Source: an uncultured Bacteroidales bacterium (GTDB lineage: Bacteria > Bacteroidota > Bacteroidia > Bacteroidales > JAUNSR01). From it: a stretch of 64,000 nucleotides of DNA. The DNA is taken from positions 40,742-104,741 of the forward strand of contig CAMTOJ010000002.1 in assembly GCA_947074145.1 (NCBI GenBank). Direction: 5' to 3'. The position numbers and the translations under genes are program-made. The notes under the pieces are model-generated. The model saw nothing but the letters and a program-made list of their open reading frames with translations, searched no databases and had not been told where the DNA came from. Positions within the stretch are counted from its first letter, which is position 1. Each line of letters opens with the position of its first letter. Positions 1-64,000 of this stretch are shown here, piece after piece.

Positions 1-1
1 A

Positions 2-448
2 AAATTACCTTTCGTGGTAAAGGTAGGGTCTTTAACTGATGCACAGTTGGATGCTGGTCTTACAGAAGAAAAGGCTGTTGCAATCATCAACAAAGGAAAT
101 AAAAAGGAAATTGAAAAAAATGGTCTTGTAGGTTTCTTACGTGATACAATCTTTGTAAATGTACAGGACACAATCTTCGGAAAAGGATTTAATGCAGACT
201 CTATCAAATTTGTACCTTTCACAGGTGGACAGAAAGGTATCGAGCTTGAAACTCGAGATCTTATCAACTCATCAGGTTATATCCTTCGTCTGTTTGAAGC
301 TAGAACACTTTACAAAGACTACTTAAATGGTCTTGATGCTCAGGAAGTAATCAACATTACTGACCGTGCTCGTAAATTGGAAAAATATCCTGGTCTTAAA
401 GTGGGTGATCTTGAAGAGCCAAATAATAATGCCGGTAACTGGGAGTAA
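2..448 (+). CDS. 3' end of a CDS entering from upstream of the window (hypothetical protein, C-terminal ~148 aa)
   Basis: The frame of ORF 14..448 stays open back to nt 2 (K-L-P-F precede the listed GTG). No family recognised from this tail. Confidence 0.5.
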   Translation, partial: KLPFVVKVGSLTDAQLDAGLTEEKAVAIINKGNKKEIEKNGLVGFLRDTIFVNVQDTIFGKGFNADSIKFVPFTGGQKGIELETRDLINSSGYILRLFEARTLYKDYLNGLDAQEVINITDRARKLEKYPGLKVGDLEEPNNNAGNWE

Positions 449-482
449 TAGTTTCTTGGTTTTATAAAAAATACAAAATCGT

Positions 483-1304
483 ATGGACATATCTTCTTTA
501 TATGATAAAGCGGAATGTGTAGATACAAAAGAATATTCATTATCCATCCGGCTTATGCCGGGTGGATTTTCTTTTTCTATACATAACAAACTTGTAGATA
601 ACTCTTTCGTCTATTTTGATCGTAAAGGCAATGATGCTCTCTATTCTTTAATGGATTTTGAGAATAGTATTATTGCAGAGGATATTCTATGTGATGAATA
701 TAATGATATCAATCTGATTGTTGCCTCTGACAGGTTTACTTTGGTTCCTGCTGAACTGTTTGATGAAAATGAATTTTTGAAATTCTATGAATTCAATATA
801 GAGAGTAGGGATGAAGAGGTGGTGTATAAATATATGCCAGGTAATGATTGTTATATTATATTCGGAATCGATACAGATAAGTATTTGTTTCTTAAACGTA
901 CCTTTTCCGATTTGAATATATATCATCACCTTGAAATATTGGGTGAATATTTCGTGTCTAAGAGTAGGATGGGGAATAGTGAAAAGATGTATTGTCAGGT
1001 AAGATACGGTATGCTTGATATAATATGTTATAAGAAAGGGAAGTTGTGTTTTATGAATAGTTTCAGATATAAGCACATCGATGATGTAACATATTTTGTG
1101 ATGAATATATGGAAAACTTTAGGTTATGATCAATATAAAGACTCACTTCAGATAATATCTGACGGAGAGATAACATCGTCATTAATTAATACACTAAAGG
1201 AGTATATATCGTTGGTTACACCTGTTGTTTTCCCAAGTGAAGCATTCAATTTAGGAAAGCAATGCCTGAACGCACCTTTCGATATAATACCTATTTATAA
1301 ATAA
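483..1304 (+). CDS. DUF3822-family protein
   Basis: 273 aa. The N-terminal 'YSLSIRLMPGGFSFSI' resembles the conserved DUF3822 start, and it sits beside rsmD as is common in Bacteroidota. Recognised from memory only. Confidence 0.6.
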   Translation: MDISSLYDKAECVDTKEYSLSIRLMPGGFSFSIHNKLVDNSFVYFDRKGNDALYSLMDFENSIIAEDILCDEYNDINLIVASDRFTLVPAELFDENEFLKFYEFNIESRDEEVVYKYMPGNDCYIIFGIDTDKYLFLKRTFSDLNIYHHLEILGEYFVSKSRMGNSEKMYCQVRYGMLDIICYKKGKLCFMNSFRYKHIDDVTYFVMNIWKTLGYDQYKDSLQIISDGEITSSLINTLKEYISLVTPVVFPSEAFNLGKQCLNAPFDIIPIYK

Positions 1305-1381
1305 ATCTCAAGAGATTTGAACTAAAAATACTAATTGGCCTTACATAGATAGGTGATAAAAAATCAAGAAAAAAATATTAT

Positions 1382-1951
1382 ATGAGAGTAATAGCCGGTA
1401 AATATAAAAGACGACGTTTCGATCTGCCAAAGAATCTAAAAGCAAGACCTACTACTGATTTTGCAAAAGAGAATCTTTTCAATGTGCTTAACAATATGAT
1501 TGATTTTGAAGATATAAAAGCACTTGATTTGTTTTCCGGAACCGGAGCTATCAGTTTTGAATTGCTCTCTCGCGGAGCATCCGAGGTTGTTAGCGTAGAA
1601 AAACAATATGCTCATCATGAATTTATCAAGAAAGTGGCAAAAGAGCTTAAAGATGATAATCTTATAGCCATAAAAGGTGATGTGTTTAAGTTTATTGATT
1701 CTTCAAAGGAAAGATTCGATTTTATCTTTGCAGACCCACCCTACGATCTTCCTAATTTGGAGATGATTCCGGAATTAGTTTTTAAAAGTGGTTTAATGGA
1801 TGATGATACATTGTTTATTCTTGAGCATTCCTCAAAAAATGATTTCTCTTCATATCCGGAATTTGACCAATTAAGGGTATATGGAAGTGTAAACTTTAGT
1901 TTTTTCACCAAGAAAACAAATACAAATACAAGTGAAGACCAGAATAAATAA
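1382..1951 (+). CDS. rsmD: 16S rRNA (guanine966-N2)-methyltransferase RsmD
   Basis: 189 aa. 'MRVIAGKYKRRRF', 'RPTTDFAKENLFN', SAM motif 'LDLFSGTGAISFE' and catalytic 'FADPPY'. Confidence 0.9.
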   Translation: MRVIAGKYKRRRFDLPKNLKARPTTDFAKENLFNVLNNMIDFEDIKALDLFSGTGAISFELLSRGASEVVSVEKQYAHHEFIKKVAKELKDDNLIAIKGDVFKFIDSSKERFDFIFADPPYDLPNLEMIPELVFKSGLMDDDTLFILEHSSKNDFSSYPEFDQLRVYGSVNFSFFTKKTNTNTSEDQNK

Positions 1952-2001
1952 CTATTTGTTTGCTTAGAGAAAAGTATATCAAAATATATAATACAGATTT
2001 T

Positions 2002-2042
2002 AACCGATTGATAATTGAAAAATTTTCAATCGGTTATTTTTT
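2002..2042 (+). terminator. Rho-independent terminator after rsmD
   Basis: AACCGATTGA ... TCAATCGGTT perfect 10-bp stem followed by a T-run (ATTTTTTG). Confidence 0.8.
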
Positions 2043-2955
2043 GTAAAAAAGTGAATGTTTAAATAAGACAAATAGATCACAAAAAAACTATATGTGAAAA
2101 ATCAATATTAATACCAAAGTAATGTAAATCATTAACACTTATTTGTTTCAATTTAAAACCTTGTTATATTATTGATAATAAGGATTGTGTGTATAATGTG
2201 TGGTGAGGTGTCTTTAATTGAGTCCTTTTGGGTTATAAATTGTAAGCAATAGAATCGAAATGCTGTTTAACATAAAACAAATGTTGTATTAACTTTACAA
2301 GAGAATAGTATTTAGAGTATAATTTTGATATCACTTTATAACGTTTTTTATTCTATATTTATTCTAATAATATCATCAAAATGTTTATTTTTGTGCTATA
2401 AAATATTCAGTTATTTTGAGATATTGAGAATATTTTGGTTTGCAAATTGGAACTAAACCTAACAAATTGTAATAAGTTTGAGGAAAAATCTGAAAAAGTG
2501 CTAAACTGAAAAGATGTCGGATTGAGAGATGAAATGTTAGAAGTTTTATTTTTCAAAATTGTAGATACAATACATATCCGAAAAGATTGAGCTATGGTAT
2601 GGCGTAACATAAAAAAGTGCCTGCCTGATTTTTTTAAAGAGTGGATAAATCGCATTTGCTAATAAAGAATAAGCAATAAGTTTATATCGATAAGTTTATA
2701 CCTTGTGCGGGTACTAAGAATTTAATTAATTGACGTTTGCTATGAGTTTTTATTTTAATAATATGAGATTAAATCTCGCCATTAAAGAATTTAAGTGTTG
2801 TTCATTAATCTGGCGTAACATAAAACGACGCCCATTTTAATATTACTATTTGCTTTTATATAAGTAGCGTTTTCTCCAAAACGCCTACCTGAACCAAATG
2901 ATTCATACTAAGAAATCTATTTATTATTAACATTCATAATTAATCAAAAAGAAAG

Positions 2956-5901
2956 ATGAGAAGATTTATTCTCTTGATCATTTCTTTTTCAATGTTGAGC
3001 ATCTCTATGACTTATGCCCAGTCGTTTACATTGCGTGGTAATGTATTTGATTCGGAAACAAAAGAGCCATTGATCGGAGCTTCAATTATCGAAAAAGGAA
3101 CGACAAACGGGGTTACAGCGGATTTCGATGGAAATTACTCGCTGGAAATTAATGGTGACAATGCCATCGTTCAGATCTCCTACATCGGCTACAAAAGTGT
3201 GGAGAAGGCAGTATCTGCCTCAGCTGCAAGGTTTGATGTAGCTATGCAGAGTGATGCACACATGGTGGACGAGGTTGTTGTTGTAGCATACGGTGTACGT
3301 AAGAAAGGAACAATTGCCGGATCTGTATCGGTAGTAAAAGGCGAGAAACTTGAGTCGGTGCCAACAGCAAGTTTTGACCAGGCACTTCAGGGTCAGACAC
3401 CGGGTCTTCAGGTAGTTGCTAATTCGGGAGAACCAAGTGCGGCAGCTAATTTCCAGATTCGTGGTGTTAACTCGATCAATGCAGGAACTGCGCCTTTGTT
3501 CATCATGGATGGGATAGCAATTTCATCAGATGACTTTTCCTCGGTAAATCCAAGTGATATAGAAAGCATATCTGTTTTGAAAGATGCGTCTTCTACATCT
3601 ATTTATGGAGCTCGTGCAGCCAATGGTGTTGTGGTTATTACAACAAAACGCGGTAGAATGGGAGATAACGGAAATATCTCAGTTCGTGCACAGTATGGTT
3701 TCTCAAAACTTGCTTATGGTAAGTGGAATCAGATGAATACAAAAGAGCGTCTTGATTATGAAGAGGAGATTGGTATGAGAATAGCAGGTCAGTATGACCG
3801 CGAATTACTTGAGCGTACAAATGTAGACTGGAGAAATGTGGTCTATAATGATGCAGCACCATTTAAGAATATTGAAATCTCTGCAAGTGGAGCTACAAAT
3901 AGATTCAATTATTATGTATCAGGTAATATGTATGATCAGGAAGGTATTGCTATCGATTCTGATTTCAAACGTTATACAGTAAGAGCAAATCTTGAAGCTA
4001 AAGTTAATGACTGGTTTAAAATTGGTACAAACACCACTTTTGCTTATGAAGATATTAGAGAGGCAAATGATGGTTCTTATACAACCGTAACGCCTATCTC
4101 TGCATCGAGATTTATGCGTCCTTACTGGTCGCCTTATGCTGAAGACGGCTCTATCGCAAGTCTGTTAAACGGAACATGGCTTGGATCTAACACTAATCCT
4201 CTTGACTGGTCGGCAAACAATCCGTCAAAGAACAACAAATCAAAATTGCTATCAACCATATTTGCTGAAATCTCTCCAATAGAGGGATTAACAATCAGAA
4301 CAATGGGAGGTGTCGACTTTGTTGATTTCAGAGGCGATTCATATTCTAACCCTTCATATGTTCCAAATTATGGAGAGGGTTATGTGGGTCGTGCATTCGA
4401 ACGTTACTACAATCTGACATGGACAAATACAGCTAATTATAATATGACTATTTCTGATAGCCATAATTTTAATTTCCTGATAGGACAGGAAGCTGTTAAC
4501 AATCAGATGGAATCATTTAGCAGTTCTGCAATTGGTCAAACGAATGATCTTCTTTTAAATCTTTCAGCGGGTACTACTGCAAACAATCCGAATGATAGTT
4601 ATGTAGGAGCAACCTATCTTTCTGTTTTTGGTAGAGCGGAATATAACTACGAAAACAAATATTACACAGACCTTTCTGTTCGTCGTGACGGATCATCAAG
4701 ATTTGGAAAAAATTCACGTTGGGCAAACTTCTGGTCTGTAGGAGCTATGTGGGATCTTACAAGTGAAGAATTTTTAAATACAAATTCATGGGTTAACAGC
4801 CTACAGCTTTCCGCAAGTGCGGGAACATCCGGTAACTCATCTATTCCTGCTTATGATCATCTTGCTCTTGTAAGTGCAGGTCCTCAATACGGACTTGGTT
4901 CAGCCTCAATGCCGGGTATTGCTCCGTCGTCACCGGGTAATGAAGACCTTACATGGGAAAAACTTTTCACAACAAACGTTGCTGTTAAAGGTAGCTTCTT
5001 TGGAAGAGTTAATATGGGTGTTGAATTCTATAATAAGAATACAACAGATATGTTGATGTCGGTTCCTGTCTCAATGGTTAACGGTTATTCTTTCCAGTGG
5101 GAAAATGTAGGATCGATGTACAATAGAGGTGTTGAACTTGATTTTAATGTTGATGTAATCAGAACAAGAGGTTTTGTATGGAATGTAAATGCAAATGCAT
5201 CATATAATAAAAACCAAATCACTTCACTTTACAATGACAGAGATGAGTACGAAATCACAAATACCAATCTTTATCTTAAAGTGGGACACTCATACGGAGA
5301 ATTTTTCATAAACCGTTTTGCCGGAGTAAATCCAGCAAACGGAGATCAGCTTTGGTATGACAGGGACGGAAACGTTACTACTGAATTTAACGAAAATGAC
5401 AAGGTGCTTGTTGGAAAAAGCTATAATGCTCCGTGGTCAGGTGGTTTTGGAACAACATTATCATACAAAGGTCTCTCTTTAAGCGCACAGTTTAGCTGGG
5501 TTGCGGATAGATATATGATGAACAATGACAGATATTTTGATGAAAGTAACGGAACATTTGCGACTTACAACCAGTCGAATAAACTTCTTTACGATCGTTG
5601 GAAACAGCCTGGAGATGTTACATCAATTCCTCGTCATGGTGAGATTACACAGTTTGACGACCGATTGTTGGAAGATGCATCATTCTTGCGTCTTAAAAAC
5701 CTAACTCTAAGCTATAACTTCGATAAGAAATTACTTCAAAAGACAAAAATTATAAAAGGGGTACGAGTTTACGGACAGGGACAAAACCTGTTGACGTTTA
5801 CTGCTTTCGAGGGAATGGATCCGGAATCAACAGCTAATGTATATCAGGCTGCTTATCCGATGACACGTCAGTTCTCTGTAGGGGCTGAAATTACTTTCTA
5901 A
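2956..5901 (+). CDS. SusC/RagA-family TonB-dependent outer-membrane transporter
   Basis: 981 aa. Signal peptide, N-terminal carboxypeptidase-regulatory-like domain ('LRGNVFDSETKEPLIGASI...TDFDGNYSL'), plug ('VVVVAYGVRKKGTIAGSV', 'ISVLKDASSTSIYGARAANGVVVITTKRG'), C-terminal 'FSVGAEITF'. No STN / anti-sigma signalling extension. Confidence 0.95.
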   Translation: MRRFILLIISFSMLSISMTYAQSFTLRGNVFDSETKEPLIGASIIEKGTTNGVTADFDGNYSLEINGDNAIVQISYIGYKSVEKAVSASAARFDVAMQSDAHMVDEVVVVAYGVRKKGTIAGSVSVVKGEKLESVPTASFDQALQGQTPGLQVVANSGEPSAAANFQIRGVNSINAGTAPLFIMDGIAISSDDFSSVNPSDIESISVLKDASSTSIYGARAANGVVVITTKRGRMGDNGNISVRAQYGFSKLAYGKWNQMNTKERLDYEEEIGMRIAGQYDRELLERTNVDWRNVVYNDAAPFKNIEISASGATNRFNYYVSGNMYDQEGIAIDSDFKRYTVRANLEAKVNDWFKIGTNTTFAYEDIREANDGSYTTVTPISASRFMRPYWSPYAEDGSIASLLNGTWLGSNTNPLDWSANNPSKNNKSKLLSTIFAEISPIEGLTIRTMGGVDFVDFRGDSYSNPSYVPNYGEGYVGRAFERYYNLTWTNTANYNMTISDSHNFNFLIGQEAVNNQMESFSSSAIGQTNDLLLNLSAGTTANNPNDSYVGATYLSVFGRAEYNYENKYYTDLSVRRDGSSRFGKNSRWANFWSVGAMWDLTSEEFLNTNSWVNSLQLSASAGTSGNSSIPAYDHLALVSAGPQYGLGSASMPGIAPSSPGNEDLTWEKLFTTNVAVKGSFFGRVNMGVEFYNKNTTDMLMSVPVSMVNGYSFQWENVGSMYNRGVELDFNVDVIRTRGFVWNVNANASYNKNQITSLYNDRDEYEITNTNLYLKVGHSYGEFFINRFAGVNPANGDQLWYDRDGNVTTEFNENDKVLVGKSYNAPWSGGFGTTLSYKGLSLSAQFSWVADRYMMNNDRYFDESNGTFATYNQSNKLLYDRWKQPGDVTSIPRHGEITQFDDRLLEDASFLRLKNLTLSYNFDKKLLQKTKIIKGVRVYGQGQNLLTFTAFEGMDPESTANVYQAAYPMTRQFSVGAEITF

Positions 5902-5921
5902 CAGAAAAAGTGACATTAACG

Positions 5922-7436
5922 ATGAAAAAAATAAAAATATATTCTTTAATACTACTGATGGCTGTGTCATCATCTTGCTCGGATTTTCTGACAGAGATGC
6001 CAAACGGATCTATCCCTCAGGATGAAGCAATCAAGAATCTGGATGATTGCAGCGCTGCTGTCGTAGGAATCTATAGTGCATTCAAAAGTAGTGCATTATA
6101 TAGCGGTTACATGACACAGTTGCCGGATCTACAAGCAGATATGGGATATCTGTCTCTTTCAAATACCGGAGTATATGCAGATGTTTACAGATGGAATATC
6201 AATCCATCAACCTCTCAGATTGTGAGCATATATTCAGGACTATATCAGATCATAGCACGTTGTAACTTCTTTTTCGATTATACTGACAGAGTACGTGAAT
6301 CGTTGACTTCAGAATCAGATATTCAAATACTTGAAAGACGTATGGGTGATGTTTATTTTGCTCGCGCTCTTGCTTACTCAGAATTGTTAAGACATTTCTG
6401 CGAACCTTATACAGAAGAAACAGCAGATGATGAAAACTCAGGAGTTTCTATTTCTCTAAGTTATGTAAATACATCAAAAGCTATCAAACGCTCTACTTTA
6501 AGAGAATCGTATGCTCAGGTTATTTCAGATCTTGATAATGCAGAGAAATTTATTCCTGCATCAAGAGCGGTTGCTGATTCTGAATATTTCAGTCCTGGTT
6601 CTGTATTGGCTCTCAAATCAAGAATTTATCTATATATGGGAGAGTATCAGAAGTCTGTCGATGCAGCTAATAGCATTATCAAAAGTGAGGTTTACGAACT
6701 TGCTGATGCCGTTTATGCTACAAGCACAGGATATTCAGATTATGGAAACATGTGGGTTTTCGATTCCAGCGATGAGATTATCTGGAAAGTTGCAATGACA
6801 ACAACCGACAGAGGTGGATCTCTTGGTAGAATTTTCCTTAACTACAATGGCGCATCTTATGCACCTGATTATGTAGTGCCTAATGTGTTGATAAACCTTT
6901 ATGATGATGCAGACTATAGATATATCTATTTCTTCTCAGAAATCACAGCAGCTGACGGAACAATGCCTACTGTCTTGAGAAAATATATTGGTAATCCTAA
7001 TATTGACTCAGGTTCTACAAGATATTTCACCAACATGCCAAAGGTATTCCGTCTTTCTGAAGTTTATCTTAATCGCGCTGAAGCTAATTATAATTTAGGA
7101 AATTATTCAGCTGCACTTAATGACCTTACTTCAATCAGAAGAAAAAGAATCCAAGGTTACGGATCTGCTTCAGGTTCAGGAACAGGTATTCTTGATGAGA
7201 TCAAAGAGGAAAGAATCAGAGAATTATATATGGAAGGTTTCCGCCTTTATGACTTGAAAAGATGGGGCGATGAAATCAAACGCACAAAGCAGCTATATAC
7301 AATTGATGGAGCTAATGAAAATGAATTGAATATTTTGCCAACTGATGCAGCATATCGCTTCACTACCTGGCCGATACCACAACATGAGATTGAAGCTTCA
7401 AATAATGTAGTAGTAGGAAATAAAAGCAACTATTAA
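5922..7436 (+). CDS. SusD/RagB-family nutrient-binding outer-membrane lipoprotein
   Basis: Follows SusC by 20 nt. Lipobox 'AVSSSCSDF'. TPR-like SusD motifs ('RAEANYNLGNYSAALNDLTSIR', 'ERIRELYMEGFRLYDLKRW'). I prefer ATG 5922 (MKKIKIY) over the listed GTG 5910. Confidence 0.9.
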   Translation: MKKIKIYSLILLMAVSSSCSDFLTEMPNGSIPQDEAIKNLDDCSAAVVGIYSAFKSSALYSGYMTQLPDLQADMGYLSLSNTGVYADVYRWNINPSTSQIVSIYSGLYQIIARCNFFFDYTDRVRESLTSESDIQILERRMGDVYFARALAYSELLRHFCEPYTEETADDENSGVSISLSYVNTSKAIKRSTLRESYAQVISDLDNAEKFIPASRAVADSEYFSPGSVLALKSRIYLYMGEYQKSVDAANSIIKSEVYELADAVYATSTGYSDYGNMWVFDSSDEIIWKVAMTTTDRGGSLGRIFLNYNGASYAPDYVVPNVLINLYDDADYRYIYFFSEITAADGTMPTVLRKYIGNPNIDSGSTRYFTNMPKVFRLSEVYLNRAEANYNLGNYSAALNDLTSIRRKRIQGYGSASGSGTGILDEIKEERIRELYMEGFRLYDLKRWGDEIKRTKQLYTIDGANENELNILPTDAAYRFTTWPIPQHEIEASNNVVVGNKSNY

Positions 7437-7457
7437 TAATAAAGAAACTAACAGACA

Positions 7458-8330
7458 ATGAATAAAATCATTAAAAATTTAGCTTATATGGCAGTTGCGG
7501 CTTTGGGTTTGGTATCATGTAAATCCGAAGATGTAACATACGAAGGACCTAAGTTCGTTATGTTTGCCGACACTACTATAACAATGCCTGTATTCAGCGA
7601 TGATCCTGTTTACGATCTTTATGTTGTAACAACACAAACAAGTTCCGTTGACAGAAATTACGCCGTAGATGTAATGTCAGATGGATCTTCTGCAATCAGA
7701 GGGTATCATTATGATTTTGTTGATGGTAGCAATAATATAACTATTAAGGCTGGAGAAAATAAAGCACCGGTAAAAATCAAGAGCTATTATGATAATATTA
7801 GTTTTCAGGATTCATTGGTTCTAAAACTTGAACTTGTAGCACCTAAGGATGAATATATCGATTGCTATTCGACTCATACAGCGATAGAATTTACAAAAAT
7901 AGCTCCTTTTGATATAAATACATTTGTAAAAGAGAATGGTGAACACGCAAGAATGACAGCGACTTGGCCTTTGTCAACAACAGCTACTCGTTACTATCGT
8001 CAGTCATTGATAAGAGCAAATGATAGATTTGTTATCAAAAATATGATCAATCCGGGATTTGATATTATAGCTCATTTTGATAATTCGGATCCTGCAAATC
8101 CAAAAATGAAAGTGCCTGAGCAGAGAATGTTCATCGACGGCAATTATGGAGAGGTTTATTGTCGCACAGTAAATTCTTTTCCTTCTTATTTTGTCGCTCA
8201 CGAACATTATTTCGTGCTTTATCTTGAAGTCTACGTTCCTCAAATCGGAAGTTTCGGAGTTTACTCTTATACTATCGAAAGTATTACAGAGGATGTTTAT
8301 ATGAACAACGTTAATGGAATTATCAAGTAA
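7458..8330 (+). CDS. Operon-encoded lipoprotein of unknown function (possibly DUF4843-like)
   Basis: 290 aa, lipobox 'GLVSCKSEDV', 21 nt after susD. The family guess rests only on position and size. Confidence 0.6.
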   Translation: MNKIIKNLAYMAVAALGLVSCKSEDVTYEGPKFVMFADTTITMPVFSDDPVYDLYVVTTQTSSVDRNYAVDVMSDGSSAIRGYHYDFVDGSNNITIKAGENKAPVKIKSYYDNISFQDSLVLKLELVAPKDEYIDCYSTHTAIEFTKIAPFDINTFVKENGEHARMTATWPLSTTATRYYRQSLIRANDRFVIKNMINPGFDIIAHFDNSDPANPKMKVPEQRMFIDGNYGEVYCRTVNSFPSYFVAHEHYFVLYLEVYVPQIGSFGVYSYTIESITEDVYMNNVNGIIK

Positions 8331-8355
8331 TAACACTATTCAAGAGTAAACTTAT

Positions 8356-10206
8356 ATGAAAAATATAAATAGAATATTCGCTTCACTTTTAGCTGTCAAT
8401 TCTTTATTCTTCTTTCCCTCATGTGATAAGGAGGAAGAAAAAATAGTATTGACATTTGAAGTACCTGCTGCTACTACAGGTTTGGTATTCATGGCCGAAG
8501 GTTCTGATTCACAAACAATAGAATTTGTAGCAAACGGACAATGGAATGCAACATATTCAGCAAGTTGGTTTAATATAACCCCGAGAACTGGAAACGGTGC
8601 GGGAGTTATTGAAGTAACAGTGGTGGATAACGCTACGTTCGATCAGCGCCAGGGAGATATCACTATCAGAGATACAGAAACCGGAATTTCACAGAAAGTG
8701 ACTGTAACTCAGGGAGCAAAAGATCAATCTCTTGTTTTCAGCAAAGAGATGGCTTCGCTTACTATAAGTGATGTTTGTATATCGGATACGGTAAATGTAG
8801 CAGGAAACTATGCATGGGAGATATCCGAAATATCTGAATGGTTATCATATGAATTTATTGAGGAGAATCTTTCACAAAATTCAAGAACCATTGTCTTTTA
8901 CGCAGATATGACAAAACTTTCTCATATCGAGGAAACAGGAGAAGTGGTGTTCAAGGGTAACAACAATAATATCAAAGATACCCATTATCCGGTTTATTAT
9001 CCGGGATTCGAACCTATAGTATCATTGAAGTCAGGATTAGGATTAAGCTTTATTGATGTTGTTGATAATACTTTTGATTTTAATATTTCAAGTTCAAATG
9101 TTATCAGAATCGGACTCGAAATCACTGCTAATTATGAATATGAATTGACAGAACTTGATCATAGAATTACTCGTGTTCAGAATCAAAACGAAGATGTAAA
9201 GATTCAGAGCGGAGTATCGGCAAAAAGAAAGTATTTCGTTTATTATGATGCCGATAGTATCTATACAGAAGATATTTATGCAAATATCACTCTTAGAGCT
9301 ACTGATCTTGAAGGAATTGACGATGTTAATTTAAAGGGACGTGTAAAAGGAGTGGGAAGTGAATACTTATCTACCGATTATAGTAATTTCAAAAGAAATG
9401 ATATCGGTTTTCTATATTTAGAAGGAGGATCAAGAGATTCTAATGGAGAAGCAACAGGTTATCTTAGTGAGACTTTGAAAATATCTACATCTTATCCATT
9501 GTCGAATAATGAATCTGAATGGCCTTTTTCTATAATTGTTACTGAGTGTAAAGGCGGAATCCCTTTTTATTCTACAACACAAATAAGAGATTCATGGGTC
9601 TATGTAACAAAGATGCCTGAGGAAACAAAAGTGCCAATCGCTACTACTGATTTTCAAGTAAGAGTAGGAGTAAGAGGTGAAGATGAATCTGATTTTGCAC
9701 CTTCTAACGAAAGACAGTTTGCATTATTTATTATTCCGAAATCATTAGGAGTTGTATCAGCTGAAGAACTATTTGATGAAAACGGAACAGTGAAGAGAGA
9801 CTATTCATCTTTATTCCGTGCAATTTCGCAGAATGGTGTTGAAGCAACATATAACTTCATTTGTCCGCAGATGCCGGAAAATATTCTTGAAATTGACGCT
9901 AATACAAAAGAAGCTTATATCGAAGTTTATGATGAAAATGTTCCGGTTTCTTTAGGATTCAGATTCTTTACAGATTATAGAATCTTGAACAACAGAGTAC
10001 TTGGTAAAGGGCGTCCTTACAATGATCTTATCATTGAAGATGTAGAATATGAATTCAAAGATCTTAAAAACACTTTGAAAATCACATTCAATCCTAATAC
10101 AACATCATCGGAAAGAAGAGGAACTTATGGATTCGGTATCAATTTCTATAATGAATATCTACCAGGCTATAGCTTCGATATAATACAAAAAGCCTCAAAC
10201 GAATAA
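8356..10206 (+). CDS. BACON-domain surface lipoprotein
   Basis: 616 aa, lipobox 'FFPSCDKEEE'. BACON-like segment 'SDSQTIEFVANGQWNATYSASWFNITPRTGNGAGVIEVTVVDNATFDQRQGDITI...KVTVTQ', and a second degenerate copy ('NVAGNYAWEISEISEWLSYE'). Confidence 0.8.
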   Translation: MKNINRIFASLLAVNSLFFFPSCDKEEEKIVLTFEVPAATTGLVFMAEGSDSQTIEFVANGQWNATYSASWFNITPRTGNGAGVIEVTVVDNATFDQRQGDITIRDTETGISQKVTVTQGAKDQSLVFSKEMASLTISDVCISDTVNVAGNYAWEISEISEWLSYEFIEENLSQNSRTIVFYADMTKLSHIEETGEVVFKGNNNNIKDTHYPVYYPGFEPIVSLKSGLGLSFIDVVDNTFDFNISSSNVIRIGLEITANYEYELTELDHRITRVQNQNEDVKIQSGVSAKRKYFVYYDADSIYTEDIYANITLRATDLEGIDDVNLKGRVKGVGSEYLSTDYSNFKRNDIGFLYLEGGSRDSNGEATGYLSETLKISTSYPLSNNESEWPFSIIVTECKGGIPFYSTTQIRDSWVYVTKMPEETKVPIATTDFQVRVGVRGEDESDFAPSNERQFALFIIPKSLGVVSAEELFDENGTVKRDYSSLFRAISQNGVEATYNFICPQMPENILEIDANTKEAYIEVYDENVPVSLGFRFFTDYRILNNRVLGKGRPYNDLIIEDVEYEFKDLKNTLKITFNPNTTSSERRGTYGFGINFYNEYLPGYSFDIIQKASNE

Positions 10207-10224
10207 CTATAATTAGAAATAATA

Positions 10225-12864
10225 ATGAAATTCTTTAATAAAATATATTTATTAATAGCCTTATTAGGTTTTTCTATCTTCTCGTCTTGTAAAGACGAGA
10301 AGATGATGGAAGAGATTTCTGATATGGGTTATGTTCAGGTAAGAATATTACCTGAAATGACTACAAGGTCGATCACCCTTGAAACACTTGGTGATATCAA
10401 GAAGGTCGAACTGTCGCTTCTTTATAAAGATATGAAGGTAGTTCAGACAGTAACTATGTCTGGCATTGTTGATGCCATCGATTATGGTATCACTTCAGAG
10501 AGACTACAACTTGCAGCAGGAGAGTATACTCTTTTGAGCTATCGTTTGTTAGGTTCAGTTGTGTTAGGAGAAAGCGAACCTCAGGAACTAATGACAATAT
10601 ATCCTACTGAAGCCGCATACTTCAATATCGTTCAGGGTCAAATCCATGAACTTGATCTTGAAGTGTCAACTAAACTTCGAGGAAAAGTATCATTCATGCT
10701 TGAAAAAGATTTTACAAATTATCAGGAAGAGATGGATAAGGTTAATAATGAAACAAGAGCTACTACAGCTGCTCCTGAACTTTTCAGATATGACCTTATG
10801 CGCGATGTGGATATTTATGTGAAGAAAAAAGGCTCTAATGAAAGACCGGCTCTTTTATCTCTAACTTCATATGCTACAAATGCGGAAAGATTCCGTCACA
10901 CAGATACTATTTCTCTTGAAGCAGGTGATTATGAGATTACAAGTTATATGCTTTATACTAATAATCGAGTTGAAGTGATATTGGCAAATGATCTTACTGA
11001 TGTTTATTTTACGGTTGAACCAAACCAAATGAACAGAGCATCAATGGCAATCAGATATCCTGAAAATATGTATGCTATCAAAGATTATATTGCTTTATAT
11101 AATATTTGGAGAGCTCTTGATGGCGAGAACTGGCAATATACAGGATATTATTATCCATCTAATGCAAACTGGAGATTTAAAAACAGACCTATAGATGAAT
11201 GGGGCGCACAACCGGGCGTAACAATGAACTCCCGCGGACGTGTTATCAGTGTCAATGTAGGATCTTTCAATCCTTGTGGTGATGTTCCTTCTTGTTTAGG
11301 AGATTTGACGGAACTAAACAATTTATGGTTAGGAATGAATAGTGATGTTGAGATTGTAGATATTATGGATGAGTCATTATTCTACTCATTAGATAGATCT
11401 ATACTTGTTGATGAAGGAGTTGATATTATTGAAGAAAGAGAAAACATTGTAAGAGAAGAACTTTCTATCAGACATCACCAAAAACATAAATATACTCTAC
11501 TTGACGAATCAGAGAGAGTAATCAAAACTAACTTTGCAAGAACGTTTAGCAATAAGTATATTTCCAACAATACGATAACAACAAAAACAGGAATCGTTAG
11601 CCCGAAACCTAAAACAAATCGTATCAAAAGTATTCCTGCCGAAATCGGTAATTTGAAGAATCTTACTGTTCTTTATATCTCTAACGGTTTTGTAAGTGAA
11701 TTGCCGGAGACTCTTGCAGATCTTCCTAAGCTTACAGACGTAGAGTTGTATAACTGTAACTTTACAGAATTCCCTGAAGTTTTGGCAAAAATGCAAAAAC
11801 TGATTTTCCTTAACTTCAGTGCTAATCTTTCTATTCCGGAAGATAAATTTAATAAGGGAATTGACAATTTCCTTGCAACGTCACCTGAATTGCAGATCTT
11901 CTTTGCAACTGATAATAATTTGTCAGAATTCCCAATGAATATCCTTAAAGCAACTAAAATGGGATATGTGGATTTCTCTTATAATTATTTGACAGAACTT
12001 CCGAATCTTGAAAGAGCACTTGCTCCTGTTAAAGCATTTTTTGATTATAATAAGATTACAAAAATTCATGATAAATTCTGTAATACAGACGATATAGAAA
12101 ATATTAGTTTTTCTAATAATTTCTTAACTGAGATTCCAAACTTATTTGGGAACGGATTAGGTTCAGAAACAAAATATACAATGTCATCTGTCAATTTCAC
12201 AGCAAATCAGATTACATCTTTTGCTCCGGGATTTGCAGGAATTCGTACTTCTACACTTGATTTGACAAGCAATCCATTAGGAAGAGGTGGTCGTCTTTTC
12301 CCTGATGCTCTGGCTGATTCGAAATCTAAGATTTCATATCTTATTATGGATCAATGTGAACTTGACACATTGCCAAATTCAGCATTTAAGAATATGACAA
12401 TCCTTGAAGCATTGCAGGTAAAAGGAAATAGATTAAAGAATTTCCCTGAAGTATTTACTGTTGAGGAGATGCCTTATTTATCTGGACTTGATATCAGTTA
12501 TAATGCATTCAGATCATTACCAATTCAGCCTCTTTATATTCATAATTTGAATAAACTGTTTATGTTGAGTCAGCATGACCTTGACAGAAAAGGAAATCCA
12601 TACCGTTGCATGACAGAATTGGTTTCCGGACTTAACAAACATCCGGCTCTTAAATATCTTGATGTTTCAGGAAATGATATCCAGAGAATCTCAGCAGGTG
12701 ATTTTCCTGGTGGATTATTCGGATTTAATATCAGAAACAATCCGAATATTGAAGTTACAGTTTCTACAGTTGCTTGTAACTATATCGGATTAGGTTATTA
12801 CAGTTTCCTTTATGATGCAACACAGAACATTCAGGGATGTGCTTATATCGAATTAGAGGATTAA
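10225..12864 (+). CDS. Leucine-rich-repeat (LRR) surface lipoprotein with two N-terminal beta-sandwich-like modules
   Basis: 879 aa, lipobox 'IFSSCKDEK'. Long run of LRRs, e.g. 'IPAEIGNLKNLTVLYISNGFVSELPETLADLPKLTDVELYNCNFTEFPEVLAKMQKLIFLNFSAN'. Repeated N-terminal 'AGEYTLLSYRL' / 'AGDYEITSYML' modules. Confidence 0.85.
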   Translation: MKFFNKIYLLIALLGFSIFSSCKDEKMMEEISDMGYVQVRILPEMTTRSITLETLGDIKKVELSLLYKDMKVVQTVTMSGIVDAIDYGITSERLQLAAGEYTLLSYRLLGSVVLGESEPQELMTIYPTEAAYFNIVQGQIHELDLEVSTKLRGKVSFMLEKDFTNYQEEMDKVNNETRATTAAPELFRYDLMRDVDIYVKKKGSNERPALLSLTSYATNAERFRHTDTISLEAGDYEITSYMLYTNNRVEVILANDLTDVYFTVEPNQMNRASMAIRYPENMYAIKDYIALYNIWRALDGENWQYTGYYYPSNANWRFKNRPIDEWGAQPGVTMNSRGRVISVNVGSFNPCGDVPSCLGDLTELNNLWLGMNSDVEIVDIMDESLFYSLDRSILVDEGVDIIEERENIVREELSIRHHQKHKYTLLDESERVIKTNFARTFSNKYISNNTITTKTGIVSPKPKTNRIKSIPAEIGNLKNLTVLYISNGFVSELPETLADLPKLTDVELYNCNFTEFPEVLAKMQKLIFLNFSANLSIPEDKFNKGIDNFLATSPELQIFFATDNNLSEFPMNILKATKMGYVDFSYNYLTELPNLERALAPVKAFFDYNKITKIHDKFCNTDDIENISFSNNFLTEIPNLFGNGLGSETKYTMSSVNFTANQITSFAPGFAGIRTSTLDLTSNPLGRGGRLFPDALADSKSKISYLIMDQCELDTLPNSAFKNMTILEALQVKGNRLKNFPEVFTVEEMPYLSGLDISYNAFRSLPIQPLYIHNLNKLFMLSQHDLDRKGNPYRCMTELVSGLNKHPALKYLDVSGNDIQRISAGDFPGGLFGFNIRNNPNIEVTVSTVACNYIGLGYYSFLYDATQNIQGCAYIELED

Positions 12865-12889
12865 TAAAAAATAAATTGACAATTTTATT

Positions 12890-14572
12890 ATGAAACAATT
12901 TTCAAAAATAAAATCAGTTTTAATGCTCCTTTTTATAGGATCCCTGGTGATTCTTACATCATGTAAAGATTCAGATGATGATAAAATCACTGGTTTTGAT
13001 GTAAATGAAAGTGAGATGATTTTTACTGAAAATGGAGGTTTACAGACTTTCAAAATAACTACCGGTTATGCATGGAGTGCACAGTCGAATGCAGATTGGC
13101 TTATGGTATCTCCTGCTACGGGTGTAGGTTCGGCAGAATGTGAAGTAAAAGTTGATTCTTCTTATCTGTATAGTGAACGTAAAGCACAGATTCTTATTGA
13201 AACGGAAAATGGAGCGAAAATGATAGAGATCAATCAATTCGGGTTTGAAAAAGCTATTCGTATTGAAGAACCTTCTGTTTCAATTCCTCACTACAAAAGA
13301 CTTGATGAAGCGTTTTTCGAAGTCAACATAAGTTCTAATGTAGCTTATGAAATAATTATATCAGACGAAGATCAGGAATGGTTGACATTAGACGGAGATA
13401 TTACCACTTATGATCCGACTACTGCTACTCCAAGAAAACAGACTTATAAGTTTAAATATGGAGTACACAGTAATTTCCGTCAATCCCGAAAAGGTAATAT
13501 AGAATTTCGTCAGACAGGTGTAGCTGAACCTATTTCATCGATTGTTGAAGTTGAGCAAAATGCTGCTCCTAAGATTGTTCCATCAAGAGCAGGAGACTCT
13601 TTGGCTCTTCTTGCAATTCAGTCACAACTTCAGGTATATGGAGGCGGTTGGGAATCAAGCCGTCCGATGACTCACTGGGATGATATAAATCTTGAAAGTA
13701 TTGATTACGTATATTATGATGAAGATCTTGGTATTAGCAAGGATACAACAGAGATGCGTGTAACAGGCGCTAGATTCTTCTTCTTCTTTACAGAGGAGTC
13801 TCTTCCTGTAGAGGTTAAATATCTAACAGAGATCGAAACGTTGATTTTCCAGGGTAATGCCAACCGTTCGAGACATACAATTGATCTTGGATCTGAAGTA
13901 ACAGAACTTAAAAATCTTAAGAGTCTGGCGATTAATGGTTACGGAATAAAGAGTTTACCAAAAGAGATGATAGAAATGGATAATCTTGAAGAATTATCAA
14001 TCTATGCAAATAACTTCCTTGAGTTCCCTCTTGATATTATAACCAAAATGAAAAATCTAACATATTTTGATTTTTCTAATCAGAGAATTACAGAAGGTAT
14101 CACTTCTCTTGCCGATATACCTGCAGGATATGATCCTGATAACATCGGTTTAAGAGGTACAATTCCTGTAGAATTGTTCAATATGCCTAAGATTGAATAT
14201 CTGTATTTGTCGCATTGTTATCTTGAAGGTGAATTACCTACTTTACCTGTTGGCTCACATCCTCAATTACGTCGCTTTACAGCAAATGGTAACCGTTTGA
14301 CTGGCGATATTCCTGAATGGATATTACAGCATGAACGTCTTGCTTGTTGGGATCCATATGTACTTCTATTCACTCAGGAAGGAATGGATTCACAAGGAAA
14401 CCTTGCAGGATTCTCTAATGAACCGGGACGTCTTCCTAATCCTGATTGTCCGGATGATGAAGAAGATACAAAATCGTATATCATGAGATCGTCGGGTAAT
14501 GACTTTAAGAATGATGATAAATTACCTCTAACAGGAAATTGGGGTGAATATAAAATACAATTTAAAAAATAA
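12890..14572 (+). CDS. BACON + LRR surface lipoprotein
   Basis: 560 aa, lipobox 'ILTSCKDSDDD'. BACON-like 'GGLQTFKITTGYAWSAQSNADWLMVSPATGVGSAECEVKV...ILIETENG...INQ'. C-terminal LRRs including plant-type 'LRGTIPVELFNMPKIEYLYLSHCYLEGELP...NRLTGDIPEWI'. Confidence 0.85.
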   Translation: MKQFSKIKSVLMLLFIGSLVILTSCKDSDDDKITGFDVNESEMIFTENGGLQTFKITTGYAWSAQSNADWLMVSPATGVGSAECEVKVDSSYLYSERKAQILIETENGAKMIEINQFGFEKAIRIEEPSVSIPHYKRLDEAFFEVNISSNVAYEIIISDEDQEWLTLDGDITTYDPTTATPRKQTYKFKYGVHSNFRQSRKGNIEFRQTGVAEPISSIVEVEQNAAPKIVPSRAGDSLALLAIQSQLQVYGGGWESSRPMTHWDDINLESIDYVYYDEDLGISKDTTEMRVTGARFFFFFTEESLPVEVKYLTEIETLIFQGNANRSRHTIDLGSEVTELKNLKSLAINGYGIKSLPKEMIEMDNLEELSIYANNFLEFPLDIITKMKNLTYFDFSNQRITEGITSLADIPAGYDPDNIGLRGTIPVELFNMPKIEYLYLSHCYLEGELPTLPVGSHPQLRRFTANGNRLTGDIPEWILQHERLACWDPYVLLFTQEGMDSQGNLAGFSNEPGRLPNPDCPDDEEDTKSYIMRSSGNDFKNDDKLPLTGNWGEYKIQFKK

Positions 14573-14577
14573 TTAAG

Positions 14578-16269
14578 ATGATCAATAAGATAAAATACAC
14601 ACTTGTAATATGCCTGGCAGTTTGCCTGGGCATATTTACAAGCTGCTCTGATGATGATAAGGATTTATCTCCTTCTCTTGGAGAGAATCAGGGAGAGGTG
14701 ATATTTAGTTTTGCACGTATCAATACTTATCATGTAGATGATCTGCTTGATATAAAGACAATAAAAGTAACATTGAAAAAAGATGGAAAAGAGATAACTC
14801 TTCCTTCTTATGAGATGTTTGGGACTAAGGATTCGGTAGCAACAAAAGCGATAGCTGTTGATGCAGGTTCTTATGCTTTGTATAAATATATCGCATTTGA
14901 TAATAGAGGCGATATGCTTTATGAAGCTTATCCGGAAGATGAGGAGTATTTTGAAGTAAGATCAGGAGAACTTTTCCAGTTTTATTTCCCGATTAAAATT
15001 CGTGTTGATATATCAACTTCTTTATTGAAAAACAAACTTCTTGGAATGTGTCAGGAAATTTGGGGTAATGATACCATAAAATGGCCAAAGACATGGAGAG
15101 AATATAACAATGAACCACGTACATGGGAAAATCTTTACTGGGAACTTGACGGATATAATAATGCAGCCTATATCTCAGGTATAAGATTTGATGAGACATT
15201 TAAAGGGATGACAAAACTTCCTCAATCTCTGTTTGGAATGGTTTATATGACTAATATTGATATAATAAATCTTCCTGAATTCACTGATCTTGGTGAAAAC
15301 ATCGCTGATCTTAATATCAATAGTCTTTATCTTGAGAATACAGGAGTTAAAGAGTTTCCGAAAGAGTTCGGAAAGATGAGAAATCTTTATAGTCTTACGG
15401 TAGTTAATTGTCCTATTACTAAGATACCTGAGTCAATAGGAGAGATTTCAACAATGAACTCACTTCACATTGAAAATGCAGATATTACAGAGGTCCCTTA
15501 TGATCTTGTAGAGAAATTGGATAAATACAGAATGTTCAATCTGAAGAATACTAAGATTACTTCATTACCTGATAACTTCTTTACAGCTTTGAAAATTGTT
15601 TCGACTGTCGATCTTTCAGGGAATAAAGGTCTTTCTGTTTTACCATCACAGATTAATCAGGGTCAGAATAATCTGAGAGGACTTAATTTATCTGATTGTT
15701 CGTTTACTTCTATACCGGAAATTACGAAAGTGGCAAAAATCACACATCTGACGATGAATAATAATGAGTTAACTTCATTTGCATCTGAAGATATGTCGCC
15801 TTACTTTGAGGTATTGAACCTTAACGGTAATAATATATCAACTTTCCCATCATTGACTAATGATGTTTTGGTTGAGCTAACTTTAAGCGGAAATCCTATC
15901 ACTGTATTACCTGATTTATCAGGTTATCCACAACTTGCAGTTTTTGGTTTGGCAAGTACCGGAATTGAACTTATTCCGGATTCATATTTTGCATCGAATC
16001 CTTATCTGTCATATTTGGATCTAAGTAATAATGCTAATCTTACAAATGTATCAGAAAATGCAGGATTCACTATGGAAACTTATGATGATATTGTTGACGG
16101 AGTAACTGAGACAAAAGAAAGACCACAATATCTTTCTAAACTGGAGGTTAATGATTGCCCTGAACTAAAATGGGTGATTCCGGCATCTTGGTTACCAAGA
16201 CAGGTAAACGGTCCTAACAACGGACTTTTCTTGAATAATCAAAATTCATCGGGCGTTATTGTCCGATAA
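14578..16269 (+). CDS. LRR surface lipoprotein
   Basis: 563 aa, lipobox 'IFTSCSDDDKD'. Starts 5 nt after the previous gene. N-terminal module with 'AGSYALYKYIAF', then more than 10 LRRs ('LYLENTGVKEFPKEFGKMRNLYSLTVVNCPITKIPESIGEISTMNSLHIENADITEVP'). Confidence 0.85.
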   Translation: MINKIKYTLVICLAVCLGIFTSCSDDDKDLSPSLGENQGEVIFSFARINTYHVDDLLDIKTIKVTLKKDGKEITLPSYEMFGTKDSVATKAIAVDAGSYALYKYIAFDNRGDMLYEAYPEDEEYFEVRSGELFQFYFPIKIRVDISTSLLKNKLLGMCQEIWGNDTIKWPKTWREYNNEPRTWENLYWELDGYNNAAYISGIRFDETFKGMTKLPQSLFGMVYMTNIDIINLPEFTDLGENIADLNINSLYLENTGVKEFPKEFGKMRNLYSLTVVNCPITKIPESIGEISTMNSLHIENADITEVPYDLVEKLDKYRMFNLKNTKITSLPDNFFTALKIVSTVDLSGNKGLSVLPSQINQGQNNLRGLNLSDCSFTSIPEITKVAKITHLTMNNNELTSFASEDMSPYFEVLNLNGNNISTFPSLTNDVLVELTLSGNPITVLPDLSGYPQLAVFGLASTGIELIPDSYFASNPYLSYLDLSNNANLTNVSENAGFTMETYDDIVDGVTETKERPQYLSKLEVNDCPELKWVIPASWLPRQVNGPNNGLFLNNQNSSGVIVR

Positions 16270-16331
16270 TGAATATAATCCTGATTATTGTATTAATCCG
16301 GGATTTTGATAAATCTTAATTAATAGACAAA

Positions 16332-16388
16332 AGAGATAACATCAGTTGAATTTCAACTATGTTATCTCTTGGTTTTTAAAGCAATAGA
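16332..16388 (+). terminator. Rho-independent terminator closing the SusC/D-LRR operon
   Basis: AGAGATAACAT ... ATGTTATCTCT perfect 11-bp stem followed by GGTTTTT. Confidence 0.8.
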
Positions 16389-16460
16389 TAAACATTATTT
16401 ATATAAACTAATAATATTTATCCGAATTATTCAATTTCATATTTTCAATAAAATAGCACA

Positions 16461-17504
16461 ATGAAAAAGAGTATTATTTTCTTACCGGCCATAGCTTTAT
16501 TATTTTCATGTAATAATGATATCGAAGATACTTTGGTTGGAGAAACTTCAGTACCATCAATATGGCAACACTTTCATATGGTAGATTTGCATAATCTACA
16601 GAAATCTACAAAATCGGTAACTATCAATCAGGATAATGGATTTTATAATGTGGATCCTTGTGTTATTAATTTTGACCAACAAGGTAAGATTGAGAAATTT
16701 CGTATAGGTGGTGCTATTATGCTTGATAGAAGAGAGGATGAGATAGATTCTTTTCTACATAGTGGATTTTCAAATCTTGCAGAATACACATATGAGTATA
16801 ATGGAGATGCTCAATTATTGAATGTATCTGTAAATGATGAAGGATATTTATATGGATATGATTTTACATATTCTCAGCATGGGAAATATATCCCTGCTAT
16901 ATTTCCGGTAGGGAATCTTCCTATTTATTTAATCAAAAATCTTTCACAGATTACGACAAAGGATGATACATCTTCAAATATAGAAACTTATATCTATAAC
17001 GAACAAACGCAAGTTGCTACCTATAAACGCACTCATGCATGGTTGGGAAGAGAGATAGAGATAAATTTCATTTATGGTAGTTCTCCTTATCCTTTGGAAA
17101 AACAAGTGAAGGTAACTCAAAGAGGAGAAACTATACTTCAAGGAAAATGTGAATACACCTTCGATTCTAATGGAAATCTTCTTGAAGAGTACACCTCTCT
17201 TTCAGATGTAATGAATCAATCTAATATAACGAAAATTAAATTTTCCAAAGACTATCTTCTTGAAATAACTTCAATAGAAAAAGAAGGTAAGATTTATAAT
17301 TATGAAAGAGATTCACAAAGAAGACTTGTATCGATCAGTATTTTGGAAAATGGCATTCCTGTCGATATAGAGGAAACAATTACTTATACAGAGCATAATG
17401 ATGTAGATGATTGGACAAAAGCTGTTCTGATACTTAATAATGAGGTTAATTCGAATCATTTCTTTGATGAAGTAACAACTACAAGAGAAATCTTATATTG
17501 GTAA
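16461..17504 (+). CDS. Hypothetical lipoprotein with YD/RHS-like repeat motifs
   Basis: 347 aa, lipobox 'LLFSCNND'. Recurrent 'YTYEYNGDAQLL', 'YTFDSNGNLLEEY', 'YNYERDSQRRLVSI' motifs resembling YD repeats. Has its own upstream gap and terminator. Confidence 0.6.
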   Translation: MKKSIIFLPAIALLFSCNNDIEDTLVGETSVPSIWQHFHMVDLHNLQKSTKSVTINQDNGFYNVDPCVINFDQQGKIEKFRIGGAIMLDRREDEIDSFLHSGFSNLAEYTYEYNGDAQLLNVSVNDEGYLYGYDFTYSQHGKYIPAIFPVGNLPIYLIKNLSQITTKDDTSSNIETYIYNEQTQVATYKRTHAWLGREIEINFIYGSSPYPLEKQVKVTQRGETILQGKCEYTFDSNGNLLEEYTSLSDVMNQSNITKIKFSKDYLLEITSIEKEGKIYNYERDSQRRLVSISILENGIPVDIEETITYTEHNDVDDWTKAVLILNNEVNSNHFFDEVTTTREILYW

Positions 17505-17575
17505 TTCTTATTCTACCATAAAATTTTAGATTTATCAATTACTTTTCATCAAATAATTAGATTATATAAAATAAT

Positions 17576-17613
17576 AAAACCCTTCCTCTTTCATATGAAA
17601 AAGGAAGGGTTTT
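17576..17613. terminator. Bidirectional terminator between convergent genes
   Basis: AAAA-CCCTTCCTCTTT / AAAAAGGAAGGG-TTTT stem with one mismatch, flanked by an A-run and a T-run. Confidence 0.8.
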
Positions 17614-17635
17614 ATTATTTTATTTTTTGATATGA

Positions 17636-19468
17636 TTAAAATGATTGCATATCGACAAGTTTTCTGTAATATCCATTCATATTCATTAGCTCATCGTGAG
17701 TTCCGCGTTCAACAATCAAACCTTCATTCATTACACAAATAAGATCGGCGTTTTTGATTGTCGATAACCTGTGAGCAATGACAACAGTTGTTCTGTTTTT
17801 CATCAGATTGTCGAGAGCATCCTGCACAAGTCTTTCAGATTCAGTATCAAGAGCGGAAGTCGCTTCATCAAGGATAAGAATAGGAGGGTTTTTAAGAATT
17901 GCACGTGCAATGCTGACACGCTGACGTTGTCCACCCGAAAGTTTACATCCTCTGTCTCCGATATTGGTTTCATATCCTTCATCGGTTGCCATGATAAATT
18001 CGTCGGCATTGGCAATTTTTGCCGCTTCACGAACCTGTTCAAGTGTAGCATTTTCTATACCGAAAGATATGTTATTGAAGAATGTATCATTGAAAAGGAT
18101 AGCTTCCTGATTCACATTGCCCATGAATCCTCTAAGGTCATCTATCTTTAAATCTTTAATATCTATTCCGTCAATTGTTATATCTCCTTTGTTAAGATCG
18201 TAGAAACGTGGCAACATATCGGCAAGTGTCGATTTTCCTGATCCGGATTGTCCTACAAGTGCGACAGTTGATCCTTTTCTGATCTCAAGATTTATATCTT
18301 TTAAAACCCAGTTTTGAGAATATTTAAACCAAGAGTCATTAAATCTGATCTTATCGTTAAATCCTGAGAGTTTTTTAGGATTTGCAGGTTCTTTGATAGG
18401 ATTTTCTGCTTTTAATATTTTATCAACGCGTACCATCGCGGCAAGACCTCTCTGGATTGCATATGTTGCTTTAGATAGATCTTTGGCAGGGTTTATGATG
18501 CTGTAGAATATCACAATATAGTAGATAAAAGATGATGCATCTATACTGCTTTTTCCTGATATGATAAGTGATCCACCAAACCACAGAACGATAGCTATTG
18601 TAATGGTTCCCAAGAATTCACTCATTGGATGAGCAAGAGCCTGACGACGAGCTATTCTGTTGGATGTGTCGCGAAACTCATCATTACCATCCTCAAATCT
18701 GCCTTCAATCTTATGTTCTGCACTGAATGCTTTGATTATTCTCAGTCCTCCAAGTGTTTCTTCAATCTGAGACATTAATCCTCCCCATTGATTTTGAGCC
18801 AAAAGAGATGATTTTTTTAGTTTTTTTCCTATTGCCCCCATCACATATCCGCTGACAGGTAATAGGATTAGAACGAAAATGGTAAGTTGCCAGCTTAATG
18901 TAAACATAGTTATCAGATAAACTATAATCATTACCGGATTTTTGAACATCATATCAAGTGATGCCATGATAGAGTTTTCAACCTCGGCAACATCGCCTGT
19001 CATTCTTGCCATTACATCGCCTTTCTTTTCACTTGTAAAAAAACCGATTGGCAGAGAAAGTATTTTAGAAAATATATTGTTTCTTATATCTCTTACAACA
19101 CCTGTTCTGATAGGGATCATAAAAAATGAAGCAAGATAGGATGATCCGGTTTTAAGGAAGGTCATTACTACTAGTGTGACACCCAAAATCATTAATGTCT
19201 GAGTGGGACCAAACTTATCTATAATGGAGGATATATACCAGTAAAAATTGTTTATAAATATATCTTTAAATGAAGTGTCGATTGTGTCCCATGGGATGTA
19301 GCTGTATTCATTTCTTTCAAGTCCGAAAAGAATATTTAAAATCGGCATTATAGTTGCATAAGTGAAAAGGCTCAACACGGCTCCCATAATATTAAATATT
19401 ACATTTAGAGAGAGTAAACCTTTGTAGGGAGGTACATATTTTAAAAGTACCCTAATAAAATCTTTCAT
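17636..19468 (-). CDS. ABC transporter permease/ATPase fusion (MsbA-like lipid/multidrug exporter)
   Basis: 610 aa. Six-TM N-terminal half, Walker A 'GQSGSGKST', signature 'LSGGQRQRVSIARA', Walker B 'ILILDEATSALD'. Confidence 0.9.
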   Translation of the reverse strand: MKDFIRVLLKYVPPYKGLLSLNVIFNIMGAVLSLFTYATIMPILNILFGLERNEYSYIPWDTIDTSFKDIFINNFYWYISSIIDKFGPTQTLMILGVTLVVMTFLKTGSSYLASFFMIPIRTGVVRDIRNNIFSKILSLPIGFFTSEKKGDVMARMTGDVAEVENSIMASLDMMFKNPVMIIVYLITMFTLSWQLTIFVLILLPVSGYVMGAIGKKLKKSSLLAQNQWGGLMSQIEETLGGLRIIKAFSAEHKIEGRFEDGNDEFRDTSNRIARRQALAHPMSEFLGTITIAIVLWFGGSLIISGKSSIDASSFIYYIVIFYSIINPAKDLSKATYAIQRGLAAMVRVDKILKAENPIKEPANPKKLSGFNDKIRFNDSWFKYSQNWVLKDINLEIRKGSTVALVGQSGSGKSTLADMLPRFYDLNKGDITIDGIDIKDLKIDDLRGFMGNVNQEAILFNDTFFNNISFGIENATLEQVREAAKIANADEFIMATDEGYETNIGDRGCKLSGGQRQRVSIARAILKNPPILILDEATSALDTESERLVQDALDNLMKNRTTVVIAHRLSTIKNADLICVMNEGLIVERGTHDELMNMNGYYRKLVDMQSF

Positions 19469-19706
19469 TAATTATTTATTTGAATTCGAACAGCAAATAT
19501 ACATAAAGCCAATAAAATAACTCATATAAACCATATTTTGCTTTAGATTATAGAAAAAAAAAGGATTTTTTAATTATTTATCTATAATCTTAAACACTAA
19601 ACATCACAACATTTGTTATAATGAAAATGCATAAAAATTTGTTTTCTAAACTCTTATATTTAAATTTATAAACCTTTTCCAAATTATAAATCCGATTGTA
19701 GATATT

Positions 19707-21140
19707 ATGGATAGCACATTATTCACAGAAGGTCTTTATACATTACTTTGGATAATATATATAATCACCGTAATAGGTGTTATATTGATTGTTCTATCAG
19801 AAAATAGAAATCCCCTAAAGTCTATTTCCTGGATAATTGTATTGATGTTCTTCCCAATCGGAGGATTGATTTTTTATATTTTTTTAGGCCGCGATTTTCG
19901 TAAACAACGCATGATTTCCAAAAAAAGTTTTAAGAAAATCGATAAATATTCATTTGATTTTGATACTGATCCCAAAAACGTAAATCTTGATGTGAACTCA
20001 GAAATGCTCGTTAAATTGCTTAGAAATATTGGGAAATCCAAGCTATATACAGGCAATAGTGTTGAGGTGTTTACAACCGGAAAAAAAATGACGAGTTCTT
20101 TGAGAGACTCTATCGAAAAGGCTGAAAAATTTATTCATCTGCAATTTTATATTTTTCAAAATGATGAAATAGGTATTGAACTTCGAGATCTTTTGATAAA
20201 AAAGGCACGACAAGGAGTAGAAGTGCGTTTAATGTATGATGATGTAGGGTCATGGAAAGTTAAGAATCATTTTTTTAATGACATGAAAGAACATGGAATT
20301 GAAATTAATGCCTTCTACGAAGTTAAAATACCGGTTTTTGCAAGGAAAATAAATTACCGTAATCATAGAAAAATTGCCATTATTGACGGTAAGTATGGGT
20401 TTATCGGTGGAATGAATATTGCTGACCGCTACATAAAAGGACTCAAATGGGGAACTTGGCGTGACACTCATTTAATGATTCAGGGACCGGCAATAATTGA
20501 TCTTCAGAAGTCTTTCTCTATTGATTGGTATTTTTCAAATAAGGCTCTTTTATGGGATGAAAGATATTTCCCAAAACAACCTATTATGGGCAATATTCCG
20601 ATGCAAATCATTACAAGCGGACCCATAGGTGAATGGAAAGAGATGATGTATGCTTTTTTTAAAGTAATAACATCAGCCCGTAAATATGTTTATATCCAAA
20701 CACCCTATTTTCTTCCAACAGAAGCACTTTTAATAGCTCTTCAGACAATTGCACTTTCAGGCGTTGATGTCCGGATTATGCTTCCTTTACGTTCCGATTC
20801 GACACTTGTTCATATCGGATCATGTTCATATATTCGTTCAATGCTCATCTCTGATGTTAAAGTTTACTTTTATAATCCCGGGTTCCTTCATTCTAAAGTG
20901 ATAATTGTGGATGATGAATACTGTTCTGTGGGATCGGCAAATATGGATTTTAGAAGTCTCGAACATAATTTTGAGGCAAATGCTTTCATTTATGATCGCG
21001 ATTTTACAATAAGTATGAAAAAAATCTTTCTTAAGGATCAAACTTTATCACAGAAAGTTACATTAAGGGAATGGCGTAGTCGTCCATTGCCAAAAAAAGC
21101 TTTAGAGTCTATTATGCGTTTGTTTGCACCTATGTTATAA
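19707..21140 (+). CDS. cls: Cardiolipin synthase
   Basis: 477 aa. Two N-terminal TM helices and two PLD HKD motifs ('NHRKIAIIDGKYGFIGGMN' and 'LHSKVIIVDDEYCSVGSANMD'). Confidence 0.9.
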   Translation: MDSTLFTEGLYTLLWIIYIITVIGVILIVLSENRNPLKSISWIIVLMFFPIGGLIFYIFLGRDFRKQRMISKKSFKKIDKYSFDFDTDPKNVNLDVNSEMLVKLLRNIGKSKLYTGNSVEVFTTGKKMTSSLRDSIEKAEKFIHLQFYIFQNDEIGIELRDLLIKKARQGVEVRLMYDDVGSWKVKNHFFNDMKEHGIEINAFYEVKIPVFARKINYRNHRKIAIIDGKYGFIGGMNIADRYIKGLKWGTWRDTHLMIQGPAIIDLQKSFSIDWYFSNKALLWDERYFPKQPIMGNIPMQIITSGPIGEWKEMMYAFFKVITSARKYVYIQTPYFLPTEALLIALQTIALSGVDVRIMLPLRSDSTLVHIGSCSYIRSMLISDVKVYFYNPGFLHSKVIIVDDEYCSVGSANMDFRSLEHNFEANAFIYDRDFTISMKKIFLKDQTLSQKVTLREWRSRPLPKKALESIMRLFAPML

Positions 21141-21564
21141 TACTATTTACATCTGCTTATTGCTCTGATCATAATAAAAATGATCTGATTAAACCTCCTC
21201 ATTTAATTTCTGAATTATAATAAAAGCACTTTTATATTCTCTGAAATCGAGTCAATTTCGTAGAGATAGAATATTAATTATGCTTTATTAAAGAAAATAA
21301 TCATTGTTAAATTCCAAGAGTGTTTTTTTTAATCATTCTACAAAAGGATCGATAATGCCTATTCTAACCTAATCTGGCGATGGTTCAAAGGATGAATATA
21401 AAAATCAATTATGTTATTTTTGGAAAACAAATATTCAGTAAAACAAAAAATATCAATTTGTAAGAATTTTCGAAAATTTTCTCATAAACCTTTTTTTTAG
21501 AGGCGATGTTATTAAGCCGTGTTACAAACAATAAAGTTATTAACCTAACCAAAAACCAAAAATT

Positions 21565-23175
21565 ATGAGAAAATCTTTAGTTCTTTTAAGCTCGGCCTTT
21601 ATGTTGGCGGGTTTAATTACATCATGTTCTGATAAGGAAGAGTCTTTGATTTCTACTCAGGAAGAGGCTGCTTATTTTAGTACATCTTTGAGTATTTCAA
21701 CTAATGAATTCAAAACTAGAACAGAGGTTGCAGATACAGAAGAAACTCCTATCTGTGATTGGGTGGATCTTGCAACTGCTGCTGCTTTTGATGCTTCTGC
21801 TTATGAGGCAGAAATCACAATTGTTTATCACAAAGGTTCCACAAGTGAATCACAACCTGATGTTTTTAAAGTTCCTATTAAGAATATCAAACTTGATGAT
21901 GACGGAGATCCTGTAGCTGTTACTGATCAATTTACTTTGATTAAACCTTTAACTAAACATGAATTGGTTGGTATAAAGATTGTTGATAATCAGGATAATG
22001 TTATTTTCTCTACTGTTAAAGAGGGTGCTCTTTATGCAAATCATATAAGAGAAGCTCATCTTATGCCATTGAGCATTTATGTGGGTATAGATGATACTGC
22101 AGAAGAAGGTACAGTAGAAAGAAAAGTTATCATCGATGATAAAGAAAAGACTCCTATTAAGACTTCTGTTCTTTGTGCATTTGAAGAAGAAGCTCCTAAC
22201 TTCGGATATTCACTATGGACATTCAATTTTGTAAGAGTTGTATGTATCCCTTATTCTGTAAATGTTAAGAAAGAACCTTGTGAATCTAATTCTAAAGACG
22301 TCTATGGAAAAACTAAAATTACTCTAAGTCGTGTTGACGGATCTGATACTTATGTTCATGAAAGTTCAACTCTATTTGACGAAGAAAGAGAAGAGGTAAT
22401 GGGTAAAATATGTTTCAACTATCAGGGTGATCAAGATTATAAAGAACAAGAATGGACTCTTAAACTTGAAATTTTCTTCTTAAGTGGAGCAACTGCTGTT
22501 ATTGAAAGCACTATCTCTTTGGAAGATCTTTGGAATTATAAAGAAAGCGGTTACTGGGTATATCCTAAAGGTACAATCTTTAATAAAGAAGATAATAATT
22601 ATGATCCTAAGGGATATATTCACTTTGATTTCTTTAATGTAGATCTTACTAAAGCAGGTGCAATCTCTAACCCTGAAGCTGACGGAACGTGGGAATTAGA
22701 AATTACTAAAGCTATTAATTGTTGCGACGATATTATTGCTTGTGAAGATGTAGAAGTGGACACTTCTTCTATTCAAGAATTTTATGCAGCAATAAAAGAC
22801 TTAACAGGTGAATGTGCATGGACTGGTGGAACTGTAGAAGATGGCGCTCTTTATATCAATGCAGGTCAGAAAATTACATCTCCTGTTTTTGAACTTGAAG
22901 AAGGTCAAATTATAAATGCTTTGGTAGAAAAATATGGAACAGAAATCGCAACACAAGAGGAATATTTCAAATTATATGATGCTTGTACAGATGCTCTGAT
23001 TATTAATGAAAAAGGAGACGAGGTTACAAGAAGTCTTTCCGGCCTTCAAGTCTATTCAATTAAAGCTAATTATAAAGGCAAATTTTATGTAACTCTTGAA
23101 GCAAGTGAACAAAATGATGGAAAAGCGTCAATCGTAAACTTTACTTTTAAAAAAGCACTTGAAGAAATCAAATAA
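21565..23175 (+). CDS. Lipoprotein of unknown function, paralog 1 of a tandem pair
   Basis: 536 aa, lipobox 'LITSCSDKEE'. Shares long blocks with 23339..25093, e.g. 'EEAPNFGYSLWTFNFVRVVCIPYSVNVK'. No family recognised. Confidence 0.8.
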   Translation: MRKSLVLLSSAFMLAGLITSCSDKEESLISTQEEAAYFSTSLSISTNEFKTRTEVADTEETPICDWVDLATAAAFDASAYEAEITIVYHKGSTSESQPDVFKVPIKNIKLDDDGDPVAVTDQFTLIKPLTKHELVGIKIVDNQDNVIFSTVKEGALYANHIREAHLMPLSIYVGIDDTAEEGTVERKVIIDDKEKTPIKTSVLCAFEEEAPNFGYSLWTFNFVRVVCIPYSVNVKKEPCESNSKDVYGKTKITLSRVDGSDTYVHESSTLFDEEREEVMGKICFNYQGDQDYKEQEWTLKLEIFFLSGATAVIESTISLEDLWNYKESGYWVYPKGTIFNKEDNNYDPKGYIHFDFFNVDLTKAGAISNPEADGTWELEITKAINCCDDIIACEDVEVDTSSIQEFYAAIKDLTGECAWTGGTVEDGALYINAGQKITSPVFELEEGQIINALVEKYGTEIATQEEYFKLYDACTDALIINEKGDEVTRSLSGLQVYSIKANYKGKFYVTLEASEQNDGKASIVNFTFKKALEEIK

Positions 23176-23338
23176 TAAAATAAAAAATCAAAAAAGGCTG
23201 CCTTATAAATTATTATAGGGCAGCCTCTATAAGAAAATAATTACAAAATATAATAACCTATTATTCTTTGAAGAAGACCCTATTACCGATAAGAAGAATA
23301 ACTTATTATATTCCTTATTGCACTAAATACTGTATATT

Positions 23339-25093
23339 ATGAAAAAGTCATTATTTTTTATTAGCTCAGCTTTTTTATTGGCTGCATTGACAAGTTCTTG
23401 CTCCGATGAAAATAAGGATCAGCTTGCAATGTTTGAGGATGATGCTTTTATTAATCTCTCTTTAAATATCTCTACCGGAGATATTAAGACTAAAGCGATG
23501 ATTGATGCTACAGATGACGGGACAGACGCAGAAGGAATTTGTTGGAACGAAGATTTGAAGAATCTCGAATCAACTTTCGATGCTTCTCAATATGAGGCAA
23601 AAATAACAATCAGATATCATGTCGATGCCAATGATCAAGACAAAGGCAATGATATTATTTTTGTTCCTATTAAAAATATTGTTTTAGAAGATGGTTCTCA
23701 GCCGGTTGCTGTAACTGATCAGTTTTCTTTGTTGAAACCTCTTAAAGATACTCGTCATGTTGTTGATGGTATCTATATAATCACTAAAAAGCAAGCCGGA
23801 GACGGAGAAGATTTTGTTCCTAAAGTTGTTTTCTCTTCAGTTGTTTCCGGAGCTAATTATGCTAATCATATTAGAAAAGATCATCAGATGCCAATAAGCC
23901 TATTTGTAGGAGATACAGATAGTTATGAAAATGTTGATGATATTAACTATGTAGTAATTAATGATAAAGTAAAAACTCCAATACCTGTGTCTGTTTTATG
24001 CGCAGTCAATGAGGAAGCTCCGAACTTTGGTTACTCTTTATGGTCTTTTAATTTTGTAAGAGTAGTTTGTATACCTTATTCCGTAAATGTCAAAACCAAT
24101 CCTTGTGACGAATATTCAAAAGATATTTATGGTATAACCGATCTTACTATTTCTCGTATATCTAAAACTGGATTATTAGAGGAAGGTAAAGAGTTTTCAT
24201 ATGAAATCTTTCATCATAGTTCAACTACAGAAGATGAAGTTGTGGGTAAAATTTGCTTCAATTATCAAAGTGATGAAGCAATAGATGATCAGATTTATGA
24301 TCTTAGTTTGACTATTAAATTTAAAAATGGAAGAACAGCAACGATATTTGGTCAAATTCCACTTGAAAATCTTTGGAATTATAAGAACAGCGGTTATTGG
24401 GTCGTTCCTAAAGGTTCAGATATAAATTCAACAGATGGTTATATTCACTTTGATCTCTTTAATATTGATATTACTAAATCTGGTATTATAAATAGTGAAT
24501 TTAAAGAGGAAGATGGTAAATGGATACTTAAAATTATAGAACCTTATTTATGTGAATCCGATTTTAGTTGTAACGAATCAAAAATTAAATTCCCTACGAA
24601 TTTGCCTAATGGAGTTGATAATTATGTAGAAACCAATTCTCCATTAACAGAATGTGATTGGATATTTGTTCGCTTTACACAAGGAATAAAAAGTCCAACA
24701 TTATATTCGTTTGACGGAGCACTTTATTCTCCTATTATTTATTTGAATAAGGGGGATATTGCAACATATGCAATAAAAACAGCTGTAAATTTTGGTGAAG
24801 GAATAGAAAAAGATTATTGTTTGAATAAATACTACGAAGTTGAACTTATACCTATTGATGTTAATTCATACAATACTATGACCCAATTTACAAAGCAAAC
24901 CAAAAATTTAGAAAATAAAGAAGTATGCCTATGTGCTCATGAACTATTATCAACAACTATAAGTTCATCTGCTGCTCCGGAATCAAATTATTATAGAGTT
25001 AAGTTTAATATTAAAACAAAGAATCCTGATGAATACGCAACAATTGTAACTGATTTTAGTTACACAGGCTTTGAAGAAAAAAAAGATCTATAA
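23339..25093 (+). CDS. Lipoprotein of unknown function, paralog 2 of a tandem pair
   Basis: 584 aa, lipobox 'LTSSCSDENKD'. N-terminal ~380 aa are collinear with paralog 1; the C-terminal ~200 aa are unrelated and Cys-rich. Confidence 0.8.
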   Translation: MKKSLFFISSAFLLAALTSSCSDENKDQLAMFEDDAFINLSLNISTGDIKTKAMIDATDDGTDAEGICWNEDLKNLESTFDASQYEAKITIRYHVDANDQDKGNDIIFVPIKNIVLEDGSQPVAVTDQFSLLKPLKDTRHVVDGIYIITKKQAGDGEDFVPKVVFSSVVSGANYANHIRKDHQMPISLFVGDTDSYENVDDINYVVINDKVKTPIPVSVLCAVNEEAPNFGYSLWSFNFVRVVCIPYSVNVKTNPCDEYSKDIYGITDLTISRISKTGLLEEGKEFSYEIFHHSSTTEDEVVGKICFNYQSDEAIDDQIYDLSLTIKFKNGRTATIFGQIPLENLWNYKNSGYWVVPKGSDINSTDGYIHFDLFNIDITKSGIINSEFKEEDGKWILKIIEPYLCESDFSCNESKIKFPTNLPNGVDNYVETNSPLTECDWIFVRFTQGIKSPTLYSFDGALYSPIIYLNKGDIATYAIKTAVNFGEGIEKDYCLNKYYEVELIPIDVNSYNTMTQFTKQTKNLENKEVCLCAHELLSTTISSSAAPESNYYRVKFNIKTKNPDEYATIVTDFSYTGFEEKKDL

Positions 25094-25175
25094 ACAAAAT
25101 GAAGGTTATATTTCTGTAATTAAGATTTGAATAATAAATTATTTATACTTAAACTTCATAAATAAATTTAAGATA

Positions 25176-25212
25176 AAAAGGCTGTACAACCCAATAGTTG
25201 TGCAGCCTTTTT
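25176..25212. terminator. Bidirectional terminator (lipoprotein paralog 2 / hisS)
   Basis: AAAAAGGCTGTACAAC ... GTTGTGCAGCCTTTTT stem with one G-U position, flanked by A- and T-runs. Confidence 0.8.
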
Positions 25213-25287
25213 CAAAGTTATCTTTAGAATATTTCTTCTAAAATTTTAATATTAAGAATTTCGTATTAAAGATCTCTATTTTCATTT

Positions 25288-26646
25288 TTATTTTAGCAAT
25301 GAAATAAGTTCATTGAAGGAAATAAGTTTTTGTTCCCCAGACAACATATCTTTAAGATTAATCATATTCTGAGAAATCTCATTTTCACCGATAAGAGCAA
25401 CAAATGGTATTTTCTTAGAATCTGCATATCCCATTTGCTTTTTCATTTTAGCATTTTCAGGGTAAATTTCAGCTCTTATACCCTCTTTTCTTAATTGAGA
25501 AACGAGTTTAAGACAATGTTTCTGTTCTTCAGCTCCGAAATTCACAAATATAATCTGAGTTGTCATTAAAGAATCTTCAGGATATAATTCAAGCTGATTA
25601 AGAACATCAAAAATACGATCGGCACCAAAAGATATACCTACACCGGACACGCCCGGCATCCCGAATACTCCTGTAAGGTTGTCGTAACGACCTCCACCTG
25701 TTATTGATCCGATTTGAACATCAAGAGCCTTTACTTCAAAAATGGCACCTGTATAATAATTAAGACCTCTTGCAAGAGTAAGGTCAAGATCAAGCTGACA
25801 TTTTATACCCACAAGATCTATATTATCAAGAATAAATTCCGATTCTTCTATTCCTTTAAGTCCTGTTTGAGAAGCCGAAAGAATAGTTTTTAGTTTTTCA
25901 AGTTTCTCTCTATTGCTTCCTTCAAGCATGATAATAGGTTGAAGTTGAGAGATAGCCTCCTCAGTCAGCCCTTTTAGACGAAGCTCTTCATTTACTTTTT
26001 CAAGGCCGATCTTATCAAGTTTGTCAATAGCAACGGTGATATCTACAATTCTTTCAGGCTCACCAATTATTTCAGCAATTCCTGTAAGAATTTTTCTGTT
26101 ATTCATCTTTATGGCAACGTTTATACCGAATCTACCAAATACCTCGTCAATTATCTGTATAAGTTCCACCTCATTAATAAGAGAATCAGAACCTACGACA
26201 TCTGCATCACATTGGAAAAATTCGCGATATCTGCCTTTTTGAGGTCTGTCGGCTCTCCATACAGGTTGAATTTGATATCTTTTAAAAGGAAAAGCAATCT
26301 CATCGCGATGCATCACCACAAAACGAGCAAAAGGTACTGTAAGATCATATCTCAATCCCTTTTCACATAACTGGGATGCAAGCTTTGCTATATTTTTATT
26401 ATCAATATCTTCTTTGTTTGCACCTTTTAGAAAATCGCCGGAATTCAATATCTTGAAAAGAAGTTTATCTCCCTCTTCTCCATATTTTCCCATTAATGTA
26501 GAAAGCATCTCCATAGCCGGGGTTTCAATCTGTTGATAACCGTACAGGTGATATACGTCGCGAATAGTATTGAAAATATAGTTTCTTTTCGCCATCTCCT
26601 GAGGCGTAAAATCTCTGGTTCCCTTTGGAATTGATGGTTTTGCCAT
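25288..26646 (-). CDS. hisS: Histidine--tRNA ligase
   Basis: '[12 protein letters not shown]', '[27 protein letters not shown]', 'GGGRYDNL', C-terminal anticodon-binding domain. I prefer the start at MAKPSIPKG (26646) over the upstream ATG at 26700. Confidence 0.95.
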
Positions 26647-26736
26647 AACTTTATTGTAAATAGTTTTATTTTGAGCGCAAAGATAAGAAAAGTCAGACAA
26701 TTAAATTCATTTCTATTTTATTATGAGATTATTTTA

Positions 26737-26804
26737 GTGATGTCTCTACGCTGGTGATGTCGCTGAGCTGGAGATGTGCTACGCTATAGATTGCTTCGCT
26801 AGTA
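26737..26804. repeat. About four degenerate tandem copies of a 17-bp unit in the hisS/pepT divergent intergenic region
   Basis: GTGATGTCTCTACGCTG / GTGATGTCGCTGAGCTG / GAGATGTGCTACGCTAT / AGATTGCTTCGCTAGTA. A locally GC-richer island in AT-rich spacer. Confidence 0.7.
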
Positions 26805-26937
26805 ATATCTGAGAGGGTTAATGTAAAACCACTAAATGTGCCTTTATATTCATTTATTTAAGAAAATATTTAAAGTGCTATAAAAAGAGTAAAACATAAA
26901 GATTTATCTTTGTTCAAACATTTAATCTAAAAAAGAT

Positions 26938-28176
26938 ATGGAATTAATAGACAGATTCCTTACTTATGTAAAGTTTGATACTCAATCAGACGATCTTACA
27001 CAAATGACACCGAGTACACCGGGTCAAATGGCGTTTGCACATTACCTGAAAGACGAATTGACAAAAATGGGTTTGACCGAGATTCATCTTGATGATAACG
27101 GTTATCTAATGGCTTCTCTAGAAGCTAATACCGAGAAAGAACTTCCGGTTATCGGATTTATTGCTCATATGGATACATCTCCCGATTTTTCAGGTCGTAA
27201 TGTTTCGCCAAGAATAATAAAAGATTACGACGCAGAGGATATCATTCTTGATAAGGAGAATAATATAATAATGAAAACAGTCGATTTCCCTGAGCTTAAA
27301 TCTTATAAAGGTCAGGACTTGATTGTAACTAACGGAAAGACTCTTCTTGGAGCTGATGATAAAGCAGGTATAGCAGAGATAATATCTGCGATGGCATATC
27401 TTCAAAAACATCCTGAAATTAAGCATGGAAAGATTCGCATCGCCTTTACTCCGGATGAGGAGATAGGACTTGGTGCACACAAATTTGACGTAGAACTTTT
27501 CGGTGCTAAATGGGCATATACTATCGATGGCGGAGAGATAGGGGAGTTAGAATATGAAAACTTCAATGCAGCTATCGCCAAAGTAACATTTAAAGGAAGA
27601 AATGTACATCCCGGAGCGGCAAAGCATAAGATGATCAATTCAATTCGTGTTGCCAATCAATTTGCAATAATGCTTCCTCGTTGGGAAACACCTGAGCATA
27701 CGGAAGGTTATGAAGGTTTTTATCATCTTATTGATTTTAAAGGAAGTGTTGAAGAATCTGTTCTTACCTATATAATAAGAGATCACGACAAAGATCGTTT
27801 CGAACGTAGAAAAAAAGAATTTGAACATCTTACAAGAAAAATAAACAGAGAATTTCCCGATTGCGCTCATGTAGAGATTAAAGATCAATACTTCAATATG
27901 CGCGAAAAAGTGGAACCTGTAAAATTTATTGTTGACGTAGCATTCAAAGCTATGCAGGAAGCGGGTGTTAAACCATTGGTAAAACCTATCAGAGGTGGAA
28001 CTGATGGCTCTCAACTTTCATTTAAAGGTCTTCCTTGCCCAAATATCTTTACCGGAGGACACAATTTCCACGGCAGATATGAGTTTATTTCAGTTCAGTC
28101 AATGAAAAAAGCAAAACAGACTATTATAAAGATTGCAGAGATAGTTGAAAGAGAGGGAGTTCAGTGGTTAGGCTGA
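26938..28176 (+). CDS. pepT: Peptidase T (tripeptide aminopeptidase, M20B)
   Basis: 412 aa. '[16 protein letters not shown]', '[12 protein letters not shown]', '[13 protein letters not shown]', 'FTPDEEIG', '[33 protein letters not shown]'. Confidence 0.95.
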
Positions 28177-28212
28177 AATAAATTAAAACTCTAAAAGATA
28201 AATTTTTAATTT

Positions 28213-28238
28213 AAAGTACACCTATGGATGTGTACTTT
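28213..28238 (+). terminator. Hairpin terminator after pepT
   Basis: AAAGTACAC ... GTGTACTTT perfect 9-bp stem. Confidence 0.6.
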
Positions 28239-28254
28239 AAAGCTATAATATTAT

Positions 28255-28302
28255 TTAAGCATTGGATGTATGATATCTAGAATTCATATAATCCAATGCT
28301 TA
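28255..28302 (-). terminator. Hairpin terminator after the ars operon (arsP end)
   Basis: TTAAGCATTGGA ... TCCAATGCTTAA perfect 12-bp stem just downstream of the arsP stop. Confidence 0.65.
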
Positions 28303-28324
28303 ATTATTTCAGGGTCATTATAAT

Positions 28325-29293
28325 TTATAATACGAGATTAAAAATATATCCCAGCAGAATTATAAACAATGTTATAGTTGCGAAGAAGATGAATATTAGT
28401 CTCCATGTCATAACTTTTTTAAGCATTGTTGCCTCCGGTATAGACAACCCCACAACAGACATCATAAAAGCCATTGCAGTACCAAGTGGGACACCTTTTG
28501 CTACGAAAACCTGTATAACAGGAACGATACCGGCAGCATTTGCATACATTGGTACAGCAAGTATTACTGCTATTGGTACACTATACCATTTATCTGCCGA
28601 AAGATGTTCTTCGAAAAAACTTTCCGGAACATAACCATGCATCGCAGCACCAATAGATATACCTATTATTATATATATTAGCACTCCCTTTACTATGGAC
28701 CAGGCATCTTTTAAGATAACAGGTAATCGATGAAAGAATGTAACTCTCTCTGTCTTCCACTCCTCTGTTTCAGACTCTGAATGAACCTGTATAGCACGAA
28801 CCCAAGGTGTCAAATATTTATCAAGTCTGAACTTACCAAGAATCCATCCACCGGCGACTCCAAGCAATATCCCGCTAAATAAATATATAAGGGTAATTCT
28901 CAAGCCGAATGTACCAAGAAACATTGCTACAGCCACTTCATTCACAAGGGGAGAGGTGATAAGAAACGAAAAGGTTACCCCAAGAGGTATTCCTCCCTTG
29001 ACGAAGCCTATGAATAAAGGTATGGATGAGCAGCTGCAGAAAGGTGTAATAGCACCGAATACAGACGCCAGAAGATATTGAAAACCGTAAAGTTTTCGTG
29101 TCATAAGAAAGTTGCGTAATCTGTCTATCGGAAGATATGCATTTACAATACCCATTATCACACTGATAAGAAAAAGAAGAAAAATAATCTTTATCGTATC
29201 ATAAATAAAAAAATTAAGAGCTGATCCCAAATGACTATCAGAGTTTAACCCGATAATATTAAAAATAAGCCAGTCTGCAAATTCTTGTATCAT
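28325..29293 (-). CDS. arsP: ArsP-type organoarsenical efflux permease (DUF318 'permease' family)
   Basis: 322 aa polytopic membrane protein. Carries the signature vicinal-Cys motif 'TPFCSCSSIP' and lies last in an arsR-led operon. Confidence 0.75.
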   Translation of the reverse strand: MIQEFADWLIFNIIGLNSDSHLGSALNFFIYDTIKIIFLLFLISVIMGIVNAYLPIDRLRNFLMTRKLYGFQYLLASVFGAITPFCSCSSIPLFIGFVKGGIPLGVTFSFLITSPLVNEVAVAMFLGTFGLRITLIYLFSGILLGVAGGWILGKFRLDKYLTPWVRAIQVHSESETEEWKTERVTFFHRLPVILKDAWSIVKGVLIYIIIGISIGAAMHGYVPESFFEEHLSADKWYSVPIAVILAVPMYANAAGIVPVIQVFVAKGVPLGTAMAFMMSVVGLSIPEATMLKKVMTWRLIFIFFATITLFIILLGYIFNLVL

Positions 29294-29296
29294 ATC

Positions 29297-30244
29297 TTAA
29301 CACCCCCTTCCACATGAACATTCCGGAAGTACCTGTTTTTTAATCTCTTTGATATAAAATTCAAAAAAGCCACTCTTTATTTCATCTCTTACTCTTCTGA
29401 ACTCCGATTCAATAAAATCCGGAGAACCTGTTGCATGAGAAGGATCATCGAATCCTATATGTATTCGGTGTTTTACATTTCCTGTGAAAGCCGGACAAAC
29501 TTCGTTGGCGCCACCGCATACAGTTATTACATAATCCCAGTCTTGATCAAGATATTTTTCAACAGAATCCGATGTATGTCCGGAGATATCTATGCCAACC
29601 TCTTTCATCGCTTTAACAGCTCCGGCATTCAATTTACCTGCGGCATCCGTACCGGCTGAACAGACTTTCATACCTTTATCAAAAGATTGAAGAAATCCAT
29701 GAGCCATCTGACTACGGCAACTGTTTCCTGTACATAAAATAAGTACTTTCACTCTGTCTTCCAGTATTAACTGCCAGTGACCTAAATCTCTCCACTCTGC
29801 GAATTTATTTCCTATCTCTTTAAAATGCGAAATGTTTTTAAATCCATATTTCTCATGTAATGCGATACTTGCTTCATTTGGTAGTGCTATGCCCGCAATG
29901 ATAGTATGAAAACGCGATAAATCAATTTTATTAAGAAGATGATCCATCATTACGCTTCCTATCTGCTTATTTAGGTAGTCTTTATCAATATAGATAGATA
30001 TTTCTACCGATGTTCTATATGCACAACGACCTGACCAAGCATGAAGATAACAGTAACCTACAACTATATTATTTATCTCATATACAAAATATGGATAACC
30101 TCCGGATATAAAATCCTGTATTCGTTGTTCCATATCCTTAATGCATACAGCATCTGTTTCAAAAGAAACCGCAGTATTCTCAACATAATAATTGTAAATA
30201 TCACAGATTCTTCCCGCATCCCCAATTGTGACTTTTCTTATCAT
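29297..30244 (-). CDS. Fusion protein: N-terminal GNAT/PAT-like acetyltransferase (ArsN-like) + C-terminal LMW-PTP-type arsenate reductase (ArsC)
   Basis: 315 aa. Residues 1-~165 look like a phosphinothricin-acetyltransferase-type GNAT ('YYVENTAVSFE', 'GYCYLHAWSGRCAYRTSVEISIY', 'ALHEKYGF'). Residues ~170-300 have 'VLILCTGNSCRSQMAHGF', 'VITVCGGA..VCP', 'DDP'. There is an extra Cys-rich tail, 'PECSCGRGC'. Confidence 0.8.
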   Translation of the reverse strand: MIRKVTIGDAGRICDIYNYYVENTAVSFETDAVCIKDMEQRIQDFISGGYPYFVYEINNIVVGYCYLHAWSGRCAYRTSVEISIYIDKDYLNKQIGSVMMDHLLNKIDLSRFHTIIAGIALPNEASIALHEKYGFKNISHFKEIGNKFAEWRDLGHWQLILEDRVKVLILCTGNSCRSQMAHGFLQSFDKGMKVCSAGTDAAGKLNAGAVKAMKEVGIDISGHTSDSVEKYLDQDWDYVITVCGGANEVCPAFTGNVKHRIHIGFDDPSHATGSPDFIESEFRRVRDEIKSGFFEFYIKEIKKQVLPECSCGRGC

Positions 30245-30948
30245 ATGTATAATGTTATTATATAATAAATTCCGATAACTATAAATAATATCGATATTAT
30301 AATATTAAGCCATTTTTGTATGGTAATGACTTTTTTATAAAAATTGCTTATTTCTGATATACTATATGCCAAAACCCAAGCAACTATGATAACCGGTAAC
30401 CCTGTTGCTATAGCAAAAGCTATAGGTAATAGATATCCTCCTGTTTCATAGGCAGACATAGGCATAAGCATCCCAAAATATATAACTCCGCTTGTAGGAC
30501 AGAAGGCGAGTGAAAATATTATACCTAATAAAAATGCCCCTAATCCTCCTTTATTCTTTAGTTTTTCTCCGTTATTATTGAATTTTAATCCGGGTATATT
30601 TATTCTGCTTGAAAAAAGCATAAACACTCCTATTAGTATTAAAGCCGGTCCCATAAATATTTCACCGTATTTAGAAATAAATTTCTGAATACCATATATA
30701 CTTGTCCCTTCTCTTAATAAAGGTATTATTATGAATCCAAGTAGGGTATATACAATTAGGCGACCAAGAGTGTAATATATTCCGTTCCTAAAAACTCTGT
30801 GTCTGTTTTCAATATCTTTGCTTAAATATCCTATTGCTGTGATATTTGTTGCCATTGGACAAGGACTTATTGCTGTAAGGATGCCAAGTATAAATGCTGT
30901 AAACAATGGTATTGTACTGTGTTCTGTAAGGGTCTGAAGATATTCCAT
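30241..30948 (-). CDS. DsbD/CcdA-like polytopic membrane protein (ArsG-family-like)
   Basis: 235 aa, ~6 TM, 'AISPCPMATN' and 'SLAFCPTSG' motifs. Overlaps the downstream gene by 4 nt. Proteins of this type in Bacteroidota ars operons are, from memory, annotated as the ArsG family. Confidence 0.6.
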   Translation of the reverse strand: MEYLQTLTEHSTIPLFTAFILGILTAISPCPMATNITAIGYLSKDIENRHRVFRNGIYYTLGRLIVYTLLGFIIIPLLREGTSIYGIQKFISKYGEIFMGPALILIGVFMLFSSRINIPGLKFNNNGEKLKNKGGLGAFLLGIIFSLAFCPTSGVIYFGMLMPMSAYETGGYLLPIAFAIATGLPVIIVAWVLAYSISEISNFYKKVITIQKWLNIIISILFIVIGIYYIITLYI

Positions 30949-30950
30949 AA

Positions 30951-31391
30951 TTATTTTTGTAATTCTTCGATTTTATCCTTTATTCCCGTTTTAAATTTAT
31001 CAGGTGAATTTCGTGAGAATGAAAAAGCAAAATCAGTCATATTATTAACGCTTTCTTTTCCTTCAACCCATTTATTTACAAAAAGAGAAGACCAGGTCAC
31101 TTCATATTTATCAGCAATTTTTTCTCCCTCTTTTGTTGATATATTTATAACTTTAAAAATCACTCTGTTTTTATTTATTGTATCTGTAAAATAAGTGTCA
31201 ATAACTTCTTTTGTCAGAGATTCTATAGCATTACAGGTTATACAACGTTTTTTTGTGTGAAAATAAAGTACTTCGATGCAATCCTTATCTTTATCTGTAT
31301 CTGAAGAGATCTTATCGTTATAGTTCTGCTTATGACCACAAGAAATCATTGTATATGAGATTATTAGAATACACATCCATTTTTTCATCAC
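30951..31391 (-). CDS. Thioredoxin-fold lipoprotein (ArsF-family-like)
   Basis: 146 aa, lipobox 'TMISCGHK', CxxC redox motif 'KKRCITCNAIE'. Sits between the glutaredoxin-like gene and the DsbD-like gene. Confidence 0.55.
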   Translation of the reverse strand: MMKKWMCILIISYTMISCGHKQNYNDKISSDTDKDKDCIEVLYFHTKKRCITCNAIESLTKEVIDTYFTDTINKNRVIFKVINISTKEGEKIADKYEVTWSSLFVNKWVEGKESVNNMTDFAFSFSRNSPDKFKTGIKDKIEELQK

Positions 31392-31395
31392 ATAT

Positions 31396-31629
31396 TTATT
31401 TTAAGATTAATTCTTTCACCTCTGATAAAGAAAGTTTTTTTCCTTTTGAAACAACCTTTTCATCAATAACGATTGCTGGTAGAGTCATTACATTATATGA
31501 CATAATATTCATCATGTCTTCCTCTTTAATTACTACGGCTTCAATATTGCACTCTCTTACTGCTTGATTTACCGTTTCAAACAATGCTTTACAAGAAGCA
31601 CATCCCGTACCTAATACTTTTATTTCCAT
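31396..31629 (-). CDS. Small thioredoxin/glutaredoxin-like protein (redox-active disulfide protein 2 type)
   Basis: 77 aa, 'MEIKVLGTGCASCKAL', typical of the TM0996/MTH895-type proteins seen in ars operons. Confidence 0.8.
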   Translation of the reverse strand: MEIKVLGTGCASCKALFETVNQAVRECNIEAVVIKEEDMMNIMSYNVMTLPAIVIDEKVVSKGKKLSLSEVKELILK

Positions 31630-31686
31630 ATGATAGTTTATTTTTAATATGTAATTCGCAAAACAACGAACAATAATTATAAAAAA

Positions 31687-32019
31687 TTATTTACAACATT
31701 TCGTACTTATAAGATTATCGTTTTGAAAGAAATTTCCGAATAATTCTTTTGCTATCACCCAGTTTTCTTTATTTATACAATATTTTACTTTAGGTGTTTC
31801 CACTTCGCCCTGAATAAGTCCAGAATCCTTTAACTCTTTAAGATGTTGTGAAACTGTAGCTTTTGCTATTGGTAACTCTTCATGGATATCGCCAAAATAA
31901 CAGTTTTCCTGTTTCAAGAGAAAATCAAGTATTGCAATGCGTGTAGGATGTCCCATTGCTTTGGCAAATCTTGCTAATAATATCTGATTATCTGTTGGCT
32001 CATTTTTACATTTCATCAT
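31687..32019 (-). CDS. arsR: ArsR/SmtB-family metalloregulator
   Basis: 110 aa. '[16 protein letters not shown]', wHTH '[18 protein letters not shown]'. C-terminal vicinal cysteines 'STKCCK'. Only one Cys at the classical CVC position. Confidence 0.85.
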
Positions 32020-32033
32020 AAAAGTTTATTTGT

Positions 32034-32055
32034 TTGTTCGTAAATGTACGAACAA
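32034..32055. promoter_or_regulatory. Candidate ArsR operator (perfect 9-4-9 inverted repeat)
   Basis: TTGTTCGTA-AATG-TACGAACAA, 15-36 nt upstream of the arsR start codon. Confidence 0.5.
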
Positions 32056-32388
32056 GTGGAATAGCTTTTATAATTAAAAATGATTTTAATACTTATTTAA
32101 CCTCTATCAAAATTGAATTTAAAATTCAATCCCATATACTCTTTTTCAAAAGCAAAATTTTTTCTATACGCGTACATACATCATTTTCATAATTATAAAC
32201 ACAAGATCTGAAAGTGATTATATTTTATAATTTCCGATTATATACTTTAGTATAGCTATCTCATCACTTTAGGATCACTCTATGAATCAAATGTTAGACT
32301 TAAAATTCTATACTGTATTTCATATGACTAATGCGTAGTTTTATATTTTAGATCATACTTACTATCTTTGATACATTATTGAATTACT

Positions 32389-33306
32389 ATGACAAAGAAC
32401 CTTATTGTTTTGATCGGTCCTACCGGAGTTGGTAAAACTGAACTAAGTCTTAAAATTGCAGAGAGATATGGTGCGGATATAATTTCGTCCGATTCAAGAC
32501 AGATATATAAGAATATACCTATAGGTACAGCCGCAGCAACGGAGGAACAAAAGCAACGCGTGCCACACCATTTTGTAGGGTTTCTTGAACTTTCCGAATA
32601 TTTCAGTGCGTACAGATTTGAGGAGGAAGTGATGCTTTTTCTTGAATCTTATTTTAAGACTCACGATACTGCTCTTATGACCGGAGGTTCAATGATGTAT
32701 ATTGATGCCGTATGTAAAGGGATAGACGAGATGCCGTCAGTTGATCCTGCAATAAGAGATGCTGTTATAGCCGAATATGAGGAGAAAGGTCTTGAGTATA
32801 TGTTGGCAAAACTTCGTGATCTGGATCCTGAATATTATGAAATTGTTGACAGAAATAATCACAAAAGAGTAATACATGGCATTGAGATTTGTCTCACGAC
32901 CGGGAATACCTTTACTTCTTATCGCTCCAATACAATAAAGGAGCGACCTTTCAATATAATAAAGATAGGATTGATAAGAGAAAGAGAGGAGTTATATGAT
33001 AGAATAAATCGACGCGTTGATCAAATGATAAGCGACGGTCTTATTGATGAGGTTAAAAGTGTGATAGCGCATCGTGAACTTAATGCTCTCAATACTGTGG
33101 GATATAAAGAGATATTGAAATATCTCGATGGTGAATGGACTCTTGATTTTGCAATAGAAAAGATAAAGCAGAATTCAAGAATATATTCAAGAAAACAGAT
33201 GACATGGTTTAAAAGGGATGAAAATATTAAATGGTTTAATCCTGAAAATGAAGAAGAAGTTTTAAGTTATATTGATCAATGTTTCCATAATGATGAAAAG
33301 GTATGA
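32389..33306 (+). CDS. miaA: tRNA dimethylallyltransferase
   Basis: 305 aa. P-loop 'GPTGVGKT', '[20 protein letters not shown]', 'PHHF', '[12 protein letters not shown]'. Confidence 0.95.
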
Positions 33307-33493
33307 CACAATATTTCATATAAGGATAAAATACCATTGTTTTAAAGTATAATATTTAAAGGATTAGAGATACAAAGCTCGTCGTCATATTTTTAAATAT
33401 GACGATGATTTAAGATTTTACTCAAAACATCCGTTCTTGTTTATTTATGCAAACGTCACCTATAAAGCTCTAAGAGATTAGGAATTTTAATGA

Positions 33494-33717
33494 TCATTTG
33501 GTAATGATAACTCTTCTGAAACCAGTTAGATTTGGTGTTCCGTTATCAGTAATTTCACATATTATATGTATATTATCTCCTACCGAAATATCTGAAGGTA
33601 TTATAAGTTTAGCAGTTGAACTATCTGAATTATATTTATATTACCAGTGTAAGTTCCCGCTTCCTTTAAATACCACCATTTGTAGCTTAATTGATCATTA
33701 TTTGGATCATAAGACAT
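33494..33717 (-). pseudogene. Frameshifted C-terminal remnant of a larger secreted protein (resembles the C-terminal Ig-like domain of DUF1593-type proteins)
   Basis: Minus-strand translation gives 'MSYDPNNDQLSYKWWYLKEAGTYTGNINI'. After a frame change it gives 'NSDSSTAKLIIPSDISVGDNIHIICEITDNGTPNLTGFRRVIITK*'. Stops lie immediately upstream, so only ~75 codons survive. Confidence 0.5.
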
Positions 33718-33801
33718 CGAGGGATTAAGAATTAATTCAGTTTCTTTGTTTAATTAAATTAGGCTTTTAATATATACAACCTGTTTACCGTGCAAAATAT
33801 T

Positions 33802-34635
33802 ATGAATACCGACAATATGAATATTTTCGATGAGAAACGCAAAGAATTTACTCCCTATGGATTGACCTGTGAATTATGGCAACCTAACGAGATGTCAAAA
33901 TGTGATCGACACAATGAGGTTGAACTAAACTATCTTCCTAAAGGTGAGATAACTTATATTTTTAATGAATCTGAAATAACGATACCTTCAAGGACCCTTT
34001 CTTTATTTTGGGGAGCAATACCACATCAGATTATTAATTATAATAATACTTTACCATATTACGTATGCACTATTCCTACATCAATATTTTTAAGTTGGAG
34101 ACTACCATCTACCTTTGTAAATGAGGTTTTTGCCGGAAAAGTTTTTATTGAAACTCTTGAAACTTTTTCTGATTATGATGAATTTATATTGAAAAACTGG
34201 TTTAATGATATTCCTCAAAATACTGAATTGATAATTTCAGAAATGAATTCACGAATATTACGTTTGGCTAATACCGCCTTATATAAGAATTCAACATTAA
34301 ACCAAAATGATGATTTTCAAATACTGGAAAAAATTATCATTTATGTTGCTCAGAATTATATGAATCCCATAAATATTCAAGATATAGGTAACCTAATTAA
34401 TCTCAATCCTGATTATGCTAATAAAATCTTTAAAAAGGCATTTAATCAGACATTGTATGATTATATTATTCAAGAGCGTATTTCTCACTCTAAAAGAATG
34501 TTGTTGTCATCAAATAATAGTATAACGGAGATAGCTTTTGAATGTGGTTTTAACTCAATAAGCAGATTTAATTTTATGTTTAAAAAATATACAGGATATT
34601 CTGCTCGCGATTTCAGAAAGTATAATAATAAATAA
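33802..34635 (+). CDS. AraC-family transcriptional regulator
   Basis: C-terminal double HTH 'IQDIGNLINLNPDYANKIFKKAFNQTLYDYIIQERISHSKRMLL...ITEIAFECGFNSISRFNFMFKKYTGYSARDFR', with an N-terminal cupin-like sensor part. ATG 33802 preferred over GTG 33790. Confidence 0.85.
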   Translation: MNTDNMNIFDEKRKEFTPYGLTCELWQPNEMSKCDRHNEVELNYLPKGEITYIFNESEITIPSRTLSLFWGAIPHQIINYNNTLPYYVCTIPTSIFLSWRLPSTFVNEVFAGKVFIETLETFSDYDEFILKNWFNDIPQNTELIISEMNSRILRLANTALYKNSTLNQNDDFQILEKIIIYVAQNYMNPINIQDIGNLINLNPDYANKIFKKAFNQTLYDYIIQERISHSKRMLLSSNNSITEIAFECGFNSISRFNFMFKKYTGYSARDFRKYNNK

Positions 34636-34791
34636 AAAGAAATTGATGATAACTTAAAGGTGTAAGTCCCTAAAGATACTTTATAGTAGAAAATTTTATC
34701 AAATAGCAGATCTCTGCTGCCAGCAAGATATTTGTTGATTTAATTTTATATAATAAATAAACTCTCAAATGAAAAAGTTATAGAAATTCAA

Positions 34792-34828
34792 AAAAAGGAG
34801 GAAAACCTGTATTGTTTTCCTCCTTTTT
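34792..34828. terminator. Bidirectional terminator (AraC / CotH genes)
   Basis: AAAAAGGAGGAAAAC ... GTTTTCCTCCTTTTT perfect stem with flanking A/T runs. Confidence 0.8.
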
Positions 34829-34852
34829 AATTAATAAGATGTGAATATTTTT

Positions 34853-36808
34853 TTATCTCATAATCTTAATCACCTTACTTCCGTCAGGTGTATCAAGTTT
34901 GATCACATAAATACCTTTTCCTAAATGATTCAGATCAATTGAGGACTCAAATCCTGCAATATCTTGTTGATACACCATTTTTCCTGAAACTGCAAAAACA
35001 GAAACACGTCCTTTATTAACTGAGTCAAGATTAACATTCAGAGTTCCACTCATATTTATATAAGTAAGTTTATGTTCAAGCTGAATAACTCCGTTTATAG
35101 ACAATGATAAAGCTTTAACCTTCTGAATATACCACTGTTGATTTTTGCTTTGAGTAATTCTCTGATCATAAACAATAGCATTTGTTCCATTTGCAAACGA
35201 TCCCCCTGCATTATTTACAGAATATCCACTACCAACGTTAATTATTCCATACATATCACCGGTTCCAACCTCTTTGATTCTCCAAAGTTGTTTAGGATCA
35301 GAGCTGTCTGGAGTTTTCAGAGCCATAGGTTTATTCCATTCCGTTTCACTCATGGCAAGATTATATTCAAGATTAATGAACTGATATTGCCCTTCATTAA
35401 TTTCTGAAATCAACCAATTTTGAGATTCCTCATCATCAAGCGGATTCCAAAGATGTAGATTCATTGTCTGATCATTCACATCAAGTGCATTATTGGAATT
35501 GTTGTTCACAACCATATAAATGAAGTTTCCGGCCTCGAAAGGTTGACTCGGCAAAGATGATGTAAGACTTGGGAATGCCTGATTTAGAAAATCTACTCTA
35601 TTATCAATATATTCTCTTATATAATCAACATATTCAGCATGAGTAGAAAATAACAAAGGTTCATTATATACCTTTCGATTTATAACATTCCATTTTTTAT
35701 AATTCAACTCCTGAGAAGCCTGAATAAGATCTTCTGTTTCATCAATGAAATTTTGAATTTTTTCTTTTATACCACCTTTAACAAGAGCAGTCCATCTTTC
35801 ATCAACACTTTTTATAAACCATGGGTCTTCAAGTAAACGTGTAATCCAATTTCGAGGATTGAAAGCTGCATCTTTCATCAATTTTTTTGTGGTATCATAT
35901 ACACGATTATCATTATTGAAAGCGATATCATAATCCCACATAGGACCAAAATAAAATTTATCTTCTTCTCGTTTTTTATAAAGATAAGTGCTCCAAAAGC
36001 AATCCGGATTAGCAGTCAATTCACTTGCTATATACCAATTTATCAGTGATTCTTCATCAACCATAGATCTGTATCCAAGTTCCGGATCCTTGAAATCAGA
36101 AGAGAAAAGTTTGTTTTCAAATTCTTGGGTAAAATTGCTTATATAATTGAATTGAGCATCATTTATTTCATCATCAGCGGGATATTTAATAGTAACTTTA
36201 ATACCTTGATTAGTTGTGAACCATGATATTTCACTTGCTGCGAACCCATCAAGTTCTATTAGGTATCCTCCTTCTATATCAGGTTCTGAAACCATCGTAG
36301 GGTCTTGCTCTTCAACAGGCACTCGTTTTTTGTGTACTTCTACTTGATCTGTAACGAGATAATTTCCCTGATAAATATTGTTAAGATAAAAATCTACAAA
36401 TCGAAATTCCGGAGTAAATTCGAATTCAAGCATCTGACCAATCTGCAAAGCAATTGCATTTCTCATAAGTGATTTATCGGCATGATTAGCAAGAAATATC
36501 CATTTCTTAGCCTTAGCACTCATATCAATAAAATTACGTTTCTTGTTAAATTTTATTCTGTATGGTTTCTTCGCAAGATTCCATGTTGAGTTACCGCGAC
36601 CCTTAATTGTCATAGTGTCTTCAACAAGTTCCTCAGCTTCATTATTGCTAATTACTGAAAGAAAACCATTTATTTGAATATCCTTGTCTACTACAGACTG
36701 GTTATTTTCTGTTTTGATATATACGGTTGGAATATTGGTTACCTGTGTTTGAGCAGATAACTGTACAAATAGTAACGTACATATTAATGAAAGTAAAATG
36801 TTCTTCAT
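34853..36808 (-). CDS. Secreted CotH-kinase-family protein with ricin-B lectin domain and T9SS C-terminal sorting domain
   Basis: 651 aa. Signal peptide. CotH-like core ('KKPYRIKFNKK', 'LRNAIALQIG', 'YQGNYLVTDQVEV', 'GGYLIELD', 'GPMWDYDIAF'). Three QxW beta-trefoil repeats ('SQNWLI', 'KQLWRI', 'NQQWYI'). CTD 'VSVFAVSGKMVYQQ...LGKGIYVIKLDTPDGSKVIKIMR'. Confidence 0.8.
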   Translation of the reverse strand: MKNILLSLICTLLFVQLSAQTQVTNIPTVYIKTENNQSVVDKDIQINGFLSVISNNEAEELVEDTMTIKGRGNSTWNLAKKPYRIKFNKKRNFIDMSAKAKKWIFLANHADKSLMRNAIALQIGQMLEFEFTPEFRFVDFYLNNIYQGNYLVTDQVEVHKKRVPVEEQDPTMVSEPDIEGGYLIELDGFAASEISWFTTNQGIKVTIKYPADDEINDAQFNYISNFTQEFENKLFSSDFKDPELGYRSMVDEESLINWYIASELTANPDCFWSTYLYKKREEDKFYFGPMWDYDIAFNNDNRVYDTTKKLMKDAAFNPRNWITRLLEDPWFIKSVDERWTALVKGGIKEKIQNFIDETEDLIQASQELNYKKWNVINRKVYNEPLLFSTHAEYVDYIREYIDNRVDFLNQAFPSLTSSLPSQPFEAGNFIYMVVNNNSNNALDVNDQTMNLHLWNPLDDEESQNWLISEINEGQYQFINLEYNLAMSETEWNKPMALKTPDSSDPKQLWRIKEVGTGDMYGIINVGSGYSVNNAGGSFANGTNAIVYDQRITQSKNQQWYIQKVKALSLSINGVIQLEHKLTYINMSGTLNVNLDSVNKGRVSVFAVSGKMVYQQDIAGFESSIDLNHLGKGIYVIKLDTPDGSKVIKIMR

Positions 36809-37328
36809 ATAGTCTGATAAAAAGTTTAATGTTTAATAATCGTGTTAAATTATGGAATATAAATTTAAAACTGTAGTAATATGCAAAATTAAAATATATA
36901 AAGTTAATAAATATACTTTTAACCTAAAATTTAAGTAGATATATAGATGTTGACTTAATGTTTAGGTTTTTAAATATTTATCTAATCATGTTTTTTATTA
37001 ATCAAAACACGGTATAATAATTGGATTCTTAAACCTACTTTTAATAAAGCGAGCAATAATTACAATAACACTTTGCAAAATTTTGATTAAAACCTAGCAA
37101 GGTTTAATATAAAAACTTGCAAAGAATGATTTATAACCAAGTAAAGATTAATAAAAATAAGAGGGCATAAATAAAATTTAAATCGGTTAAGTAAAATATA
37201 ATCAGTAAGGGACGAATAAAAGATATTATATTTTAATTTTGCAGGAGATTTATGAAATGTTGCAGATTAGATATATTTATATAATTTGGCGACAATGTAA
37301 TTGATTAATAAGATACTGTTAAAAATAT

Positions 37329-38183
37329 ATGAGTACAGCTAAATTGCTATTGCATTGCCCGGACAGACCGGGTATCATTTCTGAGGTGACAAATTTTATT
37401 ACAATAAATAAAGGTAATATCGTATATTTAGATCAATATGTTGATCATGATGAAAATATATTTTTCATGAGAGTGGAGTGGGAACTAAAAGACTTCTTTA
37501 TCCCGGCAGATAAGATAGAGGAATATTTTCACACACTATATGCGCAAAAATATGATATGAACTTCCGACTTTATTTCTCTGATCAGAAACCAAGAATGGC
37601 AATCTTCGTATCTAAAATGTCACACTGTCTGTACGATATGTTGGCACGTTATACAGCCGGAGAATGGGATGTTGAGATTCCACTTATTATAAGTAATCAT
37701 CCGGACTTAAAACCGGCAGCAGAACGTTTCGGTATACCATATTATGTTTTTCCAATAACAAAAGATACTAAGGTAGAACAAGAGGCTCTTGAGATGGAAC
37801 TTTTGAAAGAATATAAAGTAGATTTTATTGTACTTGCAAGATATATGCAAGTGATTTCTCCGGAAATGATAAAATCGTATCCTAATAAAATCATCAATAT
37901 TCATCACTCTTTCCTTCCTGCATTTGTGGGTGCTAAACCATACCATGCCGCATTTGAGAGAGGGGTAAAGATTATAGGGGCAACAAGTCACTATGTAACG
38001 ACAGAGCTTGATGCAGGACCGATAATTGAGCAAGACGTAGTTCGTGTGACACATCGTGACACAGTACATGATTTGATAAGCAAGGGTCGTGATTTAGAAA
38101 AAATAGTTCTTTCTAGAGCAGTTTCAAAACACATCGATCGCAAAATTCTGACATACAAAAATAAGACAGTATTGTTTAGTTAA
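37329..38183 (+). CDS. purU: Formyltetrahydrofolate deformylase
   Basis: 284 aa. N-terminal ACT domain ('LLLHCPDRPGIISEVTNFI') and formyltransferase core ('IINIHHSFLPAFVGAKPYHAAFERGVKIIGATSHYVTTELDAGPIIEQD'). Confidence 0.95.
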   Translation: MSTAKLLLHCPDRPGIISEVTNFITINKGNIVYLDQYVDHDENIFFMRVEWELKDFFIPADKIEEYFHTLYAQKYDMNFRLYFSDQKPRMAIFVSKMSHCLYDMLARYTAGEWDVEIPLIISNHPDLKPAAERFGIPYYVFPITKDTKVEQEALEMELLKEYKVDFIVLARYMQVISPEMIKSYPNKIINIHHSFLPAFVGAKPYHAAFERGVKIIGATSHYVTTELDAGPIIEQDVVRVTHRDTVHDLISKGRDLEKIVLSRAVSKHIDRKILTYKNKTVLFS

Positions 38184-38213
38184 TGTATTAAAATACAGAT
38201 AACAAGAAAACTG

Positions 38214-38254
38214 ATCCCATTATTGTACTAATTTCAATGATGGGATTTTTTTTA
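38214..38254 (+). terminator. Rho-independent terminator after purU
   Basis: ATCCCATTATTG ... CAATGATGGGAT stem (one mismatch) followed by a run of 8 T. Confidence 0.8.
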
Positions 38255-38330
38255 TTTTAAGATTAATTTGAACATATCTATTATTTCGCTAAATTAGTAA
38301 CGTTATAATAAACCTAAGAAAGAATTTACG

Positions 38331-39263
38331 ATGAAGCAATTACGCTATGTAATAGCAGGGCTTGGATTGAATCTCCATTCGAGAGATAATGAAAAACTAA
38401 AAAACTACTTAACGTCCTTTTCACCTTTTTGTGTTAATGAATTTTCAAAAGATACGATACATCTTTTTGACTTTTTTACAGGGCTTACTCTTGATGTAAA
38501 TGGCGAACCGATTCATTCATTTGACTGGGAGGGGATCAAGTGTGAAATATTTATGAATGATAATCATTATTTGGTGAAATTTTATCTTTCACAGGATGAA
38601 TATTATATAATAAAATCAGATAAACAGTGGAAAATAATAAATTCAAATATTCAGACAATAGATGAGAGATCGTCATTTTGTATAACTTTCTTTCTGATGT
38701 TTGCCTACTGTTTTGCATCCATACCTTATAATACTTTAGTAATACACGCTTCGGTTGTGATTCATAATGAAAAAGCGATGGTTTTTCAGGGTAAAAGTGG
38801 CACAGGGAAGAGCACGCACTCACAATTATGGCTAAAAAATGTAAAAGGAACGTATTTGCTAAATGATGATAATCCGGTGATAAGAATAGATGACAGCGGA
38901 ATTCTTTATGTCTATGGGTCACCCTGGAGCGGAAAAACTCCGTGTTATTTGAATAAAAAATTTGAAGTAGCAGCATTTGTTCGCTTGAGCCAGGCTAAAG
39001 AGAATAAATTGCAGAAATTATCACTTGGGAAATCCTTTGCATCACTTCTTCCTTCATGCAGTAACATGATATGGGATAAAAGAGTGCATGAGACGATATG
39101 TTCTACAATTTCTAAGGTTTGTATATATAATCGATGTTGGACACTTCAGTGTCTTGCTGATAAAGATGCAGTTATGAAATCTAAATCAATAATTGATCAA
39201 CTTGATGATATTGATAATGATGTAACAAATCAAAAAACAGAAATTGAATCTTTAGAGATCTAA
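38331..39263 (+). CDS. HPr-kinase-C-terminal-like P-loop protein (HprK-related kinase)
   Basis: 310 aa. 'LVIHASVVIHNEKAMVFQGKSGTGKSTHSQLW...LLNDDNPVIR...YVYGSPWSGK' matches the HprK/P catalytic-domain pattern. The ~130-aa N-terminal domain is unrecognised. Confidence 0.7.
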   Translation: MKQLRYVIAGLGLNLHSRDNEKLKNYLTSFSPFCVNEFSKDTIHLFDFFTGLTLDVNGEPIHSFDWEGIKCEIFMNDNHYLVKFYLSQDEYYIIKSDKQWKIINSNIQTIDERSSFCITFFLMFAYCFASIPYNTLVIHASVVIHNEKAMVFQGKSGTGKSTHSQLWLKNVKGTYLLNDDNPVIRIDDSGILYVYGSPWSGKTPCYLNKKFEVAAFVRLSQAKENKLQKLSLGKSFASLLPSCSNMIWDKRVHETICSTISKVCIYNRCWTLQCLADKDAVMKSKSIIDQLDDIDNDVTNQKTEIESLEI

Positions 39264-39272
39264 TTTTAATTT

Positions 39273-39767
39273 ATGCAGATAAAAAAGATCAATAATAATC
39301 TGTTTTTCTCAGAAGTAATCGAATTTTTATCTCAGGGAAAAGAGGTCAGGATAAGAGTGAGAGGTCAAAGTATGCTCCCTTTTCTTGATGAAAACAGAGA
39401 TGAAGTTATAATTTGCGGAGTAGATAAAGAAGCTATAAAAATCGGTACTATTGTACTTGCACATATCCAATTCCGTCAATATATAATGCATAGAGTAGTG
39501 GCTGTTGAAGGCGAAAATCTTGTATTAATGGGTGATGGTAATATTGGTAAAACCGAAAAATGTGTCATTTCAGAAGTAATAGCAATAGCAAAAAGAAGAA
39601 GCCGAAAAGGTAAGGAGATAGATTTAATATCATTAAAGTATAGAGTTTACGCCAAATTATGGTTCACATTGAGATTTATAAGAAAACCATTACTTGTTTC
39701 ATATAAGATATTTACACAAAGAGATTATCTTAAGAGGAAGTTACAATATAAAATGAATAAAATATGA
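39273..39767 (+). CDS. S24/S26-family (SipW-like, Ser-His) peptidase
   Basis: 164 aa. Nucleophile motif 'RGQSMLPFL', and 'YIMHRVVAVEGENLVLMGDGN' resembling the S26B 'THR' His motif. Hydrophobic C-terminal helix. Confidence 0.65.
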   Translation: MQIKKINNNLFFSEVIEFLSQGKEVRIRVRGQSMLPFLDENRDEVIICGVDKEAIKIGTIVLAHIQFRQYIMHRVVAVEGENLVLMGDGNIGKTEKCVISEVIAIAKRRSRKGKEIDLISLKYRVYAKLWFTLRFIRKPLLVSYKIFTQRDYLKRKLQYKMNKI

Positions 39768-40036
39768 CAAGGATAAAATCAGGATTCCGATTATGTGAAG
39801 TTGGAAATGAGTATATAATAGTTGCTCATGGATTGGAAAATATAAATTTCTCTAAGGTGATGAATCTAAACGAAATTGCCGCTTATTTATGGGAAAAGAT
39901 AGTTGATAAAGAATATTTTGATGAAACGATATTAACAGATCTAATACTTCAGGAATATGAAATTGATGAAGAAACGGCTCGAAAAGATGCTACATCTTTT
40001 ATCAATCAATTAAAGGAGCAAGAGCTGGCCGAATAA
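39764..40036 (+). CDS. PqqD-family protein (RiPP recognition element-like)
   Basis: 90 aa. 'FRLCEVGNEYIIV....FSKVMNLNEIAAYLWEKI.....ETILTDLILQEYEIDEETARKDATSFINQLKEQEL' fits the PqqD pattern. ATGA overlap with the upstream peptidase gene. Confidence 0.75.
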   Translation: MTRIKSGFRLCEVGNEYIIVAHGLENINFSKVMNLNEIAAYLWEKIVDKEYFDETILTDLILQEYEIDEETARKDATSFINQLKEQELAE

Positions 40037-40056
40037 CAAAGAATTTTGTTTTATAT

Positions 40057-41172
40057 ATGAAAAACAACACTGAGAAGATTTTATTTGAATTATTAAGAGC
40101 ATCGCTTTGGAATGCAGATATCAATCAGTCAATGTTTGAAACTATGACAGATGACGATTGGAGATCTGTATATATGATAGCCAAAAAACAAGCCTTATTA
40201 GGAGTTGTATATGATGGATTAATGAAATTGCCAAAGCAATTTTATCCATCAAGACTTATACTTATAAATTGGTTTGTAACGGTTGAAAAGATCTCGATGT
40301 CAAATGAGAGAATGAATGAGGCGCTACAACAATTCTCCCAAGAGACATCTATTCTTGGTATAGATTTTATTCTTATAAAAGGGCAGGGGTTGGCCAACCT
40401 TTATCCCAATAAACTTAGTCGTCAATGTGGAGATATCGATATAGTGGTGAAAAATAGAAGTCACTATGATAAACTCTATGAATATTTATGTGATAAGACG
40501 GGAACTCGTCCTAAATTTAGTGTCAAACATGTCAATTTCGAATATTTGGGAATGCATTTCGAAATACATCGTGAGATAATGAATCTACATAATCCATTCA
40601 GACGAAGGAAATTTGAAAATAAGATAACTAAACTTATAAATAGTGGAAAGTTGTCGTACTATCATATAAATGAAAGGAAGATATATCTTCTTCCTCATAA
40701 AGTGAATTCGGTTTATATATTGAAGCATGCTTTCGATCATCTGATAACATTCGGTATCGGATTAAGACAAATATGTGATTGGACACTATTTATGTCAATG
40801 TATAAAGATATATTAAATAAAGAGGAGGTAACTTCGTTATTAAAATTGTGTTCAATATATGATGCAGCAAATATGTTTGCATATATATCGGTCAATTATT
40901 TGGGTATGGACAAAAAAAATCTACCATTCGATTATATTGAGAACAAGGAGAGAGGGGAGTTTCTTTATCGTGATATAATGGAGGGTGGAAATTTCGGAAC
41001 TCATCGAAAAGGTTATAATGTAGATAAGAATCCGATATTAAGAAAACTAAAAACAGCGATATCAATTTTTAAACGAAGTTTGATATTTTTCCGGTTTAGC
41101 CCGAACGAATCATTTTGGTATCCATTTGATCAAATTTATCGTGTTTCCGCATCAATGATAAGAACGAAGTAA
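40057..41172 (+). CDS. Uncharacterised nucleotidyltransferase (NTP_transf_5-like)
   Basis: 371 aa. 'ILIKGQGLANLYPN...RQCGDIDIVV' gives the G-x(n)-D-x-D nucleotidyltransferase motif, with a long helical C-terminal part. Confidence 0.65.
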   Translation: MKNNTEKILFELLRASLWNADINQSMFETMTDDDWRSVYMIAKKQALLGVVYDGLMKLPKQFYPSRLILINWFVTVEKISMSNERMNEALQQFSQETSILGIDFILIKGQGLANLYPNKLSRQCGDIDIVVKNRSHYDKLYEYLCDKTGTRPKFSVKHVNFEYLGMHFEIHREIMNLHNPFRRRKFENKITKLINSGKLSYYHINERKIYLLPHKVNSVYILKHAFDHLITFGIGLRQICDWTLFMSMYKDILNKEEVTSLLKLCSIYDAANMFAYISVNYLGMDKKNLPFDYIENKERGEFLYRDIMEGGNFGTHRKGYNVDKNPILRKLKTAISIFKRSLIFFRFSPNESFWYPFDQIYRVSASMIRTK

Positions 41173-41244
41173 AAACTAATCTAAATACAACAACTATTTA
41201 TCGACCGGACTTCTTCGAAGAACGGAATTATCAACAATCAATAA

Positions 41245-42888
41245 ATGAAATCATATATCAGATTTTTTAAAAATATGTTTTCTGCCATAAATGGCGCTAT
41301 GTCCGGTTTCAGATTGAAGTTGGTAGGGATGTGGTTGCTTGATATAATAACAATTATTAGCTCTATTGCATTTGTATTTTATTCTAAGAGAGTTATTGAT
41401 ATAGCAACATCTGCATATGAAGGTGATCTGTTTGAATATGCCATAATTCTTGTTGTTCTTCTTCTTTTTCAGATATCAGGTCAAGCCTATAATAAATGGT
41501 ATTCATTAAGAATTTACTCTAAAATAGTCAATAGGTTGCGATCTGAATATTTTGACAGGATATTAAGAAGTAAATGGAATGAGGCTGAGAAATTCAAAAC
41601 CGGAGATCTTCAGATGCGTATGATGAGTGATATTTCAGATTTCGTCACACTCATGGTTTATACTTTACCAGGAATGTTGAGGTCTTTCTTTGAGTTGACA
41701 GGCGCATTTATCTTTTTATATATTCTCAATCCTATGCTTGCTGTTAGTATCTGTGTAATAACACCTTGCTTTTTGATATTCAGCAAATCATATTTCAAAA
41801 AAATGAGAGAGATCACTCATAATATCAAGGAGTATGATGGAAGGATAAGTACTATGTTGAATGAGAGTTTTTTGAATAGAAATGTTTTGAAGGTTTTCGA
41901 TTATCAGGATATTCAGAGTGAAAACTATAAACTGCTTCAGGAAAGAAAACTCGGATTTATATATAAGAAGAATAACTATACAACCTACTCCAATATGCTG
42001 GTTTCCTTATGTTTTGCCATAGGTTATATTACGGCATTTCTTTGGGGGACTTGGCAAATTAGTGCAGGAATTATCACGTTTGGAACAATGACAGCCTTTC
42101 TTCAACTTGCTAATAGAATACAAAGTCCGGCTCTTGATCTTCTTGGAACAATCCCTCCTTTAATCAATATGAAAACATCGATGGAGCGACTTGACGATAT
42201 AAAAGGGTTAACAGTTGAGCATAATAAGAATAAAGATCTCCTTGGGGATTCATTGTTTGTAGATATAGACAAAGTCAGTTTTGGATATGAAAACGATGAA
42301 AAGGTATTGCAAGATGTTTCCATGGAGTTTAAATCGGGTTCTATTTCTCTTATTATGGGACCTTCAGGAGCCGGTAAGACCACTTTGATAAGATTATTAT
42401 TGGGATTGATTGAGCCTGAAAAAGGTAGCGTCTCAATAAAGACAAAAGATGGCTCTAAAGTAAAAGTATCAGAAAACACACGAAATAATTTTGTGTATGT
42501 ACCTCAGGGTAATACGCTTTTCGGAACTACAATTAGGGAGAATATATTGCTTGGAAATCCTGCTGCTACAGAAAAAGAGATAGAAAGAGCTATATATATG
42601 TCTGCATCAGAGTTTATATATAGTTTGCCAAAAGGTCTGGATACGGAACTTTCAGAGAATGGCTCAGGTGTTTCACAAGGTCAATCTCAAAGAATAGCAA
42701 TTGCAAGAGCTTTGCTTCGCCCCGGTTCCATATTGCTACTTGATGAGGCAACCTCTGCATTAGATGAAACAACAGAAAATCTTATACTTGAACGAATGAA
42801 GGAGGATAATGATAAGAAAACAATAATCATGATATCACATAATAATAAAATAAAAGAGATTAGTGATTGTGTCTTTAATATAAGATGA
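41245..42888 (+). CDS. ABC exporter, fused permease-ATPase (no peptidase domain)
   Basis: 547 aa. N-terminal TMD, Walker A 'GPSGAGKTT', degenerate signature 'VSQGQSQRIAIARA', Walker B 'ILLLDEATSALD'. Confidence 0.9.
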   Translation: MKSYIRFFKNMFSAINGAMSGFRLKLVGMWLLDIITIISSIAFVFYSKRVIDIATSAYEGDLFEYAIILVVLLLFQISGQAYNKWYSLRIYSKIVNRLRSEYFDRILRSKWNEAEKFKTGDLQMRMMSDISDFVTLMVYTLPGMLRSFFELTGAFIFLYILNPMLAVSICVITPCFLIFSKSYFKKMREITHNIKEYDGRISTMLNESFLNRNVLKVFDYQDIQSENYKLLQERKLGFIYKKNNYTTYSNMLVSLCFAIGYITAFLWGTWQISAGIITFGTMTAFLQLANRIQSPALDLLGTIPPLINMKTSMERLDDIKGLTVEHNKNKDLLGDSLFVDIDKVSFGYENDEKVLQDVSMEFKSGSISLIMGPSGAGKTTLIRLLLGLIEPEKGSVSIKTKDGSKVKVSENTRNNFVYVPQGNTLFGTTIRENILLGNPAATEKEIERAIYMSASEFIYSLPKGLDTELSENGSGVSQGQSQRIAIARALLRPGSILLLDEATSALDETTENLILERMKEDNDKKTIIMISHNNKIKEISDCVFNIR

Positions 42889-42901
42889 AATAGATAAAAC
42901 A

Positions 42902-42939
42902 AAAACGCACCAAAAGAGATATTCTTCTTGGTGCGTTTT
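42902..42939. terminator. Bidirectional terminator (ABC exporter / pepD)
   Basis: AAAACGCACCA ... TGGTGCGTTTT perfect 11-bp stem. Confidence 0.8.
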
Positions 42940-42969
42940 CGTTTTATTATATTGCTATATATTAGAGAA

Positions 42970-44427
42970 CTAACATATCTCCTTCAAAACTTCAATTGTA
43001 AAATCCCAGAATTTTTCAACAGAGGCAATATTAACTTTTTCATCCGGAGAATGGGGGAATTGCATTGTCGGACCATACGATATCATGTCAAGTCCCGGTA
43101 CATTAGCACCGATAATACCACATTCTAATCCTGCATGAATAACCATAACTTTTGGATCTGTGCCGTATTTACTTTTGTAAACACGAGTCATAAGATTAAG
43201 AATATCAGAGTTTACATTTGGATCCCAACCAGGATAGTTTCCTTCAAATTCAACTCTTGCTCCGGCAAGAGTGAAAACACTTTGAAGAGAAGAAGATAGG
43301 AAGAATTTCTGATCTTCATTAAGACTTCTGATAAGGAAAATCACTTCAACCATCCCTTCACTTGATTTTACTATTGCAAGATTTGAAGATGTTTCAACAA
43401 CTGTAGGCATATTAGTTGACATTCTAACAACACCATTAAAACAACCAACGATTGCATTTATTACATCGTCTTGTATCTCTTCCGGTATAAGTGTAGTAGG
43501 AAGTTCGCTAATGTTGCCCTCAAATTTTATAGAATCTTCAATTTCTTGAAATTCATTTATAAGAAGTTGCTCATATTCTTTTACCTCGTCAAGAAAATCA
43601 TCAACCACTTCAGCCGGTATTGTAACAACAGCAAAAGCCTCACGAGGAATAGCGTTTCTAAGAGTACCTCCATCGATAGACGCTAATCTTGCTTCGTAAT
43701 CAGTAACTGCCATTTTAAGGAATCTGAACATAAGCTTGTTAGCATTTCCTCTTCCAAGAATTATGTCAAGACCTGAATGTCCACCTTTCAGCCCGGTAAG
43801 GGAAAGAGAAATAGCAACATCACCTTCGGGTATTTCTGTATCATCTTTATATTGGAACGTTGCATTCATATTTACTCCTCCGGCACATCCCATAAAAAGT
43901 TCACCTTCAGTTTCAGAATCCATATTAAGAAGAATTTTACCTTTTATATCCTCTTTTTTAAGACCGAATGCGCCAAACATACCCGTTTCTTCATCTTTTG
44001 TGAAAAGAGCTTCAATAGGGCCATGCTCTATGTCATTAGCCTCAAGAATGGCCAAAGCGGTAGCCATACCAATACCATTGTCGGCACCAAGAGTAGTCCC
44101 GTCAGCCGTGACCCATCCGTCGACAATCATTGTCTTGATAGGATCTTTTTCAAAATTATGAACTTTGTCGGAGTTTTTTTGAGGAACCATATCAAAGTGA
44201 GACTGAAGAATCACTCCTTGACATTTTTCTTTGCCTTTGGTTGCGGGTTTTCGGATTATTACATTTCCAGCTTTGTCAACAATTGTTTCAAGAGCAAGAT
44301 TTTTTCCAAAATTTACAAGGAAATCAGTTATTTCCGAGTGATGGCCAGATGGATGAGGAATTTGGCAGATTTCTGCGAAATTTTTCCAAAGATTAGCCGG
44401 TTTAAGATTTAGCAACTCATTATTCAT
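42970..44427 (-). CDS. pepD: Aminoacyl-histidine (Xaa-His) dipeptidase PepD, M20C
   Basis: 'LKPANLWKNFAEICQIPHPSGHH', 'LQSHFDMV', 'ADGTTLGADNGIGMA', 'FTKDEETGMFGA', 'IHAGLECG'. The start at MNNELL (44427) avoids overlap with the upstream gene. Confidence 0.9.
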   Translation of the reverse strand: MNNELLNLKPANLWKNFAEICQIPHPSGHHSEITDFLVNFGKNLALETIVDKAGNVIIRKPATKGKEKCQGVILQSHFDMVPQKNSDKVHNFEKDPIKTMIVDGWVTADGTTLGADNGIGMATALAILEANDIEHGPIEALFTKDEETGMFGAFGLKKEDIKGKILLNMDSETEGELFMGCAGGVNMNATFQYKDDTEIPEGDVAISLSLTGLKGGHSGLDIILGRGNANKLMFRFLKMAVTDYEARLASIDGGTLRNAIPREAFAVVTIPAEVVDDFLDEVKEYEQLLINEFQEIEDSIKFEGNISELPTTLIPEEIQDDVINAIVGCFNGVVRMSTNMPTVVETSSNLAIVKSSEGMVEVIFLIRSLNEDQKFFLSSSLQSVFTLAGARVEFEGNYPGWDPNVNSDILNLMTRVYKSKYGTDPKVMVIHAGLECGIIGANVPGLDMISYGPTMQFPHSPDEKVNIASVEKFWDFTIEVLKEIC

Positions 44428-44437
44428 AATGAATATT

Positions 44438-45460
44438 TTATGTCTGATTAAAAGATGATTGTTGTGGTTCTCTTGTTTTATTAAATCTTTCTCCAAGATT
44501 TATTGCAATTATAGTATAAATTCCTAAAAGAATCAAAATAGCTTGCTGAAAACCGTGTACAACAAGAGCAAAAGTAGATGCTTGGGTCTGACCAATGCCA
44601 AAAAGAACAAGAGTCGATATAATCATGAAGTGCCAAGGTCCCATTCCACCCTGAACAGGAACAACGACCCCAAGGCTACCCATCACGAAAAGAGTAAGAG
44701 CTCCGGCAAGGCTAATATCACTTGTAAAATCAAAAGCAAAAAGACATACATAGAAATTAAAGAAGTAGAGAATCCAGATTGTGGCAGTAAGGAAAAGATA
44801 TGTCCATTTGTTTTCCATCTCCATAATTGATTTTATGCCTTTTATAAATCCGGAGAATATATTAGATATTTTTTTTGCAAAAGCAGTTTGAGAAATACGT
44901 TTTCTAAAGATTAAAGATGAGGCTATAATTATTGAAGTAATTATATATGGCCATGGGGATACAATAAGCTTTTGAAGAGTAACTACTATTGTCTGATGTG
45001 AGGAGAAGAATGATAAGAAAAAATCATATTGGAATAACATTACAGATCCTGTAATAATTGCTATACATATCATGTCAAGAAAACGCTCGGAAATAAGTGA
45101 TCCGAAAACAGTGGTAAATGAGATATCTTCTCTTTTTGACATATAATTACATCTCCAAATCTCACCCAGTCTGGGGAAAATAAGATTTACTCCGTAGCTA
45201 CCAAAAACAGAGTTTACAAGAGTGTTTAACGAAGGTTCTACCTTTAATGTTTTAAGTTGGAATCTCCATCTGTATGCACGAATAATATGGCTAAGAGTTA
45301 CAAGTATAAGAGAAAGGGCAATCCATTCCCATTTTACTCCGCTTTTTAATACTTCCTCTATTTCTTCCAGTTTTACCCCTTTATACAGATACCAAAATAT
45401 ACCAACACCAAAACATAGAGGAACGATGAACTTAAGAGTATTTCTAACTATTTTCTTCAA
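44438..45460 (-). CDS. Lysylphosphatidylglycerol-synthase-TM-like / flippase-like (UPF0104) membrane protein
   Basis: 340 aa, ~8 TM. 'LSHIIRAYRWRFQL' is typical of the LPG_synthase_TM family. Confidence 0.7.
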   Translation of the reverse strand: MKKIVRNTLKFIVPLCFGVGIFWYLYKGVKLEEIEEVLKSGVKWEWIALSLILVTLSHIIRAYRWRFQLKTLKVEPSLNTLVNSVFGSYGVNLIFPRLGEIWRCNYMSKREDISFTTVFGSLISERFLDMICIAIITGSVMLFQYDFFLSFFSSHQTIVVTLQKLIVSPWPYIITSIIIASSLIFRKRISQTAFAKKISNIFSGFIKGIKSIMEMENKWTYLFLTATIWILYFFNFYVCLFAFDFTSDISLAGALTLFVMGSLGVVVPVQGGMGPWHFMIISTLVLFGIGQTQASTFALVVHGFQQAILILLGIYTIIAINLGERFNKTREPQQSSFNQT

Positions 45461-45639
45461 TTCTTTCCTATTTAAAGTAATTTTCCGATTACCTTTGTTA
45501 TAACAATAGGTGATCTTATATGCAAAGATACTCTTTTAAGGGTAAGTTTTTTATAGACTATATTAAAAATAGGTGAATATATATGAAAAGCGATCAAGCT
45601 AAGATCAATTTAAGATATTAATTATCAAGCTAAAAAATA

Positions 45640-46422
45640 ATGGTAAATACGGTAAAGCCAAAAAAGTTTCTGGGACAGCATTTTTTGACTGATCTTACAG
45701 TAGCGGAAAGAATTGCAGATACATTAGACGAATATAAATCATTGCCTGTTCTGGAAATCGGACCGGGAATGGGAGTGTTGACACAATTTCTTATTCAAAA
45801 AGGGCATGATCTTAAAGTAGTTGAACTTGATAGAGATTCTGTTGCTTATCTTGGTAAGAATTTCCCGGATCTAAAAGACCGTATAATAGAGGCTGATTTT
45901 TTGAAACTAAATCTTGATGATCTTTTTCCCGGAGAATTTTGTGTAATAGGCAATTATCCATATAATATATCAAGTCAGATATTTTTTAAAGTACTTGATT
46001 ATAAGGATCGTATTCCATGTTGCAGCGGAATGATTCAAAAGGAGGTTGCTCAAAGGATGGCTGCTTCACCGGGTAATAAAACATATGGAATTTTAAGTGT
46101 CTTAATGCAGGCATGGTATAAGATTGAATATTGTTTTACAGTACATGAGAATGTGTTTAATCCACCACCAAAAGTAAAATCGGCCGTAATAAAGATGACT
46201 CGTAATGATGTAAAAGAACTTGATTGCGATGAAAAACTTTTTAAAAGAGTTGTGAAAACAGCATTTAACCAAAGGCGAAAAACGATGAGAAATTCTTTAA
46301 AACCAATTTTGGGGAAAGAATGTGAGATTTTTGCAGATAAGATTTTTGATAAACGGCCTGAACAGCTTTCAGTAGCACAATTTATCGATCTGACCAATAT
46401 GATTGCTCCACATGTAATATGA
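45640..46422 (+). CDS. rsmA: 16S rRNA (adenine1518/1519-N6)-dimethyltransferase
   Basis: 260 aa. 'KKFLGQHFLTD', 'VLEIGPGMGVLT', 'GNYPYNISSQI', 'FNQRRKTMRNSL'. Confidence 0.95.
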   Translation: MVNTVKPKKFLGQHFLTDLTVAERIADTLDEYKSLPVLEIGPGMGVLTQFLIQKGHDLKVVELDRDSVAYLGKNFPDLKDRIIEADFLKLNLDDLFPGEFCVIGNYPYNISSQIFFKVLDYKDRIPCCSGMIQKEVAQRMAASPGNKTYGILSVLMQAWYKIEYCFTVHENVFNPPPKVKSAVIKMTRNDVKELDCDEKLFKRVVKTAFNQRRKTMRNSLKPILGKECEIFADKIFDKRPEQLSVAQFIDLTNMIAPHVI

Positions 46423-46451
46423 TTATCTTATAATCAAATCTAAAATTCTTT

Positions 46452-47798
46452 ATGATAAGATTTAATGAAGAATATATCTCGAAAGTCCACGAGGCTATCC
46501 ACATTCAGGATAAACAGGTATTATTAGAACTTTTACAAGATCTGCATCCGGCTGATATTGCAGGATTATATTCATCGATGAATATCGATGAGGCTGAGTT
46601 TATATATCATATATTACAGCCTGAAGTCGCAGCAGATGTATTATCGGAATTGGATGAAGATGATAGAAAAGAGCTTTTGAGTCATATGTCAAAAGAGGCA
46701 ATTGCTCAAAATGTGATTCGAAACATGGATACCGATGATGCTGTTGAGCTAATGAGGGATCTTGATGAACATGAACAGGAGGAGATTCTTTCACATATTG
46801 AAGATATAGAGCAGGCCGGAGATATCGTAGATCTGTTGAAATATGATGAGGATACAGCCGGAGGTCTTATGGGTACAGAAATGATCGTTGTGAATGAGAA
46901 TTGGAGTATGCCTGAGTGTATTAAGGAGATGCGTGAACAAGCTGAAGATATTGATGAGATTTATAATGTATATGTAATAGATGATGATTCAAGGCTTGTT
47001 GGGATATTTCCTTTGAAAAGTATGATTACAAGCCCTTCTGTTTCCAAAGTAAAAAAGGTGATGCGCAAAGAACCTATATCAGTGAAAACAGATACACCTA
47101 TAGATGATGTGGCAAATGATTTTGAGAAATACAATCTTATTGCGATGCCTGTTGTTGATAGTATCGGTCGACTTGTAGGGAGAATCACTGTAGATGATGT
47201 CATGGATAAAGTGAGAGAGATAAATGAAAAAGACTATCAACTTGCATCCGGTATCTCTCAAGATGTAGAATCGTCAGATAATGTTTTACTTCAGACAGGA
47301 GCCAGGTTACCTTGGTTATTAATCGGCATGATAGGTGGACTTGGTAATTCTGTTATTCTTGGAAATTTTGAAGCAGGTCTTGCTGCTAATCCTGTCATTG
47401 CTCTTTTTATTCCTCTTATAGGGGGAACAGGAGGTAATGTTGGGATTCAATCCTCAGCCATTGTTGTACAAGGATTGGCAAACGGAACACTTAGTTTAAA
47501 GAATTCCGGAGTACAGTTATTAAAGGAAGCGAGTGTCGGACTTATCAATGCAAGTATGATTTCATTACTTGTGTTTATCTATAACTGGGTTAGAATGGGG
47601 GGGAATGAGATTACAATCTCTGTGTCTTTGTCTTTGTTTTGTGTTGTGATGTTTGCTTCAATTTTTGGAACCATCGTACCTCTTACACTTGAAAGATTAA
47701 AGATTGATCCGGCTATTGCTACCGGACCTTTTATTACTATTACCAATGATATAATAGGGATGATGATCTATATGGGTATAACAATGTATTTGTTATAG
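46452..47798 (+). CDS. mgtE: Magnesium transporter MgtE
   Basis: 448 aa. N-domain 'LHPADIA', tandem CBS domains, TM domain 'GGTGGNVGIQSSAIVVQGLA', 'ATGPFITITNDIIG'. Confidence 0.95.
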   Translation: MIRFNEEYISKVHEAIHIQDKQVLLELLQDLHPADIAGLYSSMNIDEAEFIYHILQPEVAADVLSELDEDDRKELLSHMSKEAIAQNVIRNMDTDDAVELMRDLDEHEQEEILSHIEDIEQAGDIVDLLKYDEDTAGGLMGTEMIVVNENWSMPECIKEMREQAEDIDEIYNVYVIDDDSRLVGIFPLKSMITSPSVSKVKKVMRKEPISVKTDTPIDDVANDFEKYNLIAMPVVDSIGRLVGRITVDDVMDKVREINEKDYQLASGISQDVESSDNVLLQTGARLPWLLIGMIGGLGNSVILGNFEAGLAANPVIALFIPLIGGTGGNVGIQSSAIVVQGLANGTLSLKNSGVQLLKEASVGLINASMISLLVFIYNWVRMGGNEITISVSLSLFCVVMFASIFGTIVPLTLERLKIDPAIATGPFITITNDIIGMMIYMGITMYLL

Positions 47799-47820
47799 AA
47801 TAAAAAATAAAAAAAATATA

Positions 47821-47861
47821 AAGTCTTTGTAATCATGTTTTTGATTACAAAGACTTTTTTT
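47821..47861 (+). terminator. Rho-independent terminator after mgtE
   Basis: AAGTCTTTGTAATCA ... TGATTACAAAGACTT perfect 15-bp stem plus a T-run. Confidence 0.85.
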
Positions 47862-48088
47862 ATGCATACAAATCTTTCAATTATAGGTATCAAAATTAGT
47901 ATAGGAAATTAAAAATGAGATATAATGACAAAAAATAGTTCAAAATGGGCTTCTGATAAATCATAGATAATAATGACATATGCCTTAATTTTATAAAAAA
48001 TTATCTTTACCATATCGGTTGATAAACTTAAAGTTTATAAGTGCTGAAATTATAATTAACCATGAAATATTAAACAAATCTTTATTAT

Positions 48089-50578
48089 ATGAAAAACAAA
48101 CAACTACTATTATTAGTAACTGCTATGATAGCAGTTCCGCTATATGCCGATGTTTTACCGTATCTGCCGGTTAAAGTAAATATTGGGGAGGAGATAAAAA
48201 AGGAAGATTTTAAAACTTTAAACTTTGAATCAGATTTTACCCTTGAATTTGAAGCTTCGCAGGGAGATATCGTGAAATTTTGTAACAGTACTTTTAACGG
48301 TATAGACTATGAAGTAAAGCACAACGGTAAATATCGTATAGCAAATAAAGCCGGGATACTTTATATTTATTGTAATAATAAATATTTGGAACAAAGAAGT
48401 ATTTACAATATTGAATATCCTTTAATTTATGATCTCGAAGATAATAAGGAAGCACAAGAGGGGATTTATTCGCCATTGAATTTATTTAAAAATCCGGGAT
48501 TTGAAGATATTGTAGATGGAGGTAAAGAGGAGAAAAACAGATATATTCCAGCCGCTTGGGAGAGTGAGAATTTCTATACTTCTACAAATTCTCGTGTAAA
48601 TACGGATTACGGTGATAAGTTGACCGGTATAGAGGGAAGAGGTGCATTAATGCATCATGGATATTCTGCCGGAAACGGAATGTTTTTTTATCAAAAAATT
48701 GATAATGAAAAATTGGAGAATAATAGTAAGTATCTTGTTTGTTTCAGAACATGGTCACATTCCAATGCTTACGGTAAATATACAGCTAAAGTAGGATATG
48801 AGGTTAATAGTGCCAATCTTATAGAGTATTCTTGGACTCAGACATCAACAGCGTATAATTGTAATGATCTGACTTTTGAATTTACATATCTTGAGAAAGA
48901 TGATAATAAAGATTTATATTTCACCATTATAAGAAATGGAGAAACCATAGGACATTTTGATAGAATGTTAATGGTTAAAAGGCGTTCTGATGCACCTGAA
49001 GTATCAGGATTATATTCTGAAAATATCACGAATGTCAAATTTGATGAGAGCGGAGCTTATGCTCCTGTTATGGATGTTTTAGAAGATGATTACTATGATA
49101 TGACTTCATTCATTAATGATGCTACGGTTTCAAAAGCTTCGGCATGGTCGGGTTCTACTGTTAAAATAGAGTCAGGAAAAGCGTATTCGGGAGCTCCTGA
49201 TGGCTCTTATCTTAATATGTGGAGTGGCAGTGTATTTACATATGATATCTATCAAAATATATCAGATTTACCATCCGGTGTTTATACACTGACAGCAGTT
49301 GCAAGATCTAATGATTCAGAATTTTATGTGTATTCTGAATCTGACTCAAATGAAAATAAAGTATCTATACCTAATAATGTGGAAAATGATACCGAATTAG
49401 GATTGGGATGGGAAAGAGTGAAAATTGAAAATATAATAGTTAAAAATGGATTATTAAAAATTGGTGCATCCGGTACTGCTTCTAAAGGAAATGTATGGCT
49501 GAGTGTTGACGATTTTCATTTATATTATCATGGAGTGGATGTATCGATTCTTAAAGAAACTCTATTAGAGTTGATCGAAGATTCTAAAAAGTTTGATCTT
49601 TCATCTGTGCCGACAGGAATTGCAAATGAACTTACTGATGCGATAAAAATAGCTGAAGAGGTTAGTAATAATGAAGAAGCGATTCGTTTGGCTGAGGAAA
49701 ATTTACTTGAGAAATTCACAACAGCTAATTCATATGTAGTTTTCTATGCAGATCTTAATAATTCTATTAAGTCATTCTCGTATTTGAATAATGAATGGTT
49801 TACAGATATAATAAATGATGCACAGATTGTGTATAGCCAAGAATCTCCAACACTTGAAGAGATAAAAGATGCACAAAATAATTTGCTTGATAATATTATC
49901 AAGATTATGGATAAATTCTCAGGATATAACTATACAGGGCAAATTTCAAATCCTGATATTAACTCAGAGAATGGTTGGATTTTTGAAAATAAAAACGGAT
50001 CGCATAAGACAATATCCGGTGAACACTATACATATGATGATCTTAATAGATATCTGGATTCATGGAATGGAACGCCGGGAGCTTTAGATTATAATGCATA
50101 TCAGAATATTACAAATCTTAAAAACGGATTATATATATTGTCTGCTGCAGCAAGAGCCTCAGGTAATGGTGCATTTATTTATGCTAACGATATGAAACGA
50201 GAGATATTTAATAATGGTTCATCAGATGGAGAACTGGACAAAGGATGGAATATTGTTCGCGTTCCTGTTGTGGTTACTGATGGAAATCTGAAAATCGGTG
50301 TAAGAACTATGGTTGATATGTGGACCGGTACATGGCTCAGTGCAGATGATTTTACTTTGATAAATTATCCTTATGATAATAATTATTTGAGTATTGAAGA
50401 TGCGGAAAAAGAAGATATCCGAATTTATACATTAGCAAGAAAAATATATGTGGAAGGAATTTCTGATTATGAAATAATTAATGTGAGTGGAATGAAGTTG
50501 CCGAAGAATTCAGAATTCGAAAAAGGTGTATATTATATTATTACCGAAAATAGAAGTTTCTCAATTTTTGTTAATTAA
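48089..50578 (+). CDS. Secreted multi-domain protein: three CBM-like jelly-roll modules, helical linkers, probable T9SS C-terminal domain
   Basis: 829 aa with signal peptide. CBM4/9-like start 'NLFKNPGFED'. Two clearly related internal modules, each ending '[VA]DDF.L' ('GVYTLTAVARSN...LKIGASG...WLSVDDFHLYY' and 'GLYILSAAARAS...LKIGVRT...WLSADDFTLINY'). Tail 'YEIINVSGMKL....EKGVYYIITENRSFSIFVN'. Confidence 0.65.
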   Translation: MKNKQLLLLVTAMIAVPLYADVLPYLPVKVNIGEEIKKEDFKTLNFESDFTLEFEASQGDIVKFCNSTFNGIDYEVKHNGKYRIANKAGILYIYCNNKYLEQRSIYNIEYPLIYDLEDNKEAQEGIYSPLNLFKNPGFEDIVDGGKEEKNRYIPAAWESENFYTSTNSRVNTDYGDKLTGIEGRGALMHHGYSAGNGMFFYQKIDNEKLENNSKYLVCFRTWSHSNAYGKYTAKVGYEVNSANLIEYSWTQTSTAYNCNDLTFEFTYLEKDDNKDLYFTIIRNGETIGHFDRMLMVKRRSDAPEVSGLYSENITNVKFDESGAYAPVMDVLEDDYYDMTSFINDATVSKASAWSGSTVKIESGKAYSGAPDGSYLNMWSGSVFTYDIYQNISDLPSGVYTLTAVARSNDSEFYVYSESDSNENKVSIPNNVENDTELGLGWERVKIENIIVKNGLLKIGASGTASKGNVWLSVDDFHLYYHGVDVSILKETLLELIEDSKKFDLSSVPTGIANELTDAIKIAEEVSNNEEAIRLAEENLLEKFTTANSYVVFYADLNNSIKSFSYLNNEWFTDIINDAQIVYSQESPTLEEIKDAQNNLLDNIIKIMDKFSGYNYTGQISNPDINSENGWIFENKNGSHKTISGEHYTYDDLNRYLDSWNGTPGALDYNAYQNITNLKNGLYILSAAARASGNGAFIYANDMKREIFNNGSSDGELDKGWNIVRVPVVVTDGNLKIGVRTMVDMWTGTWLSADDFTLINYPYDNNYLSIEDAEKEDIRIYTLARKIYVEGISDYEIINVSGMKLPKNSEFEKGVYYIITENRSFSIFVN

Positions 50579-50601
50579 ATAGAAAGCAACGCAGATGATA
50601 T

Positions 50602-50645
50602 AAGGCTATATAGTAACATATTTACTATATAGCCTTGTTTTTTAT
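50602..50645 (+). terminator. Rho-independent terminator
   Basis: AAGGCTATATAGTAA ... TTACTATATAGCCTT perfect 15-bp stem followed by GTTTTTT. Confidence 0.85.
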
Positions 50646-50680
50646 GTATAAATGTTAAATAGCGATGTGTTCGCAATACT

Positions 50681-50716
50681 TTTGTGCGAGGATATCTTAT
50701 TAATTGTTTATTTTTG
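50681..50716 (+). promoter_or_regulatory. Candidate Bacteroidota sigma-A promoter (-33 TTTG / -7 TAnnTTTG) for the LruC gene
   Basis: TTTG at 50681-50684 and TATTTTTG at 50709-50716, ~85 nt upstream of the ATG. Spacing is slightly longer than the consensus I remember. Weak call in AT-rich DNA. Confidence 0.3.
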
Positions 50717-50800
50717 TTGAAATTTTAGGTTTTTATTTCGGGGGGGAGAAAAACATATCTATGTATAACATGGAGAAATAATAATTATTAATAACATAAC

Positions 50801-52774
50801 ATGAAGTTTATCAACTATTTTTTACCTGTTTGTGTCGGTGCATTTATCGCATGTGATCCAACAGATGTTTATGACTCTTCGAAAGAAAAAGTAGAAGTTC
50901 CCCAAGAGGATTTTTTTGATTTTCAGTTAAGATCTGAAATAAATCTAAGTATTAATTATGGAATAAAGGGATATAAGACCATTATCGAGGTTTATGAAGA
51001 AAACCCGATGTGTTATGATGCTGATGGTGTATTGTATAAAAATGCAGATGTAAATGCTATATATAAGGCTTTTACTGATGAAAACTGCATTTATCAGGGA
51101 AAAATGAATTTGCCATCTCGTATATCCAAAGTATATATCTATACACCATTATTAGGTCTACCTACTTGCGTAGAGGTTGACGTTGAAGATGGGAAAGTTG
51201 TATTTGATATGTCTCAAATTGAAACAAGAGCTACTATAAGTACACCAACAACAAGTACTGCTCCATATTTATTGGAAGCTTCTAAAAAATTGTATTCTCT
51301 AACCAAATGGGAGAATTACGGAAAATTAAATGATAATAATTTTAAAGTTAATTATCCGGTTTTTGATGCTACTCTGTTAAGTAGACTTCAAAATATATTA
51401 TGGAATGGGAAAACATCAAAACCCGGGAATTTGGATAATACACATTTATTGGTTGATGAGCAGTTTACTAACATAAGCATTGCAACCAAGATGTTAGAAA
51501 ATGGTGTTACAATACCAGTAGAGGGAGCAACTATACAGTTGACCTTTTTAGCTGAAAGTGGAAATTATATGAATTCCTTAGGATATTACTATTATCCTAC
51601 CGGGTCTAATCCTGATGTGGCAGAACTAAATAAATATTTAATATTTCCTAATGTATCAGTAGCCGGAAGCTATCCTTTTACATATTCAAGAGAACAAAAT
51701 AGAGTAGGAAGACATGCTACATCAAATGCTCCATTGAAATCGGGAGCTACAGTTGATTTGTATTATATTGATGAAAATGGTAACAGATCCAATACGTTTC
51801 CTGCCGGATATACTATTGGCTGGTTTTTGATATCAGATGGTTTTACCGATGCCTCAATTCCTAAAAATTTAAATACATCAAACGATTTCCTTTATTCTAA
51901 TGTAAGTTTTAATAAGGATGGAAAGGCAAGATGCATATCAATGTATGATTCGAAGTCAGAGAAAATTGTCGTAGGTTTTGAAGACGGAGGCGATAAAAGT
52001 TGTGAAGATATATTGTTTTATGTAACAGCTAATCCGATGGGTGCTATAGTTGATCCTAATAAACCAACCATAGATGATGATGACGTCGTATTGCTACCTG
52101 AAATAGAGCCAGAGAAAAGTATCGGAACTTTAGCATTTGAAGATATATGGCCTTACGGAGGTGATTATGATATGAATGATGTTGTTATTACTTATGATAG
52201 AAATATATATTTTGATAACAATAATTTTGTAACAAAAATAACGACAAGATATTCTAATTATCATAATGGAGCCAAGATTATAAGTGCATTTGGTGTACAG
52301 TTACCTAAATGTATTAGTTATGATATGATTGAGTCTCAAACTATCAACGGAGAAATATTAAATTGGGAGAATAATCAATCTTTTCCAACTTATATAATCT
52401 ATAAGAATTGCAATGAAGATAAGAATGATTATGAGATTGAAATTAATTTGAAAGAAGGAATAATAAAAAAGGATATATTGTCAACTTCAAATTTTAATCC
52501 TTTTATTATTCCGGAATACTCAAATAATGAAGATTTAAGAACAGAGGTTCATCTACCAAAGATGGATATTACAGATCTCGGAATCGATCATAATGGAAGT
52601 TCTGGTAATTATTATTTTATCGGAACAATAGATGGAAGACAATACCCATTTGCGATAGATATTCCAATTCATAATTTTAAAGTTTCACCTGAATGTATAA
52701 GAATAAATGAAACTTATCTTTATTTTGATAAATGGGTAAGTGGAGAAGGTTATGAGGATTGGTATATGAAATAA
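50801..52774 (+). CDS. LruC-domain (DUF4842-type) lipoprotein
   Basis: 657 aa, lipobox 'GAFIACD'. Hallmark 'TLAFEDIWPYGGDYDMNDVVITYD' and 'FNPFIIP', '...EVHLP', 'PFAIDIP' motifs of LruC-domain proteins. A DUF4114-like segment 'VVGFEDGGDKSCEDILFYV'. Confidence 0.75.
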   Translation: MKFINYFLPVCVGAFIACDPTDVYDSSKEKVEVPQEDFFDFQLRSEINLSINYGIKGYKTIIEVYEENPMCYDADGVLYKNADVNAIYKAFTDENCIYQGKMNLPSRISKVYIYTPLLGLPTCVEVDVEDGKVVFDMSQIETRATISTPTTSTAPYLLEASKKLYSLTKWENYGKLNDNNFKVNYPVFDATLLSRLQNILWNGKTSKPGNLDNTHLLVDEQFTNISIATKMLENGVTIPVEGATIQLTFLAESGNYMNSLGYYYYPTGSNPDVAELNKYLIFPNVSVAGSYPFTYSREQNRVGRHATSNAPLKSGATVDLYYIDENGNRSNTFPAGYTIGWFLISDGFTDASIPKNLNTSNDFLYSNVSFNKDGKARCISMYDSKSEKIVVGFEDGGDKSCEDILFYVTANPMGAIVDPNKPTIDDDDVVLLPEIEPEKSIGTLAFEDIWPYGGDYDMNDVVITYDRNIYFDNNNFVTKITTRYSNYHNGAKIISAFGVQLPKCISYDMIESQTINGEILNWENNQSFPTYIIYKNCNEDKNDYEIEINLKEGIIKKDILSTSNFNPFIIPEYSNNEDLRTEVHLPKMDITDLGIDHNGSSGNYYFIGTIDGRQYPFAIDIPIHNFKVSPECIRINETYLYFDKWVSGEGYEDWYMK

Positions 52775-52777
52775 TCT

Positions 52778-52828
52778 TATAAATCAGGCAGTAATAATTC
52801 TAATATTATTGCCTGATTTATAAATTTT
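52778..52828 (+). terminator. Rho-independent terminator after the LruC gene
   Basis: ATAAATCAGGCAGTAATA ... TATTATTGCCTGATTTAT long stem with one bulge. Confidence 0.75.
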
Positions 52829-53063
52829 GTATTGAACAAAGATTTTCAAAAAATGTTAGAAAAATTATAATTGGTTTAACATTAGAGCTTTTGGTAATAA
52901 ATTTATATTTATTTTTGCACTGTGTAAACAATGTTAAAATAATCTATTTCTACGTAATATAAATGTGTCGTTTTACTAAATAAAAAAATTGATTCTATAT
53001 TACAGGCTGTGTAAATTTATATTGAAAGGGGTTTCAATTAAGACTAACGAAAAATACTAAAAA

Positions 53064-53996
53064 ATGAAAAGAATCTTAATAACAGGAGGGGCTGGTTTTA
53101 TAGGCTCTCATCTATGTGAAAGATTATTGAATGAAGGTAATGATATAATATGCCTAGACAATTATTTTACAGGAAATAAAGATAATATACGTCATTTGCT
53201 GGATAATCATAACTTTGAACTTGTAAGACATGACATAATTACACCGTATTATGCTGAGGTTGATGAAATTTACAACCTGGCATGTCCGGCTTCACCTCCT
53301 CACTATCAATACAATCCTATTAAAACAATGAAGACCTCAATCTATGGAGCGATGAATACATTGGGATTGGCCAAAAGAACTAATGCAAAGATTTTACAAG
53401 CATCAACAAGTGAAGTTTATGGAGATCCTATCATTCATCCTCAGGTAGAGTCTTATTGGGGAAATGTTAATCCGATAGGTATAAGATCTTGTTATGATGA
53501 AGGAAAAAGAGCCTCAGAAACACTTTTTATGGATTATCACAGACAAAATGGAGTGAAAATCAAAATTATACGCATTTTCAATACTTATGGTCCAAGAATG
53601 AATCCAAACGATGGGAGAGTAGTTAGTAATTTCATTGTGCAGGCATTGAAGAATGAAGATATAACCATTTTCGGAACAGGAGAACAAACCAGAAGTTTCC
53701 AGTATGTAGATGATTTAATTAATGGAATGACACGAATGATGCAGAGTGAAGATTCTTTTATCGGTCCTGTCAATCTTGGTAATCCCAACGAGTTTACTAT
53801 GTTGGAATTAGCACAAAAAATAATCGAGATTACCAATTCAAAATCGAAGTTGATTTTCTTACCATTGCCAGGAGATGATCCAAAACAAAGACAACCAGAT
53901 ATTACCTTAGCAAAGAATAAACTTGATTGGAGTCCTAAAATTCAACTACAAGATGGATTAAAAAGAACTATAGAATATTTTGATTCAATTATATAA
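53064..53996 (+). CDS. UDP-glucuronate decarboxylase (UDP-xylose synthase), SDR family
   Basis: 310 aa. '[18 protein letters not shown]', '[10 protein letters not shown]', '[10 protein letters not shown]', '[10 protein letters not shown]', 'DGRVVSNFI' closely follow the UXS pattern. Confidence 0.9.
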
Positions 53997-54008
53997 ACCT
54001 TAATTAAG

Positions 54009-55139
54009 ATGGAGTATAAAGCTTCGGATTTTAAAATCTTAGTAGTTGATGATATCCCGGCCAATATTTTATTATTAAAGATTATATTAGAAAAGGAAGG
54101 GTATAATGTTGATACTACAGATAAAGGAAATGACGTTTATAAAATAGCTTTGAATTCCAAACCGGACTTAATATTATTAGATGTAATGATGCCCGATATG
54201 AGCGGGTATGAAGTTGCCGATCAGCTTAAAGCTGATTCTCAGACTGAAGATATTAGTATAATTTTTATTACAGCACTGACAGGAAGTAAGAATATTATAA
54301 ACGGATTTCAACATGGAGGAAACGATTATGTTTCAAAGCCATTTAATAAAGATGAATTATTGATAAAAATAAAGCATCAACTTTCGTTAACTAAAGCAAA
54401 AAGAATAATAGAAGAAGAGAATGTCAAGCTGCAGAATACTATAAAAATGAGAGATACATTATATTCGGTAGTTGCACATGACTTACGTTCTCCATTGGGA
54501 TCTCTTAAAATGACACTAAATATGCTTACAATGCTTCTGCCTAAGGATTTGATAGGCGAGGAGATGTCGGATATATTAAGTGATGCAAATAAGACGACAG
54601 AAGATTTGTTTGGTTTATTGGATAATTTACTTAAATGGACCAAGAGTTTGACAGGTCGTTTAAATGTCGCATTTAAGGACAATGATATAGTCCCGGTGGC
54701 TCTTGGAATCAAGCAGATATTTGATATTTCTGCAAAACAAAAGGGTTTGGAAATAAATGTAATAACCCCGGATTCTGTAGTTGCTCATATGGATATCGAT
54801 ATGATTAATACTGTACTTAGAAATCTTGTAAGTAATGCAATAAAATATAGTTCAAAAGATACTTCTATCGATATAACTATAACAGAAAATAAAGACAAGA
54901 TAATAGTTGGTGTTAAGGATTCTGGTATCGGAATGTCGCAGGATGTAAAAAATAAATTACTTAATGAGGTTTCGATAACAACCTTTGGAACTCAAAACGA
55001 GGAGGGTTCAGGCTTGGGGTTGCTTTTGTGTCGAGATTTTATTAATAAAAATAATGGCCGTTTTTGGTTTGAATCAGAACAAAACAAAGGTTCGGAGTTC
55101 TTTTTTGAACTGAAAAAATCACCTGTTAATATAGACTGA
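54009..55139 (+). CDS. Soluble hybrid receiver-histidine kinase (REC-HisKA-HATPase, no sensor or TM domain)
   Basis: 376 aa. REC 'ILVVDDIPAN...LILLDVMMPDMSG...YVSKPF', H-box 'VVAHDLRSPL', N-box 'LRNLVSNAIKYS', G-boxes 'DSGIGMS' and 'GSGLGL'. Confidence 0.9.
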   Translation: MEYKASDFKILVVDDIPANILLLKIILEKEGYNVDTTDKGNDVYKIALNSKPDLILLDVMMPDMSGYEVADQLKADSQTEDISIIFITALTGSKNIINGFQHGGNDYVSKPFNKDELLIKIKHQLSLTKAKRIIEEENVKLQNTIKMRDTLYSVVAHDLRSPLGSLKMTLNMLTMLLPKDLIGEEMSDILSDANKTTEDLFGLLDNLLKWTKSLTGRLNVAFKDNDIVPVALGIKQIFDISAKQKGLEINVITPDSVVAHMDIDMINTVLRNLVSNAIKYSSKDTSIDITITENKDKIIVGVKDSGIGMSQDVKNKLLNEVSITTFGTQNEEGSGLGLLLCRDFINKNNGRFWFESEQNKGSEFFFELKKSPVNID

Positions 55140-55272
55140 AACATATTAACAGAGTTAAATTAATACATTGATAAACAGAATTGAATTTATCTTTGTATCT
55201 TATTTTCTAGTAATAGAAATTGATGTTAGTAAACTAAAAATTATTTTAAAACCCTATACTAATTATTTTATT

Positions 55273-55647
55273 ATGCCAATTGAGAAGAAAAAAATTTTAG
55301 TGATAGATGATAAAGAAACGATTGCAAAGATTATAATAATTTATATGCAACAAGATTATGATATCACATGGTTTGATAATGGTGAAAAGGGTTATGAGTG
55401 GATCCAAAATGGAAATACACCAGATCTTATTATATCAGACATAAAAATGCCGGTGATGAGAGGGGATGAGTTCCTCAGAAAGATGAAAAATCATGATTTA
55501 TTCAAATATATACCTATTGTAATGTTATCGAGTGAAGATAGTACATCCGAAAGGGTTAAACTATTGTCAGAAGGAGCAGAAGATTATATAGTAAAACCTT
55601 TTAATCCGTTAGAGTTAAAAATAAGAATTAAAAAGATCTTAGAATAA
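55273..55647 (+). CDS. Single-domain response regulator (receiver only)
   Basis: 'KILVIDDKETI...DLIISDIKMPVMRGDEF...IVMLSSE...YIVKPF'. I prefer the start at MPIEKKK (55273). The listed GTG-type extension from 55168 is hydrophobic, low-complexity and intergenic-looking. Confidence 0.85.
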   Translation: MPIEKKKILVIDDKETIAKIIIIYMQQDYDITWFDNGEKGYEWIQNGNTPDLIISDIKMPVMRGDEFLRKMKNHDLFKYIPIVMLSSEDSTSERVKLLSEGAEDYIVKPFNPLELKIRIKKILE

Positions 55648-56810
55648 TGTCTTCAATATTTTACATAGGAAACAAAGAATCTTATATAAATCATTTTAAA
55701 AATATATTAAACGATAAGATATACATCAATCCTGATTATACAGATAAAAAAATATTTAATAAATCGGATAAAGAGAATTATATAAGTTTTCTTGAGATAG
55801 ATAAGAGTGATGATATTCTAGCAAAAATAACCTTTTTAAAAGAATCGTATCCTAAAATAAAAATAGTAGCAGTATCTCATTGTTTTAATAAAGAGTTAAG
55901 TCTAAGCTTATTAAAAGCTGGAGTTTGTGATTATGTTTCTCCGGATGTAAAAAAAGAAGAACTGGTATTACTTATTGAAGAGTTAAAAAATGGATTGCAG
56001 AAATCTCAAGATAAGAGTAATGATTTAAAGACATTTAAACTTCCAATATGGAAAAGAATATTTGATATATTGTTTTCTATTGTTTCCATTTTAGTTTTAT
56101 CTCCGATTTTCATATTAACGGCCCTTGCCATAGGTATTGAGAGTAAAGGAAAAATTATATATACATCAAAGAGAGTAGGTAGTAATTACAAGGTTTTTGG
56201 ATTTTTGAAATTTCGTTCCATGTATTTAGATGCTGATAAAAGAATAAATGAGTTTTCGTCATTGAATCAATATCAGCCTGAAGAGGCAGAGGTAAATATT
56301 TCAAATATTGATATCGAAGCAGTATTATCAGGAAAAGTATCAATTGAAGATCTGAATATTAATACAAAATCTATTCTGATAACTGATGATGATATGATTG
56401 AGGAATCTCAATTTATACAAAACAAAAGAATGCAACAGAACAATAGTTTTGTGAAATTAGAGAATGATCCACGTATTACTAAGGTTGGCAAGATTATAAG
56501 AAAATTTAGTATTGATGAGTTACCCCAGTTGTTTAATATTCTAAAAGGCGATATGTCTGTTGTTGGTAATAGACCATTGCCTTTATATGAAGCTGAGTTG
56601 CTTACAAAGGATGAATATATAGATCGATTTATGGCACCATCCGGTCTTACCGGATTGTGGCAGGTTGAAAAAAGAGGTTCAACCGGACGAATGTCAGCAG
56701 AAGAGAGAAAAATGCTGGATATAAAATATGCGCATGAATTTTCTTTTTGGTATGATATTAAACTTATCCTCAAGACATTTACTGCTTTCGTTCAAAAAGA
56801 AAATGTTTAG
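55647..56810 (+). CDS. Priming sugar-phosphate transferase (Bac_transf / WbaP-EpsL type) with N-terminal degenerate receiver-like domain
   Basis: 387 aa. C-terminal 'KRIFDILFSIVSILVLSPIF', 'GFLKFRSM', 'DPRITKVGKIIRKFSIDELPQLFNILKGDMSVVGNRP', 'GLTGLWQV'. The N-terminal ~115 aa have a receiver-like beta-alpha layout but lack the DD pair and the Lys. The start overlaps the RR stop (TAATG). Confidence 0.85.
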   Translation: MSSIFYIGNKESYINHFKNILNDKIYINPDYTDKKIFNKSDKENYISFLEIDKSDDILAKITFLKESYPKIKIVAVSHCFNKELSLSLLKAGVCDYVSPDVKKEELVLLIEELKNGLQKSQDKSNDLKTFKLPIWKRIFDILFSIVSILVLSPIFILTALAIGIESKGKIIYTSKRVGSNYKVFGFLKFRSMYLDADKRINEFSSLNQYQPEEAEVNISNIDIEAVLSGKVSIEDLNINTKSILITDDDMIEESQFIQNKRMQQNNSFVKLENDPRITKVGKIIRKFSIDELPQLFNILKGDMSVVGNRPLPLYEAELLTKDEYIDRFMAPSGLTGLWQVEKRGSTGRMSAEERKMLDIKYAHEFSFWYDIKLILKTFTAFVQKENV

Positions 56811-56841
56811 ATTTTAGAACAATATAATCGTTTGCATTAAT

Positions 56842-57957
56842 ATGAAAAGTGATGAAAACAGGTTTGGTAAAACTCTTGCAATAAAAGGTTTTATAGACTT
56901 AATTTTTAGTTTAATTTCTTTATTAATCATTGTTATTACTATTATCGGCTCTTTGGGATCTATATTAAATCCTACGACAAATAAACTTTCTTATTTGTTT
57001 TCATTGATAATGCCGATACTTTTTTTTATTAATTTTATATTATTGATTTATCGTTTTGGTCGACAAAAGTTTAATAACAAATTGACCTATATTCATATAA
57101 TTCTTTTACTATTAATTGGAAAAGATTTAATCAATTTACCTTTTTCTGGATCTAAAGAAATTGAGGAAGAGAAAGGATTATCTATATTTTCATATAATGT
57201 CAGAAGTTTTAATTATTACAATAAGGAGCCATTATCAATTCTTGGAGTTATTAATGAAGTGAATGAAAAATCTCCGGATATAGTGTGTTTACAGGAATAT
57301 CTTGAATTTAATGACACAACGAAAATAAATTTTCACAAAAGAATAATGACTACTTATCCATATAAATTTTATGATATTAAGGGTCATAATGCTCAAGCAT
57401 CCGGAGGATTGATCTTATATAGTAAATATCCCATAATAGATGGAGGGGTATTGGAATATGAAAATTCAACAATTGCAATTTTCACTGATATTAAATACAA
57501 AACAGACACATTAAGAGTTATTAATACTCATCTGCAAAGTACGAAGTTCAATCAGACTAGTCTGAATTATCTAAAATCAGGACGATCTTTAGATAATAAA
57601 AATGACAGAAAGTATTTAAATAATATATTTTCAGAAATATATTCAAGTGCGGGGTTGAGAGTAAAGCAAGTTGAGTTGATAAATAAAAATGTGGAATATT
57701 CAGAATATCCAACAATAATATGTGGGGATTTTAATGAAAATAATTTCTCTTATATATATAATGAAATAACCAAAAAAACAAAGGATGCATATAAAGAGGT
57801 AGGTAAAGGCTATGTATCAACCTATAAAGGTCTATATAACCTGTTTCGCATAGATCATATCTTTTATACCAATCATATACAAGGTATAAAATATAAATCG
57901 CCATCATTGCCATATTCTGACCATAATCCGGTTTTGTTTAATTTTTTAATAAAATAG
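56842..57957 (+). CDS. Membrane-anchored endonuclease/exonuclease/phosphatase (EEP) family protein
   Basis: 371 aa. Three N-terminal TM helices, then EEP motifs 'LSIFSYNVRSF', 'PDIVCLQE', 'VINTHLQS', 'ICGDFNE', 'IDHIF', 'SDHNPV'. Confidence 0.8.
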   Translation: MKSDENRFGKTLAIKGFIDLIFSLISLLIIVITIIGSLGSILNPTTNKLSYLFSLIMPILFFINFILLIYRFGRQKFNNKLTYIHIILLLLIGKDLINLPFSGSKEIEEEKGLSIFSYNVRSFNYYNKEPLSILGVINEVNEKSPDIVCLQEYLEFNDTTKINFHKRIMTTYPYKFYDIKGHNAQASGGLILYSKYPIIDGGVLEYENSTIAIFTDIKYKTDTLRVINTHLQSTKFNQTSLNYLKSGRSLDNKNDRKYLNNIFSEIYSSAGLRVKQVELINKNVEYSEYPTIICGDFNENNFSYIYNEITKKTKDAYKEVGKGYVSTYKGLYNLFRIDHIFYTNHIQGIKYKSPSLPYSDHNPVLFNFLIK

Positions 57958-57964
57958 TTCCTTT

Positions 57965-59146
57965 ATGATTTTGTTTTTAGAGATAACCTTTTGGATTTCA
58001 ATTATTATTATATTCTATACTTATATAGGATATGGTATGATATTGTATATTATGGTTAAGCTCAAGGAGATAAGTTTAAAGGGGGACAAAATAAAAACTG
58101 AAGATGATAAATTACCATCTATAACTCTTCTTATTGCAGCCTTTAATGAGGCTTCTATAATAGAGGAAAAGATGAAGAATTGTTATTCTCTAAAATACCC
58201 AAAGGATAAATTTCAAATATTATGGGTAACAGATGGTAGTACAGATAATTCTAATGAAATATTGAAAAGATATCAGGATGTCAGAGTCTGTTTTTCTCCT
58301 GAAAGAAAGGGAAAGACTGCAGCATTGAATCATGGTATGAAGATGGTTCAAACAGAATTTGTAGCTTTTACTGATGCCAATACAATTCTCAATGAAAACG
58401 CAATTTTAGAGATAGCCAAATGTTTTAGGGATGAAAAAGTTGGATGTGTCGCGGGAGAAAAAAGAATAGTGGTTCAGAATGAAGATGGAGCGTCCGCCGG
58501 TGGAGAGGGTTTATACTGGAAATATGAATCTAAACTTAAAGAATTAGATTCACGATTATATTCAGCTGTAGGAGCAGCCGGAGAATTGTTTGCAATAAAA
58601 AGATCCTTATACATTGAAATGTCAGAAGACACTCTTCTTGATGATTTCATGCTTTCAATGCTTATCGCAGAACAAGGTTACGTGATACGATATTGTGCAG
58701 AGGCTTATGCTTGTGAAACAGGATCGGTTGATCTTTTTAATGAACAAAAAAGAAAAGTTAGAATTGCCGCAGGTGGGTTACAGTCTATATGGAGATTAAA
58801 ATCTCTCTTTAATTTTTTCAAATATGGAGTTCTTAGTTTTGAATATATATCACATCGAGTTTTGAGATGGACTATCACGCCAATCTTATTTTTCTTGGCT
58901 TTACCTATAAACATTCTACTATCATTAACTGTCAATTCCAGAATATATTGGATATTATTGATGTTTCAGACTATATTTTATATAATAGCATATGTTGGTT
59001 ATTGTCTGAGAAATAAACAAGTTAAAAGAAAAAGTATATATGTGCCATTGTATTTTCTTTTTATGAATTTAAATGTTATAAAAGGAATTGGATACTTAAC
59101 AAAAAATAAAGGCAAAGGTAGCTGGGAAAAAGCAAAAAGGATTTAA
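57965..59146 (+). CDS. Membrane-embedded family-2 glycosyltransferase (synthase-like topology)
   Basis: 393 aa. N-terminal TM, GT-A core 'ITLLIAAFNE', 'DGSTDNS', 'FTDANT', 'GAAGELFAIKR', 'LDDF', then 3-4 C-terminal TM helices. The QxxRW position reads 'EQKRKVRI' (degenerate). Confidence 0.85.
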   Translation: MILFLEITFWISIIIIFYTYIGYGMILYIMVKLKEISLKGDKIKTEDDKLPSITLLIAAFNEASIIEEKMKNCYSLKYPKDKFQILWVTDGSTDNSNEILKRYQDVRVCFSPERKGKTAALNHGMKMVQTEFVAFTDANTILNENAILEIAKCFRDEKVGCVAGEKRIVVQNEDGASAGGEGLYWKYESKLKELDSRLYSAVGAAGELFAIKRSLYIEMSEDTLLDDFMLSMLIAEQGYVIRYCAEAYACETGSVDLFNEQKRKVRIAAGGLQSIWRLKSLFNFFKYGVLSFEYISHRVLRWTITPILFFLALPINILLSLTVNSRIYWILLMFQTIFYIIAYVGYCLRNKQVKRKSIYVPLYFLFMNLNVIKGIGYLTKNKGKGSWEKAKRI

Positions 59147-59169
59147 TTCAAGTAAAAGAAACAATATAA

Positions 59170-60591
59170 ATGAGTTCAAAAAAACAAGTTGCAAAAGGTG
59201 TATTTTGGAGTGCAATAGAGCGTTTTTCAGTACAAGGATCGAGCTTTGTATTGGGAATTATAATTGCACGTTTACTTGATCCAAAAGATTATGCACTGAT
59301 TGCTATGTTAAATATTTTTATGGCACTGGCACAATCAGTAATTGATAGTGGATTTGCAAATGCCTTAATTCAAAAAAAGAACAGGACTAATACTGATTAC
59401 ACGACAGTCTTTTACTTTAATATTGCAGTGTCAGTTTGTTTATATTTATTACTATATATTTGTTCTCCTTTTATTTCTGATTTTTATAATCAACCGGAAC
59501 TTGATCTCATAACCAAAGTTGTTGGTATATCATTAATTATTAATTCCTTCGGTATTGTTCAACAGGCAAAGCTTACCATAGAACTGGATTTTAAACGACA
59601 GGCCAAAGCTTCATTAACAGCTGTCATAATAGGTGGAGTTATCGGCTTTATATTTGCTTATAAGGGATTTGGGGTTTGGGCACTTGTAATTCAATCTCTT
59701 TCAAACAATCTTATTAAGGTTTTATTATATTGGATATACGCTAAGTGGAAACCTATGTTGACTTTTTCATATAGTTCGTTTAAGGAATTATTCGCTTTTG
59801 GTTCTAAACTCTTAGCCTCAGGGTTACTACACACAATATATGTAAATTTATATACTTTAATAATCGGTAAAAGATTCAGTCCGATAGATCTTGGTTTTTA
59901 TAACCGAGCGTTTGTATTTGCACAGTTTCCATCCAATAATATAACTAATATACTGATACGTGTCATTTATCCAATACAATGTAATATTCAAGATGAGAAA
60001 GAACTTTTGGAATCATCGTTTGTGAAATATATGAAAATGTCATGTTACATTATATTTCCAATGATGTTGGGTCTATGCGCTATAGCGGAACCTTTGGTCA
60101 GAATATTATTGACAGACAAATGGCTTGGTATAGTTCCGTTGTTAAGGATTTTATGCATTGCTTTTATGTGGGACCCAGTAATGAGGCTAAATAACAGTAT
60201 ACTTCAGGTAAAAAAACGTTCTGATTATACTTTATATGCAGAGATTCTAAAAAAAATATGTGCTTTTATAATTCTTTTTATAACCATAAATTGGGATGTT
60301 AAAGTGATGTGTATAGGTCTTGTTCTTTACGCCATTATTGATGTTGCAATTATCATATTTTTTTCTCGTAAAGTAATAAATACGGGATATATTGATCAGG
60401 TTATACATATTTTACCAATTTTGGTATTATCTGCTTTTACGGCAACCGTAATGTATCTAACAACTTTGTTTTTTACTGATCCCTTTATCCAATTAACAGT
60501 TGCTCTATTAATAGGCATTATAATCTTTTTTTTAATGTCTACGATATTCAGATTTCAACAATTAACTATATTAAGAGAGTTGCGACAATAA
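59170..60591 (+). CDS. Wzx-type polysaccharide flippase (MOP superfamily)
   Basis: 473 aa, ~12-14 TM. N-terminal 'AKGVFWSAIERFSVQGSSFVLGIIIARLLDPKDYALIAM' is typical of PST/Wzx proteins. Confidence 0.85.
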   Translation: MSSKKQVAKGVFWSAIERFSVQGSSFVLGIIIARLLDPKDYALIAMLNIFMALAQSVIDSGFANALIQKKNRTNTDYTTVFYFNIAVSVCLYLLLYICSPFISDFYNQPELDLITKVVGISLIINSFGIVQQAKLTIELDFKRQAKASLTAVIIGGVIGFIFAYKGFGVWALVIQSLSNNLIKVLLYWIYAKWKPMLTFSYSSFKELFAFGSKLLASGLLHTIYVNLYTLIIGKRFSPIDLGFYNRAFVFAQFPSNNITNILIRVIYPIQCNIQDEKELLESSFVKYMKMSCYIIFPMMLGLCAIAEPLVRILLTDKWLGIVPLLRILCIAFMWDPVMRLNNSILQVKKRSDYTLYAEILKKICAFIILFITINWDVKVMCIGLVLYAIIDVAIIIFFSRKVINTGYIDQVIHILPILVLSAFTATVMYLTTLFFTDPFIQLTVALLIGIIIFFLMSTIFRFQQLTILRELRQ

Positions 60592-60649
60592 TTTTTGTAT
60601 TATATCTTATTAATAACCTTATGTTTATTAGAAACTAAAAAAAGTGGAG

Positions 60650-61324
60650 ATGCAAAAAAAGAAAATAGTAATATTAACGGGAGCCGGGATCAGTGCAGAA
60701 AGTGGACTTTCAACATTCAGAGCTCAAGACGGATTATGGGCAAATTATCGGATAGAAGATGTTGCCAGTATAGAGGGCTGGAATAAAGATAAAAAGCTTA
60801 TCATCGATTTTTATAATAAGCGACGTCGAGAACTGAAAGATGTTATACCTAATGATGCTCATAAGTTATTAGTTGAACTGGAGGAAAAATATGACGTAAC
60901 AATTATAACTCAAAATGTTGATGATTTACATGAAAGAGCAGGTTCTTCAGAAATAATTCATCTTCATGGAGAATTAACTAAAGCCTCAGATGAATATAAG
61001 TCTGTTGTAAACGAAATTGGTTACACTGATATTAATATAGGAGATACTATTAATAATACACAGGCACGACCATGGATAGTTTGGTTTGGAGAAGAGGTTC
61101 CTGAAATGGAAAGAGCTATTGAAAAGGTTGAATCTGCAGATTTATTCATTGTAATTGGAACTTCATTAATGGTTTATCCGGCGGCATCATTACTTAGTTT
61201 TGTTAAACGGGATGCGAAGATCTATTTAATAGATATTAATGAGGTTAGAATCAATAGAGAATATGTATTTATTAACACAAAAGCCTCAGATGGTGTAAAA
61301 CAATTAATAGCCGCTCTTTGTTAA
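60650..61324 (+). CDS. cobB: Sir2-family NAD-dependent protein deacylase (CobB-like), lacking Zn-ribbon cysteines
   Basis: 'IVILTGAGISAESGLSTFR', 'DGLW', 'IITQNVDDLHERAG', catalytic 'HLHGEL', 'FIVIGTSLMVYPAA'. The only Cys is the last residue. ATG 60650 preferred over GTG 60644. Confidence 0.8.
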   Translation: MQKKKIVILTGAGISAESGLSTFRAQDGLWANYRIEDVASIEGWNKDKKLIIDFYNKRRRELKDVIPNDAHKLLVELEEKYDVTIITQNVDDLHERAGSSEIIHLHGELTKASDEYKSVVNEIGYTDINIGDTINNTQARPWIVWFGEEVPEMERAIEKVESADLFIVIGTSLMVYPAASLLSFVKRDAKIYLIDINEVRINREYVFINTKASDGVKQLIAALC

Positions 61325-61568
61325 GAATGAATCTTATATAGTATTAGTTATGAAAAAATAAGTTCAAAAAGATGATTAAAAATTATTACTGAAACTGTAA
61401 AAGTTATTATTCAAAGATTAAAATATTAATTTTGAAAAGGTTATACCCTGAAGTAATGATTAGTTTATGTGATTTGATTTGTTTTGTGATTGTAATAAGA
61501 TTGAATAAATGTCAAAAAAGGAGATGTCGCATTTGAGGATAATAAAAATAAATTTCTTACAAGTATAG

Positions 61569-62408
61569 ATGCTTATGACAAAAATTATAATATTTCTTTT
61601 TGCTTTATTATTGTTTGTGCCTTCATGGTCTCAGAACAATAAGAATAATCCTGTTGGTTTTATTGATAATAATGTAACCATTGAACAGGATACTATAACT
61701 CATAAGGAATTTGATTTCGGACAAGGTTATAATGCTTCTGATTCTGTTAAAACTTTGACGACAGATCAGGTAAAGCTAAAATTGCCACCATTACAAGTTT
61801 TTTTAGAATCGGTTTATGATCATCCTTCTACTCAGGTTTATGAAACAAAGAGGGCAGAACAGAATGCGCAGACAAAAATTACGAGAGCCGATTGGTTGAA
61901 TTATTTAAGAATAACTGGTCAATATCAATATGGTCAGTGGTCTAGTTTATCTACAAGTTCAGCCACAGATATTCCTTTATATTATACGGGAAGCGGAAAG
62001 AGACAACATATGTATAATGTAGGAGTCGTTTTATCTATCCCCTTAGGAGACTTATTTGAAATACGACAAAAGAACAAAATAGAAAATGCAAAACTAAGGC
62101 AAATCGAATATGAATATGATATATCTGTAGAGGAACGAAAACTAAAAGTACTTGAAGCATATAATGAAGTTGTTTTACAATTGGCAGTGCTTAAAGCAAA
62201 GGCAGATGCTGCAGCATTATATAATGCCCAAATGAAGATATCGGAACAAGATTTTATAAATGGAAAAATTTCCATTATAGAACTTTCTCTTGAAAGAAGT
62301 CGACGCTCGGATGCGATAGTAAAATATCAGGAAGGCAGAGCGGCTTTGCAAAACTCAATAACTTTATTAGAAATGTTAACCAATGTAAGAGTATTAAATC
62401 GTGAATAA
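61569..62408 (+). CDS. Half-size TolC/OEP-like outer-membrane protein
   Basis: 279 aa with signal peptide. Single OEP-type repeat: 'L.L..FLESVYDHPSTQVYETKRAEQNAQTKI', beta segment 'GVVLSIPLGDL', long coiled-coil 'ERKLKVLEAYNEVVLQLAVLKAKADAA...', 'ELSLERSRRSDAIVKYQEGRAALQNSITLLEMLT'. Confidence 0.6.
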   Translation: MLMTKIIIFLFALLLFVPSWSQNNKNNPVGFIDNNVTIEQDTITHKEFDFGQGYNASDSVKTLTTDQVKLKLPPLQVFLESVYDHPSTQVYETKRAEQNAQTKITRADWLNYLRITGQYQYGQWSSLSTSSATDIPLYYTGSGKRQHMYNVGVVLSIPLGDLFEIRQKNKIENAKLRQIEYEYDISVEERKLKVLEAYNEVVLQLAVLKAKADAAALYNAQMKISEQDFINGKISIIELSLERSRRSDAIVKYQEGRAALQNSITLLEMLTNVRVLNRE

Positions 62409-64000
62409 AGATATTACATTATATATAGCACAGTTTTTATATCGAATAAGATATAAAATCTTTTTTGGAAGTTTAATAGTCACTTTATTAGTGGCTTACT
62501 TTTCAAAGTTTATACCTCATAAATATACTGTTCAAACCTCCATTTATACCGGTATAGTTTCAGCAACAGGTGTTGCCGATGAAAAACTAGGTTTTTTTGA
62601 AATTAATAATATGTTTGAAAATATTATTAATCTAACTAAAGCTAAAGGTACGCTTGAGTCTGTTTCGATAAGGCTATTTGCAACTAATATGGTAAATGGC
62701 AATTTGAATGAAGATAATTTATATATAAAAGCTGATCAATACAAAGAGTTATTAGATATAGTTCCATTAGATGTGAAAGATATGATAGATCCCACATCTT
62801 TAGAGAAAAGTATTGGTAATCTTGAACGTTATAAAAAAGAAATACCAGGTAATTTCTTATTTACTTTATTCAATTATAATCATCCTCATTATAGCTATAA
62901 GGCATTACGGGAAGTACAGGTTAAACGTGTAGGTAATAGTGATATTATTGATATTTCATATACCGCTGATGATCCGGGAATAGCACTAAGTACTGTTAAA
63001 TTATTGACAGAAGAATTGACTAATGCATATGAAGGGTTTAAATATAAAGCCTCGAATGATGTTGTTTCATATTATGAGGAACAATTGTCAATAGTTAAGA
63101 GAAAACTGAATATACTAGAGAATGATCTTACTAATTATAATGTTGAGAATGGCGTAATAAACTATTTAGAACAGACAAAAGCAATTGCCATATCATTTAC
63201 AGAATATGAGAATAAGGTAAGTTTAGCTAAGCAAGAGTATGAAAGTTCTTCTAAAATACTGAACGAACTTGATCGTCAAATGGGTATAAGGGCTAATTTG
63301 ATGAGATCTAATGCTGATTTTGTATCTATGTTAGACACTTTATCGACAAACAATGCTAAGATTGCAGAAATTGAGATGTTTAGTACAAACGAAGCAATCG
63401 AAAAAAACGATGAATTAAAACGATTTAAAAACGAACTTACCGGAACAGAAAAGAGAATTTCAAGGATATCTGACGATATGAATAAATATAAAATATCGAA
63501 AGAGGGTGTCGCTATTGAAGATATGGTAAACCAATGGTTGAAGGAATTGGTTAGAAATGTAAAAGCTAAGGCAGAGCTTAAGGTTTTAAATGATCGAAAA
63601 GCTCAATATGCCGAACAATATAGAGCTTATTCCCCCGTAGGAGCAGAGATAAATAAAAGAGAAAGAGAGATTCGAGTTACGGAAGAGTCTTATCTGGAGA
63701 TACTTCACGCATTAAATCTAGCCAAATTAAAGCAAAAAAATATACAACTTTCAACTGCAACTTTAAATGTTGTCTCACAACCTGTCTATCCTTTATCTGA
63801 TGATGGAAGCAAGAGAATGTTGTTGATAATTGCAGCATTTATAGGTAGTGTCTTTTTCATAGTCTTTATTCATCTAATCATAGAATTACTTGATAGAACA
63901 TTAAGGGATCCAAACAGAACCATGAGATTAACATCAACTCCTGTTTTGAGTATTTTTACAGGATCCGATGAATTAAAATATCGTGGATACTCTAAAGCTT
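62402..64000 (+). CDS. Polysaccharide co-polymerase (Wzz/GumC/Wzc-like), 5' part, runs off the window
   Basis: Not in the supplied ORF track because it has no stop. My translation from GTG 62402 is open to nt 64000 (533 codons). N-terminal TM 'FFGSLIVTLLVAYF', Wzz-like 'YTVQTSIYTG', 'VGNSDIIDISYTADDPGIALSTV', long coiled coil, second TM 'LLIIAAFIGSVFFIVFIHLIIELLDRTLRD'. The start overlaps the upstream stop. The start codon is uncertain because no ATG lies nearby. Confidence 0.75.

Follow-up and report, generated by a model that had tools for sequence, protein, structure and literature searches.

The genes at positions 2956-16269 form a genuine operon for nutrient import across the outer membrane in a gut Bacteroidales bacterium. 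Together with one further gene beyond the terminator they make up an eight-gene variant (type A), lacking the S8 protease, of a conserved family of Sus-like loci in Bacteroidales. The family is widespread and uncharacterised, and the locus is not unique to the window, by which we mean the whole 64-kb stretch of DNA analysed. Sequence comparison indicates that the operon probably captures and imports protein-derived material and not sugars.

Organization of the locus

The first-pass annotation described seven co-directional genes followed by a terminator, and both the ORF calls (intergenic gaps of 20, 21, 25, 18, 25 and 5 nt) and the stem and shuffle analysis reproduce that arrangement. It took these seven genes to be the entire cargo, however, and so missed a conserved eighth lipoprotein gene beginning just 3' of the terminator. 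The genes and the terminator are as follows.

2956-5901, + strand: SusC/RagA-family TonB-dependent transporter, 981 aa (TIGR04056, Pfam)
5922-7436, + strand: SusD/RagB-family lid lipoprotein, 504 aa (SusD_RagB and SusD-like_3, Pfam)
7458-8330, + strand: 290-aa predicted surface lipoprotein, DUF4984/DUF4843 family (Pfam)
8356-10206, + strand: 616-aa predicted surface lipoprotein, N-terminal BACON domain and beta-rich C-terminal part (Pfam)
10225-12864, + strand: 879-aa predicted surface lipoprotein (Pfam, PDB match, AF2, Foldseek)
12890-14572, + strand: 560-aa predicted surface lipoprotein, BACON and LRR (Pfam)
14578-16269, + strand: 563-aa predicted surface lipoprotein, DUF4458-like and LRR (Pfam, synteny survey)
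16332-16377, + strand: intrinsic terminator-like hairpin and U-tract (stem prediction, shuffle test)
16461-17504, + strand: 347-aa lipoprotein with YD/RHS-like repeats (RHS_repeat/YD matches, synteny)

The SusD gene is taken to start at the ATG at 5922; an alternative GTG at 5910 is possible. The terminator is strong and comprises an interrupted 17-bp stem (16332-16369) and a U-tract reaching 16377, and the region scores z = -4.5 against shuffled sequences. The gene beyond it is conserved in type-A operons as their eighth member, and its orthologs in Bacteroides loci lie directly against the LRR gene or overlap it, with spacings between -43 and +5 nt. Its product evolves very fast, being 35% identical to the copy in the 87% relative L010, compared with 89% for SusC. 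The 3' end of the operon as a whole (the C-terminus of the 563-aa protein and the 347-aa protein) diverges much faster than the remainder.

Three non-coding features lie upstream of susC.

2319-2460, + strand: conserved non-coding block with a Bacteroidetes-type -7 box (alignment with L010, TAnnTTTG match)
2600-2614, + strand: leader motif copy 1, TGGCGTAACATAAAA (exact 15-nt direct repeat)
2811-2825, + strand: leader motif copy 2, TGGCGTAACATAAAA (144 nt 5' of the susC ATG)

When the 1-kb AT-rich upstream region is aligned with that of L010, the block at 2319-2460 is the only strongly conserved stretch, and its -7 box, TATTTTTG at 2386-2393, matches TAnnTTTG. This block is probably the promoter, which would place the transcription start about 560 nt 5' of susC and give the operon a leader of that length. 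The leader motif is retained in L010 and 5' of susC in Bacteroides type-A loci, with 12 matches in 60 kb of upstream DNA where about 1.1 are expected. We propose that control is exerted in trans, possibly via the conserved TGGCGYAAYATWAAA leader motif.

The operon is flanked upstream by DUF3822 and RsmD-like methyltransferase genes and downstream by ABC exporter and cardiolipin synthase genes. Neither the seven proteins nor the flanking genes give a Pfam or NCBIfam match to a CAZyme, peptidase, sulfatase or regulator, and no DUF1573 gene lies near the operon. Within the 64 kb, the sole regulator is an AraC protein at a distance of 17.5 kb. The absence of a regulator noted in the first-pass annotation thus stands for this locus, but it is not an unusual trait: BT0206-14 of Bacteroides thetaiotaomicron was likewise described in 2009 without a linked regulator (PMC2709373).

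A conserved operon family, with and without a subtilase

The 879-aa protein has about 297 relatives in species-representative genomes; 80 of these were fetched for a survey of synteny, and 67 loci could be classified. The exact locus was also found again on independent metagenome contigs. The order SusC, SusD, DUF4984, BACON, DUF4458/LRR, BACON/LRR is retained down to 29% identity, and two types are distinguished by what follows. Type B accounts for 46 of the 67 loci and type A for 21, or for 15 when six contigs bearing the window's own 879-aa sequence are set aside. In every type-B locus position 7 is an S8 subtilase lipoprotein (Peptidase_S8 and Peptidase_S8_N) whose Asp, His and Ser columns are invariant, leaving the catalytic triad intact in 46 of 46; a DUF1573 gene follows and then, in 38 of the 46, a small lipoprotein gene. 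The nearest solved relatives of these subtilases are deseasin MCP-01, AprV2/BprV and mirolase, subtilases that degrade extracellular matrix and collagen. In type A, a third LRR lipoprotein and the YD-repeat lipoprotein replace the subtilase and what follows it. The claim that the operon carries no enzyme is consequently true of this locus, by Pfam and NCBIfam, and not of the family, which normally has a protease. No CAZyme was found in or adjoining any of the roughly 67 surveyed loci.

SusC (TIGR04056, 815 bits) consists of an N-terminal CarboxypepD_reg-like domain, a Plug and a barrel. It has no STN domain by Pfam or NCBIfam, as the first-pass annotation stated, although this is not unusual. 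Since SusC is 53-71% identical across the family, types A and B alike, the transporters are orthologous. Among just six solved SusC-like transporters, RagA is the nearest (599 bits), ahead of the dextran (410), levan (301), ButC (212) and BT2264 (138) transporters. SusD is not particularly similar to RagB: its PDB matches include 3mcx and 3kez, and RagB ranks sixth with 54 bits.

The accessory lipoproteins

In the five lipoproteins that follow SusD, the translations place acidic residues after the lipobox Cys (VSCKSED, PSCDKEEE, SSCKDEK, TSCKDSDDD and TSCSDDDKD), as first noted. Acidic residues at this position are described as the Bacteroidetes lipoprotein export signal (PMC5080379, PMC6222051, PMC10319031), and on this basis the proteins are predicted, again as first proposed, to be exported to the surface. 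Pfam also bears out the assignment of BACON domains to two of them (616 and 560 aa) and of LRR arrays to three (879, 560 and 563 aa).

The 290-aa protein has no relative that we found in the PDB; DUF4984 orthologs score up to 1.4e-57 in Pfam, and a DUF4984 protein is present in 65 loci. The fast-evolving 616-aa protein has, by its ortholog consensus, two more BACON-like repeats and a repeated SN..W...P.W motif; PDB matches to its profile are confined to the BACON regions, and its AF2 model has a pLDDT of 31. There is no usable structural model for the 616-, 290- and 347-aa proteins, so they may contain a cryptic active site that sequence profiles do not reveal. Pfam and NCBIfam nevertheless find no catalytic domain in the 290-, 616- or 879-aa proteins, and Pfam finds no catalytic family, CAZymes included, among 54 position-4 proteins and 45 DUF4984, LRR, YD and lipocalin proteins of related loci.

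The 879-aa protein comprises two DUF4458 beta-sandwiches, an LRR_10 cap, a variable linker and an LRR solenoid of about 400 aa, and it matches PDB 4ECN (BT_0210) and 4ECO by sequence and fold (AF2 pLDDT 81; Foldseek E = 1.3e-47). Across genera, the concave 'x' positions of its LRRs are more conserved than the remaining repeat region (entropy 1.33 versus 1.75 bits, p = 0.0009), a pattern that suggests a conserved ligand. The 560-aa BACON/LRR protein is present in 70 loci. The 563-aa protein, with an LRR array and a single weak DUF4458 match, is a distant paralogue of the 879-aa protein, and its gene fills the slot held by the S8 subtilase gene in most relatives.

Proposed function and alternatives

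How might such an operon work? We propose that the RagA-like SusC barrel and the SusD lid form a TonB-dependent 'pedal-bin' importer, around which six lipoproteins with acidic signals would assemble (DUF4984, BACON, DUF4458-LRR, BACON-LRR, DUF4458-LRR and the YD-repeat protein). The BACON and DUF4458 beta-sandwich spacers would hold the LRR solenoids off the membrane, and the solenoids would capture a proteinaceous (or peptide-bearing) ligand much as glycan-binding SGBPs do in classical PULs. In most relatives, the co-encoded surface subtilase would cleave what is captured into peptides fit for import. In this lineage, cleavage might fall to a protease encoded elsewhere or to other community members, or the ligand may be small enough for direct import. 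To this reading as a whole, a RagAB-like protein or peptide acquisition system with LRR capture modules and proteolysis in trans, we give an even chance. The subtilase in all type-B loci, the likeness of SusC to RagA and the lack of CAZymes across the survey lend indirect support to the original idea of a protein-directed, non-glycan Sus-like machine. The host ligand first suggested is pure speculation. Moreover, the inference of a protein substrate is borrowed from the relatives, since neither this variant nor the rest of the 64-kb window encodes a protease. Other observations also speak against a protein or peptide substrate: SusD is not especially RagB-like, BACON domains are elsewhere a usual feature of lipoproteins that degrade glycans, LRR domains can also bind non-protein ligands, and a BT_0212 mutant of B. 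thetaiotaomicron had no phenotype in the single assay reported (PMC6282197).

The operon might instead be a PUL directed at a glycan or glycoprotein and served by enzymes from other loci; its BACON and LRR lipoproteins would bind a carbohydrate, or the glycan part of a glycoprotein, and SusCD would import oligosaccharides. A SusC/SusD pair and BACON domains are PUL hallmarks, the BACON regions align with those of GH16 and GH5 lipoproteins, and the dextran importer is the second-best solved match to SusC. BT0206-14, moreover, is catalogued as a PUL, and it is induced together with the capsule locus CPS2 upon de-repression of a glycan-PUL ECF regulon (PMC2709373). We nonetheless think this unlikely, given that the surveyed loci have a subtilase in 46 cases and no CAZyme in or beside them, that SusC is clearly nearer RagA than the glycan importers (599 versus 410 bits), and that BACON is now seen largely as a spacer and not a glycan binder (PMC11216935).

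Somewhat less likely still is a role in colonisation and not nutrition, with the LRR lipoproteins acting as internalin- or BspA-like adhesins or as host- or microbe-interaction factors and SusCD as a scaffold or unrelated. Strict co-linearity with a highly conserved SusCD over large phylogenetic distances points to a functional transporter complex, and the usual subtilase partner suits substrate processing better. At the repeat level the arrays do look like internalin arrays, and like those of Leptospira LIC LRR adhesins and type III effectors; surface exposure of the lipoproteins is also predicted. The rapid divergence of the 3' end is what exposed interaction surfaces would show, yet the 879-aa protein, the main LRR protein, has a conserved and not a diversified concave face. 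That same conservation would fit import of a single specific ligand, for example bacteriocin- or ubiquitin-like, which would be a small folded protein or a signalling peptide, with the LRR proteins as specificity receptors, as would the missing protease and the precedent of CAZyme-less SusCD pairs that import small proteins (ButCD/BfUbb; PMC11467351). We consider this improbable: ButC is a distant match (212 bits), six accessory lipoproteins and the relatives' subtilase are more elaborate than known toxin-receptor loci, and no candidate ligand gene is linked to the locus.

Comparison with known systems

By gene order and protein similarity, the orphan PUL BT0206-14 is the B. thetaiotaomicron representative of this family. 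Annotations in PMC10434189 name BT0207 as SusD, BT0208 as DUF4984, BT0211 as BACON, BT0212 as an S8 peptidase and BT0213 as DUF1573. The first six genes there run in the same order as in the window: SusC, SusD, DUF4984, a putative position-4 lipoprotein (BT0209), a DUF4458/LRR_10 LRR protein and a BACON(-LRR) protein, and both loci lack a linked regulator. BT_0210 (4ECN) matches the 879-aa protein over its full length by sequence and fold at only 27% identity, and BACEGG_03329 (PDB 4ECO) is a related structure. Where BT0206-14 has the S8 serine peptidase and DUF1573, the window has the third LRR and the YD-repeat lipoproteins.

Porphyromonas gingivalis RagAB, described in a preprint as importing oligopeptides made by proteases (bioRxiv 10.1101/755678), is likewise a SusC/SusD-type TonB-dependent pair without glycan enzymes, and it relies on proteases from elsewhere (gingipains), as the window's operon may. 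RagAB, however, is a two-gene system without accessory lipoproteins, whereas the window's operon has six and its peptide import is something we infer. With SusCDEFG and the levan and dextran utilisomes the operon shares a SusCD core and downstream surface lipoproteins in one operon, the acidic export signal, and accessory proteins that plausibly bind substrate in both cases. It differs from them in lacking any glycoside hydrolase, lyase, SusR, HTCS or ECF regulator, and its binding modules are LRR solenoids instead of CBM/Ig-like SGBPs. Of the 59 susCD loci of B. fragilis, 12 cannot be assigned a function by annotation (PMC11467351). ButCD of that species and other peptidase-linked susCD loci are, like the operon, CAZyme-less and proposed to handle proteins or polypeptides, and relatives of the operon have a peptidase gene alongside. 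Upstream of ButCD lies a Zn-metalloprotease gene, LRR/BACON lipoproteins are absent there, and ButC is the distant match given above. Finally, BspA, InlJ, the internalins and the Leptospira LIC LRR proteins also display surface LRR arrays implicated in protein binding, but these are mostly LRR_5/BspA-type or T9SS/LPXTG-anchored products of stand-alone genes, whereas the LRR proteins of the window are lipoproteins with DUF4458/BACON spacers encoded inside a transporter operon.

Organisation of the window operon

ORF calling reproduced the seven + strand genes that the first-pass annotation had claimed, together with their gaps of 20, 21, 25, 18, 25 and 5 nt. The annotation described the cargo of this seven-gene operon as lipoproteins throughout, and so it is, but an eighth conserved gene, p347, was overlooked. 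It lies 191 nt past the gene for p563, both proteins being named by their length in amino acids, and beyond the terminator.

Genes and terminator of the operon
2956-5901, +: SusC/RagA-family transporter; CarboxypepD_reg-like N-terminal domain, plug and barrel; TIGR04056, 815 bits
5922-7436, +: SusD/RagB lipoprotein; SusD_RagB and SusD-like_3
7458-8330, +: 290-aa lipoprotein; DUF4984/DUF4843
8356-10206, +: 616-aa lipoprotein; BACON
10225-12864, +: 879-aa lipoprotein; two DUF4458 domains, LRR_10 cap, LRR array
12890-14572, +: 560-aa lipoprotein; BACON and LRR
14578-16269, +: 563-aa lipoprotein (p563); LRR array, one weak DUF4458
16332-16369, then U-tract, +: terminator; long interrupted hairpin
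16461-17504, +: 347-aa lipoprotein (p347); YD/RHS-like repeats

The susC and susD genes are neighbours on the same strand with a 20-nt gap, and SusC also bears the signature TIGR04057. Pfam agrees with the earlier assignment of BACON domains to two proteins (616 and 560 aa) and of LRR arrays to three (879, 560 and 563 aa), the domain scan likewise finds no STN domain in SusC, and the terminator described as strong is indeed a hairpin with a U-tract in a region whose folding z is -4.5. In the five downstream proteins the lipobox Cys is followed by acidic residues, as had been noted (SCKSED, SCDKEEE, SCKDEK, SCKDSDDD, SCSDDDKD), and these motifs match the Bacteroidetes lipoprotein export signal (PMC5080379, PMC6222051, PMC10319031). 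Together with the gaps of 5-25 nt, they suggest that the five lipoproteins are co-transcribed with susCD and surface-exposed. With its susCD pair and downstream lipoproteins, the locus reads as a Sus-like system in the PULDB sense. It is flanked by unrelated housekeeping genes, upstream DUF3822 and an RsmD-like methyltransferase, and downstream an ABC exporter and cardiolipin synthase. Scanned with Rfam at its gathering thresholds, the window shows no match.

Several genes elsewhere in the window deserve mention. A 651-aa protein (34853-36808, -) combines a CotH kinase, a ricin-type lectin and a Por_Secre_tail, which marks it as type IX secretion cargo, so the organism must possess a T9SS. Also encoded are two peptidases of the M20 family (26938-28176, +; 42970-44496, -), probably cleaving di- or tripeptides; they fit peptide catabolism and are unlinked to the operon. 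Four clustered genes at 28325-31391 (-) may form a unit for redox detoxification or for detoxifying organoarsenicals; they encode an ArsP-type permease, a fusion of GNAT with a low-molecular-weight phosphatase/ArsC-like domain, a DsbD-like membrane protein and an unknown protein of 146 aa. Pfam gave no significant match for the ORFs at 48089-50578 (829 aa), 23339-25093 (584 aa) and 21565-23175 (536 aa); next to the first, at 50801-52774, a DUF4114 + DUF4842 protein is encoded.

A widespread operon family with two alternative 3' ends

How widespread is this arrangement? The first-pass annotation had proposed a comparative survey for operons joining SusCD to LRR lipoproteins. With one genome scanned for each species, 297 relatives of the 879-aa protein were recovered, and ORFs were called in 89 fetched loci and classified against the window proteins. 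The identical 879-aa protein occurs with the same neighbours on at least 12 metagenome contigs, its nearest relative (87%) is in a MAG of an uncultured Bacteroidales, and about 40 full-length protein clusters are related to it at 29-44% identity. Relatives are found in Bacteroides (B. congonensis, B. caecigallinarum, B. nordii), Mediterranea, Alistipes and Tidjanibacter, as well as in Rikenellaceae, Cryptobacteroides, Muribaculaceae and Porphyromonadaceae.

Positions 1-6 are kept throughout: SusC, SusD, a DUF4984 protein, a variable BACON/DUF5003 protein, the DUF4458/LRR_10 LRR protein and a BACON-LRR protein. This is also the gene order of BT0206-14, an orphan PUL of Bacteroides thetaiotaomicron that represents the family, and the window operon follows it over these six positions. 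Typical SusC paralogues share far less identity than the 53-71% found for SusC across the family, so the transporters are orthologous throughout. Some genomes hold two whole-operon paralogues (two loci on contig JAVVQG010000008.1, and two in MAG JAVVPN01), in one case about 50 kb apart, so expansion of the family has taken place inside genomes. In Bacteroides nordii JCM 12987 the SusC, SusD and BACON-LRR genes are each broken into two ORFs, and this locus is either pseudogenised or a draft assembly with frameshift errors.

The loci differ at positions 7 and 8. In type A (21 loci, six of them contigs carrying the window's own sequence), a third LRR lipoprotein, p563, is followed by the YD/RHS-like lipoprotein of about 350 aa, p347; in Bacteroides type A the p347 gene adjoins or overlaps that of p563, the spacing running from -43 to +5 nt. 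Since p347 is kept alongside p563 in type-A loci, the conserved cluster comprises eight genes. We considered and rejected the idea that p563 is a recent duplicate of p879, the 879-aa protein, as the two are only 23-25% identical.

Type B (46 loci, including Alistipes and Rikenellaceae members) has at position 7 a lipoprotein of about 675 aa with Peptidase_S8 and Peptidase_S8_N in 46/46, in which the Asp, His and Ser columns are invariant. This subtilase is nearest to collagen- or matrix-degrading extracellular enzymes: deseasin MCP-01, AprV2/BprV and mirolase. Next comes a DUF1573 protein, and 38 of the 46 loci then have a lipoprotein of about 153 aa, which was lipocalin-like in four of six scanned. 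In a gene table of B. thetaiotaomicron (PMC10434189), BT0207 is entered as SusD, BT0208 as DUF4984 and BT0211 as BACON, while BT0212 is an S8 serine peptidase and BT0213 a DUF1573 protein; on this table BT0206-14 is a type-B locus. The window operon is without the S8-DUF1573 pair of this family, p563 and p347 standing instead, and tblastn across the 64-kb window found no S8 protease or DUF1573 gene. The window locus is thus a protease-less, eight-gene variant of a known, uncharacterised BT0206-14-type Sus-like family.

The 3' end of the operon has a history of its own. Against the 87% relative, locus L010, the window is collinear at about 78% nucleotide similarity over 2323-15937 and again from 17618, and similarity is lost over 15938-17617, which spans the p563 C-terminus, the terminator and p347. 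The p563 and p347 proteins still align, at about 50% and 35% identity (SusC, 89%). The terminal module therefore either evolves at an unusually high rate or was swapped with a distant allele.

Enzymes and regulators

Pfam and NCBIfam find no CAZyme (GH/PL/CE) or sulfatase in the window locus, as the first-pass annotation had held. Nor, at the level of sequence, is there any cryptic catalytic domain in the 290-, 616- and 879-aa proteins, the detection of which it had named as one way to refute its reading. Among surveyed loci, the proteins at positions 3, 4, 7 and 8 and at type-B position 9 contain no catalytic families beyond S8: Pfam gave BACON, BACON_2 and DUF5003 alone for 54 position-4 proteins, and DUF4984, DUF4843, LRR families, DUF4458, RHS_repeat and Lipocalin_4 alone for 45 DUF4984, p563, p347 and small-lipoprotein sequences. 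Profiles of the 616-, 290- and 347-aa families retrieved from the PDB only the BACON regions of GH16/GH5 lipoproteins and marginal matches, namely a lipocalin-like one (E 0.017) and weak teneurin YD repeats; a match to phage Mtd (E 0.003) was judged spurious. The homologue pool for structure prediction is small (for the 616-aa protein two or three relatives even with a 20-sequence profile, and likewise for the 290- and 347-aa proteins), and AlphaFold2 modelled the 616-aa protein from three sequences at pLDDT 31. The AF2 model of the 879-aa protein (pLDDT 81) shows a pair of beta-sandwich domains and a cap, along with a disordered linker and an LRR solenoid. At the level of sequence, the accessory proteins appear to hide no enzyme.

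The claim that no regulator is linked to the operon also holds: SusC is without STN, the flanks are housekeeping genes, and no SusR, HTCS, ECF-sigma or anti-sigma was seen. The only regulator within 64 kb is an AraC protein (33790-34635) that lies 17.5 kb from the operon and adjoins the CotH gene. Across the survey the genes upstream of susC vary between loci (about 60 listed). Pairs of ORFs of about 190 and 370 aa upstream of some loci had the look of ECF-sigma/anti-sigma pairs, and Pfam rejects this; ten upstream candidates scanned were all unrelated housekeeping genes with no regulator, and the Pfam families of the upstream ORFs are rubrerythrin, DUF4493/DUF6359, flavin reductase, SHMT, ribosomal protein L17 and SOD. 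Some type-B operons (L071, at 50-2548, and L042, L049 and L061) are preceded on the same strand by a gene for a collagen-triple-helix/DUF4988 protein or by a lipoprotein-like DUF4493/DUF6359 gene, which may or may not be transcribed with the operon. Neither of the two features by which a functional PUL is recognised, a CAZyme or sulfatase and a linked regulator, is present at the window locus.

A conserved motif in the leader

The 1-kb AT-rich region upstream of susC contains one block strongly conserved in L010, at about 2319-2460, with a TAnnTTTG -7 box at 2386-2393 inside it. The block points to transcription starting near 2400, with a leader of about 560 nt. Window-wide, TAnnTTTG counts are at chance. 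Sigma-70 and terminator scans of the window were at background level.

Within the leader, TGGCGTAACATAAAA occurs in two exact copies, at 2600-2614 and 2811-2825, and L010 has kept both. Bacteroides type-A loci, with proteins only about 43% identical, have this motif as well, 213-218 nt upstream of susC. Overall, the motif TGGCGYAAYATWAAA is present in 5' leaders of type-A operons of three separate lineages and was not seen upstream of type-B operons; 12 matches in 60 kb of upstream DNA, with about 1.1 expected, amount to an enrichment of about 11-fold.

Sites of the motif in other type-A loci
L010: 1273 and about 1482
L007: 2326
L012: 2281
L013, L014, L018: about 215 nt upstream of susC

The 5' half of the motif is invariant and the 3' half variable, and only a 3-bp GGC/GCC stem is constant. 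We therefore consider a protein-binding site likelier than an RNA hairpin. The motif could serve an unlinked regulator as operator or RNA-protein site, and would offer a handle on the missing trans-acting factor.

Transporter affinity and proposed function

What might such an operon import? Searched against the PDB, SusC finds RagA of the Porphyromonas gingivalis oligopeptide importer RagAB first (599 bits, E 1.9e-178), ahead of the dextran (410 bits, the next SusC homologue) and levan (301) transporters, ButC (212) and BT2264 (138). By similarity, then, the barrel is RagA-like. SusD does not appear specifically RagB-like: RagB ranks sixth at 54 bits, below structural-genomics SusD proteins of undescribed ligand. 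In the 879-aa family conservation is higher at the concave LRR positions than in the repeat residues around them (1.33 vs 1.75 bits of entropy, p = 0.0009).

We propose, as the likeliest reading, that these operons encode a RagAB-like machine for protein or peptide acquisition in which the LRR lipoproteins serve as capture modules, since the transporters are orthologous across both types, a subtilase is displayed at the surface in type B, CAZymes are missing from the surveyed loci and the concave LRR positions are conserved. We regard protein capture as plausible; a type-A operon would rely on a processing step from elsewhere or import its ligand intact. Three rival readings seem less likely. 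A glycan or glycoprotein PUL with its enzymes in trans would keep a susCD system in a glycan role, and the BACON regions do recall GH16/GH5 lipoproteins; against it can be set the CAZyme-free loci and the RagA-like barrel. An adhesion role would suit LRR proteins predicted to be at the surface; against it stand the conserved concave LRR face and the well-kept transporter pair with which these proteins are encoded. A receptor for one specific small protein would fit the conserved face, and it comes close to the intact import suggested for type A; the subtilase of type B speaks for processing. The first-pass view of a protein-directed Sus-like import machine stands in its anatomy, and a protein or peptide cargo is favoured; the function itself we infer.

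Tentatively, and with rather more doubt than confidence, we take the BT0206-14-type loci, the window variant included, to be distinct and widespread 'protein utilisation loci' of gut Bacteroidales, with type A a specialised derivative. In such loci a RagA-like SusCD importer would be ringed by LRR lipoproteins that capture protein much as SGBPs capture glycans, in most cases joined by a surface subtilase of its own. Protease-less type A would pick up peptides that others have released, or import one particular small protein, and its terminal module (p563 C-terminus and YD-repeat lipoprotein) would diversify rapidly.

About a quarter of Bacteroides susCD loci are without recognisable glycan function, and their cargo is a long-standing gap. 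The BT0206-14-type family extends from Bacteroides to Alistipes, Rikenellaceae and Muribaculaceae, and has a tractable B. thetaiotaomicron member and two crystal structures with no function. A subtilase that is almost universal, a barrel like that of RagA and a conserved binding face on the LRR protein make it a testable hypothesis that gut Bacteroidales use LRR receptors to harvest a defined proteinaceous substrate, and the family member in the model organism B. thetaiotaomicron is the place for the test. If true, the 'utilisome' concept would extend from glycans to proteins and bacterial surface LRR lipoproteins would be assigned a role. The window supplies a natural protease-less variant, useful for separating the capture from the processing parts.

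Comparison with known systems

Literature searches returned no paper tying LRR lipoproteins to SusCD function, and nothing relevant on DUF4458, DUF4984 or 4ECN, on a protein utilization locus, or on SusC with subtilisin and LRR. It is common for susCD loci to be without CAZymes; of the 59 in B. fragilis GS077, 12 have no assigned function and four are peptidase-linked (PMC11467351). BT0206-14, described as having no regulator linked to it, is induced with capsule locus CPS2, an induction that needs expression of the Sus-like BT3983-88 proteins (Martens et al., PMC2709373), and in a single reported assay EspB cleavage was unaffected in a BT_0212 mutant (PMC6282197). By sequence and predicted fold, PDB 4ECN matches the whole length of the 879-aa protein, and 4ECO matches it too; these are BT_0210 of B. 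thetaiotaomicron and BACEGG_03329, structural-genomics entries without assigned function. Internalin and BspA adhesins stand alone and carry a cell-wall anchor or a T9SS C-terminal domain, whereas the window's three LRR proteins have a lipobox N-terminus, are without Por_Secre_tail and LRR_5, and sit in a transporter operon. RagAB is the known system that the window operon resembles in its SusC barrel.

Follow-up and report, generated by a model that had tools for sequence, protein, structure and literature searches.

A recurrent ars cassette of gut-type Bacteroidales with an ArsN1-like–ArsC fusion and a predicted ArsR operator overlapping a putative promoter box

The six-gene operon described here is a real ars operon of gut-type Bacteroidales, assembled from known families. 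We consider it slightly better than an even bet (about 55%) that it represents a self-contained, ArsR-repressed accessory ars cassette that works in the way proposed below. Since its arsN1::arsC fusion was found again in relatives, the cassette is an ordinary, if uncharacterised, member of a known system. What the present analysis adds is a conserved, predicted ArsR operator, present in two copies and overlapping a Bacteroidetes −7 promoter box.

Results

The operon lies on the minus strand, from 32019 to 28325, of the window, the 64-kb stretch of DNA that was analysed. It consists of six ORFs in the order arsR-arsE-arsF-arsG-[arsN1::arsC]-arsP, spaced from arsR to arsP by 57, 4, 2, −4 and 3 nt, and is flanked by the housekeeping genes pepT and miaA. 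The first-pass annotation, made from the sequence alone, had reported six tightly packed minus-strand genes with these gaps and had quoted the motifs GCASC, CITC, TPFCSCS, PECSCGRGC and a C-terminal KCCK in ArsR. All ORFs, gaps and motifs were recovered, and NCBIfam and Pfam profile searches of each product agreed with the gene identities; what had been observed stands in full, while its interpretation was only partly borne out. Downstream of arsP (28213..28306, minus strand), inspection of the sequence and an inverted-repeat search revealed two hairpins, one with a 16-bp stem at 28252-28306 and another at 28213-28238, AAAGTACAC-N8-GTGTACTTT. Both are terminator-like and may be shared with the convergent pepT.

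The first gene, arsR (31687..32019, minus strand), encodes a 110-aa ArsR/SmtB repressor (NF033788, 62.4 bits against a cutoff of 55; Pfam PF01022, HTH_5). Of its cysteines, C40 lies close to the classical alpha-3 site and C108-C109 form a vicinal pair at the C-terminus, the remaining one being C81; alignment with 29 relatives revealed two Cys layouts among these repressors. A perfect 9-4-9 inverted repeat, TTGTTCGTAcattTACGAACAA (O1; 32034..32055, minus strand), precedes the arsR ATG by 14 nt. It shares nucleotides with a putative Bacteroidetes −7-type promoter box, TAcaTTTA (consensus TAnnTTTG). The motif TTCGTAnnTTTRCGAA occurs three times in the window, where 0.11 occurrences would be expected, and nearly all related loci have an O1-type box ahead of arsR. 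By analogy with established ArsR/SmtB operators and Bacteroides promoters, O1 is a candidate ArsR operator lying on a putative −7 promoter box.

A weaker predicted ArsR box, TTCGTTGTTTTGCGAA (O2; 31655..31670, minus strand), is located within the 57-nt arsR-arsE gap. Boxes at the equivalent position were found in L081, L085, L086, L088 and L005, and L033 has a second box too, just beyond the called end of arsR. O2 is probably an internal ArsR-controlled promoter that drives the structural genes. We propose that ArsR would bind the conserved inverted repeat overlapping the −7 box, both upstream of arsR and in the arsR-arsE gap, and that a trivalent arsenical, the presumed inducer, would be bound at C40 plus C108/C109 and cause release of the DNA.

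The next three genes encode a set of putative redox proteins. ArsE (31396..31629, minus strand; 77 aa) is a cytoplasmic thioredoxin-like protein with a C10-A-S-C13 motif, which matches the MTH895/ArsE family (TIGR00412, 105 bits, cutoff 62; PF13192) and MTH895 itself in the PDB (1ilo, E 1e-9); its CxxC is 98% conserved among 41 homologues. ArsF (30951..31388, minus strand; 145 aa, or 146 aa if the GTG at 31391 is the start) is a lipoprotein (lipobox ...MISC) with an FHxxxRC-I-T-C motif (NF040494, 118 bits, cutoff 60), whose CxxC is 100% conserved among homologues. A Pfam search returned no match for a thioredoxin fold in ArsF. In its AlphaFold (AF2) model (pLDDT 82) the CxxC sits at the N-terminus of helix 1, and the top matches in a Foldseek search of the PDB were all thioredoxins, B. 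fragilis TrxP among them; at the level of the predicted structure, the thioredoxin fold is confirmed. ArsG (30241..30948, minus strand; 235 aa) is a CcdA/DsbD-like membrane protein with about six TM segments (NF040495, 282 bits, cutoff 200; PF13386, DsbD_2). In a PDB sequence search it matched CcdA alone (5vkv, E 8e-6), and its membrane cysteines C30 (SPCP) and C150 (FCP) are conserved at 100% and 93%.

The resemblance to ArsF and ArsG noted earlier therefore extends to a complete ArsE-ArsF-ArsG triple, all above the NCBIfam cutoffs, and an ArsP-type permease accompanies ArsF and ArsG in 19 of the 21 loci that have the pair. Cytosolic ArsE, with its CxxC, CcdA-like ArsG, with two membrane cysteines, and lipoprotein ArsF, with a second CxxC, would together form a thiol-based redox module. 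Judged on sequence alone, this module may relay disulfide reductant, with electrons presumably flowing from the cytoplasm to the periplasm.

The fusion gene (29297-30244, minus strand) encodes a 315-aa protein with GNAT and LMWPc domains. Its N-terminal half (residues 1-162; 29759..30244, minus strand) is a PAT-like, ArsN1-like GNAT, as the first-pass annotation had proposed: its best NCBIfam match is ArsN1 family B (NF040504, 178 bits, under the cutoff of 210; PAT 111, ArsN1a 84) and its best PDB match is P. putida ArsN1 (PpArsN1; 5jtf/5wph/6m7g, E 4e-27). ArsN1 is a PAT-like GNAT of ars operons that acetylates arsinothricin (PMC6465285), and the window domain would likewise N-acetylate an arsinothricin-type amino-acid arsenical, its presumed substrate. 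Could it instead be an ordinary acetyltransferase of the PAT/MSO type that acts on no arsenical and is present as a chance passenger or for resistance to glutamine-synthetase inhibitors? The ArsN1b cutoff is not reached, the PDB scores are near each other (98 bits for PpArsN1, 92 bits for Streptomyces PAT), and the original description of PpArsN1 was as a gene for phosphinothricin resistance (PMC6465285, PMC11637737). However, the ArsN1b model scores far above the PAT model, and the covalent tie to ArsC is kept across wide divergence. Moreover, the GNAT half was always found in an ars context, with arsR immediately upstream in all seven fusion loci, and the split pairs of Flavobacteriia also lie directly behind arsR. 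We therefore regard an ordinary acetyltransferase as very unlikely.

The C-terminal half (residues 166-301; 29342..29749, minus strand) is a thioredoxin-coupled LMW-PTP-type arsenate reductase (TIGR02691, 127 bits, under the cutoff of 174; PF01451). It contains the P-loop C171-TGNSC-R177-S, the C243/C250 pair and D267, catalytic residues that are invariant in 23 fusions, and it aligns with B. subtilis ArsC (1jl3, E 1.5e-30) including Cys10/82/89. This half would reduce arsenate with electrons from thioredoxin or ArsE. That both halves score under their NCBIfam equivalog cutoffs counts against the accessory-cassette reading. The protein ends in a Cys-rich tail (…LPECSCGRGC; 29300..29329, minus strand), modelled with low confidence, that may bind As(III). 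The first-pass annotation had treated this tail as an addition to the fusion. A PxCSCxxxC tail is shared by the closest fusions and some stand-alone ArsCs (L001, L002, L003, L004, L033, L065), and it is missing from most fusions; it is a trait of an ArsC sub-clade.

The fusion is genuine and no artefact of assembly or frameshift: the ORF is uninterrupted, and the identical protein was recovered from different samples, in at least 10 contigs assembled independently. Nor is it as unusual as first supposed. The architecture was found in about 48 clusters (90% identity) of Bacteroidales, with a gap-free junction, and a second clade of arsN-arsC fusions exists in Flavobacteriia; a review had already noted occasional fusions of arsN with arsC or arsD (PMC6205960, citing Chauhan 2009).

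The first-pass annotation further took the fusion to suggest coupled chemistry on one organoarsenical. In such a scheme, arsinothricin or an aromatic amino-arsenical made by ArsEF would be N-acetylated, the ArsC domain would then reduce the pentavalent arsenic, and the Cys tail would hand the trivalent product to ArsP at its CSC motif. The scheme is favoured by the short gap-free linker, conserved over fusions of 47-86% identity, by arsP lying directly downstream of the fusion gene in three cassettes (window, L081, L085), by a tail CSC that mirrors the FCSCS of ArsP, and by the constant lack of Acr3 in fusion-bearing operons. Yet the same ArsC clade is joined to at least seven other partners (ArsR, ArsM, C_GCAxxG_C_C, cytidylyltransferase-like, DsbD_2, BFD-like and rhodanese), the arsN|arsC pair is split in frame in L050 and L052 (and fused in L046), and a plain ArsC fills the slot in the otherwise identical cassette L042. 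The tail is found on ArsCs that stand alone but is missing from most fusions, minimal arsR-plus-fusion operons lack ArsP, and the AF2 model of the fusion has no confident inter-domain packing (pTM 0.55). LMW-PTP ArsCs are not known to reduce organoarsenicals. Coupled chemistry is thus highly improbable, and we conclude that the fusion plays no special coupling role. It would rather be a Rosetta-stone product, formed by loss of the stop codon between two adjacent ars genes, that would secure co-expression, with no single shared substrate needed for its two activities.

The last gene, arsP (28325..29293, minus strand), encodes a 322-aa permease (Pfam ArsP_1, PF03773, 218 bits) with about seven TM segments and a TPFC86SC88S motif that is 100% conserved in 25 homologues; its best NCBIfam matches, SaoE and Cu/Zn efflux transporters, are both below cutoff. 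MAs(III) and Rox(III) are substrates for ArsP export, whereas As(III) is not (PMC6205960), and the window protein would export trivalent (organo)arsenicals, its presumed substrates, through membrane CSC thiols. The reported lack of Acr3, ArsB, ArsA and ArsD in the operon extends to about 73 kb: no Acr3/ArsB-like multi-TM ORF was found in the window or in a further 9.5 kb leftward, nor any Acr3/ArsB within 10 kb of any of the seven fusion loci. Because 17 of 21 related loci with arsEFG have arsC-acr3 alongside (16 of these 17 also with an ArsP-type permease), a pump may exist elsewhere in the genome; the earlier claim of no As(III) pump holds only over this local range.

There is no known As(III) exporter in or near the cassette, yet ArsC makes As(III), so an arsenate-reducing role would be incomplete unless a pump or channel is encoded elsewhere, a further point against the accessory-cassette reading. 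Alternatively, the ArsP-type permease (or ArsG) might itself export As(III), ArsC plus ArsP replacing ArsC plus Acr3 in a complete inorganic-arsenic system; the missing Acr3 would then be functional, not incidental. ArsC without an exit for As(III) would make little sense, and besides the consistent lack of Acr3 around the window and the fusion loci, ArsC plus ArsP cassettes without Acr3 occur again in Alistipes, Prevotella and Muribaculaceae (L042, L033, L053). PF03773 is heterogeneous, and the best NCBIfam matches in this case stay below cutoff; proposals in the literature include two ArsP clusters "probably with different functions" and an arsenite pump made of ArsA and ArsP (PMC6205960). 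On the other hand, the presence of ArsP-type permeases beside Acr3 in 16 loci argues for non-redundant roles, and the lack of Acr3 was seen over about 73 kb of this genome only. Aquaglyceroporins offer another exit for As(III). For the characterised C. jejuni ArsP, no extrusion of As(III) was seen (PMC6205960). Overall, a complete inorganic system seems unlikely, and we favour an accessory cassette.

Discussion

The accessory cassette has close counterparts. L081 and L085 share the six-gene order of the window between unrelated flanks, L083 and L087 have a permuted order next to integrase or transposase genes, and L086 and L088 are minimal operons of arsR and the fusion. Plain ArsC occurs in the layouts R-C-F-G-E-P (L033) and R-C-E-F-G-P (L053). 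The ars operon of Bacteroides/Phocaeicola vulgatus ATCC 8482, which Li, Mandal and Rosen are said to have described in Anaerobe in 2016, reportedly starts with arsR and is arsenical-inducible. Three small, then-unassigned genes follow, which we take to be the thioredoxin-like, lipoprotein and CcdA-like trio of the window. That operon is said to go on with arsD, arsA, acr3 and arsC, an inorganic As(III) pump with a thioredoxin-type ArsC, whereas the window cassette goes on with ArsN1::ArsC and ArsP, without ArsD, ArsA and Acr3.

NCBI named the ArsEFG families after a Shewanella system for nitro-aromatic arsenicals, and the window proteins pass the cutoffs of the matching families. For S. putrefaciens 200, a nitroreductase/efflux assignment was published (Chen, Zhang & Rosen 2019, Environ Sci Technol; cited in PMC9144182). 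In the window trio, by contrast, the CxxCs, the lipoprotein signal of ArsF and the two membrane cysteines of ArsG point to a CcdA-type relay; this putative relay departs from the published assignment, which counts against our preferred reading. C. jejuni ArsP (Chen et al. 2015, via PMC6205960) shares with the window protein the family PF03773, an ars operon and a gut organism as its source, but its operon also has Acr3, which the window operon lacks.

P. putida KT2440 ArsN1 (PhoN1), like the GNAT half, is a PAT-like GNAT inside an ars operon. Among its seven arsinothricin contacts, Phe33, Arg77 and Ala124 are identical in the window domain and Ile31, Ala76 and Val158 are conservatively replaced; Arg75 is non-conservatively replaced by Ser71, a point against the accessory-cassette reading. 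PpArsN1 is a stand-alone protein from an arsRBC-type operon of an aerobe, whereas the window GNAT is fused to ArsC and scores under the ArsN1b cutoff. The ArsC half keeps the fold, the CX5R P-loop, the Cys82/Cys89 disulfide-cascade pair and Asp105 of the S. aureus pI258 and B. subtilis enzymes (1ljl, 1jl3), from which it differs by its GNAT partner, its Cys-rich tail and its score under the equivalog cutoff. ArsC has been called a small domain "predestined" for fusing with other ars proteins (PMC6205960). In ArsR-ArsC, M. tuberculosis Acr3-ArsC and Salinispora AqpS-ArsC (PMC6205960) the partner is a regulator or channel, whereas here it is an acetyltransferase.

Identity and mobility of the cassette

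Six minus-strand ORFs (arsR, arsE, arsF, arsG, a GNAT–ArsC fusion and arsP) run from position 32019 to position 28325 of the window, as the first-pass annotation had read them, and are separated by 57, 4, 2, −4 and 3 nt. NCBIfam and Pfam searches showed that its gene assignments were correct, and every motif that it had quoted was found in the cassette proteins. The locus is an uncharacterised Bacteroidales ars cassette of the arsR-EFG-P type, here carrying an ArsN1-like::ArsC fusion. Two mechanically called ORFs of the window probably start too far upstream: gene callers give 145 aa for arsF (30951–31391), from an ATG at 31388 and not the GTG at 31391, and 452 aa for hisS (25288–26700), not the 470 aa that follow from a TTG start.

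The cassette is a mobile unit. It lies between housekeeping genes, hisS and pepT at one end and miaA at the other, and the same gene order is found between unrelated flanks in two comparison loci, L081 and L085. The order is permuted in L083, where the cassette adjoins an integrase and a divergent classical nitroreductase, and permuted in another way in L087, near transposase and integrase remnants. The operon starts 14 nt past a perfect inverted repeat and ends in two hairpins common to the convergent pepT. No convincing direct repeats were found flanking the cassette as an insertion scar, no Rfam families were found in the 26.5–34 kb region of the window, and the cassette G+C content (30–36%) is close to that across the window (28–39%).

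Beside the fusion-bearing cassette of L083, the divergent classical nitroreductase gene (PF00881) and the phage-type integrase gene occupy 8734–9330 and 7079–8248. This nitroreductase neighbor is of interest because ArsEFG has been linked to nitro-aromatic arsenicals.

Relatives belong to Rikenellaceae, Alistipes and other Bacteroidales. A Bacteroidales origin is supported by a SusC/SusD-type polysaccharide utilisation locus at 2956–16269 of the window, which is followed by several lipoprotein genes; in L094, Pfam matches to Plug/TonB and SusD were obtained for the first two genes. Tandem paralogous lipoprotein genes at 21565–23175 and 23339–25093 of the window encode proteins of 536 and 584 aa with near-identical signal peptides (MxKSLxxxSSAFxLAxLxxSCSD).

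The fusion protein is genuine and recurrent

An assembly or frameshift artefact as the source of the fusion (29297–30244) was ruled out by the occurrence of the identical protein on many contigs and by its conserved junction. At least 10 contigs of up to 143 kb, drawn from different samples in ENA, Logan and NCBI, encode the identical 315-aa protein, and the junction is without indel in 23 aligned fusions. The initial proposal that the fusion is unusual was not supported: the homology search returned about 48 clusters at 90% identity in which GNAT and LMWPc domains occur together, and a review already notes occasional fusions of arsN with arsC or arsD (PMC6205960, which cites Chauhan 2009). 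At the 50%-identity level, fusions fall into at least two divergent clusters, P0017 (Bacteroidales) and P0280 (36% identity). In Flavobacteriia-type loci, arsN and arsC are neighbors that share a reading frame: one or two stop codons are all that separates them in L050 (5039–6007) and L052 (9995–10921), and in L046 (9980–10897) they are fused. This argues that a change at a single stop codon creates or breaks the fusion.

The GNAT half matches PF13420 at 68 bits. Its top PDB match is Pseudomonas putida ArsN1 (PpArsN1), the arsinothricin N-acetyltransferase (E = 4e-27, residues 7–159), with a Streptomyces phosphinothricin-type acetyltransferase (PAT) only slightly behind. Among NCBIfam models ArsN1 family B scored highest, at 178 bits, yet this lies below its equivalog cutoff of 210; ArsN1a reached 84 bits (cutoff 170) and PAT 111. 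ArsN1 has been defined operationally as a PAT-like GNAT whose gene belongs to an ars operon (PMC6465285), and arsR lies directly upstream of the fusion in the window and in six other fusion loci. The GNAT half qualifies as ArsN1 by this operational definition and not by the NCBIfam cutoff, and for this reason we call it ArsN1-like. The arsinothricin contacts of PpArsN1 (Ile31, Phe33, Arg75, Ala76, Arg77, Ala124 and Val158; PMC6465285) correspond in the PDB alignment to V26, F28, S71, G72, R73, A120 and L154 of the window protein, so that three are identical, three conservative and one, Arg75 to Ser, non-conservative.

By alignment, the ArsC half holds every predicted catalytic residue of the thioredoxin-coupled enzyme. 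Its P-loop (C171-TGNSC-R177-S178) aligns with Cys10 to Arg16 of B. subtilis ArsC (1jl3), and C243, C250 and D267 with Cys82, Cys89 and Asp105 of the same enzyme; all of these are invariant in the fusion alignment. The best match of this half is pI258-type ArsC (TIGR02691), although its score of 127.2 bits is below the equivalog cutoff of 174.3.

The PECSCGRGC tail had been regarded as an addition to the fusion, but the same tail is present on stand-alone ArsCs and missing from most fusions. We rejected it as a fusion signature, since stand-alone ArsCs of the nearest clade also carry PxCSCxxxC. Cys-rich C-termini are a recurrent feature of unrelated proteins in these ars neighborhoods, for example a rhodanese ending in QGCAGCSCGCSNPSEDCK (L032, 8005–8427) and a 163-aa protein ending in CTPGGGCC (L046, 9502–9993), and the ArsC tails of L001, L002, L003, L004, L033 and L065 read xCSCGxxC or SCACGANDFCQCE. 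These tails may be As(III)-binding handles.

The first-pass annotation took the covalent fusion to suggest coupled chemistry, a proposal that was not supported. Members of the same Bacteroidales ArsC clade (proteins P0049–P0120) are fused to a wide range of partners: ArsR, an ArsM-like methyltransferase, C_GCAxxG_C_C, cytidylyltransferase-like (PF01467), DsbD_2, BFD-like [2Fe-2S] (Fer2_BFD) and rhodanese domains. In an otherwise identical Alistipes cassette (L042), a plain ArsC of 153 aa takes the slot of the fusion, and minimal operons of arsR and the fusion exist without ArsP. The distribution of the tail argues in the same direction, as does the AF2 model of the fusion, in which the individual domains are good, pTM is only 0.55 and no confident interface is formed.

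ArsE, ArsF and ArsG form a complete triple

ArsE, ArsF and ArsG are contiguous, and each scores above its NCBIfam cutoff (105 vs 62, 118 vs 60 and 282 vs 200 bits, respectively). The resemblance to ArsF and ArsG noted at first therefore stands, whereas the description as a thioredoxin-fold/DsbD-like pair does not, since NCBIfam identifies a complete ArsE-ArsF-ArsG triple. The 77-aa ArsE is a thioredoxin-like protein of the MTH895/ArsE family (PDB match 1ilo) with a CxxC motif and no signal peptide. ArsF has a lipoprotein signal and no Pfam match; its model (pLDDT 82) places an invariant CxxC at the N-terminus of helix 1, and its top Foldseek PDB matches are all thioredoxins, including B. fragilis TrxP. 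ArsG matches DsbD_2, and its sole PDB sequence match is CcdA (5vkv); the cysteines of its SPCP and FCP motifs are 100% and 93% conserved. We infer that the three proteins may constitute a CcdA-type thiol-disulfide relay from cytoplasm to periplasm, a reading that stands beside that of nitro reduction and efflux. In many loci without ArsF and ArsG, ArsE adjoins ArsC or ArsP, and these gene neighborhoods are compatible with ArsE acting as private reductant of ArsC, of the ArsP cysteines, or of both.

ArsP and the local absence of an As(III) pump

The last gene of the operon encodes an ArsP_1 permease (PF03773, 218 bits vs a cutoff of 32), whose TPFC86SC88S motif is 100% conserved in 25 homologues. 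A literature search returned nothing on an ArsP Cys65 motif. It has been reported that C. jejuni ArsP does not export As(III) (PMC6205960). All 44 large ORFs of the 64-kb window were scanned for hydropathy, and no Acr3/ArsB-like ORF was detected, which ruled out a pump hidden there; none was found in a further 9.5 kb to the left of the window either. The first-pass statement that the cassette lacks an As(III) pump is thus true locally, over these two stretches.

In a comparison set of 80 GTDB loci, chosen through ArsC motifs, consisting mostly of stand-alone ArsCs and under-sampling fusions, Acr3 was present in 46. The under-sampling was offset by adding contigs that encode fusion proteins. 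Among the 21 loci with ArsF and ArsG, an ArsP-type permease is encoded in 19 and Acr3 in 17, and in the usual layout arsR-E-F-G-P precedes arsR-arsC-(arsM)-acr3. The loci that depart from this pattern by lacking Acr3 come from gut Bacteroidales (Prevotella L033, Alistipes L042 and Muribaculaceae L053). No Acr3 lies within 10 kb of any of the seven loci that bear the fusion. These counts, which compare local neighborhoods of related loci, are suggestive of an association between presence of the fusion and absence of Acr3. As(III) produced by the ArsC domain could leave the cell through a pump encoded elsewhere, through an aquaglyceroporin, or through ArsP or ArsG if their specificity is broader.

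In 10 of the 80 loci (for example L017, 3433–4206), a 257-aa protein is encoded near ArsC that, judged by eye, resembles a pyrroline-5-carboxylate reductase or an NADP oxidoreductase.

A predicted, duplicated ArsR box would overlap the promoter element

ArsR is a winged-helix HTH_5 protein of the metalloregulator subfamily (NF033788, 62.4 bits vs a cutoff of 55). The classical CVCDLC As(III) site of the R773 type, located in helix alpha-3, is absent from the window ArsR in a hand alignment with R773 ArsR. Two cysteine layouts occur among the ArsRs of these operons, either a vicinal CC in helix alpha-3 or one alpha-3 Cys together with a C-terminal Cys or CC. The window ArsR has the second, with C40 as the only cysteine of the alpha-3 region and a vicinal C108-C109 pair at the C-terminus.

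A predicted ArsR box, O1, lies upstream of arsR at 32034–32055 (TTGTTCGTAcattTACGAACAA). Its core, TTCGTAnnTTTRCGAA, has three matches in the window where 0.11 would be expected, and nearly all related loci have a box upstream of arsR. The conserved box has the consensus TTGTTCGTAnnTTT(G/A)CGAACAA, in which TAnnTTTG is embedded. TAnnTTTG is the −7 promoter element of Bacteroidetes, and since the center of the box has this reading in most relatives, the predicted operator and the promoter would overlap. A scan for sigma-70 promoters was uninformative (22 sites vs 23.9 expected).

Each operon has two copies of the predicted box, one ahead of arsR and one between it and the first structural gene. 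The second and weaker box, O2 (31655–31670), lies in the 57-nt arsR–arsE gap and accounts for the sole large gap in the operon. A second box is present at the same place in L081 (pair at 8189 and 8573), L085 (8238 and 8616), L086 (9276 and 9952), L088 (9567 and 9945) and L005 (6554 and 6891), and in L033 it is found just past arsR. The conserved and duplicated ArsR box over a −7 element is new here.

Proposed function and comparison with known systems

One reading would bring these elements together. The fusion would act together with ArsE, its private reductant, and ArsP, the exit route, in a dedicated pathway for an amino-bearing organoarsenical in anaerobic gut Bacteroidales, running from acetylation through reduction to As(III) to efflux. 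ArsE-ArsG-ArsF would be a relay of the CcdA type, passing reducing power out to the periplasm, and not a nitroreductase plus pump. We consider this reading unlikely, at roughly one chance in ten. Candidate substrates of such a dedicated pathway are arsinothricin and aromatic amino-arsenicals derived from roxarsone or nitarsone. If true, the dedicated pathway would explain the consistent lack of Acr3 in these cassettes.

If the cassette works as its gene families predict, common gut Bacteroidales would carry a compact mobile determinant directed at organoarsenicals, not at inorganic arsenite. Methylarsenite and veterinary phenylarsenicals would be among the relevant compounds, as might the antibiotic arsinothricin, with a bearing on arsenic speciation in the gut and in animal husbandry. 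The predicted operator joined to the −7 element would also lend itself directly to use as an arsenical-responsive switch in biosensors and in Bacteroides genetics.

In Shewanella, ArsEF reportedly carries out nitro-reduction of Rox(III) and Nit(III), and ArsG is said to extrude the resulting amino-arsenical (Chen et al., 2019). The NCBI names of ArsE, ArsF and ArsG stem from that work on nitro reduction and efflux of aromatic arsenicals. There may be a mismatch between these database names, nitroreductase subunit and efflux permease, and the families to which the proteins belong, thioredoxin and CcdA. All parts of the cassette are of known families, and the current picture of arsenic resistance is unchanged.

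Follow-up and report, generated by a model that had tools for sequence, protein, structure and literature searches.

Gene content and boundaries of the operon

We examined five co-directional genes, here called K, S, Q, N and T, in a 64-kb stretch of DNA (the window) from an uncultured Bacteroidales bacterium (Table 1). All five open reading frames are intact and are separated by 9, -4, 20 and 72 nt, the S and Q genes overlapping in an ATGA at 39764-39767. An earlier sequence-only reading had described this arrangement, and its coordinates, gaps and quoted motifs were all recovered: GKSGTGKST at residue 154 of K, GQSMLP and IMHRVV at residues 31 and 71 of S, and GDIDIVV at residue 125 of N. 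The operon sits among housekeeping genes.

Strong terminators had also been proposed at both ends, and both hairpins fold well, although a terminator pattern scanner called neither of them. Region 38205-38262, at the 5' boundary, reaches -17.7 kcal/mol (z -4.65), with 0 of 200 shuffles as stable; the scanner probably missed this hairpin because its loop is 9 nt. Region 42893-42948, at the 3' boundary, reaches -25.5 kcal/mol on the + strand (z -7.9) and -29.1 on the - strand (z -9.2), and because the fold is stable on both strands we regard it as a bidirectional terminator.

Table 1. Genes and boundary hairpins of the operon, in window coordinates
Feature	Position	Strand	ORF length	Assignment
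5' boundary hairpin	38214..38254	+		Followed by U8; intrinsic terminator of the upstream purU-like gene
K	38331..39263	+	310 aa	Predicted P-loop kinase, HprK/PEPCK fold, ScmC-like subfamily
S	39273..39767	+	164 aa	Soluble archaeal/SipW-type Ser-His peptidase, clan SF
Q	39764..40036	+	90 aa	Discrete PqqD-type RRE; analogue of LppB / lasso B1
N	40057..41172	+	371 aa	NTP_transf_5 nucleotidyltransferase-fold enzyme; DxD motif at 127-129
T	41245..42888	+	547 aa	MsbA-type half-size ABC exporter, LppD analogue
3' boundary hairpin	42902..42939	both		Terminator common to the operon and the convergent M20 dipeptidase gene

Assignment of the five proteins

Q is firmly identified as a PqqD-type RRE. It matches PqqD at 3.8e-14 (53 bits, cut-off 23.4) and lasso_PqqD_Bac at 2e-8, its sequence matches in the PDB are a lasso PqqD chaperone (9x90), TbiB1 and TfuB1, and BLASTP aligns it with LppB at 6e-5. 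The assignment of N to NTP_transf_5, as an analogue of LppN and PsmN, is also firm, with a match to PF14907 at 3.3e-33 that covers 247 of 249 profile positions and exceeds the curated cut-off. In PsmN, D134 and D136 are needed for hexose addition to phosphorylated pseudomycoidin (PMC6993621). T is a firm assignment as an MsbA-like exporter, with ABC_membrane at residues 31-292 (5e-33) and ABC_tran at residues 355-504 (5e-29), both above curated cut-offs. Its best NCBIfam model is TIGR02203 MsbA (2e-68, below the equivalog cut-off), and no C39 peptidase domain was found in it. A PqqD-like RRE, an NTP_transf_5-type protein and a half-ABC exporter had all been named from the sequence alone, and the profile matches bear this out.

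The profile matches of S are weak (Peptidase_S24 at 0.0086 and, as best NCBIfam model, sigpep_I_arch TIGR02228 at 2e-6), and the best PDB sequence matches of its family profile are SEC11C and SEC11A at 3.5e-4. When the S family is aligned by hhalign with LppS (WP_029196374.1), the probability is 97.7% and the E value 2.4e-12, with Ser33 and His73 of S opposite S29 and H68 of LppS. Leader removal by this signal peptidase I (SpI)-like enzyme of Paenibacillus requires the RRE together with S29, H68 and D93 (PMC13381572). The last of these residues is not conserved in S, where Thr94 aligns with it and is followed by Glu95; either Glu95 or Asp88 would have to replace it, and S33, H73, D88 and E95 are all invariant in the S family alignment. 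The structural model of S (pLDDT 81) resembles the LexA/UmuD and SpsB folds. These alignments argue firmly for homology with LppS and for an archaeal/SipW-type serine peptidase, as the sequence-only reading had it, and by analogy we predict that S is the leader peptidase. Like the SipW and Sec11 signal peptidases, S is of the Ser-His catalytic type and has the box B, D and E motifs (GQSMLPF, MHRV, GDGN). Unlike them, it is cytoplasmic, with no N-terminal membrane anchor; it has an N-terminal helix (residues 8-20 in the model) whose LppS counterpart contacts the RRE-leader complex, and it is genetically coupled to an RRE and not to the Sec pathway.

The assignment of K is the weaker of the five, being weak by profile and clear by modelled fold. 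K matches HprK_rel_A at 6e-8 and HprK_rel_B at 1.7e-4, and it scores far under the cut-off of every curated HprK-related model. Among 16 homologues, 14 match HprK_rel_A, 13 ScmC, 13 PEPCK and three HPr(Ser) kinase. The AlphaFold model is confident (pLDDT 93.7, pTM 0.90), and its 49 Foldseek matches in the PDB at E<=1e-3 comprise only PEPCK and HPr kinase/phosphatase. The motifs GKSGTGKSTH, NDDNP and PWSGKT are invariant in 41 homologues. The family has over 7999 members, most of them with the PF27840 tag, and wherever a source gives a name it is, with one exception, 'hypothetical'. Of the HprK-like P-loop kinase proposed earlier, the fold is thus upheld, with weak profile support. By analogy with LppK, PadeK and PsmK, K is a predicted peptide Ser kinase. 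Its best curated matches belong to the HPr-rel-A (TIGR04352 with a PqqD partner) and SynChlorMet (ScmC) systems, which likewise pair HprK-like proteins with PqqD-family chaperones. The operon differs from these in that K scores only 32 bits against a cut-off of 200 and 13.5 against 125, respectively, and in that no radical SAM/SPASM genes lie near it; an S26-type peptidase is not known to be part of either cassette.

Conservation of the cassette and candidate precursors

Relatives of S are encoded in at least 559 species genomes, mostly of Bacteroidales, plus Fibrobacter. In a gene-order survey of the best 80 loci and four metagenome contigs, K-S-Q was almost always contiguous; N and T recurred in the orders KSQNT, KSQT, KST, ST, NKSQT and QNTKS and were often unlinked from K-S-Q. 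In the closest relatives, the K-S-Q-N-T order and the flanking genes match those of the window, in keeping with the proposal that the five genes are conserved as a unit. Relatives at 45-69% identity keep the genes intact and in order, a sign that all five are under purifying selection. Phocaeicola-type loci have the cassette inside exopolysaccharide-type loci, its genes intermingled with GT4s, Bac_transf, Wza and OmpA. The cassette is vertically stable in the window's lineage.

The sequence-only reading had noted the absence of a cyclase, a B2 protease and a precursor, and all three absences persisted under motif and profile searches. Across the window and 94 related loci, no ORF of at least 250 aa has the SGGxDS PP-loop of Asn-synthetase-type cyclases, and neither Asn_synthase nor transglutaminase was matched when 20 neighbouring ORFs of the window were scanned with Pfam. 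The recurrent neighbours of 550-650 aa in related loci are the ABC exporter and otherwise only a lipoprotein family, in 6 loci.

Small peptides of 40-85 aa, which share an invariant YxxP leader and form an unannotated family, are encoded in related loci of Bacteroidales and Fibrobacter. We found 22 HMM matches (E<=0.02) in 20 loci, and two further Fibrobacter copies were spotted by eye (HMM E 5-13). The Y and P are invariant in all 22 aligned peptides, the conserved candidate leader has the form (K/E)-Y-x-x-P-x-h-E-h-h-E-h...h-L-x-[AS]-S, and the variable core is rich in G, D and N. A conserved Ser lies about 20 residues after the leader Tyr, just past the presumed leader-core junction. These peptides have the look of RiPP precursors, and we treat them as candidates. 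The family has 534 database members, all named 'hypothetical', and no Pfam or NCBIfam model. In several loci, a member lies directly beside the cassette, its placement and orientation varying: in Fibrobacter L038 it precedes N by 42 nt, in L062 it follows T by 79 nt and in L069 it precedes K by 56 nt. In L016, the peptide gene is convergent with K-S-Q. Usually, the peptide gene is found just upstream of a large lipoprotein gene; a signal sequence and a lipobox Cys were present in 21 of 21 downstream proteins examined. Reverse look-ups from three of the peptides, which sample one lineage, returned six loci, and each of these has PqqD, NTP_transf_5, Peptidase_S24, the ScmC-like kinase and the ABC exporter within 10 kb. 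When peptide positions were permuted within the fetched loci, the result was not significant (p ~0.11) because these loci are short. In other lineages, the cassette is divided, and parts of it can be separated from a precursor candidate by 6-7 kb or more, so that action in trans seems normal for this family.

An HMM of the precursor family, built from the related loci, had no match in any frame of the 64-kb window (best E 2.2, noise), and no precursor was found in the fetched loci of the closest relatives (L005, L091-L094). Any substrate named for the window's organism is therefore an extrapolation. The YxxP family gives concrete form to the earlier suggestion that the substrate is encoded elsewhere.

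Relation to known peptide pathways and alternative readings

The linear polyphosphorylated peptide (LPP) class was described in Bacillota in May 2026 (Popov et al., Nat Commun 2026, PMC13381572), with the lppA-K-B-S-D-N cluster of Paenibacillus alginolyticus DSM5050 as an example. The window's operon has the same five core functions, likewise with no cyclase, and is identified by the models that define the LPP core: PqqD, NTP_transf_5, TIGR02228, TIGR02203 (LppD) and HprK-like. As in the Paenibacillus precursors, whose leaders contain YxxP (PMC13381572), the candidates in related loci combine a YxxP leader with a Gly/Asn/Asp-rich variable core and a conserved Ser after the junction. Association with polysaccharide loci also recurs, Bacillota LPP clusters being embedded in capsule loci as well (PMC13381572). 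The two differ in phylum (here Bacteroidales and Fibrobacter), in the placement of K within the ScmC-like (PF27840) branch of HprK-like proteins, and in the leader, which is YxxPxhEhhEh...hLx[AS]S here and YxxPxVLxHQxIxFETxxS in LPP. In addition, S and Q share only 22-23% identity with LppS and LppB, N and T frequently lie apart from K-S-Q in Bacteroidales and Fibrobacter loci, and the operon has no precursor, while in relatives the candidate heads lipoprotein operons. By identity, an uncharacterised group from Clostridia is closer to S and Q of the window than LppS and LppB are. Their closest relatives in Supplementary Data 1 of PMC13381572 are the RRE-associated SpI-like peptidases of SSN cluster 4 (Dehalobacter, Anaerocolumna, Lachnospiraceae), to which S is 29-31% identical along almost the whole protein, sharing a GD..xxxE box and a basic amphipathic C-terminal helix, and Q is 38-42% identical; unlike the operon, cluster 4 is given no kinase, transferase or exporter in that table.

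We consider it probable that the five proteins together mature and export a ribosomal peptide of the LPP type, linear, phosphorylated and leader-guided, and that the precursor gene lies beyond the 64-kb window. Q would bind the leader of a small precursor via YxxP, and K would phosphorylate, perhaps several times over, a Ser near the leader-core junction, for which the conserved Ser some 20 residues past the Tyr is the obvious candidate. S would then cleave the leader from substrate presented by Q, N may add a further group to the phosphate, perhaps a hexose or other nucleotide-activated moiety by analogy with PsmN, and T would export the product. In Bacillota homologues, the first three of these steps have been demonstrated, the Paenibacillus kinase polyphosphorylating Ser3 of the core (PMC13381572), as has PsmN-dependent hexose addition (PMC6993621); in the published LPP system, no activity could be detected for LppN (PMC13381572). 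We infer that the Bacteroidales proteins may act like these homologues, and the modified Ser, the group added by N, the substrate in the window's organism and the biological role are likewise inferred. The sequence-only reading had proposed uncharacterised RRE-guided phosphorylation, cleavage and export. Its mechanism matches the Paenibacillus alginolyticus experiments, and the kind of system is no longer undescribed, since LPP has been published for Bacillota (PMC13381572).

As an alternative to an exported peptide, the cassette might serve envelope housekeeping, modifying or processing a surface component such as lipoproteins or an exopolysaccharide primer, with the YxxP ORFs acting as regulatory or leader ORFs of lipoprotein operons. 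The housekeeping surroundings and vertical stability of the cassette, the lipoprotein genes that follow the YxxP peptides checked in detail, the Phocaeicola-type loci and the capsule setting of Bacillota clusters (PMC13381572) would all fit. However, a discrete PqqD RRE together with an invariant YxxP is characteristic of peptide modification guided by a leader, the Bacillota homologues work on the small peptide itself (PMC13381572), and some peptides are followed by no lipoprotein, as with one of the L038 copies and the L016 peptide. We regard this alternative as unlikely; its enzymology would be much the same as in the LPP-type reading, the main difference being what becomes of the product and what it does. 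Somewhat less likely still is an orphan operon with no cognate substrate in the organism, kept by drift or for self-protection against, or export of, neighbours' peptides; the missing precursor speaks for it, but the signs of purifying selection and of action in trans in the family speak against it.

The operon also recalls phosphorylated lasso clusters (paeninodin pade, pseudomycoidin psm), with which it shares an HprK-like Ser kinase, a PqqD B1, an NTP_transf_5 protein (PsmN), an ABC exporter and [Y/W]xxP leader recognition; it differs in the undetected Asn-synthetase-like cyclase and transglutaminase-like B2, in a serine peptidase in place of a cysteine peptidase and in the linear product expected, so the earlier description of a lasso accessory set lacking cyclase and B2 is apt here and in relatives. 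That it is a decayed paeninodin-type cluster, its tailoring genes being relics left after loss of cyclase, B2 and precursor, is very improbable and already largely refuted: this accessory set and the lasso B1 chaperones that are the best named matches of Q would suit such an origin, but the ORFs are intact with catalytic motifs invariant across relatives, hundreds of species keep the set with no cyclase, judging by the lack of an SGGxDS ORF in the window and 94 related loci, a dedicated Ser-His peptidase coupled to the RRE takes the protease role, and among Bacillota a link to lasso genes exists for only about a third of these peptidases, the set being functional by itself (PMC13381572).

For the LPP-type pathway that we favour, genomic context suggests a role at the cell surface or in connection with lipoproteins or exopolysaccharide. 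LPP has been called restricted to Bacillota (PMC13381572), yet the gene set is common in gut Bacteroidales. The spread over at least 559 species, the YxxP peptide family and the exopolysaccharide-type loci go beyond that description.

The five-gene operon and its products

The operon comprises five co-directional genes, here called K, S, Q, N and T, with intergenic gaps of 9, -4, 20 and 72 nt. All five open reading frames lie exactly where the sequence-only reading had placed them, and every motif it quoted is found in them. It had also described strong terminators on both sides, and explicit folding confirmed the two hairpins: the upstream one, with a run of eight U behind it, has an energy of -17.7 kcal/mol (z -4.65), and the downstream one reaches -25.5 kcal/mol (z -7.9) on the + strand and -29.1 kcal/mol (z -9.2) on the - strand, also terminating a convergent M20 dipeptidase gene. 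A promoter/terminator pattern scanner called neither hairpin and gave promoter-like sites without enrichment; despite this, both boundary hairpins are real. Rfam, scanned over 36.5-45.5 kb (E<=0.1), returned no match, and we therefore place no riboswitch or leader RNA in that interval.

Positions of the operon genes and of other features discussed in the text (window coordinates, or coordinates within the fetched related locus for L-numbers)
Sequence	Feature	Coordinates	Strand	Details
Window	K, HprK-like kinase (predicted)	38331-39263	+	310 aa
Window	S, signal-peptidase-like peptidase (predicted)	39273-39767	+	164 aa
Window	Q, PqqD-type RRE (predicted)	39764-40036	+	90 aa; overlaps S by ATGA
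Window	N, NTP_transf_5 transferase (predicted)	40057-41172	+	371 aa
Window	T, ABC exporter (predicted)	41245-42888	+	547 aa
Window	CotH-ricin-T9SS protein	34853-36808	-	651 aa
Window	Tandem lipoprotein, first	21565-23175	+	536 aa
Window	Tandem lipoprotein, second	23339-25093	+	584 aa
Window	Two-halved secreted protein	48089-50578	+	829 aa
Window	Polysaccharide-biosynthesis gene group	53064-60591	+	
L038	Paired YxxP genes	6127-6288, 7727-7876		
L069	Paired YxxP genes	4157-4327, 6103-6324		each precedes its own Fib_succ_major lipoprotein
L056	Paired YxxP genes	9742-9906, 13212-13385		
L087	Locus with split LPP-type genes	1-18491		
L037	Secreted protein upstream of K	8566-8997		~140 aa

The Q protein matches PF05402 (PqqD) at 3.8e-14, exceeding the gathering score, and its nearest named relatives are lasso B1 chaperones. 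N is a full-length match to PF14907 (NTP_transf_5; 3.3e-33) and carries a DxD at 127-129 corresponding to D134/D136 of PsmN, residues on which the PsmN-dependent attachment of one or two hexoses to the phosphoserine of pseudomycoidin relies (PMC6993621). T is an ABC half-transporter without a C39 peptidase domain, for which the best curated model is TIGR02203 (MsbA; 2e-68). Against single models S is weak, with Peptidase_S24 at 0.0086 and TIGR02228 (archaeal signal peptidase) at 2e-6 as the best NCBIfam match. Ser33, His73, Asp88 and Glu95 are invariant in the S family alignment, the family profile matches the Ser-His signal peptidases SEC11C and SEC11A in the PDB at 3.5e-4, and the predicted structure shows a LexA/signal-peptidase fold with an N-terminal helix in front and no membrane anchor.

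By sequence, K is the weakest of the five, with HprK_rel_A at 6e-8 (32 bits) and ScmC at 0.033. Across 16 K homologues, HprK_rel_A was matched by 14 (counted at E<=0.01, the best E-value being the window protein's own), ScmC by 13, PEPCK by 13 and genuine HPr(Ser) kinase by three; in newer Pfam releases the family is PF27840 'ScmC'. Because searching PDB sequences with the K profile yielded no more than marginal matches to PEPCK and HprK (E 0.012-1), a fold search was needed. All 49 significant Foldseek matches of the K model (pLDDT 93.7) to the PDB were PEP carboxykinases or HPr kinase/phosphatases, and the P-loop GKSGTGKSTH and two other boxes are invariant across 41 homologues. Since the model matches only these two groups and the P-loop is invariant, we assign K to the HprK/PEPCK kinase fold.

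Conservation of the cassette in Bacteroidales and Fibrobacter

To assess co-conservation, each of the five window proteins was scored on the ORFs of related loci. K-S-Q is contiguous in almost all of these, and N and T vary, with architectures including KSQ, KSQT, KSQNT, KST, ST, NKSQT and QNTKS. The cassette flanks are housekeeping genes that differ by lineage (murF, purH, rpoD, lepA and ompA, for example). The closest relatives, in which K is 45-69% identical, have K-S-Q-N-T in the window's order. Three loci (L005, L093 and L094) share the window's upstream neighbours, purU and a gene for a CotH-ricin-T9SS protein, and miaA precedes this pair in L093 and L094; L091 and L092 share the downstream neighbours mgtE and rsmA, with an LPG-synthase-like gene and pepD also shared by L091. 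Directly upstream of K, 16 Prevotellaceae-type loci encode a conserved secreted protein of ~140 aa, which may be lineage-specific synteny.

Relatives of S are encoded in at least 559 species genomes, according to a genome scan with the S alignment. The best 80 loci, which include Bacteroides, Phocaeicola, Prevotella, Alloprevotella, Parabacteroides, Proteiniphilum and Rikenellaceae, are nearly all from Bacteroidales, together with several from Fibrobacter. One contig binned as 'Candidatus Saccharibacteria' (L022, CAZQRG010000102.1) carries a typical Bacteroidales-type K-S-Q block, and this assignment is probably a MAG binning error. An exhaustive HMM search for S gave 255 cluster representatives below 1e-30. 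Among the S-family proteins, several of 430-470 aa with a C-terminal S domain (P0015, P0032, P0039, P0040, P0050 and P0079) are probably K-S fusions; run-through ORFs in two related loci, L019 and L048, likewise suggest K-S fusion. Further long family members have an N-terminal S domain, and P0035 (541 aa), P0074 and P0142 are among the entries with unusual architecture.

Relation to linear polyphosphorylated peptides and to other classes

Popov et al. (Nat Commun, May 2026) defined the 'linear polyphosphorylated peptides' (LPP), whose clusters combine LppS, an archaeal-type SpI-like peptidase, with the discrete RRE LppB, the HprK-like kinase LppK, the NTP_transf_5 transferase LppN and the MsbA-like exporter LppD (PMC13381572). 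The LPP precursor leader reads YxxPxVLxHQxIxFETxxS; in a Bacillus subtilis host, core Ser3 gains one to four phosphates from LppK, leader removal by LppS requires LppB as well as S29, H68 and D93 of LppS, and LppN has no visible effect (PMC13381572). The domain definitions used in that paper (PqqD, NTP_transf_5, TIGR02228 and TIGR02203) are the best-scoring models on the window proteins. Judged by these matches, Q is a discrete PqqD-type RRE adjoining a peptidase gene, S an archaeal-type (SipW/TIGR02228-like) signal-peptidase-I homologue with predicted catalytic Ser and His, and N and T the NTP_transf_5 transferase and MsbA-like exporter expected of an LPP cluster. The HprK-like kinase is present at fold level only, the profiles scoring below their cut-offs.

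Alignment of the S family with LppS (sequence from Supplementary Data 1 of PMC13381572) by hhalign gave a probability of 97.7% and E 2.4e-12, with S33/H73 in register with S29/H68. LppS D93 aligns with Thr94 of S, which adjoins the invariant Glu95; D88 is also invariant. In pairwise BLAST, the window's S and Q are 22-23% identical to LppS and LppB, whereas they are 29-31% (S) and 38-42% (Q) identical to the peptidase-RRE pairs of SSN cluster 4 (Dehalobacter, Anaerocolumna). By this pairwise measure both are nearer to that group than to LppS, of SSN cluster 1, and LppB. LPPs are stated to be restricted to Bacillota, where they occur in 80 of 9173 Bacilli genomes (PMC13381572), whereas the loci described here span hundreds of species of Bacteroidales and Fibrobacter, have a distinct family of candidate precursors and often have their cassette genes separated. 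The supplementary table of that paper includes a few undiscussed Bacteroidota entries, among them a Paludibacter protein of 747 aa in which S is joined to an ABC transporter (PMC13381572). The system does not form a category of its own; it is a Bacteroidales variant of the LPP class, divergent and not reported before.

A decayed lasso cluster of the paeninodin type was also considered, and is rejected because neither the macrolactam synthetase C nor the B2 peptidase was detected among the ORFs scanned and the annotated neighbours. Among 20 neighbouring ORFs of the window scanned with Pfam, none resembled an Asn synthetase or a transglutaminase. Asn_synthase matched nothing among the Pfam-scanned window ORFs or the neighbours' precomputed annotations, and the transglutaminase-like B2 cysteine leader peptidase had no Pfam match among the scanned window ORFs (a set covering part of the window's small ORFs) or the annotated neighbours. 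The SGGxDS PP-loop of lasso cyclases is absent from ORFs of at least 250 aa in the window and 94 related loci. Outside the five cassette genes, every gene family is limited to at most 16 of the 83 neighbourhoods. Membership of the SynChlorMet (SCM) cassette can be set aside, as K scores 13.5 bits against TIGR04249 (cut-off 125) and no radical SAM annotation, as expected of the radical SAM/SPASM maturases ScmE and ScmF, occurs in any neighbourhood examined. The HPr-rel-A system is rejected in the same way, K reaching 32.1 bits against the TIGR04352 equivalog with a cut-off of 200; a literature search on HPr-rel-A, HprK-related kinase and PF14907 yielded nothing relevant. A paper of 2026 on hybrids of RiPPs and lipoproteins in Bacteroidota deals with MNIO enzymes and is unrelated.

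The sequence-only reading had interpreted the operon as an RRE-guided set for peptide phosphorylation, cleavage and export, noting that both lasso cyclase and B2 protease were missing. The gene identities and the LPP parallel support this interpretation, and neither enzyme was detected among the ORFs scanned. It had staked itself on profile support for the PqqD and HprK-like assignments, on homologous loci being free of a cyclase/B2 pair, and on conservation of the five genes as a unit. With PqqD supported by profile and the kinase by fold, no lasso pair detected in the scanned or annotated neighbourhoods, and K-S-Q near-constant with the full gene order in the closest relatives, all three points therefore favour the finding.

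Judged from homology and gene content, the most likely function of the operon is a five-step one. Q would bind a small precursor, encoded elsewhere, by its YxxP leader, K would phosphorylate a Ser near the leader-core junction, S would cut off the leader from substrate presented by Q, N may elaborate the phosphate, and T would export the product. Binding, phosphorylation and cleavage have been shown in the Bacillota system only, and for the window operon we infer them.

Candidate precursors and their surface-gene context

Clustering of small ORFs around the cassettes identified a group of ~45-aa peptides in Proteiniphilum-type loci, which HMM iteration enlarged to 22 hits (E<=0.02) in 20 loci; two more Fibrobacter copies were recognised by eye, with HMM E of 5-13 only. 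Peptides not in the model scored 9e-7 to 3e-4 in round one, and new members 1e-8 and 2e-8 in round two, where four other hits were weak (0.002-0.014). In the alignment of the 22 peptides the Tyr and Pro of the YxxP motif are invariant, and the leader consensus is K-(K/E)-x-Y-x-x-P-x-h-E-h-h-E-h-x-x-E-x-x-h-L-x-[AS]-S, with a Ser ~20 residues past the Tyr in 14. The remainder is variable and Gly/Asp/Asn-rich, often ending in Trp or acidic residues. This supplies a new unannotated candidate-precursor family with 534 database members, all unnamed or 'hypothetical' and lacking a Pfam domain; ten representatives searched against Pfam and NCBIfam matched no family.

Some copies of the YxxP gene adjoin the cassette: in the Fibrobacter locus L038 one precedes N by 42 nt, in L062 one follows T by 79 nt, in L069 one is 56 nt away from K on the opposite strand, and in L016 one lies convergently just after Q. 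A reverse look-up from three peptides of one lineage found all five functions (PqqD, NTP_transf_5, ScmC-like kinase, Peptidase_S24 and ABC exporter) within 10 kb in six of six loci. Within-locus permutation of the peptide-to-cassette distance was not significant at p about 0.11, a test that is uninformative because many fetched loci are shorter than 10 kb. A metagenome scan from the peptides returned a single 2-kb contig, with a peptide followed by a lipoprotein, too short to show a cassette. Two YxxP genes with like leaders and different cores occur in each of L038, L069 and L056, the pattern expected of multi-precursor RiPP loci.

YxxP peptides are found near homologous cassettes in at least 20 other loci. 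Within the window, a full-length HMM of 16 peptides and a leader-only HMM of 22 gave only noise, and a YxxP regex on all stop-to-stop frames found no precursor, so that the earlier remark that none is visible holds across all 64 kb. The gaps before three large Pfam-less ORFs (those beginning at 21565, 23339 and 48089) hold no YxxP ORF, and no family member was found in the fetched loci of the window's closest relatives. An LPP cluster is expected to hold between one and three genes for precursors of 35-200 aa that carry a YxxP leader at the N terminus, and the window has none. The window operon is 'enzymes only', with its substrate outside the window.

The YxxP gene strongly tends to head an operon whose next product is a large lipoprotein, and each of the 21 downstream proteins inspected carries both a signal sequence and a lipobox Cys. 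An N-terminal domain common to many of them connects to Mfa_like_1-bearing proteins through precomputed hits in six Phocaeicola-type loci (L085-L090) and transitive BLAST; their C-terminal modules vary (Fib_succ_major, GLUG, Big_2, CotH). A 'fimbrillin-like' label from Pfam alone failed, as only the C-terminal modules matched. The Phocaeicola-type order is GT4s, Bac_transf, Q-N-K, Wza, peptide, lipoproteins (one with CotH), OmpA and S-T. This association with polysaccharide genes repeats, in a second phylum, that noted for Bacillota, where LPP clusters often lie inside capsule loci (PMC13381572). In L085-L090 (L087, for example) the LPP-type genes are split into Q-N-K and S-T within one co-directional locus of ~18 kb, which also holds a 783-aa Pfam-less protein, a Poly_export Wza and two large lipoproteins. 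The CotH domain in Phocaeicola-type loci is fused to an Mfa-like lipoprotein located between precursor and S-T.

Two genes upstream of K, the window encodes a secreted protein that combines a CotH kinase domain (2e-47) with a ricin-type lectin domain and a C-terminal sorting domain of the T9SS, and CotH-purU-K-S-Q-N is syntenic in L005, L093 and L094; a functional link of this protein to the cassette is possible. The window also encodes tandem paralogous lipoproteins, 43% identical and with the lipobox Cys at residue 21, which have neither a Pfam match nor BLAST similarity to the precursor-linked lipoproteins. A further secreted protein, without a Pfam match at E<=1e-5, has two internally similar halves carrying '...GLYILSAAARA...' and '...GVYTLTAVARS...' motifs, and the next gene encodes DUF4114 and DUF4842. 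The polysaccharide-biosynthesis group, 10 kb downstream of the operon and non-adjacent, comprises an NAD epimerase/dehydratase, a hybrid response-regulator/histidine-kinase, a Bac_transf, an EEP-family phosphatase, a GT2 and a Wzx-type flippase, and we claim no link to it.

The presence of the five-function machinery in at least 559 species genomes contradicts the stated restriction of LPP to Bacillota, and the class thereby enters genetically tractable, ecologically dominant gut bacteria. Recurrent association both with large surface lipoproteins and with genes for exopolysaccharide leads to testable hypotheses on the purpose of the peptides. A bolder proposal, which we regard as rather unlikely, is that Bacteroidales and Fibrobacter own an ancient, vertically stable LPP branch whose phospho-(perhaps glyco-)peptides head surface-lipoprotein operons and serve the building or decoration of surface structures (Mfa-like lipoprotein, exopolysaccharide, CotH module) rather than acting as antibiotics. 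If true, the dominant bacteria of the human and ruminant gut would possess an envelope-maturation pathway that is widespread and has gone unrecognised. On the annotation side, 'hypothetical proteins' in their thousands (PF27840 kinase-like proteins, soluble S26-like peptidases and YxxP ORFs) could gain a pathway context. Because of the breadth among gut bacteria, the contradiction of the Bacillota restriction and the precursor-lipoprotein link together, the role of LPP peptides becomes testable in tractable organisms.
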